DNA of 60,363 nt from Octopus bimaculoides (lineage: Eukaryota), in assembly GCF_001194135.2 (NCBI RefSeq), contig NC_068987.1, forward strand, positions 32,018,221 to 32,078,583, in the 5' to 3' direction. The position numbers and the translations under genes were made by a program. Shown piece after piece: positions 1-60,363 of the stretch (the stretch's first letter is position 1; each line of letters begins with the position of its first letter). The notes beneath the pieces were generated by a model. It did no database searches, had not been told where the DNA came from, and saw nothing but the letters and a program-made list of their open reading frames with translations.

Positions 1-215
1 CAGGTGACATCTGGATTATGGGGCGTATGATCATTGAGAGGAAGTAGGAAATCCTGTAGTTACTAGTGACATTCACTCCACAGACTGGTCTTGTTGGTGG
101 TCCCACTACAGGATTAGTTGTTACTTTGTGGTCCTTACGGAGCCCATACATCTGTTTCAACACACGATTTCACATCAAAAATCTTGCAAAACAAATATAT
201 ATATATATATGTATA

Positions 216-251
<36 letters not shown>

Positions 252-605
252 TATAGAATTGGATATATAGAACCTTGTTTATTGCAAGGAACTGCTATCT
301 GACGTTAAGTGCTGCTCTCGGAAGTCTTGTGTATGTGACGTACCCAAGAATATACATAGATATTTCTCGGTTATATTATTGACAGTATAGCGATTTGGGT
401 GAGATCTGCAATCAGAATGTAGAAAGACACATCTGACTATCGTAGTAGATTTAGTCCGATACTTTACCGAGGAAACCAGAGTCAACGATGAAGCATCTAT
501 ATACTAGACCTACCAGGAATAGCAGCTAAATATTCTTCAAATTACATTTTAATGTTTTGAAAAAGGAAGGACACATGGATAATGCAATCTCCCTACCCCA
601 GGAGT

Positions 606-1235
606 TAGGTTAAGAATATAGTTTGTGAAAGGGTATAATATGATATTTAAGGTCAGCGACTCGGATGAGCCTACAAGACTGGTTCTTTGGTAGGCTAAAG
701 TGGGGTGTAGGTGATATTTTATTACAGTAGGCTTAGAAAAGTGGGTAGCTGGGAGAGGACTGAAGATAAAGTAAAGAAAAAGAATAAAGAAAGCTAAAAG
801 TAAAAGTGAAGAAACATAAATGCATAAATAAAGCCAATTAGGCATAGGGTCGGGGTTTAGGATTCGCTAGTTAAGACTAAAGAACAAAGAGAGAAGGGCA
901 GAGATACACAGAATTTAGGGATATTCTGTGGATATAGGTTGAATGTCGAGGGAGGGTACGAAGGTAATTGAATGATAAGTTCTAACTGTTAAGGAATTGT
1001 AGTGTTATGCGCGATTGATTTATCTGGTAAAGTGGAAAGATATAGGGTGTTGCTTTAGGTATGAATTTGTTATATGGGTTAGTGAAGAGCATTTGTAATA
1101 TTTGGACATGTTTACCTAGAGAGGAAGAAGCTGATAATAATAATAGAGTACTACTTAACATTAAAGAGTTCAAAGAAAGAGGGGCTGGTATAATAAACTA
1201 CACCTAATACTGGGATAGAAGAAATACCAGATGGG
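606..1235. repeat. Dispersed ~630-bp repeat, homolog of 49907-50505; probable Penelope-like terminal region
   Basis: Colinear similarity by eye from GGTTAAGAATATAGTTTGTGAAAGGGT to ATAATAAACTACACCTA...AGAAGAAATACCAGA with 49907-50505; that copy lies downstream of a PLE GIY-YIG fragment. Confidence 0.7.
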
Positions 1236-1358
1236 ATGTTTTCATTCTTCTATTTAAAAAATGCGAAAGAAACAGCTGTAATAAGCTGACAACTATCTAT
1301 TGTCTGTTATTATTCATTTGATATATATATATATATATCACTCTTCATATTTTGAAAT

Positions 1359-1491
1359 AGGCGTAGGAGTAGCTGTGTGGTAAGTAGCTTGCTTGCCAAC
1401 CACATGGTTCCGGGTTCAGTCCCACTGCGTGGCACCTTGGGCAAGTGTCTTCTACTATAGCCTCGGGTGACCAAAGCCTTGTGAGTGGATT
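1359..1491 (+). mobile_element. tRNA-derived SINE family A, 5' part (runs into gap)
   Basis: AGGCGTAGGAGTAGCTGTGTGGTAAG head, B-box-like GGTTCAGTCCC, then CCTTGGGCAAGTGTCTTCTACTATAGCC shared with several copies in the window. Confidence 0.85.
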
Positions 1492-2807
1492 NNNNNNNNN
1501 NNNNNNNNNNNNNNNNNNNNNNNNNNNNNNNNNNNNNNNNNNNNNNNNNNNNNNNNNNNNNNNNNNNNNNNNNNNNNNNNNNNNNNNNNNNNNNNNNNNN
1601 NNNNNNNNNNNNNNNNNNNNNNNNNNNNNNNNNNNNNNNNNNNNNNNNNNNNNNNNNNNNNNNNNNNNNNNNNNNNNNNNNNNNNNNNNNNNNNNNNNNN
1701 NNNNNNNNNNNNNNNNNNNNNNNNNNNNNNNNNNNNNNNNNNNNNNNNNNNNNNNNNNNNNNNNNNNNNNNNNNNNNNNNNNNNNNNNNNNNNNNNNNNN
1801 NNNNNNNNNNNNNNNNNNNNNNNNNNNNNNNNNNNNNNNNNNNNNNNNNNNNNNNNNNNNNNNNNNNNNNNNNNNNNNNNNNNNNNNNNNNNNNNNNNNN
1901 NNNNNNNNNNNNNNNNNNNNNNNNNNNNNNNNNNNNNNNNNNNNNNNNNNNNNNNNNNNNNNNNNNNNNNNNNNNNNNNNNNNNNNNNNNNNNNNNNNNN
2001 NNNNNNNNNNNNNNNNNNNNNNNNNNNNNNNNNNNNNNNNNNNNNNNNNNNNNNNNNNNNNNNNNNNNNNNNNNNNNNNNNNNNNNNNNNNNNNNNNNNN
2101 NNNNNNNNNNNNNNNNNNNNNNNNNNNNNNNNNNNNNNNNNNNNNNNNNNNNNNNNNNNNNNNNNNNNNNNNNNNNNNNNNNNNNNNNNNNNNNNNNNNN
2201 NNNNNNNNNNNNNNNNNNNNNNNNNNNNNNNNNNNNNNNNNNNNNNNNNNNNNNNNNNNNNNNNNNNNNNNNNNNNNNNNNNNNNNNNNNNNNNNNNNNN
2301 NNNNNNNNNNNNNNNNNNNNNNNNNNNNNNNNNNNNNNNNNNNNNNNNNNNNNNNNNNNNNNNNNNNNNNNNNNNNNNNNNNNNNNNNNNNNNNNNNNNN
2401 NNNNNAATACCAATAGGTATTTTGTCCGCCACTCGCCAAACCGCCGCTCTTAAATAAATATCAATAATACCTTTTAGATTTATAAACGATATTTTTTCTA
2501 GTCATGGTATCACCGCACTATTTCTAAATTGCTGTACATTAGTAAATTGGGCGTATACATATTGATTTGAAAACTAAATATCATATATCACAAATGATAT
2601 CTATTTTTACATGGCTTGTCATGCAGCTTCTCATATCATTCATTTTTCCAGCGCTCGTTTGCAGTTTAACGTGGATACAGAGCTACACTTAATGCACAAC
2701 CGTCCTTCTCCTGCAGAAAGGCAAATAATACCATCAAATCTACCAATTTGAACTCATCATCGTAAGCCATTGAAACACATCAATTTTAAAATGCTTACTA
2801 TACTTTG

Positions 2808-3239
2808 TGTGGTTTGTTTGTTTGTTTGTTGTTGGCACTTCGTCGCTTACGACGTCGAGGGTTCCAGTCGATCCGATCAACGGAACAGCCTGCTCGTGAA
2901 NNNNNNNNNNCGATCCGATCAACGGAACAGCCTGCTCGTGAAATTAACGTGCAAGTGGCTGAGCACTCCACAGATACGTGTACCCTTGACGTAGTTCTCG
3001 AGGAGATCCAGCGTGACAAGGCTGACCCTTTGGATTACAGGCACAACAGAAACAGGAAGTAAGAGTGAGAGAAAGTTGTGGTGGAAGAGTACAGCAGGGT
3101 TCGCCACCATCCCCTGCCGGAGCTTCGTGGAGCTTTATGTGTTTTCGCTCAATAAACACTCACAACGCCCGATCTGGGAATCGAAACCGTGATCCTATGA
3201 CCACGAGTCCGCTGCCCTAACCACTGGGCCATTGCGCCT
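2808..3239 (-). mobile_element. tRNA-derived SINE family C, near full length
   Basis: Minus strand begins AGGCGCAATGGCCCAGTGGTTAGGGCAGCGGACTC (A box TGGCCCAGTGG), has B-box-like GGTTTCGATTCCC, and ends in an (AAAC)n tail at ~2808-2830. Confidence 0.85.
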
Positions 3240-3892
3240 CCACACTTTGTGTGGTAACTAATATCAATATCTGCCACCGATTTACATTTAGATTGCTTTT
3301 GTTGTTATTGACCCTAGAATATTCTTGAGCTGTCTTATCATCAAAGATGTTCTACTAATGACCATCCTGTCTTTCGTTTTTTTTTTTCGGATTATATCAT
3401 CGAAAACAATGGTTCTCAACCATTTTTTATCTATGGGCCCCTTTGACTACTATTTTACTAGGACGGAACCTCAGAATCATTGGATGTTTAAAAATTAATT
3501 TTATAGATACTTCTTTTAAAATTCCTATTTTGTTTTTTCACTCATTCACTTGTTTAGCTTTGCAATAGCGCTGTCAGAGAGAACATGTTTCAGTGCCCTG
3601 AAACATGTTAAACTAAGTAAAACGTTAGAGAAATAAATATTGCTGTTTTTCACAATAAATACATCTAAAACAATATTCTTTCATGAACCCTAAAATTCTA
3701 CTGCTTTAGCATCATTTTCTCGTCCTTGAAAGCCTTTAACAGAGCTCTTTGCTGCAAGTATTGAGCCAGATCATCAGACTCAAGTTAAACTCATGCATTG
3801 TGATTTTTTCTTCCCCTACTTGAGTATGGGAAACCCAGAGGTAGAACATGGGCATTACCCTTCATGACATCGGCCTTAAAATATATACATAC

Positions 3893-4280
3893 AGGTATGT
3901 AAGAAATTTGCCTCCCAAACCACATAGCTCTAGGTTCGATCCCACTGTGTGGCATCTTGGATATAGCCCGGGGCCGACCAAAGCTTTGTATGCGGATTCG
4001 GTTCTTGCTGACGGAAACTGAAAGAACTTCGTATAGATGTGTGTGTTTGCGCGCGCGCACCCTGTTTTTTTGTTTGTGCCCAAAACCACCGCTTGACAAC
4101 CATAGTTGTTTTGTTTACGTCCCTGTAACTTAACGGTTCGGCAAAAAGATGTAATATGTGCCAGGCTTGACAAATAAGTCCTGGGTCGATTTGTTCGACT
4201 AAACCCTTCAAGGCGGTGCCCCAGTATGGCTGCAGTCTAATGACTGAAACAAGTAAATTATAACAGATTAAAGATAAAGA
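3893..4280 (+). mobile_element. SINE family A, degenerate full-length copy
   Basis: GGTTCGATCCCACTGTGTGGCATCTTGG, GGAAACTGAAAGAA, internal (GT)n, 3' GGCGGTGCCCCAGTATGGCTGCAGTCTAATGACTGAAACAAGTAA. Confidence 0.8.
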
Positions 4281-5227
4281 CACTTACATCGTAGCTCACT
4301 TTTAAACAATAATATTTCATACGGACGAATCGACGGGAGTTTTCAATTTAAATATCATTAGCTTCATACACGTTAATATCAATTAAAAATATATTCATCA
4401 GCCTCAAAAATCTCATTAACTGACAAAAGAGAATTATCGTTGCTACCAATTTTAAGTGACGCCCACGAATGTTGGCCTTTTAGAATAAACACAAACATGT
4501 AAATGCGGTTTAGTTTATGTAACCAGCGGACAAAGGGAACTTGCCGATATTAACAAATATAAACATAATATAATATAAAGAAAGATGAAAATTGAATTGA
4601 TTATTCATTTATGTAGTTTTATAAAATTTGATTTTAAGAATTGAAAATTTTTTCAAGAACGTTAAGCATTTAAAAAAAAATTATATAGATTGAATTTTTA
4701 ATGTTACTACTTGATTTTTAATTGTAAAGTGTTTTAATATTTTTTCTGTTCGTAGTGATATCTTTCCGCTCGGTTTCGATGTTTATTTTATAGATCAACA
4801 TAATCAATCAATGAATCGCTTGTGGTAGGTTAATTTAGAGGCCAAGAGAGTCAAAGATCGATACGGATAACACTTTGTGGCAAAAATTGATACGTACTAA
4901 ATGAAAAATAAGATAATTAATAATTTGGTTGTTATTAAGATAATAATGTAGAAAAACGACGTAGTGGTAACATCAATCAACACTACAGAGATTGTGGTTA
5001 ATACCGTTTTGACACCCCCACATGCACTTGAGTGCCTTTTATGGATTCCGCTCTGTTGCAAACATTTGGGCCAAATTTTGGTCGCATTATATATATATAC
5101 ACACACATATATATATATATTGTTTTGTTTGACTCCTCCCACCATTAACGGGAATTCAGTAATGGGTCAAGAACGATGCTTTCCTTCCTCTGACAAAATA
5201 AAAAATGGAAGCAATATTAACGTCTTG

Positions 5228-5605
5228 AAAAACGGCGAACTGGCAAAACCGTTAGCACGCCGGGTGAAATGCTTAGCGGCATTTCGTCCGTCTTCATGCT
5301 CTGAGTTCAAATACCACGTGGTCTTTGCCTTTCATCCTTTCCGGGTTGATGAAATAAGTACTAGTTGATTACTGGAGTCGAATCAATCCACTTACCCCAC
5401 TCCACGAAATTGCTGGCCTTGTGCCAAAATTTGAAATCAGTGTTAACGTCTCGCAAGATGGCGAGCTGGCAGAATTTTTACCACACCGGGCAAAAGGCCT
5501 GTCTTTATATTCTGAATTCTAATTCCGTCGTGATCGACTTTAGGGTCAGTATAATAGACTCGCCCCCTCCCCCGAACTTGCTGACTTTGTGCCAAAATTT
5601 GAAAC
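5228..5605 (+). mobile_element. Two head-to-tail SINE family B copies
   Basis: Both begin GGCGA(A/G)CTGGCA and end GTGCCAAAATTTGAAA; separated and flanked by a triplicated 16-bp motif. Confidence 0.8.
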
Positions 5606-6328
5606 TAATATTAACGTCTTGCTAACAAAAAAAAAAAATGGCACAGCAAATAAAAAATATGACAAATGATTCATTTCGAATGTAAACATTAAATATAATA
5701 CTTTCGGATTTCAGATTCAATACGTTATAAATTGATGTGAGAGTGTTTGGTTTACATTACTTAATCTGCGAAAGAGAGACAGGTTTAATATCCATAGATG
5801 TTGCCCCATCAGAATAATGAAGTCGATGTTTGATGCTCAACAGCAATTGCTACAGGGTGCTGTGTGTGGTTTAAACGTAGACAGAAGATAAGATTCCTAC
5901 AGTTAAGGAGATAGGCACCAGAATTTAATACAAAATTTACTGAACGAGATATAAAAATGACCAAGAGAGCAGGAGTGATGGATCGATTGAATATGATTGA
6001 TTGGGTGTTGTACACAATTGGAGTAAATAAGATTGGACGAGGGTACACAACTAGTACACGGCTAGAGTAGGTATGATTGGCTGGGTATAGTAGATAGTTG
6101 TCAAATTCTAAAAGCAGAAACTGCTGAATCAGGAATAGAAGAAACAGGGAGAGGAAACGTTTTTAATTATTAGTGTTCGTTGTTGTATCTTCATTAAGCA
6201 ATTAATTGGAATTTTCCTGGATGTCGTTCAGATTGTTTGTGTTACAATTTCTTAATACTTTACATGCTTCATTCTAAAACTATCAGCTACTGCCTTAAAT
6301 TACACTCCACAATCTTAAAAGGAGACGG

Positions 6329-6329
<1 letters not shown>

Positions 6330-6391
<62 letters not shown>

Positions 6392-6432
6392 CATACACAC
6401 ACACACACACACACAAATACATATATATATGT
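6330..6432. repeat. (CA)n/(TA)n microsatellite
   Basis: Directly visible. Confidence 0.95.
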
Positions 6433-6659
6433 ATAAAGGCGGAATGTCACGGATGGAACGCCAGTAATAATAGATCTGCTTAATCAGGTATGACCTGAAC
6501 TAAACACCATCAACTACCAATTTCTCCATCCACCCAGTTACATTACTCCTGTTATTACTCTATGATATGGCCTAGCCAACGCATCTTCCTCAGAACTACT
6601 TCACAGAATATATTTCTTACCCATTCACCCATGTCGCAAGCCCATATAAAAGCAGCAAG

Positions 6660-6788
6660 TCTGAGAGGTTACAAAGTTCGCTTTATTATCACAAGGTCCT
6701 GGGTTCGATTCCACCGCATAGCATCTTTAGCAATTTTCCTTCACCATAGACTCAGGTTGACCCAATCTTAGGAGTGAAATTGAGTAGA
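6660..6788 (+). mobile_element. SINE family A, degenerate 5' fragment
   Basis: CCTGGGTTCGATTCCACCGCATAGCATCTTTAGCAA matches the family A head. Confidence 0.6.
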
Positions 6789-7585
6789 CACATGTTTTAT
6801 CGTGATGACATTTGAATTCCAAAGACTCAATAATTAGTACAAAGGATATAAGTCCAAAATCCGACCATTTTTTATTATTTCTCGTCTTTCTACTCGCCAA
6901 CATAATGAATTTTTTCAATTGGTTAGAGGCCGAAAATCTGAAAGGCGAGTCATAAATTAAACTCTCCGAGATTTTAAACTCAATGCTCTACTATTTCTGT
7001 TACTCCACCAGCCTGTCCAATTAGCACTAATTAAGATCACTTCTCGCCATCTTAGTGATTGCTATAACATTAACTTACCTATGTTTTCTTGTACTTTACT
7101 GAAAGAATCTCTTCAAACTTTCCAGGATCCACCAACCTGCAACTTTTCATCTAAGATGGTGAAGTAACAAGCAGTTATACAGATAAAATTTCCATATTGT
7201 TAACGTAATCGCTTGATTTGCTAGAAACGCTAGCCTAATCTCTTTCAAATCACATCGCAAACGGAGTCGGACACATTGAATGATAAATCCTAGATATACT
7301 ATAATCTTACAATAAGGATCATGAGTTCGTTCGTTCGTTCGTTCGCTCAAGATCGAGATTGAATGACGATAAAAACTTAATAACTTACTCCAACCACCAA
7401 GGCAATTGATTTTTATAAGATTTCCCTCCTTTACTAAAAAATTGAGCTCGGCTAAGATAACTTCTAATTCCACCAAGCACTTCAGATTTTATCTCTTTAC
7501 TGGAATCTGACGAAAATACCTGACAAGGTGTCCTATTTCCAATATTAGGGGAGGGGTGGGGAGGAGGGGAGGAGGAGGAGGAAAA

Positions 7586-7633
<48 letters not shown>

Positions 7634-9337
7634 NNNNNNNNNNNNNNNNNNNNNNNNNNNNNNNNNNNNNNNNNNNNNNNNNNNNNNNNNNNNNNNNNNN
7701 NNNNNNNNNNNNNNNNNNNNNNNNNNNNNNNNNNNNNNNNNNNNNNNNNNNNNNNNNNNNNNNNNNNNNNNNNNNNNNNNNNNNNNNNNNNNNNNNNNNN
7801 NNNNNNNNNNNNNNNNNNNNNNNNNNNNNNNNNNNNNNNNNNNNNNNNNNNNNNNNNNNNNNNNNNNNNNNNNNNNNNNNNNNNNNNNNNNNNNNNNNNN
7901 NNNNNNNNNNNNNNNNNNNNNNNNNNNNNTATTTAGATTTCAGAAGTAAAGTTCATTGATGTCTTTTTTTCTTGTTTTAATCTGTTGCTTTCTTTTTATG
8001 TAGAAATATAATAAAGCATAGCAAGTTGTTACGTCTATAGATGGGAGACTAAACCTGCGGCAGTAAAACTGCATTTAGAGAAGAAGACAAAGAAACAGAC
8101 AGCCACAGTAGGAACAAAATGTTTAAAGAAACGTAGTTGTTTCCGTTCTGTCTTTATATGCTCATAAAATCCGAAATTCAAGGAAACTTGTTTTCCGTTG
8201 GTAAGAATAATAAAATACAAGTGAGCTTGTAGGTTCAATAAGTTTGGCTACTATGAGGAATGGAAAGATTTGACGTTTCGAAGAAATGTAGCTATACTTG
8301 AGTTATTTGGCTTTTCTTTTAATCGGCAAGCTGCTAAATTTGAAGATCCATTTCCACAGATGGTCAAAATGGGATTTGCAGCTTGTCTAAATTTATGCAG
8401 CGGATAACATTTTACCTTCATAATGGGGAATCATTGTAAAGATCTGAGATGGGCAAATAATTGTTGTTATTCTTCTGACTTCTTGCTCGCGTTATGCATA
8501 TAACAGCGACTGTCCGGTACGGCTTTCCTTTATACATGTGTAGCATTGAGGGCCACACATCTTGACATTTTTCAGTTTCTGCTGGAGCGGGAAATTTAAG
8601 TCTCCTTTCCTTGAGAGAAACGCATTTATACTCAATGGCTTTTTTTCAGGGTTAGTTTTTCCCTCCTCACTAAGCGACATAACACCTAGTCTTACAATAT
8701 CATATAGTGTACTGGGAGTGGGAACGTTCCCTTTCAGATCTTGCACCAAATGAACGGTCCACTGGTTTACTGCCAAAGTTGTTATGGTAGTTTTTTTTAA
8801 TGTTATTTTTGTTTCTGTTGTTTTCCGCACAGTTTCTGTTGTTGTCGTTGTTTTTCACTCTTGTTGTTCACGTTAACGTTGTTGTTGTTGTTGTTGTTAT
8901 TGTTATTGTTGTTGCTGTGGCTTGTATTTTTGTAGGTGCTGCTGTCGTCATGGCAACAAGGCGAAATTTCATCACTTTCAGTCGATAAGCTTATTTCAGC
9001 TCCAACTCGCCTGCCATTGACATTATGTTCTGTTGTCATGGTTACATTGGGAGTTAAAACTATGTCGACAAAACGCTGTTCACGGTCGATTATTATCATT
9101 ATTTTGTTGTATCCTGACATTTTTAAAATTGGGGGAAAAAATGATAACTCTTTGTTTCCAAAAAAAAAAATGCAAAATAAATATCAATAAAAGGGGACGT
9201 AACTGAACAGAATTGTTACCACCATCATCATACAATGTAAATAACAATTGAGTCAACGAGCTTTCACCAGGCGATCCAATTGATAAAACTCCTACAATTA
9301 CGGTGCTCCAAGTTCCGAGACTTCACGGTATGGCGAC

Positions 9338-9371
<34 letters not shown>

Positions 9372-9427
9372 GATAGATAGATAGATAGATGGATGTCTCT
9401 CTGTCTCCACACCTTTTTCCCCTTTTT

Positions 9428-9578
9428 TTAAGAAGTACACTTTCCAACCACATGATTCTGGGTTCAATCCACTGCATGACATCTTGGGCAAGTGTCTGTT
9501 ATTATAGCTCCGGGCCGAACAAAATTTTGTAAGTGAATTTGCTAGATGGAAACTGAAAGAAGTTCGTCGTGTGTATAT

Positions 9579-9635
<57 letters not shown>

Positions 9636-9985
9636 CNNNNNNNNNNNNNNNNNNNNNNNNNNNNNNNNNNNNNNNNNNNNNNNNNCGCGTGCGTGCGTGT
9701 GTGTGTATGTGTGTGTGTATGTGTGTGTGTAACTGCATTTGTGTGTGTAAGTGGGTTTGTACGTTTGTGTGTGTGTGTGTCTGTTTTTTTGTTCCCTTTC
9801 ACCACTTGATAGCCACTGCTGCTTTGTTTACATCCTCATAAATAGCGGTTCGACAAATAGACGATCGAATTAGTACCAGGCCAATTTTTTTAAATGAGTT
9901 CTAGTTTCGATATATTCGACTAAGCTCTTCAAAACGGTGCTCCAGTATGGCCGCAGTCCAATGACTGAAACAAGTAAACAATAAC
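9428..9985 (+). mobile_element. SINE family A with expanded internal (GT)n
   Basis: CCAACCACATGATTCTGGGTTCAATCC...CTTGGGCAAGTGTC...GGAAACTGAAAGAAG...(GT)n...CAGTATGGCCGCAGTCCAATGACTGAAACAAGTAA. Confidence 0.85.
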
Positions 9986-10186
9986 GGATAGAAAATATAT
10001 ATGTGTATGTATCTCTATCCCCCACTGTCTCTCTCTGTCTCTTTCCCTCTGTATTTCTCTCTCTCTCACTCACTCACTCACTAACTCTCTCTCTCTCCAC
10101 TCACACACACACACACACACAGGTGAGCGCATAAGTGTAAAACAACGTGGAAAAAATAGTACTCGAATACCAAAGGTAGAGTAATA

Positions 10187-10328
10187 TGCGAAATTATCAC
10201 CAAACTTTCACTCAGTTTCACGTTCCCGTTCGTCGACGAGTTGTGACGAAAACTTTTTCATCAAACTTTTTCAATTGCCCGACGAACGGGAACGTGAAAC
10301 TGAGTAAAAATTTTGTGATAATTTCGCA
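10187..10328. repeat. 49-bp inverted repeat, each arm carrying a degenerate minimal hammerhead-like motif
   Basis: 10187-10235 is the near-perfect reverse complement of 10280-10328; the right arm reads CCGACGA-ACG(GGAA)CGT-GAA-ACT(G)AGT-A. Confidence 0.75.
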
Positions 10329-10443
10329 GCTTTAATAAAAGTATATATAGAGAGAGAATGATAGAGGGGGAGGAAGAGAGAGAAAGAGGAAGAGAGAGGA
10401 GTGAGAGAGAGAGATGTATCAAGTGCGGGCGTTACAGCGTATG

Positions 10444-10518
<75 letters not shown>

Positions 10519-12895
10519 CGAGATTATTTACTATAAACAGTATTATTTCGTTTCTGCTAACCTTTATTTTAGCACCTTCAAATATGCGGCTGCCAAATGT
10601 TTATAATCAAAAATTACTAGTAATCTGTTGACTCGTGTTGTGTTGTTTCCTGATGCAGCTTCATGGAAGAAGCAGGTAATGCAGCGTTCATCTTTCTGCC
10701 TGTCAGAGCAATTCAACGAATTATATTTAAGAAAATCTTTTTAATATATTTTTCAATCATTGATTTCATGGAAACTTTGATTGACGAACAGGTTTTATGT
10801 TGTCGTTTATGATTTTGTTTTTGCTCGCTGTTTTTCGCTGTAACAATATGAGCTGGAAATAGGTTTGCGTTTATCATCGATTTATTCATATTACGTTCAT
10901 GATGTTAAATGGGTGTGGGTAGTTTCGGTTTAAAGCTTAGTGGTGGAGAGTGACGCTGTGCACTGAAGGGGCTCAACGTTGGCGCGTGTTGTTGCTGTTT
11001 TTACTGCTGCTGCAGCTGTTGATGTTCTTTAGCTTCAGATCAACTCCAGTTGCGTAGGCACATAAGGTGAAGACACTCCAACTGTGACTATTCCGTACTT
11101 TTTTAGAGGTATCTAGAACCATATTATCTGATATGCCCTTTCTTTTCTTTCTTTCTTTCTGTTTTTTCGACAGGTCGGTGTGACTTGTTGTTGATGGGTA
11201 AGTAACTGTAAGGTGATGGTTGTGATGGTGGTGGTGAGGGAACCGGTGGTGGCCATGGTGACGGTGGTCGTGGTAGTAGTGACGATAGTGGCAGCAGCAG
11301 TGATGATTATTATGGTGCTGCTAAAATGGACAAAGATGGACACGGGAGTAATGTCATCATGATCCAGCATCCACTGGGGAATTTGTCCGAAACACTCGTT
11401 AATTCTACAGGGGTCGCACAGCCTACTGCAGTTAACTAATTTCTAATGGGTGTAATGGGTGCCTTTTTCGTGCCATCGGCATGGGTACCAGTTACGTGAC
11501 ACCAGCATCGGTCACGACTACGATCTCGTTTGGCTTGACGAGTCTTCTCAAGCACATCTCCAAGAAATTTAGTACCATATTTAAGCATCTAGATCGGCGG
11601 TTGCAAACCTCGGATCTGCAGATCTTTGGAATTCATAATGGTAGTACTGGAGGTCCGTGAGCTAAGATCAAAATTTAAGTAAACGTCCAAAATTCAAGAG
11701 ACTATAGTAAAATTCGTTTAAATAAGAATTCTTGGAAATGAAAAGATTGGTAATTACTGATCTTGATGAACAAACCAGTACTTTGAATAATGCAATACTA
11801 GATTAGTTCTTGCTGAAAACAAGAGACAGCAGTCAAGTCTAGAAAATGTTTGATCATATATCAGCAGATTCAGGGTTGAACAACAAAAACCAAAGCTAGG
11901 TTAACTGAGGCAATGTAGGATAAAATGTTGTACCCAAGCATATAACAACGATTTAAACATACCCCTGAAATATAAGCGATAATGAGATTTGCCTCACAGA
12001 TACAGAACATATCTACAAGGATTTGAACTGGTGACGTTAGAATATGTAACCCAATATCAAATCAAATCACCCGTTTTATGAGTGTAGATACTAGTTTATA
12101 CTGCAAGCTGGGTACGAAACCATGCCGTTCAGCCAGCAATCTTAGGTTCTATCAAAAAACAAATGGACAACTCTAGCATAACAGGATATACTGGATGAAT
12201 TTACGTAATAGACAAGCAGACAGAATCACTGCTGCATGAGAATGAAAAATTATAGATGAGCAAGCAATTTCAGAAAAAAAAAGAACAAATCTGAAAACAG
12301 ACAAACAACAACAAAGCCATCTAACAAAAATAAAAAAAGAATAACCAACGAATTCGCAAATGAATTGACGATAACTCTTGGTGGCGCTTCAACAGACCGT
12401 TAGAAAACAGCAGTGGAAACTATAGTAATGAATACGCTTCAATGCATAAAAAATTAGATAAAATACTGCCTGAAGATCAAAAGGAAACTGAAGTTGCGAA
12501 GAAAAGAATTCATTTTAAATTGGTTAAAAATATTTGCAGTTACCGTTGAAATTCCATGATTGTTTTGAAATCTGAAAGATTCTTGAAAATCATGAAATAC
12601 AGAATTGTATATTTTTAAGCGCTAAATTTTTGAAATGGCATAAATTTAATGCAAACAGTTTGAAAATGCGGTCTTAAGGGTGAATATCTTTGAAAACTAT
12701 ATTCTTTGTTATACACTCTTCACTTCTTCTACCTTTAGAGTTGTTACATATTATTTTTATCTTTACATCAAGAAGTTTCGGTAAATATATGGAACGATAT
12801 TTAATACATGGTCAGAACTAATTACAATAACCAACATATTTTGGTTAGATTACATTGCTTGTAATGTAATTTAAACTCCTCTACAATGAGATCAA

Positions 12896-13122
12896 TTGGT
12901 TTCAAAGTTTGGCTCAAGGCCATCAATTTCGAAGGAGGGAATAAATCGTTTACATCGACTGCAGTGCTTAACTGGTACTTATTTCATCGCCCCACCCCCA
13001 CAAAAAAGGACGAAAGGTTAAGTTAACCTCTGCGGAATTTCCACTCAGAAAATAAAGATAGATGAAATGCCTGTAAGCATTTTCTCCGGTATGCTAACGA
13101 TTCTGTTAGCTCGCCGCCTTAA
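12896..13122 (-). mobile_element. SINE family B
   Basis: Reverse complement reads TTAAGGCGGCGAGCTAACAGAATCGTTAGCATACCGG...GCCAAACTTTGAAACCAA. Confidence 0.85.
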
Positions 13123-13719
13123 AGAATGATGTCAATTGAAAAGAAAATAAACTAATCTCGTGCTATAAAAAAATATATAGAATGTCAAAAACTTAATACA
13201 AGTGGGTTGTTTTCTAAAACAGATACTTNNNNNNNNNNNNNNNNNNNNNNNNNNNNNNNNNNNNNNNNNNNNNNNNNNNNNNNNNNNNNNNNNNNNNNNN
13301 NNNNNNNNNNNNNNNNNNNNNNNNNNNNNNNNNNNNNNNNNNNNNNNNNNNNNNNNNNNNNNNNNNNNNNNNNNNNNNNNNNNNNNNNNNNNNNNNNNNN
13401 NNNNNNNNNNNNNNNNNNNNNNNNNNNNNNNNNNNNNNNNNNNNNNNNNNNNNNNNNNNNNNNNNNNNNNNNNNNNNNNNNNNNNNNNNNNNNNNNNNNN
13501 NNNNNNNNNNNNNNNNNNNNNNNNNNNNNNNNNNNNNNNNNNNNNNNNNNNNNNNNNNNNNNNNNNNNNNNNNNNNNNNNNNNNNNNNNNNNNNNNNNNN
13601 NNNNNNNNNNNNNNNNNNNNNNNNNNNNNNNNNNNNNNNNNNNNNNNNNNNNNNNNNNNNNNNNNNNNNNNNNNNNNNNNNNNNNNNNNNNNNNNNNNNN
13701 NNNNNNNNNNNNNNNNNNA

Positions 13720-14045
13720 ATATTTCTAAGTCTCTCTAAAGGAGACTACGGCAGCGGTACTGGAAATTAATAGTTATCGCCAAGCCAACATGGCAGTCCC
13801 AAAATTAGGACGAAAGTTGCCGTGAATTAGCCCCAAGAAGCCATCGCCTCTAGCTAGCTATGTGACACACGAAACCTGTGTCCTTTATAACCTTCGAACA
13901 GGGGAGGTCAGCAGTGTCCCCCTGCTGGTTTGGCATCTGCAGACTAGTTTCAGGGTGTTGCCCCTTGTCAATGCAGAGCAGCCAAGCCCTAGCCAGGCGG
14001 CGCTGCTGACTATCTGTTCGAAAGTTATTTATCTAATTTCAGTGG
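13720..14045 (-). mobile_element. Hammerhead-containing non-coding repeat (retrozyme-like), homolog of 15967-16443
   Basis: Minus strand aligns by eye to 16300-16440 plus 16090-16130 (GACCTCCC...GGACACAG...GTGTGTC...GGGCTAA...TCGTCCT...GGACTGCCA...TTGGC) and carries an HHR at the same relative position; left end lost in a gap. Confidence 0.75.
13936..13977 (-). ncRNA. Type I hammerhead ribozyme, degenerate core
   Basis: Minus: TCTGCA-ttgacaa-GGG(GCAACA)CCC-T-GAA-ACTAGT-C-TGCAGA. 6-bp stem I, palindromic stem III, GUC site; core TTGACAA is CTGACGA with two transitions. Confidence 0.75.
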
Positions 14046-14415
14046 AATCTATACTTCTTGGTTGTTGATTTTTTAACGTCCATTGATTTCTTTGTAGATC
14101 CACTTTCAGCTGTTACAGAATAAAATCAAAGAGTTTTTTTTATGTTGGAATATAACGGAAAGACAGCATGGCCGGATTGCATGGCCAGAAAGGTGTTGAC
14201 CGACTTCATTGCGTTGTCTGAATATCACATCACGTGGGCAAAGACTGAGTCGTTTGTTTCGTTTTTGCAACATTCCCTGTATAAGACATTACTAGTGGAT
14301 AAGGCGTTGCGAGTGAGAGGTGTCCACTCCCTGAACAGACTAAAATCGAATTTTTGATGACCTGACATTTATAAAAACAACTTTCAATTTTGCCACATTC
14401 CAAAATATGGCGAAA

Positions 14416-14635
14416 TATTGGTTTCAATTTGTGGCACAAGGCCTGCAAATTCGAGGGATGGGGTAAGTCGATTACATCAACTCCAATGTTCAACTGGTAC
14501 TTATTTTATCATCTCCGAAAGGATGAAAGGCAAAGTCGACCTCGGTGGAATTTGAACTCAGAACGCAAAGACGAACGAAATGGCGCTAAGTATTTTGCCC
14601 GGTGCGCTAGCGATTCTGCCAGCTCACCGCCTTAA
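14416..14635 (-). mobile_element. SINE family B
   Basis: Reverse complement TTAAGGCGGTGAGCTGGCAGAATCGCTAGCGCACCGGGCAAAATACTTAGC...GTGCCACAAATTGAAACCAAT. Confidence 0.9.
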
Positions 14636-15566
14636 AAATAAATATGTCAAGATATTGCGAATAAGAAGTCAACCGTTTCAGAGGACACCTGTGATTCGTT
14701 TTGAAAATTCCCACCAATTCCTTGGGTGTCTTTACCTGAGACCACTGAGTTTCAATTATTTGGACCAGACCCCCAATCTGAATATATCTTTCCACCACTA
14801 CCACCACCACCACCAGTCTCATGGGTCCTAAAAAGAGTCAGGTGTGTTTCCATCCATTCTTTTCTTTTTACTTTAATATTTCTTACAAGAAATCAGGACT
14901 GCATCGCAAAAGCAAACACAAACACAAATTTTTCAACTGGAACAAGAAAAATCTGACATAATTTTAATATTTAATATCACCCAATATTCAATTCAAACGA
15001 ATATAGCTCCATCTATATTAACGAAGTAAGTCAAAACGAACATAATAAGGCAAAGCTAACTTTCAATTTAGTTTTTACTAAATACAGAAATAGCCTGTAT
15101 TTCAGATCTATAGTGGATGTTGTGTTGTTCATTCTTAAGAATATTAGAGGCATAACAAAAGTAAAGCGATTCGACTGAAAATTGAAACTGTTCGCAGTAT
15201 CAGCTTGACGAGAGATTTTCACTTGATTCATGATTAACTTTCTCGTGTAAAGAATATCTATTTATACCTGACACCAGTTCAGTATATAATCAACTACTTG
15301 ACCTTTCAGGATCAGAGATGCAATTATCAAGTGATCAGCTCAATTAGCTTAACTAAACAAAGAATAGGAATTATGACAGCCGCAACTTACTCAAGAGCAT
15401 CGACGAAAGAAAAAGGTTAACCGTTTGAATAAGTTCGTATGTCATGGAGAAAGATAAGAATGTTGACGTTTGGAGTCCTTCATTACAGAGAGAAATTATT
15501 TTTGTCAATACAAACCATCTTTAGATTTCTCAGACACTCGTTTATATATTTACAGAAGAGAGAGGG

Positions 15567-15597
<31 letters not shown>

Positions 15598-15966
15598 GAG
15601 ATAGAGAGAGAGAGGGAGAGAAGGGATGGGAGGGAGGGAGGGAGGGGCAGAGAGAAGGAGACAGAGACAGACAGACTGAGAAGGGAAAAGGCTATACTTG
15701 GAAATCCATCTTATGTCACTGAAAGAGCTAACTCACCTCCTATTCTCCAGACTTTATTACTAACGTCCGTGGTTGTTGTTATAGTTGTTGTTACTATTGT
15801 TGTTGTTGTTATTTCGTCCCAGATCAACCTTTATCTAGCAGGCCTATGATCAAAAGTATTCCAGGTGTGGCCATCCTGTTTTTCGCAAAGTGCAGAGAAC
15901 TCAGCATCACATTTTCTATCTCGCTCTTTTACTAAGACGACAGAGTATGATTTATGGGAAATTTAA

Positions 15967-16443
15967 CTATACAGACACAGATTGTGTGTCGATAGTCAGC
16001 TGGAAAAGATGTTTTCCTGTGGCTAAAACAACAGTAACATCGTCCTTTATAGGACTGCCACATCCTGTTGGCATATAAACTTTACTATTCGGTACTGTTA
16101 CTGCATATCTCTCGCTCAAAGATTTAAAACAAGTTGTTTTTCTCTATACGAGATCAGCAACTGTGTGTCGCTTAAAGAATATATAGTATTTTCGAGTAGA
16201 AAGAGCTTTCGTCACTAGCTTGAGGTTGTCTCACACTGAGGACAGATAACCACCCAGAAACCTAGGTCTGTGAGTATCATGTAAGGCTAGAGATGGGAGC
16301 GATGACCTCCCTTGCGAATGCTATACGGACACAGACTGTGTGTCGAAAGCCAGCTGGAAAAGATGTTTTCCTGGGCTAAAATAACAGTAAAATCGTCCTT
16401 TATAGGATTGCCACATTCTGTTGGCATATAAAACTTCACTATT
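15967..16443 (+). mobile_element. Retrozyme-like element: 354-bp unit plus 123-bp terminal redundancy with internal hammerhead
   Basis: Direct repeats 15967-16089 and 16321-16443 (offset 354) flank an HHR at 16230-16274; no coding capacity evident. Confidence 0.75.
16230..16274 (+). ncRNA. Type I hammerhead ribozyme
   Basis: CTCACA-CTGAGGA-cagataaccaccca-GAA-ACCTAGGT-C-TGTGAG. Perfect 6-bp stem I, intact CUGANGA and GAAA, palindromic stem III, GUC site; stem II eroded. Confidence 0.8.
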
Positions 16444-17071
16444 AGCTAACATTTTAAACAGATAAAACGATTCACATAGGGTCTTCTTCGTTAGCTCAAC
16501 CAAAATTCGTTTATCTCTTTAAAAAAAATAACAATTTTAGGTAAATAGAATGAAATATAGCCAATCCGCATGAAATACAGCTACTGTTTTTTAATATTTG
16601 TACGAACAAAGTACAGGCTTACCATTTGCAATAGCTGAACATGAAACCTCAAAATAAGATTTAGTTTTAGCTATTTTTCCATATGAAGGCGAATGGTCGG
16701 TGGTCCGTCAAATACATCGTGTAGTATTTTACGAAACAAGGCATATGGGTTTCAATCACCAACCAATGAGCAGCTGCAATTATTCCTTCTCTACATACTC
16801 CTTTGGATAGAAAAAGTATATATGTATGTATGCATGTAGTTCGCTAATTCATTCATTTTTAAATCCGTTTGTCCATGCTAACATGAGATGCTCTCCCTGT
16901 CGTTAAGCCTTATCTGTTTTTCAAGTAATGGATCTAATAGTATACTTCTGTTCCCTAGAAAAAATATGTTATAACATGTCGTCTATTAGAAGTTCTCCTA
17001 TACGATATTTTGCAGTAATAATCTACTTTCACACGTTCGATTGTGCAGAAACAATCGAATATGTGTGTGTG

Positions 17072-17119
<48 letters not shown>

Positions 17120-19225
17120 ACTGTTGCAGTCGATTAGCCTACTTTCCAGAATCATAACCATTCCACTGCATTCGTCTATATTCAAAACGGTGGGGTATGA
17201 TTTGGCTATTATTTCTTGCTGGGCACCACTTCATCTCTCTCCCTTGTTGGCCCATATATAATATATTAAATAATAATGGGTGTAGTTGTTGTTTTGGTCC
17301 AAATCAACTAATATTCAAAAGCATTCAAGTTGCGACCATTCCAACCTGTTTTTTTCTTTTTGTTTTTTTTTTTTTAGAAGTAGTGTATCTAGAATTATAT
17401 TGTCTATTGTGTCCTACTTTTTAAAGACAGTATAGTGCGATTTGAGCAACTCGGGAATAATTCGCAGAGGCATCCTAAAATATTGTTTACATTTCATAGA
17501 AGTATCAATCCAAATGGAAATAAGGAATGTAAAAGTATGTGAACTATATTTAATATGACTCAGAAATAATCTAACTTTTCCATGCTGAATAATTTTATTT
17601 GCAACCGACAGTAGTCGTCACTTGTAACAATGGGGGAAATTAATAGGGAAAAGGCAATGGTGTTTTGAAATAAAATACGTTGGTTATTTAACTATATTTT
17701 GTAAGGTTTAAATAATGAATCGGAAATTAGTCTTTCCTTGTGAGAGAAGTTACGACTAATCTCATAAACAGTCGTGCCAACACTACTCTGAAATAGTCGG
17801 GACATTTTTATTTCGATTTATTGGGTGATAATATCTATTTGTAAACATCTATAGGGTTTCGTCGATCCCGTATGAATATTTCCTCCGGAAATTAATATGT
17901 AGTGCTTCTACGATAGACAACATGGTGAATCCTAGACACTTGAGAAATAAAAAAAAAAAGGAAAATATATAAATAACAGACAATCACTTTCTTGGATAGA
18001 TTATAAGGAATGTTAAAACTATTGAATGCTCTTAAATTTCGCTGTTTAACTGATCGATTGTTTACATTTGTTATCTGTAGAAATCGATAATTTTTACAGA
18101 TGAGAAGCAACATCCTGGATTCAAGCCAACGAAAAGTTGTCTGATTTTTAATTCATATTTACAATGATTATTTATGTGTTGTTGTTGCTGCTGTTGTTGT
18201 TGTGTAATTCCTGGTCGGCCATGATCAAGTAGACTTAAGATCAAGATCAAATGAGTTCCAGCCATGACTATCCCGTCTTTTTCTTATATGATTTACCTAA
18301 GATTCCGTTATCTTTTAGTGTGGATTTTCAGTCATTAACTCTTCGTCAGTAGTCCTCAATTCGAAGTAGGGTGCGTAAGAAGACAAGAATGATCATACTC
18401 GGGATTTCATATATTTTATTTAACAGGCATGTTTTGTATTTACATGTGCATATATAATTTATTTAATGGAACGACTTCCATGAAACAGCACACATAATAG
18501 GGATCTTTTCTAGCACGACATACTAGATAATATTATGAAAGTGCATAATTATTAAAGGAGAAATAAGTAAAAAAAAAATGTTAAAAACTACTGCTTATAA
18601 GTAATGTGTGCGTGATTCCACATTACAATTCAAGGCTGGTATTTTTTATTGAACACGATATAACAATGTTCAGTAAGACAAAAGGAAACAAGGCGAGAGA
18701 CTGATGCGACATTATTTCGCGTGGAGTACTGAGTGACTCTAGTTTGAGTTTGAATTCGTCAACTATTATAACCGAATGCCAACTTTCCCAGAACCTGTGA
18801 TTCTGTGGGAAAACTCGCTCACTTCCTATGAAGTCAACCAGTGCAAATTAGTCGAGCTATATTCATGTAGGTCTTTATGCATTTTATGGCGACACATCGC
18901 CTTTTATGGCGTTATGCTAAGTCGTGGTGCTGATCCGAGAAAATCTAAAAGCGATGCTTCAAAATCTCAGCAAAAGCCACGCTACCGGAGTTTGTTATAA
19001 CACAAACGAAATTATAATTTCGTGCTGCAAAAATGATTAGAACAATAAGAGTAAATACATTATATAACATTACAGAAACCATACGAACAAAACGTTCATA
19101 GTATATACATAATTTAAGATGGTCTGATATATGTAAAAATTGTTATTGCACAAAAATATATTATTCATATTAGTAATATCTTTCTTTAGGAATAATAGCT
19201 CTGTGTGTCTGTACATCAATAGGTA

Positions 19226-20516
19226 CGATGGTAGGCTCAAAAGCTCATAGGCCGAGCAAGATACTTTCATGGAATGTGACCAAATGAGGTTTATTATTCA
19301 ACATAGAACCCTTTACGGTTCACACACTTTTTCCGTCGGTGTTGCAATGCTTGGATTCCATTGCCGAAAAGTATTTCATTCTGTTGATCAAAAAAGTCAT
19401 CAATAGCAGATATGACGTCATCATCACCGCGACACTGGTTCCCAACCAAGATTTTCTTCATGCTGGGGTACAGATGATAGTCAGAAGGGTCAAGTCAGGA
19501 TAATAGGGAGAGCGGTCAACTAGTTCAATGTCACAGTCACGCACAGCAGCCATTGAAACCAAAGACTTGTGCACTGAAGCATTTTCCTGATGAAGCAGGG
19601 TTCCATTCATCAGTTTTCCTGAGCGTTTGGTCTTGATAGACTTTTGTAACTGCCTCAGCAAGTCGACATAGTACTCTCCATTGATGATGTGGCTCTTTTG
19701 AAGATAGTCAATAAGCACAATGCCTTTTGCATGCCAAAAAACTGAGGCAATCACCTTCTCTGCAGGTGAAACTATTTTGGCCTTCTTTGGAGCAGTTGAG
19801 GAGGGGTGTTTACATTGCATTGATTGTCTCTTCGCCTTTGGCTCAAAGTGATAAACCAAGCACTCGTCTTGGGTTAAGGAACGTTCAAGGAACGAGCTGA
19901 ATCTGCCTGAAACAATGTCAAATTTTCCCGTGATGTGATCAACCTGATGGGCTTTTGATCAGGTGTCAGAAAACGTGGCGCTCACCGTGCAGAAACCTTC
20001 GACATGCAAAATTCATTGTACAGAATATTCTCAACCCTCTGACAGGATATGCTAATAGCATTGGCTGTTTGATTTATAGTCAATCGCCTTTCATCCTTCA
20101 CCATGTGGTGAACATAATCGATGTTTTCCTCGGTGCTGGCAGTTACAGGACGTCCACACCTTAGGTCATCTTCAATACTTTGCCTTCTCCTCCTAAATTC
20201 AGTTTGTCCACTTTTGCACTGTTGGCAAAGCTGGAACATCAGCCCCTAATGTAGCAACTATGTNNNNNNNNNNGGGTAAACTCTTTTCTTCTGTAGATAC
20301 TTGATAACACCACGATGCCAAATTTTGCACATTTTCAAGAGAAGTCGTAACTAATTACTTTCCTTTTGAAGTGTTCTTTAAACAGTCATGTGTCAGTTTA
20401 GCTGGAAAGAAAGAATGCAGTTATTAATAAGGAGAGTTCAGATTAAGCCATGCAAAATTTTACAGCTCAAGCATAATTCCTTCATAGTCAGCCTATGACT
20501 TTTCAGCTTACCCTCG
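19226..20516 (-). mobile_element. Mariner transposon, full length, inactive
   Basis: TIRs CGATGGTAGGCTCAAAAGCTCATAGGC and rc CGAGGGTAAGCTGAAAAGTCATAGGC with flanking TA; frameshifted transposase with VYHFEPKAKRQS, VIASVFWHAKGIVLIDYL, LLHQENASVH, DRSPYYPDL motifs; ~1.29 kb. Confidence 0.95.
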
Positions 20517-20589
20517 TATTTTTGTTGTATGTAAAGATGTGGTGATGTTAGGTGTATTTGCATTAATGAAAGCTTTTTTTTTTTTAAAG

Positions 20590-21340
20590 AAGTCTGTCAA
20601 TAGGGCGAGATAAATTGTGAAAAGCAGAAAGAAAATAAGCGTCTATGTTTAGAAGGTACAAAAGGTCGTTCAAGACTAGTAGATATATCGCACCAAATAT
20701 GTTTCGTGGAAGCAGCAGGGGAAGTAGACAAAATTCTAAAGATGACACAAAGTTCTTTAGTTGTAGCAGTTCTTCATCCGATTCTTGGTCCATACCTAAT
20801 TTTTCAAAATTGAAAGAATAATTGGAGTAAAGAGAATTCACATGAACATGGGATAAAGCATCAGCTACGCCATTATTAGAGTCCTTGATAAGGCTACAAG
20901 CGTGCAGAATCGTTAGCACACCGGGCAAAATGCTTAGCAGTGTTTCGTTTGTCTTTACATTCTGAGTTCAAATTTCTCCGAAGTCTACATTGCCTTTCAT
21001 CCTTTCCGGGTCGATAAAATAAGCAACAGTCGAGTACTAGGGTCGATGTAATCAACTTACCCGCTCCACCGAAATTTCAGGCATTGTGCCAAAACTTGAA
21101 ACCATTATTAGAGTCCTTAATGTAATGCATAATGGCAATAAGCTGCGATACAAAATCATAGTGCCAAATTTCCCTTGGATGCTTATTTAACCTGAAGAGC
21201 AAAAACTAATGGCTTCTGTGGTTTCATTCAATTTCAGACGTTTCGAAGGAAAAGGACAAAGGTTTTATCAGGAATTCTGAATAAATTGTCGTAAATCACC
21301 ACCGACTTTTACATCAAAAGCATCTGCCAGTAGAGAAAGA
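20590..21340 (-). mobile_element. Ty3/Gypsy pol fragment (RNase H to integrase junction), interrupted by a SINE
   Basis: Minus-strand translation gives DASDV-like/VGG, PLSFFSKRL, KPLVFAL, HYIKDSNNGVADALS, DQESDEELLQLK, AFHNLSRP, typical Gypsy RNase H and linker motifs. Confidence 0.8.
20887..21101 (+). mobile_element. SINE family B with 17-bp target site duplication
   Basis: CCATTATTAGAGTCCTT at 20870-20886 and 21102-21118. Confidence 0.9.
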
Positions 21341-21389
21341 GGCGGTTAGTTTTGTCCCATACTTTCTTCCATTTACACGTCAATGCCTC

Positions 21390-21790
21390 ATTTGCCACCA
21401 CATCCAACTGCATATACTCTTACTAAAGTGATACAACCCTTCCTTCCTCCCTAATATTCCTTGACCACACATTATCTACTGCACATTACACCCATATTAA
21501 CTCCATGAACAGAAACATATTGAAGACATCTTCCAATTGGGATATGCAAATCTTATCGCTGTCAACAGTAAGAAGATACAAACGCAGTTCACATCAAGAA
21601 AACAATATCGCAACACAGCCATTCCCTTTAAACGAGAAAAGCTTTGTACTAGAGCCCTCAAAATCGCTCCATTTTGGGGTTATATTATCTGAGAGAATCT
21701 CTCCCTGAGAAAACACACCTTAGACATAAGTAGGACCGCACTCAACAACTGGCATTCCTCTTCAAAGAAAACACTCTATCCACTGGCCCA
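21390..21790 (+). mobile_element. CR1/Jockey-like LINE reverse transcriptase C-terminal fragment
   Basis: Frameshifted translation YSY*SDTTL (YADD-like), LGYANLIAVNSKKIQ, SLHFGVILSE, QLAFLFK follows the post-YADD pattern of these LINEs. Confidence 0.6.
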
Positions 21791-21814
21791 CAAGCGCGCT
21801 ATCTCCTTTCTCTT

Positions 21815-21857
21815 ATGTATATATGTATATATGTATACATGTATATGTATATATACA

Positions 21858-21889
<32 letters not shown>

Positions 21890-22168
21890 NNNNNNNNNNN
21901 NNNNNNNNNNNNNNNNNNNNNNNNNNNNNNNNNNNNNNNNNNNNNNNNNNNNNNNNNNNNNNNNNNNNNNNNNNNNNNNNNNNNNNNNNNNNNNNNNNNN
22001 NNNNNNNNNNATATAAGAATATATATAATTTATGGATATATATATATTTATGTATATTTATGCGCATATATATATATATATATATATGTGCGTGTATACA
22101 TATATATATGTATGTATATTTATGTATATATATATGTATATATATGTATATGTATATATGTGTATATA

Positions 22169-22214
<46 letters not shown>

Positions 22215-22378
22215 TGTATGTATGTATGTATGTATATGAGTATATGTATATATATGTGCATATATATATGTATATATATGTGCATATATATATGTATATA
22301 TATGTATATGTATAAATATATATATGCATATTTATATATGTAAATATATATATGTGTATGTATATGTATATATACATA
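21815..22378. repeat. Long TA/TG-rich compound microsatellite spanning a gap
   Basis: Directly visible. Confidence 0.95.
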
Positions 22379-23106
22379 GGCGGAGAAAAGATTGGGCAAG
22401 TGAGTGGTAGAGACGCCACTAGCATTTTGAGACACTGTCCTATTCTCTGATGAGTCCAGATTTGCTGCATTTCCTGACAGTGGTCGAGTGTGGATCTGGA
22501 GACTTTGTGATCAAGAATTTGATGTGAATGGAGTGCAGCCAACAATGAAACACGGCAGCTATTCTATGATGGTCTGGGGAGCAATTTGGAGCAATGATTT
22601 ATCAGAGCTAGTGGAGTGTGAAAGAAACATAAACTCAGATAAACATGTGTCCATATTGCAGAAACGACTCCTTCAAATCTTCTCCAGTGATGAAATGATT
22701 AAAGAAGACACTTTATGTATGGAAAATAAGGCTCCTTGTCACATGGCTAAAATGACCCAAGATCTGTTGGATGAGAATGGCATTGGAAAGCTTCTATGAC
22801 CAAGCCAGTCACCAGACATGAACCCTATTGAACACCTCTGGGACATAACGGACAGGACACTTCATAAAAAGAACAAGAAAGCATCTTCAATATCAGACCT
22901 TTTAAGATTACTGCTTGAAACTTGGCAAGAAATTCCACAAGAGAATATTCATCATGAGCAGTAACATGCCTAATAGGATCCTTGCATTGAAAAATGCAAA
23001 TGGCATGTCTACTGACTATTAAATATTCACATTATAACAATTAATAAATTCTTAATAAATTTTAATAAATTTTATAAGGGTGTCTATTTACTTCCGTCAT
23101 TCTCTG
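22379..23106 (+). mobile_element. Tc1-family transposon, 3' half, inactive
   Basis: [48 protein letters not shown] (DD34E motifs) with stops, then a TIR-like end. Confidence 0.92.
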
Positions 23107-23116
23107 TGTGTATGTA

Positions 23117-23151
<35 letters not shown>

Positions 23152-23215
23152 AATAAAATGAGACAACAAAGCCAAGTCTGTATGAATTTTCAGGACATTT
23201 ATAAAGAGAAAGTTA

Positions 23216-23263
23216 GTCTTACAGCTGTTTCTCGGATATTAGGGATATCCCTTCACCAGAGTC
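23216..23263 (-). ncRNA. Type I hammerhead ribozyme, degenerate; same family as 49337-49384
   Basis: Minus: GACT-CTGGTGA-AGGGATAT(CCCTA)ATATCCGA-GAA-ACAGCTGT-A-AGAC; ~75 nt of downstream sequence shared with the 49.3-kb copy. Confidence 0.75.
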
Positions 23264-23951
23264 GATGTGAGATAGTTATATATATATANNNNNNNNNNNN
23301 NNNNNNNNNNNNNNNNNNNNNNNNNNNNNNNNNNNNNNNNNNNNNNNNNNNNNNNNNNNNNNNNNNNNNNNNNNNNNNNNNNNNNNNNNNNNNNNNNNNN
23401 NNNNNNNNNNNNNNNNNNNNNNNNNNNNNNNNNNNNNNNNNNNNNNNNNNNNNNNNNNNNNNNNNNNNNNNNNNNNNNNNNNNNNNNNNNNNNNNNNNNN
23501 NNNNNNNNNNNNNNNNNNNNNNNNNNNNNNNNNNNNNNNNNNNNNNNNNNNNNNNNNNNNNNNNNNNNNNNNNNNNNNNNNNNNNNNNNNNNNNNNNNNN
23601 NNNNNNNNNNNNNNNNNNNNNNNNNNNNNNNNNNNNNNNNNNNNNNNNNNNNNNNNNNNNNNNNNNNNNNNNNNNNNNNNNNNNNNNNNNNNNNNNNNNN
23701 NNNNNNNNNNNNNNNNNNNNNNNNNNNNNNNNNNNNNNNNNNNNNNNNNNNNNNNNNNNNNNNNNNNNNNNNNNNNNNNNNNNNNNNNNNNNNNNNNNNN
23801 NNNNNNNNNNNNNNNNNNNNNNNNNNNNNNNNNNNNNNNNNNNNNNNNNNNNNNNNNNNNNNNNNNNNNNNNNNNNNNNNNNNNNNNNNNNNNNNNNNNN
23901 NNNNNNNNNNNNNNNNNNNNNNNNNNNNNNNNNNNNNNNNNNNNNNNNNNN

Positions 23952-23987
<36 letters not shown>

Positions 23988-24480
23988 GCATACACATATA
24001 TATATATATATCTTTTTATTTATATATATTTACATACATACGTACGTACATACATATATGCATACATACATACATGTATACATGTATATGATGGCTATCT
24101 GCTCTTTGGACGACAATGAGCATCGCTAACAGAGAGGTCAGCAATGTCCGTGCAAGGATTTTATGTCGAGTGCGGATTGCACAACACTATAACAACTCTC
24201 ACTCCAATACCAAGAGGCCTAGAGACAATTGCCCAGTACAACAACGGGTTTCATTTACAAGTTAGCCTTCATTTCCAGTGGCCCTCGAACACCAACCCGA
24301 ATATTTGTGCATCTCTGCGTATACCTGCTCAAAATACATACATACATACATACACATTATAAATCACCATCTTCACCAAGTAAGCTTGGTGGGGTTACCA
24401 GTTTAGTTGCCGATGAGCTGACTATGGGATAGGTTGTACTAGGTTACGTGTTACCAATAGCACTCGAGAACGACCTGTCA

Positions 24481-24512
24481 TTACACACACACACATACAC
24501 ACACACATACAT

Positions 24513-24545
<33 letters not shown>

Positions 24546-24546
24546 T

Positions 24547-24641
<95 letters not shown>

Positions 24642-24807
24642 TACATACAAACATACATATTCGATGAGCTTCTTCCAGTTTCCATGCATCAAATTCAATA
24701 ACTAGGCTTTGGTCGGCCCGGTCATCTAGTAAAAGGCACTTACCCAAGGTGCTGCGTCGTTCGATTGAACCCGGAATCATGTGGTTGGGAAGCAAACTTC
24801 TCACCAT
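24481..24807 (-). mobile_element. SINE family A with (GT)/(GTCT) internal repeats
   Basis: Reverse complement TGGTGAGAAGTTTGCTTCCCAACCACATGATTCCGGGTTCAATCG...CCTTGGGTAAGTGCC...GGAAACTGGAAGAAG. Confidence 0.85.
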
Positions 24808-25124
24808 GGACCTATATTTAACTTAAATACTTATCAACTTCAGTATTTATTGACTCAGAGGTAAACGTTTTGTTGATATAAGGAATATTCCAGTTAAATC
24901 TAAAAGATCTCCAAGACATGTCATGCGTCACGACGGCGCTCTTGTAGGCAATGCATTGTATTTGGAAGGCGAACTTCAAGAGATCATTAATTAGTGATGA
25001 TATAAGTCCTTTTTATGATGATAAAAAAAAAAACCTTGTTATCATAGTTCTACTTGATTACGGTTTAGTTGGGTTTAAACGGGTAATACATATCTGAACG
25101 CCTTTTATCATTGGTCTATTGCAG

Positions 25125-25242
25125 CCGATGTAGACTTTGCCTTTCATTCTTTCAGGGTTGATAAAATAAATACCAGTTGAGCTCTGGGATCGATTTAATC
25201 GACTTACCCTGCCCCTAATTTGTGCCAAAATTTGAAACCAAT
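25125..25242 (+). mobile_element. SINE family B, 3' half
   Basis: GACTTTGCCTTTCATTCTTTCAGGGTTGATAAAATAAATACCAGTTG...GTGCCAAAATTTGAAACCAAT. Confidence 0.8.
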
Positions 25243-27528
25243 GATAGAAATTTATGTATCACGAAGAAAGAACAAGGCCTGTTTTGCATATAATTTCTCT
25301 TATAAAGGGCCCCTCGATGCGCTAAATTTCACCTTTTTTTTACAGCACATGGACATTAGCAACGGGGCGAAGTTTAACATTAATTGCTACGTGCCAACAC
25401 ATAAGCCATTAAGCTGGAATAAACTACAAAGGTTAGAGAAACTCTTCCTCGCCTTTTCATTCTCTTATATTTTGTAATCACTAACATTACGGACTCAAGA
25501 ATTTTTCTTTCTTTCTAATTAATAATAACTGCTAAAACTGAATAGATATTTTGGAAAATGGAGTCATAAACTGTGGGACCATCAAACGGAGCAAACATGT
25601 ACTGGAACTTCTGGAACTAACAAACAGAATCAATAAGTGACGGTTGTGTGATAACGGGAAAAGTTGATCAGAGAAAAAGGTGAATTCAATACTGCGAATA
25701 CTGCGAATTAATGGAACACTCGTCAATATTACTGTGCTCCCGCTGCCTATAACAGTAAGTTGTCACTACCAAACAGTACTTCTGTACTGATTGGGTGATT
25801 TAAAAGATAATTGTCTTGTCCAACTACATGACAAACTGTCACTGATAGTATATGATGTTATTGATCTGTTTAACCTATTGATCCGACCATCTGCCTTCTT
25901 CTTGTGCCATTTACTACACATTTAAACATCATTCGGTTGCCAAGTTTACTGGAATGTACAATGTTTACCAACTGCTGTGTCTAATGCGTAGGTTTACATA
26001 TCAACAGCCTGCGTTACACACAGAGTAATACACATCACATACTGGCACACAACTATATGTATATATGTGCCTAAATACACTGCCATACAACTATACACAA
26101 ACATACAAAACACATACAAATGCACATGCAAACACGCGCGCATGCGCACAGTTATACACACACCATACACACACAAAATTAACAATAACAACTGGATTTA
26201 ATGAAGTCTTTATAATACATAAATGAGACGAAAGAGTGAGAGAGTGCTACAGGGGAGAGAGGGAGGGGCGGGAGAGTACAACAGGCGAGAGAGAGAAAAG
26301 GAGAGAATACAACAGTTGGTGAATTTTAATCAGTTTCTCATGTCTTTAAAAATCAACTCAAAAGTTTGTCGAATAAATAATAATAGCTTCTAAGATTTCT
26401 CAAAAATGCTAAATTCTGTAAACAGGCATCGATTAAAGCCAGCATGGAGATGAGAGAGGAAATTAGCGGTGGGGCGGAAGGATCGACACTGACACAACTC
26501 AAGATGATAAAATTGATTTTGATCCCGGTAAAATTTAAAGAAGTAAAATCAAAACAAACAATAGAACAAAAATAAAGGCTTAATTAGATTGTTTTGCGGG
26601 AAATTATGTTGGAAACAAATGTTGTTGATAAGTTTCCAGTTAATTATTCTATTATTTGAAGTATTGTGTTGTGTTTTCTCGACTTTCTTGTGCATGGAAC
26701 AATTTAACATAGATTCTTGATGACGTTGTTAAAAAATACCTTTGTTTCGACGCACACCAAAAAGAAAGACTCTACACCAGCGGATCCCAATCATTTTCTA
26801 TGCTGCCAATCTTCTTGAAATCCAAAGCCTCTCTGTAATGAAAGCTGTCTGTTATCATTACTTTACCCCCTTATCCTTTACTAACGACATAGAACACTTA
26901 ATAGAGCTAACCTTAAAAAGAACTCCATCAGTACATAGTTATTAAACATTGGGTTGCTGCGCAGCTGGTAAAAATATTTGTTAATCATGCACATACCTTT
27001 ATAAATGGTTCAAATTATGTTTAGATTGACTTACGGCGAACATTAATAACAGTTTGAAAAAATACTTTTTTTCATATTCTACAGAATAAGTATATTCAAT
27101 GAACAATATCTTGCCTTTTAAAGCTCTGGCTGGCCGTGCGTAACAATAATTAATTATGTGCCTGCCTCGTATGATATATGGCTAAGTAATAGTAGTGTTA
27201 TATAGTGAAAGTCTCGTTAGCTACTATAGTGACAACTCTATCTATCTAACAAACACAAGCAAACACACATACTATTTATCTCTCCTTCTCTCTGTTTCTC
27301 TCCCTTTCTCTCTCCCCTCTCTCCCTCCCCTCTCTCTCTTTCTCACAGTATTTCTCTCTCAACAACAACCTGTTTTATAGTGAAAGACGTTTTTTAAAGT
27401 CTGTGTTGCGTTGTCTATATGTTGAAAGACATACAGAACCCTCCCTCCACGCACACAGAAATACACACATACACTAACAACCAAAACAACAATTGTGTGT
27501 GTGTGAAGGAGAACACGACCAGTTAATA

Positions 27529-28855
27529 TCAGGTCGTCCCATATGTTTTGTCCGATTTTACCTTTTTTAAAACCGAATAAAATTTAATAGTATTTAAGAA
27601 TGTCTAATAGAATTAAAAATTAGTAAAAATTAATTTTATGCATTTGTGTACATTTAAACTAAGTAAATATTATTTTACAGAATAAGAATAATACGATTAA
27701 AATATCTTTGATTAAACGTTTTCTAACATGGAAGTATCCAAAGAGCATTTGAGGCACATAATGCTTTATGAGTACAAAAAGGGAAACTCTGCTGCCGAAA
27801 CGACTCGAAACATACACTCAGTTTATGGGAAAGAATGCTTGAATGAAAGAACTTGTACAAGATGGTTTGCAAAATTCAGAAGTGGAGATTTCAGCCTTGA
27901 TGATCAAGTTCGAACAGGACGCCCAGTTGAGTTTGATGATAAGCTCCTTGGGGCATTACTTGAAGAAAATCCTGCATTATCAGTTGAAGAATTGGCAATA
28001 ACGATTAGTTCAAACCATACAACTGTTCATCATCATCTTCAACAACTTGGAAAGGTTCGGAAAGTAAACAACTTGGAAAGGAAACTGTTCGTCGTCATCT
28101 TGGAAAATGGGTGCCTCGTGAATTGTCCGAAAGCAAACGCAAATCCCGAGTTGACATATGCTCTTCTCTCCATTCTCGCGAACTCATTTCACCCTTTTTA
28201 GATAGACTTGTGACTGGTGACGAAAAATGGATCTTCTATCGAAATGTTAAACGTCGTAAACAGTGGCTTGGTAAAAGGAAAAAAGCTCACTACAACCGAG
28301 AAGGGAACTTCATGGAAAAAAGTTCTTCTCACTATCTGGTGTGATTGCAAAGAAGTAATTCACTTTGAATTGTTATCACCTAACGCAACGATCAATGCTC
28401 AAGTCTACTGTCAGCAATTAGAGCGTTTGAACCAAGCTTTGAAGAAAAAAGACCTGCTTTAGTGAATCAAACAGTAGTGATGTTTCATCAGGACAATACG
28501 TGACCCCACATTGCAAAGATCACATCACAGAAGATCGAAGAGCTTGGTTGGGAAAAAATTCCTCATCCACCTTATTCTCCCGACCTTGCTCCTTCGACTA
28601 CCATTTGTTTTGTAGTTTACAGAATCATTTGGGAGACATAACTTTCGCAAGCCAGGAGGAGGTAGAAACTGACATTTCAGAGTTCTTCGTTTTGAAACCA
28701 AAAGAGTTTTACATTGATGGGATTAAAAAGCTTGTAAGTAGATGTAAGGAAGTCATAGATAATCAAGGAAAGCTGATTAAATTTCAATTAAATATAACAT
28801 TTTATCACTTGTTTTCTTTATATAAAATTCGGACAGAACTTATAGGATGACCTGA
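27529..28855 (+). mobile_element. Mariner transposon, full length, inactive (transposase from 27728)
   Basis: TIRs TCAGGTCGTCCCATATGTTTTGTCCG and rc TCAGGTCATCCTATAAGTTCTGTCCG with TA flanks; MEVSKEHLRHIMLYEY, WFAKFRSG, LVTGDEKWIFY, FHQDN, YSPDLAP-FDYHLF motifs broken by frameshifts. Confidence 0.97.
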
Positions 28856-31800
28856 TATTATACTGTTATATAGTGAAAGTCTTTATTTGAAGTCTGTGTT
28901 GCGCTGTATTGACAGACTTGCACTTAAAATTCCCGCGTTTTTTATCGAAACTTGGTTGTTACTACTGTGGCAACACTCTATCTATCTATCTTTCACACAC
29001 TCCCTCTCTCTCTATCTATCTATCTATCTATTTATCTATCTCTATCTATCAATCTCTCTCTTTTCCTCTTACTCTCTTTCTCTCTTTCACTCATTTCTCT
29101 CATCAAATGTTTCTCCTCTCCTTCTATCCCTCCTTCACATATATCTTGTGACAGAAAGACAGACAGAGATCAGCTTGTCTTTGATAATATAAGATTGGTC
29201 GCAATTATTCTTCATCTCCACAATTGACGTGATTTGATGAAAAGAAAAGGGTAATGAAACAGGACAGTTTGCTCGGTTGTTTCGAATGCGCTTAGGAAGC
29301 TTTTGGAGTACACCATTTGAAAGCTTGAAAACGTTTGATGAAATGTTCGCACCCCTAAAAAAGTAATATCAGATATGAAAAATAAAAATATTAATTTTCT
29401 AACTACTACTTTTTGTTTTATTGAGTCATATACAGTACAGCAAAATAATAAAGTTCTTTTTTATTTTTTTTTAAGTGATTTTAATAAAGCATATAATTTC
29501 CCTCTTTGTTGTATACTCTGATATACCATCTCCCATTTCCATGGGGTGTGAACATCCAGGTCGCTCGAAATAGCAAATCACTCCCTACTGTCTTAAAAAA
29601 AGAAAGAGCATATTTAGATAATGTAGTCTCACATACTTCAAAAATGGCAAGATAATCACCGTTGGGTTGTATTAAATCATAAGTAAACTTGATTTGCGCA
29701 TATTTTGATCTGCGACTAAAGAACAGCAAGAGAAAGTGGTGTTAAATAACCATAACAACATCAAAATCTATGAAAGATCTTCGAATATATTCCCTATAAA
29801 ATCCTTAAAACAATATGGTGCTTGCAGCAATTACACGTCTTCTGTAACTATGTCTCCATATTTCTAACTTAGAGAGGAGTGAACGGAGTAATCATAATCG
29901 ATAGGGCAATATACTCTTATACTGCAGTAATGAGTTACGTTTATTTACGTTCAGTTTCCGTCGTGGTCAACATTGCTTTTCATCTTGCCGAGACTGACAA
30001 AATGTTTTCAAATATATTTAGGGGAATGAACTAATCTATTTTCCCCTACCCCTAAAACTTTGAGTCTAAGTGTCAATATTATTAATATAATATTTATAGG
30101 TGAGTATATGTTAGAATTGGTAGAGCGCTGGGCATAATGGTTTGTAGTATTTAACGAAATCCCTCTTCTGAGTTCAAATTTCTCCACAAGTTAGCAAATC
30201 TTGGATATTGCACAAGTAAAGAGCAGTTTTGTCGTGCGAGCCCGAATATCTACACTGCCTTGTCTGTATGAGTTTATCTTACACCGAAGATTTTCTGTAC
30301 TGCCAGATCAACGACATCCAGAACAATTTTCTGAACATCATCCACCAGCCATTAATTCTCTATAGAATGTACCTACCGTCTGCACTTCAAGACTGATATA
30401 GGACGATAAGCACCTAGCAACACTCTGCATGCCAAACACCCAAACAGGAACTACGGTTTCCCCAGGACTGCAATCAAGAGAGAAACAAGCCGGAAGAAGG
30501 CGCATCTAATAAAAAAATTCCTAAGTTTGTCCATCACTACATTTAACTATAGTCATGGAAATACTAATGTTTTAGACGGATTTGAATGTATTACAACCCC
30601 ATCAAAGCCCAGATTTCTCACCAATCTTCTCTACGAAAGATCGCATCAGATGGGTCCACGTTTTGGTTTACTTTCTGCCTAATGCCTCGATTTCATCGGC
30701 AATTCGTCATTTACATAAAAATGTCCTCAGTATTGAATTGCAATTACAGATACGTAGTAATGAAGCAATAATAAGAAAAAATGGTAAGTAAAAAAAAAGC
30801 TATAAGCATGTATATGTGTACATACAAATATATATGGTGGTGAGCAAAATTAATAACTGGGACAAAATTAGTAATTTCTGATTTCTCGTTATTTTCTTCC
30901 TGTCTGTTTGAAACCATTACATTGCAAATATTGCATCATCAGAATTTGGTATTGTTGTATCATCTTTGGTAGTAAAAATTAGTCAGCATAGTTGTTGTTG
31001 TTGTTGTTGAAGTTGAGAGAGTTTGAAAGAGATTCAGGAGATTTTTTTTTGCAAAATATTTTTCCTCGACTTTAACTCGATTGTAATTGTGGTTACTAAT
31101 TAAAAAAAAAACTGGATAATTTTTGCTGTTTAACAATCAATATTCTTCTCTCTGTTGGATTCCAAGTCAATTTTTCCCACACTAATGTCTGATTTTATAT
31201 TTTTTCATTCCCCCNNNNNNNNNNNNNNNNNNNNNNNNNNNNNNNNNNNNNNNNNNNNNNNNNNNNNNNNNNNNNNNNNNNNNNNNNNNNNNNNNNNNNN
31301 NNNNNNNNNNNNNNNNNNNNNNNNNNNNNNNNNNNNNNNNNNNNNNNNNNNNNNNNNNNNNNNNNNNNNNNNNNNNNNNNNNNNNNNNNNNNNNNNNNNN
31401 NNNNNNNNNNNNNNNNNNNNNNNNNNNNNNNNNNNNNNNNNNNNNNNNNNNNNNNNNNNNNNNNNNNNNNNNNNNNNNNNNNNNNNNNNNNNNNNNNNNN
31501 NNNNNNNNNNNNNNNNNNNNNNNNNNNNNNNNNNNNNNNNNNNNNNNNNNNNNNNNNNNNNNNNNNNNNNNNNNNNNNNNNNNNNNNNNNNNNNNNNNNN
31601 NNNNNNNNNNNNNNNNNNNNNNNNNNNNNNNNNNNNNNNNNNNNNNNNNNNNNNNNNNNNNNNNNNNNNNNNNNNNNNNNNNNNNNATATATATATATAT
31701 ATATATAATTCTAGGAGAATATGATCTCAATTTATGAAATTATAATCCTCACAGGTTTCTACGCAACACAGAAATTCAATATCATTATATATTTAGCTTC

Positions 31801-32192
31801 TATTGTTTTAAAAAAAAAGTGTAAAGTCATTACAAGTATGTTGTACACAAACATAACTTCATACAGGACTTCAAGGCCCCACTCAGTTCCGATTCCAATA
31901 AACCGTAACGTTTTTAACACAATTTAGATGTTTATACCATTTTAAATGTTTAGCTGGACCAGCATTCGGACCACACTCTCCACAGTTCTCTCCCCGTCCA
32001 CCTTTTCCCAGCAAACATTGATCAACAGATGTTCGCACTGGTTATCAATCACATTAATCTCATTAAATCAGGAGAGTGACTGACAAAGATTATGGGTATC
32101 CACTCTTCCTCTTCCTCATCCTCCGACTAACTTATTAAAGTACTTTTTTTAAAAATACAGTTCCTTTTCTTCTAGTTAGTAACTGGCAGAAA

Positions 32193-33064
32193 GGCAGCGA
32201 GCTAGCAGAGTCGTTTACGCGTCGGAGAAAATACTTAGCGAGCATAATCCTGGCTCTTTATGTTCTGGGGTCTAATCCCACTGAGGTCAACTTTGCATTT
32301 AATCCGTTTGGGGTTGCTAAAATAAAGTACCAGCTAAGTACTGGCGGCGATGTAACCGACTTACTTCCTACCCTGAGACTTTCTGGCATTGTGCCAAAAT
32401 TTGAAATTATTATTAGTGAACAGAACTAAGGCGATGAGTTGGCTGAATTATTACAACGTCGGAAATAATGCCTTGTAGTATTTCTTCTGGCTCAAGTCGG
32501 CGAACAGGCAGAAAATGCTTAACGGTATTTCGTCCGTCTTTACGTTCTGAGTTCAAATTCTGCCGAGGCCGACTTTACCGTTCATCCTTTTAGAGTCGAT
32601 AAAATAAGTACCAGTTGAGTAGTTGGGTCGATCTAATCGACTAAGCCTCTTCTCTGTAATTGCTGGCCTTGTGCCAAAATTTTAAACTAGTACTTCTTCC
32701 AGCTCTTTACATTCTAAATTCAAATCCCGCCGAGGACAACTTTGTCTTTCAGCCCTCCAGGGTCGATAAAATAAAGTGCCAGTCTAGTAACGGGGTCGAT
32801 GACAGCAACTAAACCTCTCCCCTTAAAACTGCTGACCTTGTTCCTAAATGGGAAATAATTATTTGGCTCATTATGTCTATCGGACAAACAGTATTTGTTC
32901 CGGTTCTTTATGTTGTAGGTTCAAATTCCACTGAAGTTGACTTTGCCATTTATCTTTCTGGGATCGATAAAATAAAGAAGCAATCAAATACTAAAATCGA
33001 TATAATCGATTATTTGCTTGACCTCAAAATTTCAGTCCTTGTGTCTGTATTAGCAAAGATTATT
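32193..33064 (+). mobile_element. Head-to-tail array of about five SINE family B copies
   Basis: Recurrent GGCGAG/GGCGAA heads, GTTCAAAT(T/C)C, GATAAAATAA and GTGCCAAAATTT ends at about 32193, 32428, 32495, 32690 and 32865, all on the plus strand. Confidence 0.8.
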
Positions 33065-33407
33065 ACCTGTGATTCATCCAGAGTATAAGGGAAATAGCAA
33101 AACTTGTTATCCAGGATTTTAGATGGTGTGCCAGAAATTCATCGGACGGAGCTCACTTCAAGACACATGTTTAGTTCAGCCATGTCCTGTTTTGTTAGGG
33201 TGCTATTAGAAGTTGGTTTCTAGTTAAATACATCTGGCCATGTAATCCGTGAAGGATAATCTGTATACGCACCATTTTGAAAGTAAAGTGGATCAATTTA
33301 ATTCATATTTCCAGGGAAGAGACTTAACTTGCTGAAATTAGTTAAGTGATATTATAACGAAAAATAGTAACGAAGAATCAATCGTTTAATTCAGCAAAAG
33401 CCTTCTA

Positions 33408-33987
33408 GGATCTTTTTTAAAACGGGGGCCACATTTTTCATTAACGAAACACTTTGAAACTTGGGACACTGGTAGAATGTGTCATATAAAACATTTTTTT
33501 CTCTTAGTCTTCTTTAAAAAAAAAGAAATCCATAAGTTATTCCATGTTAAAGTTGTCGTATTTCTGTAATTTCAACCAATCACTGACGTCCATTCAGCCG
33601 ATATACATTAAGTCCCGACTACATAAACAAACGATTCTGAAACAATTAACCCTAACCCTAACCCTAGCCCTAACCCTAGGGTTAGGGTTAGGGTTAAAGC
33701 AAATTTAAAATGAAAAAAGCAAATAAAACGAAGGTATAGAGATTAAATACGCTTTACATCGCTTAATCAGCCAAAGGAGTAAATGTATACAACTGAATAC
33801 TTGTCAGTGATTGGTTGAAATTATCGAAATAAGACAATTTTTTACATGAAATAAATTCGAATACAAAAATATTTTTCTGTTCTATAACACAAAATAGATA
33901 AGTATACGAAGTTTGAAAGTCTTTCCGTACCAAAAACACTACGTAAAACATTAATGAAAAATGTGGCCCCCGTTTTAAAATAGATCC
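33408..33987. mobile_element. MITE (580 bp) with ~37-bp TIRs, 8-bp TSD and central telomeric palindrome
   Basis: TIR GGATCT(T/A)TTTTAAAACGGGGGCCACATTTTTCATTAA at both ends; TSD GCCTTCTA at 33400-33407 and 33988-33995. Confidence 0.92.
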
Positions 33988-34457
33988 GCCTTCTAACGTC
34001 AGTATGACCAGTCAAAAGAGTATACGACTGTATTTATTTCAAATGACTGTCTACTAGTCTTCGACTAAAGCTTCCCATAATGTCTCTGATTCAGAAGTAG
34101 CAAATCCTGAACTTCATTTGCTCAAATTTAGTGCTTTCTGTATGATTGTTGAGCAACAAAATATTTTTAATGGCGTGACTGTTATTGTCTCTTCATTGAC
34201 CGAATCAATGCTAAACTTGCCCCACACACGTGTTGTTAGGGTTCAAATTCTACCTACCACTGTCTATTGTATAAAAGGAAAGATGAATAGAAGACATTTG
34301 CCCAAAACGATGATTAGTAGGACTTGACTCAAGACCATCTGGTTGCGAAGAGAACTTCTGAACTACACAGACATGGATGTGGCTATAACATAAAATGGGT
34401 TATGTAATTTTTGGGGTATATAGATATCTAATTTTTATCAATAATTTTCAGAATTAA

Positions 34458-34636
34458 GGCGGCGAACAGGCAGAATCATTAGCATACCGGGCAAAATGTT
34501 AGCGGCATTTCCTCTGCCCTTACATTCCGTCGACTTTGCCTTTCATACTTTCGAGGTCGATAAATTAAGTTGGGGTTGATGTAATCGACTTACACCCTCA
34601 CCTGAACTTGTCGGCTTTATGCCAAAATTTGAAACC
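34458..34636 (+). mobile_element. SINE family B with 18-bp TSD
   Basis: AATAA(T/A)TTTCAGAATTAA at 34440-34457 and 34637-34654. Confidence 0.88.
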
Positions 34637-34713
34637 AATAAATTTCAGAATTAAAGTAGCTAAATCACTCTGAAGGAGGAGTTAGAAAAACTCACATTTG
34701 TCCCTACCTATTA

Positions 34714-37340
34714 CACTGGGTAACACAATTTTTGCTCCTCTAAACTTTTTAGTGTTCCTAAGGTAATTTTTTCGCCTGATTTCAAAACTACTCTTGAATA
34801 TTGCATAGAATCGATATTTTAGGAGATAATTGCGGTTTTCTAGAGAATGGGAATAAAGTTTAGCTGCGATATACTTTATTCAACTTATTCACATTGTACA
34901 TTAATAGGAGCTAAAAATATTTTGTCCTAATATTTATTTTCAAGCTAATGAGAAATGTAAGCAAAACTATGATAACTAAGATTTTACTAGAAATGCACCG
35001 AAGATTGTGCTCTCCTACTGTGAGCTCCTATATCTGTACGCACCATATATTGACCATATATAGTCCCCTATCATTGTAGTGTCTCATCTTCTTGGTATCT
35101 TTTCTCCGTTACAATATCTTGATGGAATCTCTCACCATGTTCCTCACTCGACCTAAATTTTCACGAAAAATGTCTAAATGCGAATGACATTCTACAGCCT
35201 AAATTCTTATAACTCTCAATAAGTTTTGCCATGAGCTGCTTGTATTTTGGGTCTGTTGTTACCAAGGAATCCATTGACAATATCTCGAAATGCATACCAA
35301 CCCTCTCTTTCTAGATCACTCATCAAATTTTCAAATTTTACTGATCTCAGCATTTTCCTTACTTGTGGTCCAGTAAATATACCACCCTTAATTTTCGCCT
35401 CAGATAGCTTTGGAAAGAGTAGACGAATCTCTTGAAATGCTTATTCACCACGATCTAAAGCCTTTACAAACTGTTTGACCTGATCCAGCATTATATGAAG
35501 TGGAGGTAAAAACACTTTTGCTGGCTCTATAAGAGGTTGTCATGACATTTAGCTTTCCTAGCTGGAGGTTATCTCGTGGGGGCCACTCAGCCTCTGGTAA
35601 TATTCATGATCAGCCCTACTGTGTCATAGGCAAAGAAAACACAAATACTCAAAGTACTCACTCTGTAATCCAAGTTAGAAGGCAAGCATTTTAAAGTCAC
35701 CACAAACCTCCCATTTACACTTATCATAGTCTACTTTCTCAGGATGCTCTTTTACATTGTCATATTCTTCCTTCATCTGTAGCGAGTATGCAATAGGCAG
35801 GGATGGATGCTGATTTCTATTGTGTAATAAAACGGTTTTGAGGCTTTTTGTTGAGCTATCTATGAAAAGACGCCATTGATAAATTCCAATAGCTGTAAAC
35901 AAACTATTTATATCTTTGCAGAAGCAGAAATCCACACTTATGTCAAAGTATATTTGGAAATTCCTCATGGCACCTCCTGTATGCTGTTAATCTGCAGTCC
36001 CTCCCCAAGAGATTCCATTCATTCAGTCTGGATGCTAAAAGCTCAACTCCTGGCTTAATGAGACCCAAGTCCCTAATGAGATTATCCAGTTCACGTTGAC
36101 TTGGAAGGTGTGGGCAGGTACTCGTTCCTGGCTCAACTATTTAGTCCATTTCTTCGTTGTCGCCACCTTCAGACTCTCCTGCTGAGGCCTCCATCATATC
36201 CTCTACCTGGAAAAATTTAAAAGGTTGCATTTAGTAGTTGAAACCGTAATAAGAATTTTATGTGTAATCGGATATTATTTCAAAATTGATTCTGTTACCG
36301 TAAATGAAATTTAAATTTGTTATTAACATTTTAATAGAATGTACTAACATTTTCTGACAGTCGTGGAACCGGTAATTTATCATCATGTGTCACAGGCGCA
36401 TTTGAAGATTAAATGCTGGGACACAGAAGGGCTTTTCTTCCCTTAACTCTTCTATACTTTGATATATCAACCATATAAAAATAGCAATCATCTTGATGAT
36501 TTTTTGGCTCTCGCCAAACTCTTGGGATGGCAAAAGACATTGCTTTTCTTGCACCTCTAAGCCATCCATCTAAATTTGATTTACAAGTTCCACATATCAC
36601 ATGAGGGGCCCATGGTTTTCCTTAATCACCCATACTCATTCCAAAATACAGTCTATAAACAATCCAGTACTTAGCACCTTTCACAATTTTATATGCTACA
36701 TGCTTTCTTCCAACATAGTATCCGCACACATAACAGAATATATTTGGTGAAATCCTGCAGCCTCTTGTTTACAATAAAAACTTGAAAAAGGAAGAAATGT
36801 AAGTGATGTACAGTGCTTGTGGTCAAACAGTGATCAAACAGTCCCAAAACCAGATGGAATGCCAGACAAAAAAATGGAGGGATGAGAGACAAAAGCGCAA
36901 CACTTCCTTTTGCTGGTTATGGTAGCCACGAGAGCACTGAGACGTCTCTGTTGAATCTATTGTGTGTAGCAGAAGGCGGTGATGACACTGCCTTTTTACT
37001 TAAACCTTTCAATACTCTTATACGAATAATGGAGATAGAATATAAACTTTAAGAATGAATGATTTATTAATAGAGTAGAAAAATGTTTTACAGCAAGAGT
37101 TACGTCACGCAACAACCTGTGATCAAGTGATGTTAGAGCTTTTGTTTACACAAGAGTTGCTAAGTATATGATATGTGATGTATGATGATATGTGTTTATT
37201 AGCATAATTCGATATATCTCGCAAATGGTCTATGGTAGAGAAAAAGTAAACACATTTTTAAAATCAGCACAAAATTCTGCATTAAAATCACTCAAAATAA
37301 TAAAACAAACAAAACTTTTGTTAAAATTTGTAACTCAGTG
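34714..37340 (-). mobile_element. Chapaev3-type (CMC) DNA transposon, full length, inactive
   Basis: Termini CACTGGGTAACACAATTTT and rc CACTGAGTTACAAATTTT, flanks TTA/TCA (3-bp TWA-type TSD, one mismatch); minus-strand motifs IPRVWREPKNHQDDCYF, WRLFIDSSTKSLKTVLLHN, LPPLHI, KQFVKAL, LSEAKIKGGIFTGPQVR, HGERFHQDI. Confidence 0.9.
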
Positions 37341-38295
37341 TCATCTGTGCATGTGTTGGAATTAAAAGAAATATGTGAGTACAAACCAGTATGCAGTAGT
37401 GAAACTACAAACTCAATATATTAGAATATACATTTCAAATCTGAACAAATAGAGTATAGTGGCTGTTCAAACAAACATGTTATTTCTATTTCACATCAGT
37501 TCGGTGTTCTATCAGATTTCAATCTATTGAAACGTTTTCTCTTGGAAGAAAACAATTGTGGAAGATTAGCAGGCACGTCAGCACTTTCTGAAGTTGAATA
37601 CCGAAGCTAGTAGCGAGAAGAAAAAGACGTTTTCACTGCTAGATATTAATACAGCTAGCAGCCATATATATATACGAAAATGTTGTGACACAACACCCTG
37701 AAGCTTTGGTTAAGTCAAGTTTACCGACTCTTGTTTAGTGATTTATCAAACATTGTAAGTTGTCACTTACAGTTAAGGACCATCCATTTCTATACTGGAG
37801 GAATGAAAGTAGTCAGCTTTTTAAATAGATGTAAAATATTTATATATTTCAGCTTCTTTCTGTAACAGACTTAACATTTACCAATTCAGTGACAGAATTA
37901 TTTCATGAAGCAACGCAGCTTCTTGACCTGTCACCAGCTTTACAAGACTCTGAACAAAGAATTCCAGCGAAAATATCACTAACAAATGCTATGGTTTTCC
38001 AAATATTGTGGACTGGAGCTGGTATATAAAAGTAGCAAATGTCAACCTGTTTAGTGTAGATGCTTGTGAAACCTCCAATATATATTTCTCTAACAGCTAT
38101 TAAAAACTGCCCTACAATATTCCAAACGTATAAATATGATTTATTATATATTTGGTGTGTGTGTGTGTGTCTCCAGCTTATCTTTCCTCTTTCTTTTCTA
38201 TGTAGCTATCGCCTTTCTCTGCTGCTACCACAATGCTAAATCTGTTTTTCTATTCTACCCGACTTCCTATTTTTCATTAGAATTTTTCTGCTCCA

Positions 38296-38297
38296 AG

Positions 38298-38341
<44 letters not shown>

Positions 38342-38505
38342 GCTTTCTCTTTCTCCATCTCTCTCTCTCCCTCCCCCTCTCTCGCTTTCTCTTTTTCCCT
38401 CTCTCCCTCTCGCTTTCTCTCTCTCTCATTTTCTTTCTCTCTCTCTCTTACTCTTTCTCTCTCTTACTCTTTCTCTCTCTCCTACCTTCTCTCTCCCTCT
38501 CTTTT
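38296..38505. repeat. (CT)n-rich polypyrimidine tract
   Basis: Directly visible. Confidence 0.95.
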
Positions 38506-38859
38506 TTTTCATATTGTTTCTCACCCTTACTTCCCCTTGCCAGTTTTTCCTATTTTTAAATTCATTTAATTTAAGTGAGAAATAAATCTTGTTGGTGCGA
38601 GTTCAAATTATAGTTACGACAAAATGTAGTTTTCTCTTACAGGTTAAACATTTATTCACATCAATGATCTCGCAACCAGGATTTTCCATTTAAGGTAGTG
38701 AAAAATGATGGATTTGATTTCTAAATGCCAAATGTTTTGACCCATCTAGTGTTACATGAACACCAAAGAATGATAAAGAAAATATGGGGCCGCCACAAAC
38801 ACAATCAAACTGATCCTGTCTTGATTGTGCTCCGAAAGGAGAAAATGCTCTTTGGTATT

Positions 38860-39552
38860 GTTAAACACCAGGGAAGTTTAAGACTGACCAGCTACGAGGA
38901 TTACTATATGCTGATGATCTTTCCTTATTGGTGGATCAGTAGAAACTTAGAGAATTTCCGAACTTAGAAGCATAAAACAAGAATCGAGAGGTCTCAAAGT
39001 GAACTTAGCAAATATTAAAGTTTTAATAAGTAAGAGATAATACTGGATTCTACTGCCATCATGGAAAGGGATGTGCTCAACGTGTTGAAAAGGTTTAGGT
39101 TGACATTCTACGGATGCACAAGAGGTATTGTGAGATCAAAGGTAGACTGACATGGAAGATATGCTTCGAAAGTGGCTGACACACAGAGTAGTTGATAGTA
39201 AGAATTTATGGGAAATACATTCTTTCAAATACTCAGAAAGCTAATTAGAAGTAGTTAATATCTTTTGTTACCGAGGTGACCTAATAAACAGTGTAACAGA
39301 AAGGAAAAGTTTACGGAGCCATAACCTCGGCTGGTAATAAAGTTTCACTCTATGAGAAAAAGGTCAATTGTATGTCACCTCTGTATGAAATTAGATGCTA
39401 CATTGTGGTGAGACATGGGTCTTGAATGCGGAAAATTTGAGATCGCTAGAAAGAAATGAAGTAATCAGACTAGATGTGTAATGTCCATATACACGGACGA
39501 TAGAACACAAATGGATTGAGAAAAAAAGCTGGATGTAAGAGGAATCAGGTGG
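38860..39552 (+). mobile_element. RTE-clade LINE RT/C-terminal fragment
   Basis: Frameshifted LLYADDL, LKVNLANIKVLISK, CSTC*KGLG, LEVVNIFCY, CGETWVL, LERNE, EKKLDVRGIR motifs. Confidence 0.8.
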
Positions 39553-40698
39553 TGGTGGTGGTGGTGATGGTGGTCCTTTATATCTCGATTAATTTCAGAA
39601 AGCGACCTGTCAGCAGTTTTGCAATTTATATGGTCAATCCTTTCAACAAGAAATTTGTTTGACCAACCGCTACCTTTGCAACGAAAAGACATTAGAAAGA
39701 AAATATCAAGATTGGAATTTAGGTTATTATACACGTAATGGCGGCGGTGCCCCAGCATGACCACAGTTCATGGACTGGAAGTAGTATAAAAATAAGTAAT
39801 GCTATTAAGGCGTTTGATAGGCAGAGTCGTTACAGCATCAGATAAACTGTAGCGCAATCTTTGTTCCAACACTCTACACTCTGAATTCGAACCTCGCTAC
39901 CTACCTTCAACTTCTTTCTAGCAGGAAACAGTCTTCAGCACCCAGTTAATGGCAGATAGCATTTCATTGTCAAATAGAGCGAATTAAAGAAACAGTTCAG
40001 TCATTTCGGTATCAAAATAAACCGATTGTGCACTAAAGCAGGATAAATACCAGAACAGGGAAATAAAAACACAAATTATGTAATTAATTCTACAGTCTAA
40101 ATCAAAGAGACTGTAAATATGAGCTTTATAATAGTTGCATAATGTTGAAAATAAATTCACTTGGTTTATTGCAGCTTTATTTAATATGTAATATAATGTT
40201 AAACATTCTCAAACATTACACTGTGTAACACGATTTTTGTTCTTGGGTAGTAACTGTTATTTCCTATTTGCTTACCCCTAGAAAGTATGAAATATGGCTA
40301 ATATTTCCTTCAAACGTTTTTGTTACATTTATCCCCCACTACTCCTGCTCATGATCAGAGATGCACATATTGTCAGCCGCTAAGGGACATGCTCAAGTGG
40401 TTACGGTCAGGCAACTAACAAGAAAATCTGTTGTATTGAGCAGAATATTTGCTATACGATATTTCTGCTTCAGCAACTCAATACTGAATTTGTCTGAAAT
40501 GTGATAGAGAATACATCAGTTTCAAAACGGTGATGTCCAGATCACAAAAGCAAAGCTTGAAAGGAATAGTTGTCATTTCTTTTTATTTCTAAATAGAAGC
40601 AAATAAGAAATAACTCTTTCTGACCAAAGACGTAAAATAAAAATTTTGTTACACAGTGTTATCAGTAAAAGGCTTGCATGAGCAACAAAATGTACATA

Positions 40699-41603
40699 TT
40701 AGATTGTCAGATAAATTCGTTCGTTTCTTTCCAGTGCTATTTGAATTAACAAGAAAAATACCTTCATCTAGAGTTTAATTGGGTTTTTTTCTTTTGCTCT
40801 GTTCTTCCACAACAACTTTTGCCTATCGTTTTTTTTTTTAATTTGAATGAATTTTTATTTCTTTTCAGATATATGATGAGTGCCAAGTAGAAAAAGCATG
40901 TGCCTTTTTTAACACTTGCTTCTCTTCGCTTTCAGTCAAAATTCTCAAAGCTGCCAAAGCCACACGCGACATTTCTACTGTGTACAGAGAAGACGCTATT
41001 ACTGAAAGAACTGAACAAAAATGATTTTACACGCTCCAAGGAAGAGAAATTCGATCTCACAGACTCTCTGCATTCGGTCAGCCTGTTAAATTCAATGACG
41101 ATCGATTGAGCCATCTCATCCACGAAGGCCTGCACCAATTCATTCGGGAATTGGCCCAGCAGACCGGATCGTTTCATGATACTATTAACTGTCACCTTCA
41201 TTCGATAGGCAATCTAGCTGAAATGGCGACTCGACGAACTTCTTCGACACAACAATGTTCGCTCTCACATCGCTGATTTGACCGAAAACGCTATTTAAGG
41301 GTTTAGTTGGGAAGTGCTACCGTACCCATCGTATTCTCTTGGTATAGCGCCTTATGGTGTTTTTCCAACAGTCTGCGAGGCATTTCATTCATTAACAACA
41401 GAAACTGAAAACGCGACTCGATGAATTCTTCGAGTTAAGACGCTGTGAATTCTAGCGTCAAGGCATTGACAAGCGAGTGGAATGTTGATAAGAAGTCGTA
41501 AACAAAGAAGAATATATTATTGACTGATTTATTAAAATTGTTGATGAAAAATAAGGATTAAAATAAATGGTCCGGGAACGAACGAATTTATCAAACAATG
41601 CAA
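40699..41603 (+). mobile_element. Mariner transposon, internally deleted, both TIRs present
   Basis: TIR core GATAAATTCGTTCGTT at both ends; ECQVEK, FDLTDS, HNNVRSH (HDNARPH), WEVLPYPSYS, RLDEFF, EYIID* motifs. Confidence 0.88.
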
Positions 41604-41775
41604 ACTGGCGAAATGGAGTTCTTCTGAAAGATTCTTGGAGAAACATTACACGACAGGATGCGTAATTCAGAAATCAGGGAGTCTCTCCTAGTGGAGCCGC
41701 TATTTCTCTGCATTGAGCGGTTACAGCTCCAGTACTACGGACATGTGATTAGCATGTCGCAGGGAAGAATCTCAA
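41604..41775 (+). mobile_element. RTE LINE C-terminal fragment
   Basis: KILGETLHDRMRNSEIRESLLVEPLFLCIERLQLQYYGHVISM matches the RTE thumb-region pattern. Confidence 0.8.
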
Positions 41776-42245
41776 TATAANNNNNNNNNNNNNNNNNNNN
41801 NNNNNNNNNNNNNNNNNNNNNNNNNNNNNNNNNNNNNNNNNNNNNNNNNNNNNNNNNNNNNNNNNNNNNNNNNNNNNNNNNNNNNNNNNNNNNNNNNNNN
41901 NNNNNNNNNNNNNNNNNNNNNNNNNNNNNNNNNNNNNNNNNNNNNNNNNNNNNNNNNNNNNNNNNNNNNNNNNNNNNNNNNNNNNNNNNNNNNNNNNNNN
42001 NNNNNNNNNNNNNNNNNNNNNNNNNNNNNNNNNNNNNNNNNNNNNNNNNNNNNNNNNNNNNNNNNNNNNNNNNNNNNNNNNNNNNNNNNNNNNNNNNNNN
42101 NNNNNNNNNNNNNNNNNNNNNNNNNNNNNNNNNNNNNNNNNNNNNNNNNNNNNNNNNNNNNNNNNNNNNNNNNNNNNNNCAGGCTAAGAAAGAAACAATC
42201 GCATCATTTCAATGTTCCCAGACTTCATTAAAAAAAACACACACA

Positions 42246-42463
42246 CGAGGTGGTGCTGAAAAGTTCCTGTCTTTGGGTAAAAGGAAATACAGGAGGATCA
42301 ATAAATTAATGATTTTATTCAACATATTACCCTCTCAGATTCACACACTTATTTCAGCAGTCCTTCAGCTTTTCTAAGCCCTGTAAAAGAACTCGGAAGC
42401 TTGGAGCTCCAACAAGGCCCTTCGCGACTCCTTTAAAACCAGGAAATTTTCAGCACCCATTCG
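42246..42463. mobile_element. Mariner-derived MITE (218 bp)
   Basis: TIRs CGAGGTGGTGCTGAAAAGTTCCTG and rc CGAATGGGTGCTGAAAATTTCCTG; TA on the right flank, CA on the left. Confidence 0.88.
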
Positions 42464-45400
42464 TAAATGTGAGTTCACAGAGAGCAATTGTAGTAGTAAA
42501 GCAATTTACTCAATTCCTTATATAAAAGGCTGAAGTACTCCAGGCAGTATTAAGAGTATCAACTCTATATGCCTCCATTTAAGATTGTATGTGAATATAC
42601 ATTTATATTAGTACATTTGCTGCTAAATAAAACTATTGAAAGAATGTTCTTTAATTTATACATAGAGGAATTGAATGAAATATCCAATAACAACAATGAA
42701 TTCACATTGGAACCTATTATTTCTCAATCAAAGTTCCAACATATCGAAGTAAGGAACCAATATCTTGTATCATATTAACCAGTCCTCTGCTATATATTAT
42801 GGCTAACACTGATCATTCACGATTTAGCCAAGCCACGGAAAGAAAATATATCTGTTTTCTACCAAACGATGTTTTGATTGGTTGTTTATACAAATAATTT
42901 TACTAAATTTCTGTGAAAAGCGTACAAACTGCAAGTTTCCGATTCATATAGCAACTAAGTGACGTAGTAATGTAGTCTGAGCCATAAAGTACGATAAAAT
43001 TTGTATTGTTAATGATTAAGTGATATATATATAAGATTTGTTTGTTAATGTTTAAGTGATATATAAGATATCAAAGTTCAAAATTAATGTTGGTTTATAT
43101 TCTTGAGTTTTCGTTTCTGCTACCACTGTAGTCAGGATTTGTTACAAGTTGTTATTCTATAACATTGTAAAATAACTATCGAGCTGTACAGTAATGTAAT
43201 AGATGATCAAATTTACTTTGAAATGATATTAAATACCGAATTGTAACGTGTATAATGAACCCCCTAATTTAGGGGGCTTAAAATTTAGAAAAGAAGGTTT
43301 TGTAAGGGATTATAATACTATCCATGTATAAAAAAAACTCCCATATATTTTTAACCTAATTTTTGACAAAAAAGGGTTCCTTGTACACATTAAAATATGG
43401 TAAATGACATTTGCATGATACTATAAACTTCATTCTACAAAACAATATAATAGAGACTTTTATATAACTAAGATAGGGTTTTGGTCACTATTGGCCTAGA
43501 GAAAAGTCCTTTAAAAGTCAATATTTTGGAACACCATAACTCATTTGTGCAGGGAGTTATTTGAGAAAATGTATGTAAGTGTCGGAGGTTTGTCTGGTTT
43601 TTCTTAGAGGAATCTGTCCTGATGAGATCTTCTTCTTTCGAGATAATATTGTATAAAACAGTATCATTTAAGTATAAANNNNNNNNNNNNNNNNNNNNNN
43701 NNNNNNNNNNNNNNNNNNNNNNNNNNNNNNNNNNNNNNNNNNNNNNNNNNNNNNNNNNNNNNNNNNNNNNNNNNNNNNNNNNNNNNNNNNNNNNNNNNNN
43801 NNNNNNNNNNNNNNNNNNNNNNNNNNNNNNNNNNNNNNNNNNNNNNNNNNNNNNNNNNNNNNNNNNNNNNNNNNNNNNNNNNNNNNNNNNNNNNNNNNNN
43901 NNNNNNNNNNNNNNNNNNNNNNNNNNNNNNNNNNNNNNTTTAAAATACATTTATTTACATATACACCAAACTAGTTTCAGCAATATTTTTTGTTTGTCAA
44001 TGGTAAAAGTTTAAAGTTATGATGAATTCGAAAAACATCTTTAAAAGTTTCAATGGTAAAAGTTTTAAATTATGAATTAGAAAAACATCTTTAAAAGTTT
44101 CAATGTTAACAAATTAAAAAGTTTCAATGTTGACAAATTAACATGTTCAAAACAGATAAATTTATCATTAGGAATTAGGAGGACAGGTGCAAGTTTGAAT
44201 GTTCATAGCAGTCAATAATATTAAAACTGTATATCAATTTGTTTAAATATACAAAGTTCATTAATTTTAGTGGCGGTCGACAAGTCATACTGAAAAGAAT
44301 AAGAGAAAAATGAAAATAGTAAAAAAAGGGAATTTGTTTTACAGTTTCTCTGAACCTCTTTCCATAGACGCTTTCGCTTGTAGTGGCATGGTTTGGGATC
44401 AGATGTATTTATAATTTTTTCCGCGAGCGAATCTGATTTTTGATTCGTTAAAATACTGGTGAGGAGTTTTTTGCGGTGGTCAAGCTTGTTGTTCCGCTTG
44501 GTTGGTTTCCTTGTGGAGACGGCCATAAGTCATTCCGGTTGGTTGCTTCTAATAAAGGGTCATTTCGTTGTATTTTCTGAAGTTCGGTTTTGATTGGTCT
44601 GGAGTTAAGTGACGTCACCAACTGGTGTTTGTAGAAATTCATTGGACTAGAGGTAGGTGACGTCATCAACTGGTGTTTGTATGGTGATTTGGAGTTGTGG
44701 TTTCGGAACCCGGATGGAAGATTGTTACTAAAGTTTTAGAAAAAATTTGTTTGTTGTTCCTAGTTGTTTTTTGTGTTGAAATTTAGTCTTTTTTCTTTTC
44801 TTTTTACGGCTTTTTCTTATTTCTAAAGGATATTCAGCTGTGATTTATATTTTTTAATTAGTATGTTTACCTTATTTAAACGGAATTGGGTTGAAGTGTT
44901 TCCAATGCATTGCTTTGGTATTTAGGGTTTATGTCTACGGGGCATTAGTCTAGGTGCTTGCTTACGAGAATTTTCCTAGTGGTCCCGGATTTGTTGCCTG
45001 TGCACCGTAAGTCTATCCCTCAAAGTTAAGCTAGTTTGACCTATGTAATCCTCAGCACACCCTCCACTTTTGAGAACATAGATTAAGGTCTTTGAAGCAC
45101 ATATGAAGTCATATTTTATGGTAAAAGTTTGACCTGGCTTAAATTTGTATTTTGAGCCCTCTAAGAGGAGGATGCAAGTTCCGCAGTTAGGACGGTTGTA
45201 CTCTTTGACTTGTGGGGTTGTATTATTGGTGGGTAATTTGGCGCTGATGAACACGCTTTTCACTGAAATGTAGTAAAATTATTTGTATAAACAACCAATC
45301 AAAACATCGTTTGGTAGAAAACAGATATATTTTCTTTCTGTGGCTAGGCTAAATCTTGAATGATCAGTGTTAGCCATAATATATAGCGGAGGATTGGCTA

Positions 45401-45772
45401 ATATGATACAAGATATTGGTTCCCTACTTCGATATGTTGGAACTTTGATTGAGAAATAATAGGTTCCAATGTGAATTCATTGTTGTTATTGGATATTTCA
45501 TTCAATTCCTCTATGTATAAATTAAAGAACGTTCCTTCAATAGTTTTATTTAGCAGCAAATATACTAATATAAACGTATATTCACATACAATCTTAAATG
45601 GAGGTATATAGAGTTGATACTCTTAATACTGCCTGGAGTACTTCAGCCTTTTATATAAAGAATTGAGTAAATTGCTTTACTACTACAATTGTTCTCAGTG
45701 AACTCACATTTACGAGTGGGTGCTGAAAATTTCCTGGCTTTAAATGAGTCGCGAAGGACCTGGTTGGAGCTC
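42404..45772. repeat. 520-bp inverted duplication (arms 42404-42923 and 45253-45772)
   Basis: Arms are reverse complements along their full length (roughly 90% by eye), including the right 60 bp of the MITE. Confidence 0.95.
44200..45253 (-). mobile_element. Penelope-like element fragment with GIY-YIG endonuclease
   Basis: ORF 44976-45263: SAKLP, RPNCGTC, FICASKTLIYVL, YIGQTSLTLRDRLTVHRQQIR, a PLE-type GIY-YIG with upstream Cys motif. Confidence 0.88.
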
Positions 45773-45774
45773 TG

Positions 45775-46330
45775 CTGGGCCAATTCCCGAATGAATTGCA
45801 CGGACCTTTGTGGATGAGAAGTGACAAATAAAGAGATAAAAATTCGAGGTAAGGGCTTCCAAAATGAACTGTTCGAATCGATTAAGAATTTGATGCTTAT
45901 ATGTTGGATGAGAGTTCAAAATTTAAAAATTCAGGGGTAAATAGGTAGATAAAATAAATATATACAGATTCGGGTGAATTCGGGTAAAGGATATCATCTA
46001 CGGCCGTTTCAGGGGTACAATAAATGTATAAATGGCGTTTTATTTATACCAAATACAGAAACATAATGGCCGCCTCATCAGGATGGTTTCCTTCGTGATG
46101 AAATCCTACATGGTAATAATTTGATAGATTCCTCCATTCGGTACCTGAACCCAACGTACATGATGCATAGTTTTCACATATGATTTTCACCTGTAATGTT
46201 GTTCACTGATTTATAAATTTAATTGTATATTTATTTCGTTGTGTGTTTTAAATTATGTTTTGGAACTTGTATTGATTGGCTGGATGTGTTCCTTCCATAA
46301 TTTCCTTTATGTATCCGGACTGAAGCTAAA
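45775..46330 (-). mobile_element. Probable PLE terminal repeat segment carrying a hammerhead
   Basis: Non-coding segment centred on the HHR at 45995-46085; assignment to a PLE is inference from the known PLE-HHR association and proximity. Confidence 0.5.
45995..46085 (-). ncRNA. Type I hammerhead ribozyme with long stem II insert
   Basis: Minus: CATC-CTGATGA-GG...(~60 nt)...CCCC-T-GAA-ACGGCCGT-A-GATG; intact core, palindromic stem III, GUA site, 4-bp stem I. Confidence 0.75.
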
Positions 46331-46427
46331 GTATGAAGAGTAGAACCACTTGGAACAAATTGACCTTGAACGCTGCTATGCATGAGTACTAAGTTTTAAC
46401 GTTCTAGCTCACTTTCGCTGTTTACAG

Positions 46428-47010
46428 CAGTGCTTGGAAGGAAGTGTGTAGCGTGTGATCGTCACATTGACAATGACAGAGAAAGTTGAGCAGAGAATCT
46501 GTATTAAATTTTGCTAATATCCGCTCAGAGGCCTACGCAAAATTTTCAAAAAGTTTTCATCGTTCTCGACACAATCAAGATCTTGTGCAACTGAAACTCG
46601 AGTGTCTTGTTGGTCAGCTGAAAGCAGTTTTGGCACAAACTTGGCAGACACGCATCTCATATCCAAATCTTCAATGATAATGGACTGAACTAAACCGTTA
46701 CTAATCCGCACATCCTCTAATAACTCACGGATGATGATTCGAAAATTTCTCTCACAGTTGCACGCACATCTGCGATGTTTTTCTCAGTTCTGCTGGTTGC
46801 TGGTCTCCGAGAACGTTTGTCAATATCGAAATTTTCTCAGCCATCTTCGAAGCGTCTGAACCACTCGTGCACTTGTGTGCGGCTCATACACTCCTCTCCA
46901 TACATTTTCTGCAACTTTGCATAGGCTCCTGAGTAGGTATCACCAAGACAACTTTTTCTGTCATGGTCAATTCAACGATCACATGCTACATACCTTCCTT
47001 CCAAGCATTG
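46428..47010. mobile_element. Two 5' mariner fragments joined in inverted orientation
   Basis: Plus strand MTEKVEQRICIKFC from 46473; minus strand MTEKV...CMSRTQVHEWF...MRCVSAKFVPKLLS from 46964; arms 46428-46487 and 46950-47010 are imperfect inverted repeats. Confidence 0.85.
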
Positions 47011-47257
47011 AGAAACCAATTGAGATGGTGTGGCCATATTGTTCGAATGGCAGATGAACGCATGCCGAAACACCTGTTTTATGATGAGCTTGTAGAAGGG
47101 AAACGCTATCGGCGTAAACCTAAAAAAGGACGGCATAAGGACTGCTATGAAGTCACTGGGAATGGTTCCAGAAGATATAGAAACCATTGCTTCGTAAAGA
47201 GTTGGATGGCGAACAAAGGTGTGGAGTGGAGTGAAAGCATTTGAAGAGGCCAGGATA
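47002..47257 (+). mobile_element. RTE LINE C-terminal fragment
   Basis: LPSIE / [32 protein letters not shown] matches the RTE 'LRWxGHVxRM' motif. Confidence 0.85.
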
Positions 47258-47427
47258 NNNNNNNNNNNNNNNNNNNNNNNNNNNNNNNNNNNNNNNNNNN
47301 NNNNNNNNNNNNNNNNNNNNNNNNNNNNNNNNNNNNNNNNNNNNNNNNNNNNNNNNNATATATATATATATATATATATACACATACATACATACATATA
47401 TATATGTGTGTATGTATATATATATAT

Positions 47428-47580
47428 ACAATGGCTTCTTTCAGTGTCAATCTACCAAATCCACTCACAAAATTTTGGTCAGCCTGAGGCTAAAGTAATA
47501 GACGCTTGCCCAAGGTGTCACACAGTAAGACTGAACCCAGAACTATGTGGCGAAGAAAGAAATCTTCTTACCACAACTCC
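47428..47580 (-). mobile_element. SINE family A, 5' part
   Basis: Reverse complement GGAGTTGTGGTAAGAAG...CCACATAGTTCTGGGTTCAGTC...CCTTGGGCAAGCGTC. Confidence 0.85.
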
Positions 47581-49336
47581 TTGACACTACTAAATAAATA
47601 TAATGATGCCCTAAGTACATGCAACCACTGCTTTTTTCATACCTTCAGGTTTAACCAAAAATCTAAATGCAACCTAAATAAACACACAGCATATATCCAC
47701 AACATCCTTTAGGTAATCCCCAACAACCCTACTTAACTTTCCCTTATCTTCATTTTAATTTTTAATCTTTAATTTTTTAACTCCCCTATCTTACTTTAAG
47801 GATCTCAATCATTTAATACTACATATTTGGACATACAAGCAGGTACATGTGTGTGTGTAAATGTGTGTGTGTAAATGTGTGTGCATGTATTTTCATGTAT
47901 GTATATGTATATAGGTCTATGTATGTGTATATATATAAATATTTATGTACGTGTGTGTGAGTGTATCTATACATGCATGCATATGTATATACAAATATAT
48001 ACAAGTGAGTGTATGTGCATATAAGTATATGTAAGTACCTGTATACACGCGTGTGTGTGACTATAAGTAGGCGCGAGTGTGCCTGCATGTATGTATGTGT
48101 GTATGCATGTATATGTATGCACACGCATATGCATGTATGAATGCTTTATGGATATGTATGANNNNNNNNNNNNNNNNNNNNNNNNNNNNNNNNNNNNNNN
48201 NNNNNNNNNNNNNNNNNNNNNNNNNNNNNNNNNNNNNNNNNNNNNNNNNNNNNNNNNNNNNNNNNNNNNNNNNNNNNNNNNNNNNNNNNNNNNNNNNNNN
48301 NNNNNNNNNNNNNNNNNNNNNNNNNNNNNNNNNNNNNNNNNNNNNNNNNNNNNNNNNNNNNNNNNNNNNNNNNNNNNNNNNNNNNNNNNNNNNNNNNNNN
48401 NNNNNNNNNNNNNNNNNNNNNNNNNNNNNNNNNNNNNNNNNNNNNNNNNNNNNNNNNNNNNNNNNNNNNNNNNNNNNNNNNNNNNNNNNNNNNNNNNNNN
48501 NNNNNNNNNNNNNNNNNNNNNNNNNNNNNNNNNNNNNNNNNNNNNNNNNNNNNNNNNNNNNNNNNNNNNNNNNNNNNNNNNNNNNNNNNNNNNNNNNNNN
48601 NNNNNNNNNNNNNNNNNNNNNNNNNNNNNNNNNNNNNNNNNNNNNNNNNNNNNNNNNNNNNNNNATCCCTTAATACAGCCCTATCATATCACCCCTACCC
48701 ACATATCTCACGCTTAATCACTCCTTACCTTTCATCTCTTCCTATCCACCCCTCTCCCACTCCTCTCCCATCCTCCCCTCACATTATCTTGACCACCAAC
48801 TAACACTCCTTTTCTCACCTCTGTCGCTCTTTCTTCATTTCTTCATTTCACTCATTTCACTTTTTCCTTCTCTCTCCCTCTTCTTTTTTCTCTCTTATTA
48901 TCATTACTCTTTTATCCTTTTTCTTTTTTCTCTCTTTCTTCCTCTCATTTTCCCTTCTTCTCTTCATTTTGACCTATCTCCTCATTCTAATCATACACAT
49001 CTCCCCCACACCCACCATCTATCCACAAATACTACCAATATATTCTCAAATTTTCATTCACACCACAAAACCCCTTCGAATGGGCAACACAGAATCCACA
49101 GCTCCATACTTCAAAATGACAAAACACGAACTACTATCGGAACTTGCATACCATGTACAGGAAACTATTTTATCACTTCTATACACCACTTTACTCAAAT
49201 AATGGAACTGCAACTACAATCAATGCTTTATATTTTATTTCCACTTTCATTCTCTTATTTCCCTCTATTTTCCCTGTCTCCTCCTTTTCCATAACATTTC
49301 CTTATTTCGAACTCAAACATTTACCTCTCTCACATC

Positions 49337-49384
49337 GTCTCTGATGAAGGGATATCCATAATATCCCAGAAACAGCTGTAAGAC
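49337..49384 (+). ncRNA. Type I hammerhead ribozyme, intact core
   Basis: GTCT-CTGATGA-A-GGGATAT(CCATA)ATATCCC-A-GAA-ACAGCTGT-A-AGAC; 7-bp stem II, palindromic stem III, GUA site, 4-bp stem I. Confidence 0.88.
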
Positions 49385-49547
49385 TATATAGCTTTCCTTA
49401 TAAATGTCCTAAAAATTCCTCACAGCCTTGGCTTTGTTATCTGTTTTTGTCTAATATATATATATAGTAAGATAAGGATTCAGATAGAATCAGATACTTG
49501 AAAAGATATGGACCAAGTAGGGTTGAAAAAACCTGTGGTTCCAGCCT

Positions 49548-49710
49548 ATGGTTGGTAAGGGCATTAGGAAGGGCATCCAGCTGTAGAAACTCTGCCAAAT
49601 CAGATTGGAGCCTGGTGTAGCCATCTGGTTCACCAGTCCTCAGTCAAATCATCCAACTCATGCTAGCATGGAAAGCGGACATTAAACGATGATGATGATG
49701 ATGATGATGA
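49548..49710 (+). mobile_element. Retroelement 3' end with (GAT)n tail
   Basis: GGCATTAGGAAGGGCATCCAGCTGTAGAAACTCTGCC...ATTAAACGATGATGATG; a second copy lies on the minus strand at 54181. Confidence 0.8.
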
Positions 49711-49906
49711 TTAACATATGGTGGATAATTGTCAGCTCATTGCAGCTGTGTCTTACACATCTTTTTAATAGAAGAATGAGAACATAACTCCATTACAAAA
49801 AACCATAACCATCAGAAGAAACGTAATTTTACAAACAAAAGAACATCCCAAGAATACAACAGGGATGTGACTGAAGTCTGTTGAGGCTAACTATGAAATG
49901 GCCGTT

Positions 49907-51430
49907 GAGGTTAAGAATATAGTTTGTGAAAGGGTGTAATGTGATGTGTAAGGTCAGTGACCCAGGTGAAATAAGAGTCTACTAGACTGGTTCTTAGGTT
50001 GACTGAAGTTGGGTGTTGGTGATATTTTATTATTGTAGGTTTGGAGCAGTGGGTATCTGGGAGAGGACCTAAGACAAATTAAGGATATGGAGTAAAGAAA
50101 GCTAATGTAAAAATGAAGAAAAATAAATGCATACAAGCCAATTAAACATAGGGCTGGAATTTAGAATTTGCTAGCAAAGACAAAGGAAGTGGAGTTACAC
50201 AGAATTTGGGGGTATTCAGTGGATATTGGTTGAAAATTGGGGGAGGATATGAAGGCAATCTAACTTTTAAGAAAATGTAATGTTAAGCACGAATGATTTA
50301 TCAGGTAAAGTGTAGGGTGTTGTTTTAGAAATGAATATGTATATGGGTTAGTGGAGATTGCTTGTAATATTGGAACATGTTTGCCTGGAGAAAAAAAATC
50401 TTGTAGTAATTGTAGAGTTCTACTTATCATTAAGGAGTTTAAAGAAGGAGGGAGTTATATAATAAACTACACCTAGTACAGAGTTAGAAGAAATACCAGA
50501 TTAGATATTAAAGAAAGCCAGCAGTAGGGAGTAGTCTAATGATTTACAATACAGAATGTTATATAGGTGGCGTTGATATTATTTAATTAGATAGTATAAT
50601 CACTATTGTGTGAATCAGGTAGTCGCAGGTAAGTGGTTTGGATAGTGTGTTCCATCTATTATTTAACAAGCACAGCACAAAATAACTGTATCTTGGTGTA
50701 AGGATTACTTACTTAGTGGAATTAGGAAAGAACTGGTTAGGTTGTGCAGGCTGCTGCTTCTAGGTTAGATATCGTTGCTATCACTATTGCATAATACTGG
50801 GTACACCACAAGTAGAATGGTTAGTTCCTTCAATATAGCATGCCATGCAAGTATAGTAAGAGTGGTTAGAAAGTAATGGTAAAGAAGAATGTGACTAGAA
50901 GGACTCAAAAACAAATAAGCAGATCAATCAACATTTGGGTCAACAATAGAGGGAGTAAATTAGATTGGCCCTAAATTAGGAGCTATCATAAAAATTGTTT
51001 AATGTCCTTAAAATATTTAAAAGTGAGTTTATCCTTGTGTATACAGGAAAGACAAAGGTCTAGTTTATTATTTATTAGATTTTCACTATTTGATCTCTTT
51101 AAAATTTCAAACAGCTCAATTCAGCAAAGTCTGCACCTGTATCTGCTGTTTAAGTACAGTTTAGCAATGCTAATGATGTCCCAACTCAAATCAAATTTAA
51201 CATTGTCGTCCTTGAGCTCCCAAACATCTGTGGCTAGAGATGTCCTGCCAGTCCTATCTCTTAATTTAAAGGAAGAGTAGTGTTTATGTAAGCGCTCCTT
51301 GAGATTTACAGAGCAGCTGATATAAATATAAGTATTGGTCTCCGTCACATCACATTTGTAAACCACATTTATTGCTAGACATCAACCAGAAAGTGGACAT
51401 AATAGTTTGTCTAAACAATTGAACCCAATA
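49907..51430 (-). mobile_element. Penelope-like element 3' region with GIY-YIG endonuclease (about 50995-51430)
   Basis: CLDKLLCPLSG*CLAINVVYKCDV...YISCSVNLKERLHKHYSSFKL...TSLATDVWELKD...WDII...RCRLC, a typical PLE GIY-YIG; followed by the repeat shared with 606-1235. Confidence 0.85.
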
Positions 51431-51809
51431 TTTTCTAAGACTTGAAATTTATTATTATGGGTATGCAATCCTACGTTATTATGGCATAATAGTTCAAAGC
51501 TTGTGAGAGTTACTGGTGTTTGCATGGTTGTTACCAGGGTTTATATTACCAGGATCAATACTATTACAATTAGATGCTGAGCCCAGGGTCAGAGAATGTT
51601 GGTACAGAGCATTGTCGTAAGAGATCTGGCTTTCAGATAGTGACACTAGAGGGTCAAGGGTGGGTGGTTTAATAGAAAAATTTTCAGCACAGGTGTTAGC
51701 ATTTTGTGCATTGGGCATATCGACAACATGAATGAAAGTGGGTGGGCAGTTCTTACACCTAGTAGAGAGAGTGTTAAGGTTGTATGAAGTGATATGGTGT
51801 GAGCTTAAG

Positions 51810-51846
<37 letters not shown>

Positions 51847-51956
51847 ACGCGCGTGCATGTGTGTGTGTGCGTGAGTGTGTGTGAGTGTGTACATACATAC
51901 ATACATACATGCATGCAGACATACATACATGCATGCATACATACATACATACATAC

Positions 51957-52092
51957 ACAATAGGCAGTTTCTTTCAGTTTCCATCTGTCAAATCCACTCA
52001 CAAGGCTTTGGTCAGCCCAAGGCTATAGTAGAAGATACTTGCTCAAGGTGTCACGCAGTGGGAGGAAGCAAACTTCTTACTACACGACCATG
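51957..52092 (-). mobile_element. SINE family A, internally deleted 5' part
   Basis: Reverse complement GTGTAGTAAGAAGTTTGCTTCC...CCTTGAGCAAGTATCTTCTACTATAGCC...GGAAACTGAAAGAA. Confidence 0.85.
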
Positions 52093-52930
52093 TGTGCGTC
52101 TATGTCAGTGTAGTCCTTGGACAGAATAGAACCTGGCCAGGATGTTAAGCTGATATTATGTCTTTACCCAAGAGCTGGGTAAATATCGAAGGAAATACAA
52201 AAGTTATTCTATAAAGCTTTCGTGTATAACTATTAAAAAAATAAATCCACCTTATCTAGTAAATTTGTAGGTTTCATAGTTTCATTGACAAAGGGAGAAA
52301 ACTCAACAATTATTTCCCTTGCATTACAAAATAACGTAAAGTATTTCGTCTCTTAAAATTAATGTTGTTTAATTGGTCCCAGTTGAACATACCTATAACA
52401 TTCTATGTATGACCATCCTGGGCTACATTATACAATGCATCCTTCATTTTTTAAAAATAACAAAGAGTCGTCGTTCCTAAGAAATTAAACTGTAATAGGG
52501 TCTGTTAGTGTACAATGGAAAAACGATTTTTATGTTGGTCTTATTTACTTTTCGAATTTAGTTTTCATTGAATTTCCATTGGTAGATGCAAAACCAGATT
52601 TATCACATTTATAATGAATCAGTTTGTTTCTTCACTATCAGAAGAAATTAGTTGTAATCAATATATATGCCTAACAAACAGGTTGTAAATACAGCAAACG
52701 CATAACAAACACCATGCTTTTAACTGCTCTGTCTGTGTAAACATTTAAGAATATGTGGTCTAAATGGGGAAAGTATTAACAAACACTAGTTTGTCAATAT
52801 ATAGTCAATTAATGTCAATGTATCGGACAAAGACTTAATTAAATAATTACCCAGAATTAATTATATAATGAGATAGATAGATACATACATACATACATAC
52901 ATGCATGGACAGACAGCCAGACAGACAGAC

Positions 52931-52984
<54 letters not shown>

Positions 52985-54180
52985 GGCGTTTACTTATTGA
53001 ATGTTTGGAGTATTAAAAAAATAACTTAAACTTATATAGTGAGAGGGGGAAAAAACGACATTAGTCAAATCAGTTAATGTGGTGAATGCCGTACACAAAA
53101 AATTTCTTATCTGAATTGTCCCTTTTGGTTAGAAAAAGAAAACAACATAGCTGAAACTGCTAGCAATTTTCGAAGGGGAAGGGAGATAATTTCAATAGAT
53201 TAGGAATTAGTTAAGACAATTTATATAATTAAAAAAAGCATAGCCTGCTTTTTGATAGCTGACAAAGAACGATGGACATGTTTCAGTTCTGATATTTTTT
53301 CAATGAATAAGGGAGACAACTGAAAACAGTTATTAATTTGTATTATGATCTTAGTCAGGACTGGCTCTAGGGTTGCTGGTGTCTCAGGCAAGCTGAACTT
53401 CGGCTCCCTTACAAGTATAATTTTTTAAAACTTTCTCAAATAGAAAAAAACTGAGAATGTAGACTGNNNNNNNNNNNNNNNNNNNNNNNNNNNNNNNNNN
53501 NNNNNNNNNNNNNNNNNNNNNNNNNNNNNNNNNNNNNNNNNNNNNNNNNNNNNNNNNNNNNNNNNNNNNNNNNNNNNNNNNNNNNNNNNNNNNNNNNNNN
53601 NNNNNNNNNNNNNNNNNNNNNNNNNNNNNNNNNNNNNNNNNNNNNNNNNNNNNNNNNNNNNNNNNNNNNNNNNNNNNNNNNNNNNNNNNNNNNNNNNNNN
53701 NNNNNNNNNNNNNNNNNNNNNNNNNNNNNNNNNNNNNNNNNNNNNNNNNNNNNNNNNNNNNNNNNNNNNNNNNNNNNNNNNNNNNNNNNNNNNNNNNNNN
53801 NNNNNNNNNNNNNNNNNNNNNNNNNNNNNNNNNNNNNNNNNNNNNNNNNNNNNNNNNNNNNNNNNNNNNNNNNNNNNNNNNNNNNNNNNNNNNNNNNNNN
53901 NNNNNNNNNNNNNNNNNNNNNNNNNNNNNNNNNNNNNNNNNNNNNNNNNNNNNNNNNNNNNNNNNNNNNNNNNNNNNNNNNNNNNNNNNNNNNNNNNNNN
54001 NNNNNNNNNNNNNNNNNNNNNNNNNNNNNNNNNNNNNNNNNNNNNNNNNNNNNNNNNNNNNNNNNNNNNNNNNNNNNNNNNNNNNNNNNNNNNNNNNNNN
54101 NNNNNNNNNNNNNNNNNNNNNNNNNNNNNNNNNNNNNNNNNNNNATATATATATATATATATATACATATGTGCATATAT

Positions 54181-54650
54181 ATCATCATCATCATCGTTTA
54201 ACGTTCGCTTTCCATGCTAGCATGGGTTGGACGATTTGACTGAGGACTGGTGAACCGGATGGCTGCACAAGGCTCCAATCTGATTTGGCAGAATTTCTAC
54301 AGCAGGATGCCCTTCCTAACGCCAACCACTCCAAGAGTGTAGTGGGTGCTTTTATGTGCCACTGGCAGGAGGGCCAGTCACGCAGTACTGGCAACGGCCA
54401 CACTCAAAATGATGTTTTTTACGTGCCACCTGCACAGGAGCCAGTCCAGCGGCACTGGCAACGACCTCACTTGAATGATTTTCCAACGTGCCACCGGCAC
54501 AAGTGCCAATACGACAATGCTGGTAATGATCACACTCAAATGGTGCTATTTACATGCCGCTAGCACAGAAGCCAGACAGCTGCTCTGGCAATGATCGTGC
54601 TTGGACGGTGCTGTTAGTGCTCCACTGACGTAGGTGCCAGTCATCGAATA
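54181..54650 (-). mobile_element. Retroelement 3' end with (GAT)n tail and five ~65-bp internal tandem units
   Basis: Reverse complement of the 49548-49710 family; TGCCAC-initiated units at 54357, 54424, 54489, 54555 and 54618. Confidence 0.8.
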
Positions 54651-55502
54651 TGGTTCAATTACGATTTCGATATATATATATATATGTAGTGAAACTACCT
54701 ATCGCCATTAGATACAAAACTGCTATCGCCATTCTTCTCATTTAAATATAAACAAGCGCGGGCGTAGCGGAAAACATCAACCTTGTCATCACGTGACTGA
54801 TCATTATTCGAATCGGCAGCTTCTTCGAACCGTTCCCGCCAGAACGCAAACTGACCAATCACAGCCCTTAATAAGGTCACGTGATAGAGTATTTTTCTGA
54901 AGCCTTCGGGAGCCGATAGTTTGTTATAAATAGCTTTAACTCGGCGGCCAAATAGGTCTTGGTTCAGTTTCTCTTTGAGNNNNNNNNNNNNNNNNNNNNN
55001 NNNNNNNNNNNNNNNNNNNNNNNNNNNNNNNNNNNNNNNNNNNNNNNNNNNNNNNNNNNNNNNNNNNNNNNNNNNNNNNNNNNNNNNNNNNNNNNNNNNN
55101 NNNNNNNNNNNNNNNNNNNNNNNNNNNNNNNNNNNNNNNNNNNNNNNNNNNNNNNNNNNNNNNNNNNNNNNNNNNNNNNNNNNNNNNNNNNNNNNNNNNN
55201 NNNNNNNNNNNNNNNNNNNNNNNNNNNNNNNNNNNNNNNNNNNNNNNNNNNNNNNNNNNNNNNNNNNNNNNNNNNNNNNNNNNNNNNNNNNNNNNNNNNN
55301 NNNNNNNNNNNNNNNNNNNNNNNNNNNNNNNNNNNNNNNNNNNNNNNNNNNNNNNNNNNNNNNNNNNNNNNNNNNNNNNNNNNNNNNNNNNNNNNNNNNN
55401 NNNNNNNNNNNNNNNNNNNNNNNNNNNNNNNNNNNNNNNNNNNNNNNNNNNNNNNNNATAAATGCTCACGTGTTAATGACTCTTTCTATCTGCTGTAATA
55501 TC

Positions 55503-55696
55503 TCACATACATACTTTTCTTTGTATGACGGCCTGTCTTTGATTATGTTCTTATATGTCGCATTCACACTCTCACATACACATACATGTATCACTCACAT
55601 ACATGTATCACTCACATACATACTTTTCTTTGTATGACGGCCTGTCTTTTATTATGTTCTTATATGTCGCATTCACACTCTCACATACACATACAT
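55503..55696. repeat. Near-perfect ~86-bp local direct duplication
   Basis: TCACATACATACTTTTCTT...CTCTCACATACACATACAT at about 55503 and 55611. Confidence 0.9.
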
Positions 55697-55914
55697 CTTT
55701 AACGCTACAATAAATATCTCTGTTATTCATCTTATACGGTTGTCTTTTCTATCGTCTCATTACTGGCTATTTGTGTTATCGTAGTATAACATTATTTGTA
55801 TATCATCATAGATATATTATTTTGTGTTCGACCGTGTGACACGTTTAAATAAAAGGAGTCCTCTGTTTTTCCATTCGTCACCATTTCTCCTTTTTGAGTT
55901 TGCACGGTCGTTCT

Positions 55915-55964
<50 letters not shown>

Positions 55965-55968
55965 AATC

Positions 55969-56010
<42 letters not shown>

Positions 56011-56019
56011 GTGGGTGTG

Positions 56020-56265
56020 TGTGTATCTACATGTCTGTGTCTTTGTGTATGTGTTTCTCACCCCACTATTGCTTGACAACTGGTGTTGGTATGTTTACAT
56101 CACTGTAACTTAGCAGTTCAGCAAAAGTGACCAATAAGAATAAGTACTAGGCTTTAAAAATTAGCAAGCCTTGCAGTCAGTTCATCCAACTAAAAATTCT
56201 TCATGGTGATGCTACAGCTTGGCTGCAGTCAAATGACTGACTGAAATGAGTGAAAAATAAAAGAT
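56020..56265 (+). mobile_element. SINE family A, 3' half
   Basis: GCTTGACAACTGGTGTTGGTATGTTTACATC...GGCTGCAGTCAAATGACTGA...AAAAGATAA after (GT)n. Confidence 0.75.
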
Positions 56266-56738
56266 AATAATGACTTCTTGTCAGATATTTACCACCAACT
56301 ATAGATGTTACTATGCTTTGCTAAAATTATCTACTACTAATGAATATTTAAAATTTTCAAACTGTTGAATAAAAAGTGTCATCTTTACAGATAAAGTTAA
56401 ATTTTACTGTTCACTGAAATTGGTAATTAATAATAATATAACAACAGCTGTTATATTAACATTATTATTGCCATTATTTTTTAAAGTATTTGTCATTTTT
56501 AATTAAAACACATGTTACAAACAACTGTTGTTATTACAGTAACATCACTGTGGTTAACAACAACAGTTATTACAGTACAATAACTGTTGTCATTACAATA
56601 TAACTGTTATTACATTAAAATAACTGTGGTTGTTACATTGAAATAATTGTTTATTGCAATAAAATAAGTTTGGTTATTACAGCAAAACAATCACAGGCTT
56701 CACATGAAGCTAAATATAAGGTTAACAATAAAAATAAC

Positions 56739-57300
56739 TGTAATCTTCAAGTTTAGGGAGGTAAAAAAAGTAAATAAAAATATACAAGGGAAATAACTTA
56801 ACGTCTTACTAGTATTGTCTGTACTACTCTGAAATGTGTTTTTTTTTAGCTGTTTATAAATAAATCACACACGTGTCTTTTTGTTTTAACAAGTCCACAT
56901 GGTACTAAACAATCCTCGCAGGTAAATTTATTCCTAATAAGCCGACGGCGCTCACACCATTCCAACATTTTGTGTCTTGAACTGCTGCATAATTCACTAA
57001 TATTCCAATATTCTAATATTAATTGACGAGTGAGGATTTCATTTTGAGGAACAATAAGTTGTTGTGTAGCCGGTCTTCTACAAGGCATTTTGAATTTCTC
57101 AGCCGGTTACTATGATATTCAATCACGTGTGTGATTTATATATAAACAGTTAACTTCAATCACGTGTGTGGTTTATTTATAAACAGCTAAAAAAAAAAAA
57201 CACATTTCAGAATAGTACGGATAATACTAGTAAGACGTTAAGTTATCTCCCTTGTATATTTTTATTTACTTTTTTTACCTCCCTAAACTTGAAGATTACC
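56739..57300 (-). mobile_element. Merlin-type non-autonomous DNA transposon (562 bp, ~140-bp TIRs, 8-bp TSD)
   Basis: TIR (G)GTAATCTTCAAGTTTAGGGAGG...; TSD AAAATAAC at 56731-56738 and 57301-57308; internal ORF 56846-57088 with WCERRRLIRNKFTCEDCLVPCGL, resembling a Merlin N-terminal Cys motif. Confidence 0.8.
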
Positions 57301-57974
57301 AAAATAACTATAATTATTTCCATTGAAATATAATAATGGATAACTTAAGTACCAAACTGAAATTGTGAACTTTCTCCATAATTTCAGTATAATGGTAATA
57401 CACATCAAATATTGAAAAGTTAATTGAAAGCTGCCAATTAATATATATGTTTGTTGTCTTCCTAGCTATATGTGTTCAGGGATCTAATACTTGAAGTGTT
57501 GAACTGGTAGGGTGAGATAAAAACAGGTATCTAACCAACATTAATATGTTAAATAAACTAGAAAGTTCTATACTCCTTTCTGAAAAAACAATATATAAAA
57601 TCTACAAGAATTTTTTGTGACTTAAAAGTACAAAAGTCCTCTTTGTTCTCACACTTTTACAAATTCTTTTTATACCAGAATTTGGTTTTGAAGAATGACG
57701 CATCTGTTTTGCTGGTTAAACTGGATGCTTTTTTTTTTTTTTTTTTTTCATTGCCAACAAATTCAGGGGTGAACGTGATCCGTTAGGTAGTGTACTGTGA
57801 GGTTCATTGTTAGTTGTGTTGGTAGAGGTGGTGGTTTCAGTCGAGCTGTTGTTGGCTGTGTTGGCTGTGTTGATCTGCTTTTATTGTTGTTAATGTTTAT
57901 ATCATTTAACAACAGCTTGGTACTGTCAGAATTCACAGTTAATGTTATTATTATTATTGTTGTTGTTGTTGTTT

Positions 57975-58252
57975 AGCCCATTCTCAGCACGGATTTATCA
58001 AACCTATGGTCAAAGGCAGACCACCTTTGACCAAGACCAGCAGTCGCCCATGCATACCAGCCTCCCTTCTCCATGCCACCAATGTTATCCAAGAGAAAGG
58101 CAAAGGCCTTAGCGCCAGTGATGCTGCAACTCATTTCTACAACTGAGTGAACTAGAACGACATGAAATAAAGTGTCTTGCTCAAGAACGCAATGCACAGC
58201 CCAGTCCGGGAATCGAACTCACTACCTCTAACCACTGAGCCATGGACCTTCA
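57975..58252 (-). mobile_element. tRNA-derived SINE with CORE-like central domain
   Basis: Reverse complement TGGCTCAGTGGTTAGAG (A box), GAGTTCGATTCCCGG (B box), CTTGAGCAAGACACTTTATTTC...CACTCAGTTGTAGAAATGAG; (AAC)n/(AAT)n tail. Confidence 0.8.
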
Positions 58253-59114
58253 CTAAACTCAGCTATTGTATCCATATCTGTCAATGGAGAATTACTACAA
58301 TCATTTGTACAATGTATTGTCAAAAAATTGATTTATCACAAGCCGAACTGTTCTAAGCAGTCCTAACTGTGAGAAGGGAGCACCATGGTGGTACAAGCCT
58401 AAGGTGCTGAATACACTAGCACTAGTCTGTTTCCATTTGTTTGTGTACTATATGATATGATGTAGTGATTTCTTCATTTTATTTTCAAATTGTTTTTCTG
58501 ATCTGTTGTAAGCAAACAGGGCAAGTCTAAGAAATTTTGTTATAGAAATTTTAAACTGTTTCTCTATCTTTGTGGAGGAGAAATGAAATATTTATGAGAA
58601 TTTTCTGTGTCACATGCTTGTGTTTTGTTTATGCGCTCAATAGCTGTGGGATAGCTTCAGAGATAAAAGTCCCTTTAAGTGTTAAAAAACTGAATCCCTC
58701 AATCCAAGCTAATGAGTGCATAAACAAAATGTGACATTGATAATGTTTACATTACCAAAACCACTTATAATTCAAAATTTAATTTCATTATACCTGTGCA
58801 GCACCTTTGAACATCAGCAGATAGACTCTACACTATTTCCATACATTACCTCAGACCAGTGATTGCAATGCATTCCAAGGTGACCCAAGTACACAATAAT
58901 GAAGAGCTGCAAAAGTAGTGAAATATCTGTAACGGTTAGTTTTTCATTGCAGTCGAGGGTCATTAATTGTAATGGTTGTCAAGGGTCGTTAATTGTAATG
59001 GTTGTTGTTGTAACAGCATGTTGTAAGATGTGAAAGATGAAGGAAGAACAGTGATCAAAGTTGTAAAGAAATATTTAATATATGTCATACCATGACGGGT
59101 AGGCTAGTGTAATA

Positions 59115-60258
59115 GTAAATTACGAAACAAATGGTAGTCTGAAGGAGCAAGGTCGGGAGAATAAGGTGGAGGAGGAATTTTTTCCCAACCAAGCTCTTCG
59201 ATCTTCTGTGATGTGATCTTTGAAAGGTGGGGTTGCACATTGTCCTGATGAAACATCACTCTTTTTCGATTCACTAAAACAGGTCTTTTTTTCTTCAAAG
59301 CTTAGTTCAAATGCTCTAATTGCTGACAGTAGACTTAAACATTTATTGTTGCATTAGGTGGTAACAATTCAAAGTGAATCACTTCACTCCTTTGCAATCC
59401 CACCAGATAGAAAGAAGAACCTTTTTTCCATGAGGTTCCTTTCTTGGTTGTGATTGAGCTTTTTCCCTTTTACCAAGCCACTGTTTACAACGTTTATTAT
59501 TTCAATAGAAGATCCATTTATTGTCACCATTCACAAATCTATCCAAAAAGGGTGAAATGAGTTCACGAGAATGAAGAGAAGAGCAAATGTCAACTCAGGA
59601 TTTGCAGTTGCTTTCGGACAATTCGTGAGGCACCCATTTTCCAAGTTTAGGAACCTTTCCAAGTTGCTGAAGATGATGATGAACAGTTGCATGGTTTTAA
59701 CTAAGCTTTATTGCCAATTCTTCAACTGATAATGCAGGATTTTCTTCAAGTAATGCCTCAAGGAGCTTATCATCAAACTCAACTGGGCGTCCTGTTCGAA
59801 CTTGATCTTCAAGGCTGAAATCTCCACTTCTGAATTTTGCAAACTATCATCTGCAAGTTCTTTCACTCAAGCATTCTTTCCCATAAACTGAGTGTATATT
59901 TCGAGTCGCTTTGGCTGCGAAGTTTCCTTTTTTGTACTCAAAGAATACGTGCCTCAAATGCTCTTTGGATACTTCCATGTTAGGGTTTTAATCAAAGAAA
60001 TTTTAATTCTATTATTCTGTAAAATAATATTTACTTAAACATTGATTGTTGCATTAAGTGGTAACAATTCAAAGTGAATTACTCCTTTGCAATCCCACCA
60101 GATAGAAAGAAGAACCTTTTTTCCTTGAGGAAAAATGCATAAAAATGCACAAATGCATAAAAATAATTTTTAATTCCATTAGACATTCTAAAATACTATT
60201 AAATTTCATTCAATTTTAAAAAAAGGTAAAATCGGACAGAACTTATGAGATGACCTGA
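59115..60258 (-). mobile_element. Mariner transposon, same family as 27529-28855, 3'-truncated
   Basis: 5' TIR and UTR match the 27.5-kb copy; ATG at 59978; FHQDN and YSPDLAPSDYHLF present; similarity stops right after YHLF and the second TIR is absent. Confidence 0.95.
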
Positions 60259-60363
60259 TAATTCAAAATTTAATATATGAAAATGTCAAATTGACATACT
60301 TCCCAGTTACCTGTGATACAAGCAAAAATATCTTTATTAACCAGAATTTGGACATAATTAACA

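What the first reader, a model, noticed from the sequence alone, without database searches (positions are those of the whole stretch)
15967..16443. Candidate non-LTR retrozyme: 354-nt non-coding unit with a hammerhead and terminal redundancy
Seen: 123-bp direct repeats 354 bp apart enclose a type I HHR with intact CUGAGGA/GAAA, a 6-bp stem I, palindromic stem III and a GUC site at 16266-16268; there is no ORF. Established: metazoan non-LTR retrozymes are few-hundred-nt repeats with type I HHRs that are processed to circular RNAs, and palindromic-stem-III HHRs cleave as dimers. Inference: this 1.35-mer is a cDNA of a circular or multimeric RNA, probably mobilised by the PLE machinery present in this genome. 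I do not know of a description in cephalopods but cannot verify novelty. Stem II of this copy is eroded, so it may be inactive.
Basis: partly seen in the sequence, partly recalled or inferred. Interest (0 to 1): 0.88.

Follow-up and report, generated by a model that had tools for sequence, protein, structure and literature searches.

The report
Decayed hammerhead retroelement copy in octopus DNA
A 477-base non-coding insert in an octopus-type genome is most likely a dead, slightly longer-than-one-unit copy of a small hammerhead-ribozyme retroelement of the Penelope/retrozyme kind. That kind is already known from other animals. I found no report of it in cephalopods in the papers I could search.

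Summary
The sequence observation holds. Bases 15967-16089 and 16321-16443 are 91% identical direct repeats, 354 nt start to start. Between them, at 16230-16274 (+), lies a type-I hammerhead-like motif with CUGAGGA, GAAA, a perfect 6-bp helix I, the 8-nt palindrome ACCUAGGU as helix III, and GUC ending at 16268. Chance gives about 0.0025 such motifs per shuffled window, and none in 400 shuffles when the palindrome is required.

It is not a working ribozyme. Helix II cannot form, Rfam scores nothing, and the locus holds only one motif.

No ORF, RT/EN remnant, tRNA-like part, LTR feature or target-site duplication (TSD) was found. No second copy appeared in about 115 kb of octopus sequence (the window's non-gap DNA plus three loci).

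Best reading (about 0.55): an old, dead-on-arrival, 1.35-unit cDNA of a small non-autonomous element with a Penelope-type dimeric hammerhead, meaning a retrozyme "monomer derivative". Retrozyme membership is unproven.

Context supports the kind:
- The window holds a 5'-truncated Penelope RT/GIY-YIG remnant (44832-45347, -).
- It also holds a two-copy solo hammerhead repeat (49319-49454 and 23149-23281).
- An Octopus vulgaris locus carries at least 2.9 near-identical 544-nt tandem units, each with a hammerhead-like motif and a strongly structured circular fold (z = -5.9).

Verdict: new member of a known kind; moderate-to-low interest.

The parts
15967..16089 (+). Terminal redundancy, copy 1 (first 123 nt of the 354-nt unit)
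   Evidence: 91% identical to 16321-16443, E 1e-43. Similarity ends abruptly on both sides.
16090..16320 (+). Non-duplicated 231 nt of the unit; holds the hammerhead-like motif
   Evidence: No match elsewhere in the window or in 118 kb of fetched loci, of which only L001-L003 (61 kb) are octopus. No ORF with homologues.
16230..16274 (+). Type-I hammerhead-like relic: helix I 3' strand 16230-16235; core CUGAGGA 16236-16242; helix II region 16243-16256, which cannot pair; GAAA 16257-16260; palindrome ACCUAGGU 16260-16267; C17 at 16268, predicted cleavage between 16268 and 16269; helix I 5' strand 16269-16274
   Evidence: Descriptor scan. Null 0.0025 per window, and 0 of 400 shuffles with a palindromic helix III. 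No Rfam hit. Dimer cofold pairs the palindrome between the two molecules.
16321..16443 (+). Terminal redundancy, copy 2 (start of a second unit, ending at the right edge of the insert)
   Evidence: The sequence after 16443 does not continue into the unit.
49319..49454 (+). Context, not part of the element: solo Penelope-type hammerhead repeat 'B'. Motif at 49337-49384: helix I 4 bp, helix II 7 bp, palindrome ACAGCUGU. Its 3' end abuts a (TA)n microsatellite.
23149..23281 (-). Context: decayed second copy of repeat B (83% over 136 nt; core mutated to CUGGUGA; one helix II pair broken)
44832..45347 (-). Context: 5'-truncated remnant of a canonical Penelope-like element ORF (C-terminal linker plus GIY-YIG endonuclease region)
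   Evidence: 678 relatives. The long relatives carry RVT_1 plus a C-terminal GIY-YIG domain. tblastn maps residues ~579-739 of ~745 to this stretch only.

Best explanation
The 477-nt stretch 15967-16443 is an old, inactive insertion of a small (354-nt unit) non-coding retroelement. The element carries a Penelope-type, dimer-dependent type-I hammerhead. It was integrated as a longer-than-unit (1.35x) cDNA.

Proposed life cycle of the family. All RNA steps are inferred from the published retrozyme/PLE model (PMC7229834, PMC4209133, PMC7761336):
1. A master locus with at least 2 units is transcribed.
2. Hammerheads of neighbouring units pair through the palindromic helix III (ACCUAGGU) and cut after C17.
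3. The 354-nt monomer is ligated into a circle, or the multimer stays uncut.
4. A Penelope-like RT/GIY-YIG enzyme copies it by target-primed reverse transcription.
5. Copying runs past the starting point, which gives the 123-nt terminal redundancy.

This daughter copy has a single hammerhead, so it could never excise itself. It is a 'monomer derivative' in the sense of bioRxiv 10.64898/2026.07.22.740005.

The two redundant ends have since diverged by about 7%. If they were identical at insertion, the rate used in PMC13282606 gives roughly 10 My.

At some point helix II of the ribozyme was lost.

Shown: the repeat, the non-random motif, continuity through the cleavage site, absence of coding capacity, and PLE remnants in the same genome. 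Inferred: the RNA template, its circularity, and the mobilising enzyme.
For: - Repeat geometry: 123-nt ends 354 nt apart with sharp borders. One round of more-than-unit copying explains it. A DNA duplication needs two events.
- Hammerhead-like motif far above chance, with the palindromic helix III typical of dimeric animal and PLE hammerheads (PMC4209133).
- Neither end of the insert coincides with the cleavage site (the ends fall at unit positions 53 and 175), and the site is continuous inside. This is expected of a circle or an uncut multimer as template.
- Unit of 354 nt, GC 41% against 33% for the window. No ORF homologue. No Pfam domain in 14000-18500. No tRNA-like part. These fit the published retrozyme description (PMC7229834).
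- The circular fold is somewhat more stable than shuffles: z -1.8 to -2.8, against genomic controls of -0.13 +/- 1.1.
- PLEs are present: an EN remnant in the window, further remnants in the octopus loci, and published octopus repeat annotations (PMC13282606, PMC8967140).
- Solo PLE-type hammerhead repeats B and B' lie in the same window. A's hammerhead region resembles B's beyond the core boxes: 7 of 2000 constrained shuffles reach the observed score.
- An octopus genome holds a tandem array matching the retrozyme signature: O. vulgaris L001 18822-20420, 544-nt units 99.6% identical, one hammerhead-like motif per unit, circular fold z -5.9.
Against: - Only one copy of the unit was seen. There is none elsewhere in the window, in 61 kb of O. 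vulgaris and O. bimaculoides DNA, in the protein collections searched by six-frame query, or in the metagenome and prokaryote collections. So a family is not demonstrated.
- Helix II is absent and no Rfam model scores. Activity of the ancestor is assumed.
- No target-site duplication.
- The fold signal is modest and is present on both strands.
- The hammerhead lies outside the duplicated part.
- The motif resembles the PLE type, not the canonical loop-loop type described for most retrozymes.
Confidence: 0.55

Rival explanations
1. The hammerhead relic is an ordinary solo remnant of a 5'-truncated Penelope-like insertion, like repeats B and B'. The 123-nt direct repeat arose later by a DNA-level event: a local duplication followed by a deletion, or repair-associated copying. 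In that case there never was a 354-nt RNA unit.
For: Solo PLE-type hammerheads are the commonest state in animal genomes (PMC4209133), and two are in this window. No other copy of the 354-nt unit was found in about 115 kb of octopus sequence. No TSD. The hammerhead lies outside the duplicated segment.
Against: A tandem duplication gives two full units, not 1.35. After 16443 there is no trace of the rest of the unit, so a second event is needed. No PLE coding remnant or other repeat adjoins the element. The perfect 6-bp helix I differs from B's helix I, which suggests a separately maintained hammerhead lineage.
Confidence: 0.2
2. The real locus is a genuine tandem array of the 354-nt unit (a true multimeric retrozyme or satellite) that the gap-rich short-read assembly collapsed or truncated to 1.35 units.
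For: The window is a low-quality scaffold with 15 N runs totalling 5443 N. Short-read assemblers collapse arrays of this period. An intact array of a different unit exists in a long-read O. vulgaris assembly.
Against: The two repeat copies differ at 9% of positions and both junctions to unique flanks are assembled. The nearest N runs are 2.2 kb and 3.8 kb away. Collapse usually leaves gaps or identical copies.
Confidence: 0.1
3. Two independent insertions of a 123-nt dispersed repeat happen to flank 231 nt of unrelated DNA that contains a hammerhead relic.
For: Both copies have the same borders, as full-length copies of a short repeat would.
Against: No third copy of the 123-nt segment was found in about 115 kb of octopus DNA sampled. 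No terminal inverted repeats, no tRNA-like part, and no TSDs around either copy. Same orientation at 231 nt by chance is improbable for a rare repeat.
Confidence: 0.03
4. The duplication and the hammerhead-like string are unrelated coincidences with no ribozyme ancestry.
For: Helix II is missing and no covariance model recognises the motif.
Against: The expected number of motifs with a 6-bp helix I is 0.0025 per 60-kb window on both strands. That is on the order of 1e-5 for a 354-nt unit, and lower still if the palindrome is required. A second, better motif of the same architecture is in the window. A's and B's hammerhead regions resemble each other beyond the core.
Confidence: 0.03

Closest known systems
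Metazoan non-LTR retrozymes (Cervera & de la Pena 2020, PMC7229834; Li, Clavereau & Pollet 2026, bioRxiv 10.64898/2026.07.22.740005)
   Same: Few-hundred-nt non-coding unit, GC below 45%, type-I hammerhead polarity, more-than-unit organisation, no LTR/PBS/PPT, co-occurrence with PLEs. A mollusc (mussel) is among the described hosts.
   Different: Only 1.35 units and one hammerhead-like motif, against at least 2 complete motifs in tandem. Helix II is absent. No evidence of many copies or of circular RNA. At most it is a 'monomer derivative' of such a family.
Minimal hammerheads of Penelope-like elements and their pseudo-LTR partial tandems (Cervera & de la Pena 2014, PMC4209133; Craig et al. 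2021, PMC8557442)
   Same: Short palindromic helix III implying action as a dimer. Partial-tandem insertion giving terminal direct repeats. Mostly found as isolated decayed motifs. A PLE RT/EN remnant is present in the window.
   Different: No RT/EN ORF inside or next to the element. The unit is 354 nt, not about 3 kb. The hammerhead is not in the repeated ends. Helix I is 6 bp, against 4-5 in min-HHRs. The conserved G10.1-C11.1 pair and the long helix II are missing.
Schistosome Sm-alpha / Sj-alpha SINE-like hammerhead elements and newt satellite 2 (as reviewed in PMC6765202)
   Same: Non-coding repeat of about 330 nt with a type-I hammerhead that works in tandem or dimeric context.
   Different: No tRNA-like or pol III promoter part was detected. 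No array at this locus. No sequence similarity was tested or expected.
Plant LTR retrozymes (Cervera et al. 2016, as summarised in PMC6765202 and PMC7761336)
   Same: Non-autonomous, direct terminal repeats, hammerhead, proposed circular RNA intermediate.
   Different: Plant elements have type III hammerheads inside about 350-bp LTRs, plus PBS, PPT, 4-bp TSDs and GC above 55%. None of these is present here.

Membership tests
Hammerhead ribozyme, type I | Core boxes C3-U4-G5-A6-N7-G8-A9 and G12-A13-A14, A15.1-U16.1, H17 at the cleavage site | tested here: met
   CUGAGGA 16236-16242, GAAA 16257-16260, U16267, C16268.
Hammerhead ribozyme, type I | Helix I closing the motif through its 5' and 3' ends | tested here: met
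   CTCACA/TGTGAG, 6 Watson-Crick pairs. Shuffles give 0.0025 motifs per window with helix I of at least 6 bp.
Hammerhead ribozyme, type I | Helix II with a G10.1-C11.1 base pair | tested here: not met
   The 14 nt CAGAUAACCACCCA hold one G and one U and cannot form a stem.
Hammerhead ribozyme, type I | Match to a curated covariance model (Rfam hammerhead families) | tested here: not met
   No hit at gathering score on the window or at E<=10 on 15800-16600. The better motif B and the O. vulgaris motif are also missed, so the models are insensitive to this architecture.
Hammerhead ribozyme, type I | Self-cleavage | not testable with these tools
   Needs in vitro transcription of monomer and dimer.
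Metazoan non-LTR retrozyme | Tandem repeat with at least two consecutive units, each with a complete hammerhead | tested here: not met
   1.35 units, one motif, incomplete.
Metazoan non-LTR retrozyme | Unit of about 150-450 bp, GC below 45-50%, no ORF, no LTR/PBS/PPT | tested here: met
   354 nt, GC 41%. No ORF homologue. By direct reading of the sequence: no TG..CA ends, no tRNA-complementary site after 16089, and no purine tract before 16321.
Metazoan non-LTR retrozyme | Multicopy family in the genome | not testable with these tools
   No cephalopod genome collection can be searched by DNA. There were 0 further copies in about 115 kb of octopus sequence sampled.
Metazoan non-LTR retrozyme | Expressed as self-paired circular RNA of unit length | tested here: inconclusive
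   Only the fold could be tested: z -1.8 to -2.8 against controls of -0.13 +/- 1.1. Expression and circularity are not testable here.
Metazoan non-LTR retrozyme | Co-occurrence with Penelope-like elements | tested here: met
   PLE EN remnant at 44832-45347. Remnants in the O. vulgaris and O. bimaculoides loci. Literature: PMC13282606, PMC8967140.
Penelope-like element (autonomous or truncated copy) | RT and GIY-YIG coding sequence within or adjoining the element | tested here: not met
   No Pfam domain in 14000-18500. tblastn with 20 PLE proteins hits only 44832-45347.
Penelope-like element (autonomous or truncated copy) | Min-HHR architecture: helix II of 7-8 bp, helix I of 4-5 bp, unpaired nucleotide 5' of helix II, palindromic 15.2-16.2 / loop 3 | tested here: inconclusive
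   Palindrome met. Helix II not met. Helix I is longer (6 bp). Motif B at 49337-49384 meets all four.
LTR-type miniature element (TRIM / plant LTR retrozyme) | TG..CA LTR ends, PBS, PPT, 4-6 bp TSD | tested here: not met
   The repeats start CTATAC and end CTATT. No TSD within the 40-nt flanks.

The most novel reading that the evidence does not exclude
Octopods carry an undescribed, possibly still active lineage of Penelope-dependent retrozymes that make 350-550-nt circular RNAs. Their hammerheads share an unusual feature. All three octopus motifs seen here carry a nucleotide between the 3' strand of helix II and G12 (...CCC-A-GAAAC, ...UCU-U-GAAAC). In the two with a helix II (B and the O. 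vulgaris motif), it forms an A/A or U/U mismatch where canonical hammerheads have G10.1-C11.1. The window's element would be a fossil of that lineage. The near-identical 544-nt array in O. vulgaris would be a live member.
Probability: 0.3. Interest if true: 0.55.

Novelty: new member of a known kind. Interest (0 to 1): 0.35.

Why it matters
If the family is real, it extends hammerhead-bearing circular-RNA retroelements to cephalopods. Cephalopod genomes are repeat-rich, and their RNA biology (editing, abundant neural non-coding RNA) is closely studied. None of the octopus repeat annotations I could read mentions ribozymes.

A curated consensus would let annotators classify a share of the 'unknown' octopus repeats. 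It would also give a natural ribozyme cassette to test for circular RNA in octopus tissues.

The single copy in this window adds little by itself. It is inactive, and its kind and proposed mechanism are already published for other animal phyla, including a mollusc.

Tried and rejected
- Rfam at gathering score on the whole window, and at E<=10 on three stretches: no hammerhead or any other credible RNA family.
- Six-frame translation of the element against 5.8 billion proteins, as a trick to find other copies through spurious ORFs: nothing.
- Exact look-up of two window ORFs: not on record.
- DNA scans for a 23-mer conserved in both repeat copies in metagenome and prokaryote genome contigs, and a gapped hammerhead pattern in metagenome contigs only: 0 hits. 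These collections are not expected to hold cephalopod DNA, so this says little.
- TRF missed both the 1.35-mer and the 544-nt O. vulgaris array, whose period exceeds its limit.
- A TRIM/LTR reading, a MITE reading (no terminal inverted repeats) and a SINE reading (no tRNA-like part) were rejected.
- A coding reading was rejected.
- Loci L004-L006, fetched through mariner proteins, share only the mariner with the window and are not octopus.
- ORF 51124-51381(-) looked GIY-YIG-like by eye, but it has no Pfam hit and no relation to the PLE protein set.
- ORF 44979-45278 found nothing by word-indexed search, Pfam or PDB. The exhaustive HMMER search and its long relatives then identified it.
- The paper by Lunse et al. 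2017 on dimeric PLE hammerheads is not held.

Full report
**Observation.** Bases 15967-16089 and 16321-16443 are direct repeats: 124 aligned columns, 91% identity, blastn E 1e-43. The start-to-start offset is 354, then 353 after a single-base indel. The copies differ by 7 transitions, 2 transversions and 2 one-base indels, and similarity stops sharply at both ends of each copy. Nothing else in the 60-kb window resembles the 477-nt stretch.

Between the repeats, on the + strand, lies CTCACA|CTGAGGA|CAGATAACCACCCA|GAAA|CCTAGG|TC^TGTGAG at 16230-16274. This has both hammerhead core boxes, a perfect 6-bp helix I, A15.1 to U16.1 forming the 8-nt palindrome ACCUAGGU, and GUC at 16266-16268.

**Is it more than chance?** I wrote a type-I descriptor that ignores helix II and ran it on the window and on dinucleotide-preserving shuffles.
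- Motifs with helix I of at least 6 bp occur 0.0025 times per shuffled window, both strands.
- With a palindromic helix III, none occurred in 400 shuffles.
- With one core mismatch allowed, the null is 0.03 per window.

The real window has two such motifs, this one and a better one at 49337-49384. So the string descends from a hammerhead.

It is not an intact one. The 14 nt between the core boxes cannot form helix II. No Rfam hammerhead model matches, even at E<=10. Those models also miss the better motifs, so their silence is weak evidence.

**What the element lacks.**
- No ORF above 62 aa, and no protein homologue for any of its six frames.
- No Pfam domain in any inter-stop segment of 14000-18500.
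- No tRNA-like part.
- No TG..CA ends, PBS or PPT, and no terminal inverted repeats, by reading the sequence. No target-site duplication.
- No dispersed repeat adjoins it. The nearest is a SINE-like repeat at 14414-14637.

Folded as a 354-nt circle, it is somewhat more stable than shuffles: z -1.8 to -2.8 depending on strand and on which repeat copy is used. Twenty-eight genomic control segments gave -0.13 +/- 1.1. Its GC is 41%, against 33% for the window.

**Host and context.** The window is a gap-rich eukaryotic scaffold with 15 N runs. A mariner HTH ORF has its best hit in Octopus vulgaris. The window shares dozens of SINE and mariner copies, at 75-95% identity, with loci I fetched from O. 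vulgaris and O. bimaculoides chromosomes. It shares only the mariner with three non-octopus contigs. It is therefore an octopod genome.

Penelope-like elements are present.
- ORF 44979-45278 (-) has 678 relatives. The long ones (716-756 aa) carry RVT_1 followed by a C-terminal GIY-YIG domain.
- tblastn with these proteins maps residues ~579-739 to 44832-45347 only. That stretch is a 5'-truncated PLE remnant, and none lies near the element.
- Similar remnants occur in the octopus loci.
- Published octopus repeat annotations list Penelope families (PMC13282606, PMC8967140). Neither paper mentions ribozymes.

**Other hammerhead elements found.** The motif at 49337-49384 has helix I of 4 bp, helix II of 7 bp, an unpaired base 5' of helix II, and the palindrome ACAGCUGU. 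This is the published 'min-HHR' architecture of PLEs (PMC4209133).

It belongs to a 136-nt dispersed repeat (49319-49454). A decayed second copy lies at 23149-23281 (-), 83% identical, E 4e-34. Both copies end in a dinucleotide microsatellite. This fits 5'-truncated PLE insertions and the microsatellite bias reported for PLEs (PMC8557442).

The hammerhead regions of the finding and of this repeat resemble each other beyond the core boxes. With the boxes held fixed, 7 of 2000 shuffles reach the observed alignment score. That is suggestive, not proof.

By luck, the O. vulgaris locus L001 (OX597837.1) ends in a head-to-tail array.
- It holds at least 2.9 units of 544/545 nt, 99.6% identical, GC 32.5%.
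- Each unit carries TGAG|CTGAAGA|...|GAA|ACGTACGT|T^CTCA.
- As a circle, the unit folds with z -5.9 on the hammerhead strand and -4.7 on the other.

This is the retrozyme signature in an octopus genome. It is unrelated in sequence to the window's unit.

**Interpretation.** A single act of copying more than one unit of a periodic or circular RNA explains the A-B-A' structure with sharp borders. A DNA tandem duplication would give two full units and then need a deletion.

The insert runs uncut through the predicted cleavage site, and its ends fall at unit positions 53 and 175. So the template was a ligated circle or an uncut multimer. Which of the two cannot be told from one copy.

With a single hammerhead, the copy could never release itself. 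This corresponds to the 'monomer derivatives' of Li et al..

The two ends differ by 7.4% in substitutions. If they were identical at insertion, and using the octopus calibration in PMC13282606 (Jukes-Cantor distance 0.09 for 25 My), the insertion is roughly 10 My old. This is an inference.

I give this explanation about 0.55.

**Rivals.**
- A solo PLE hammerhead relic plus a later DNA-level duplication: 0.2.
- A real array collapsed by the assembler: 0.1.
- Two insertions of a 123-nt repeat: 0.03.
- Coincidence: 0.03.

**Comparison with the known.** The element works like, and most resembles, metazoan non-LTR retrozymes (PMC7229834). A 2026 preprint argues these are non-autonomous derivatives of PLE pseudo-LTRs (10.64898/2026.07.22.740005).

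Membership fails on the defining feature that could be tested, at least two tandem units each with a complete hammerhead. It is untestable on copy number and circular RNA.

The hammerhead's palindromic helix III and lack of drawable loop-loop contacts place it nearer the PLE hammerheads than the canonical loop-loop type.

A search for retrozyme, hammerhead and octopus together returned three papers, and neither of the two listed describes such elements. The retrozyme papers I read do not mention cephalopods. So this is at most a taxon extension: a new member of a known kind.

**What could not be done.** No collection here allows a DNA search of cephalopod genomes. The decisive question, whether the 354-nt unit is a family and what its consensus hammerhead looks like, therefore remains open. 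The exact searches and wet-lab tests are listed under decisive next steps.

Noticed in passing
window 49319-49454 (+); motif 49337-49384: A much better hammerhead than the one in the finding: GTCT|CTGATGA|A-GGGATAT-CCATA-ATATCCC-A|GAAA|CAGCTG|TA^AGAC. It has the published PLE min-HHR architecture and sits in a 136-nt repeat that ends in (TA)n. No Rfam hit.
   Followed up: yes
window 23149-23281 (-): Decayed second copy of that 136-nt hammerhead repeat: 83% identical, core mutated to CTGGTGA. It ends in (CA)n/(TG)n and abuts the N gap 23289-23951.
   Followed up: yes
window 44832-45347 (-): 5'-truncated remnant of a canonical Penelope-like element ORF (linker plus GIY-YIG region). Long relatives carry RVT_1 plus a C-terminal GIY-YIG domain. 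No hammerhead was recognised in its 3' flank. That flank holds two copies of CCAGTTG(A/G)TGACGTCAC, each containing the palindrome TGACGTCA, near 44610-44675.
   Followed up: partly
L001 18822-20420 (Octopus vulgaris OX597837.1, about 39,000,070-39,001,669): Head-to-tail array of at least 2.9 units of 544/545 nt, 99.6% identical, running off the end of the fetched locus. Each unit has a type-I hammerhead-like motif with the palindromic helix III ACGUACGU. The circular fold has z -5.9. The first unit is 5'-truncated and abuts a mariner copy. This is a candidate live cephalopod retrozyme.
   Followed up: partly
window 16243-16260, 49344-49368; L001 19162-19190: All three octopus hammerhead-like motifs carry a nucleotide between the 3' strand of helix II and G12 (...CCC-A-GAAAC twice, ...UCU-U-GAAAC). 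In the two with a helix II, an A/A or U/U mismatch sits where canonical hammerheads have G10.1-C11.1. Whether this is a tolerated lineage-specific variant or a sign of inactivity is unexplained.
   Followed up: no
window 16225-16252: GGUUGUCU (16225-16232) can pair with AGAUAACC (16245-16252), 8 bp with two G-U pairs. This would sequester the 3' strand of helix I and the CUGAGGA box, and it is the predicted MFE fold of the motif. It may be an inactive conformer or chance.
   Followed up: no
window 27583-28857 (+), 59115-60037 (-), 19461-20245 (-), 22431-22796 (+): Mariner/Tc1-type transposase remnants. The first two are 86-91% identical to copies in the O. vulgaris locus, and they were the handle that identified the host as an octopod.
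   Followed up: partly
window 14414-14637, 5233-5439, 12895-13123, 20904-21109, 25125-25242, 32191-32414, 32512-32696, 34454-34640: Copies of a SINE-like dispersed repeat of about 220 nt, also abundant in the O. vulgaris and O. bimaculoides loci (70-87% identity). In L001 14884-15753 it forms a short array.
   Followed up: no
window 51124-51381 (-): 86-aa open frame (…NVVYKCDVTETNTYIYISCSVNLKERLHKHY…RCRLC) that looked nuclease-like by eye. It has no Pfam hit and no relation to the PLE protein set. Unexplained.
   Followed up: partly
window 46933-47241 (+): 103-aa frame with …[37 protein letters not shown]…. From memory this looks like the C-terminal tail of a LINE ORF2. It had no Pfam hit and was not checked further.
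   Followed up: no
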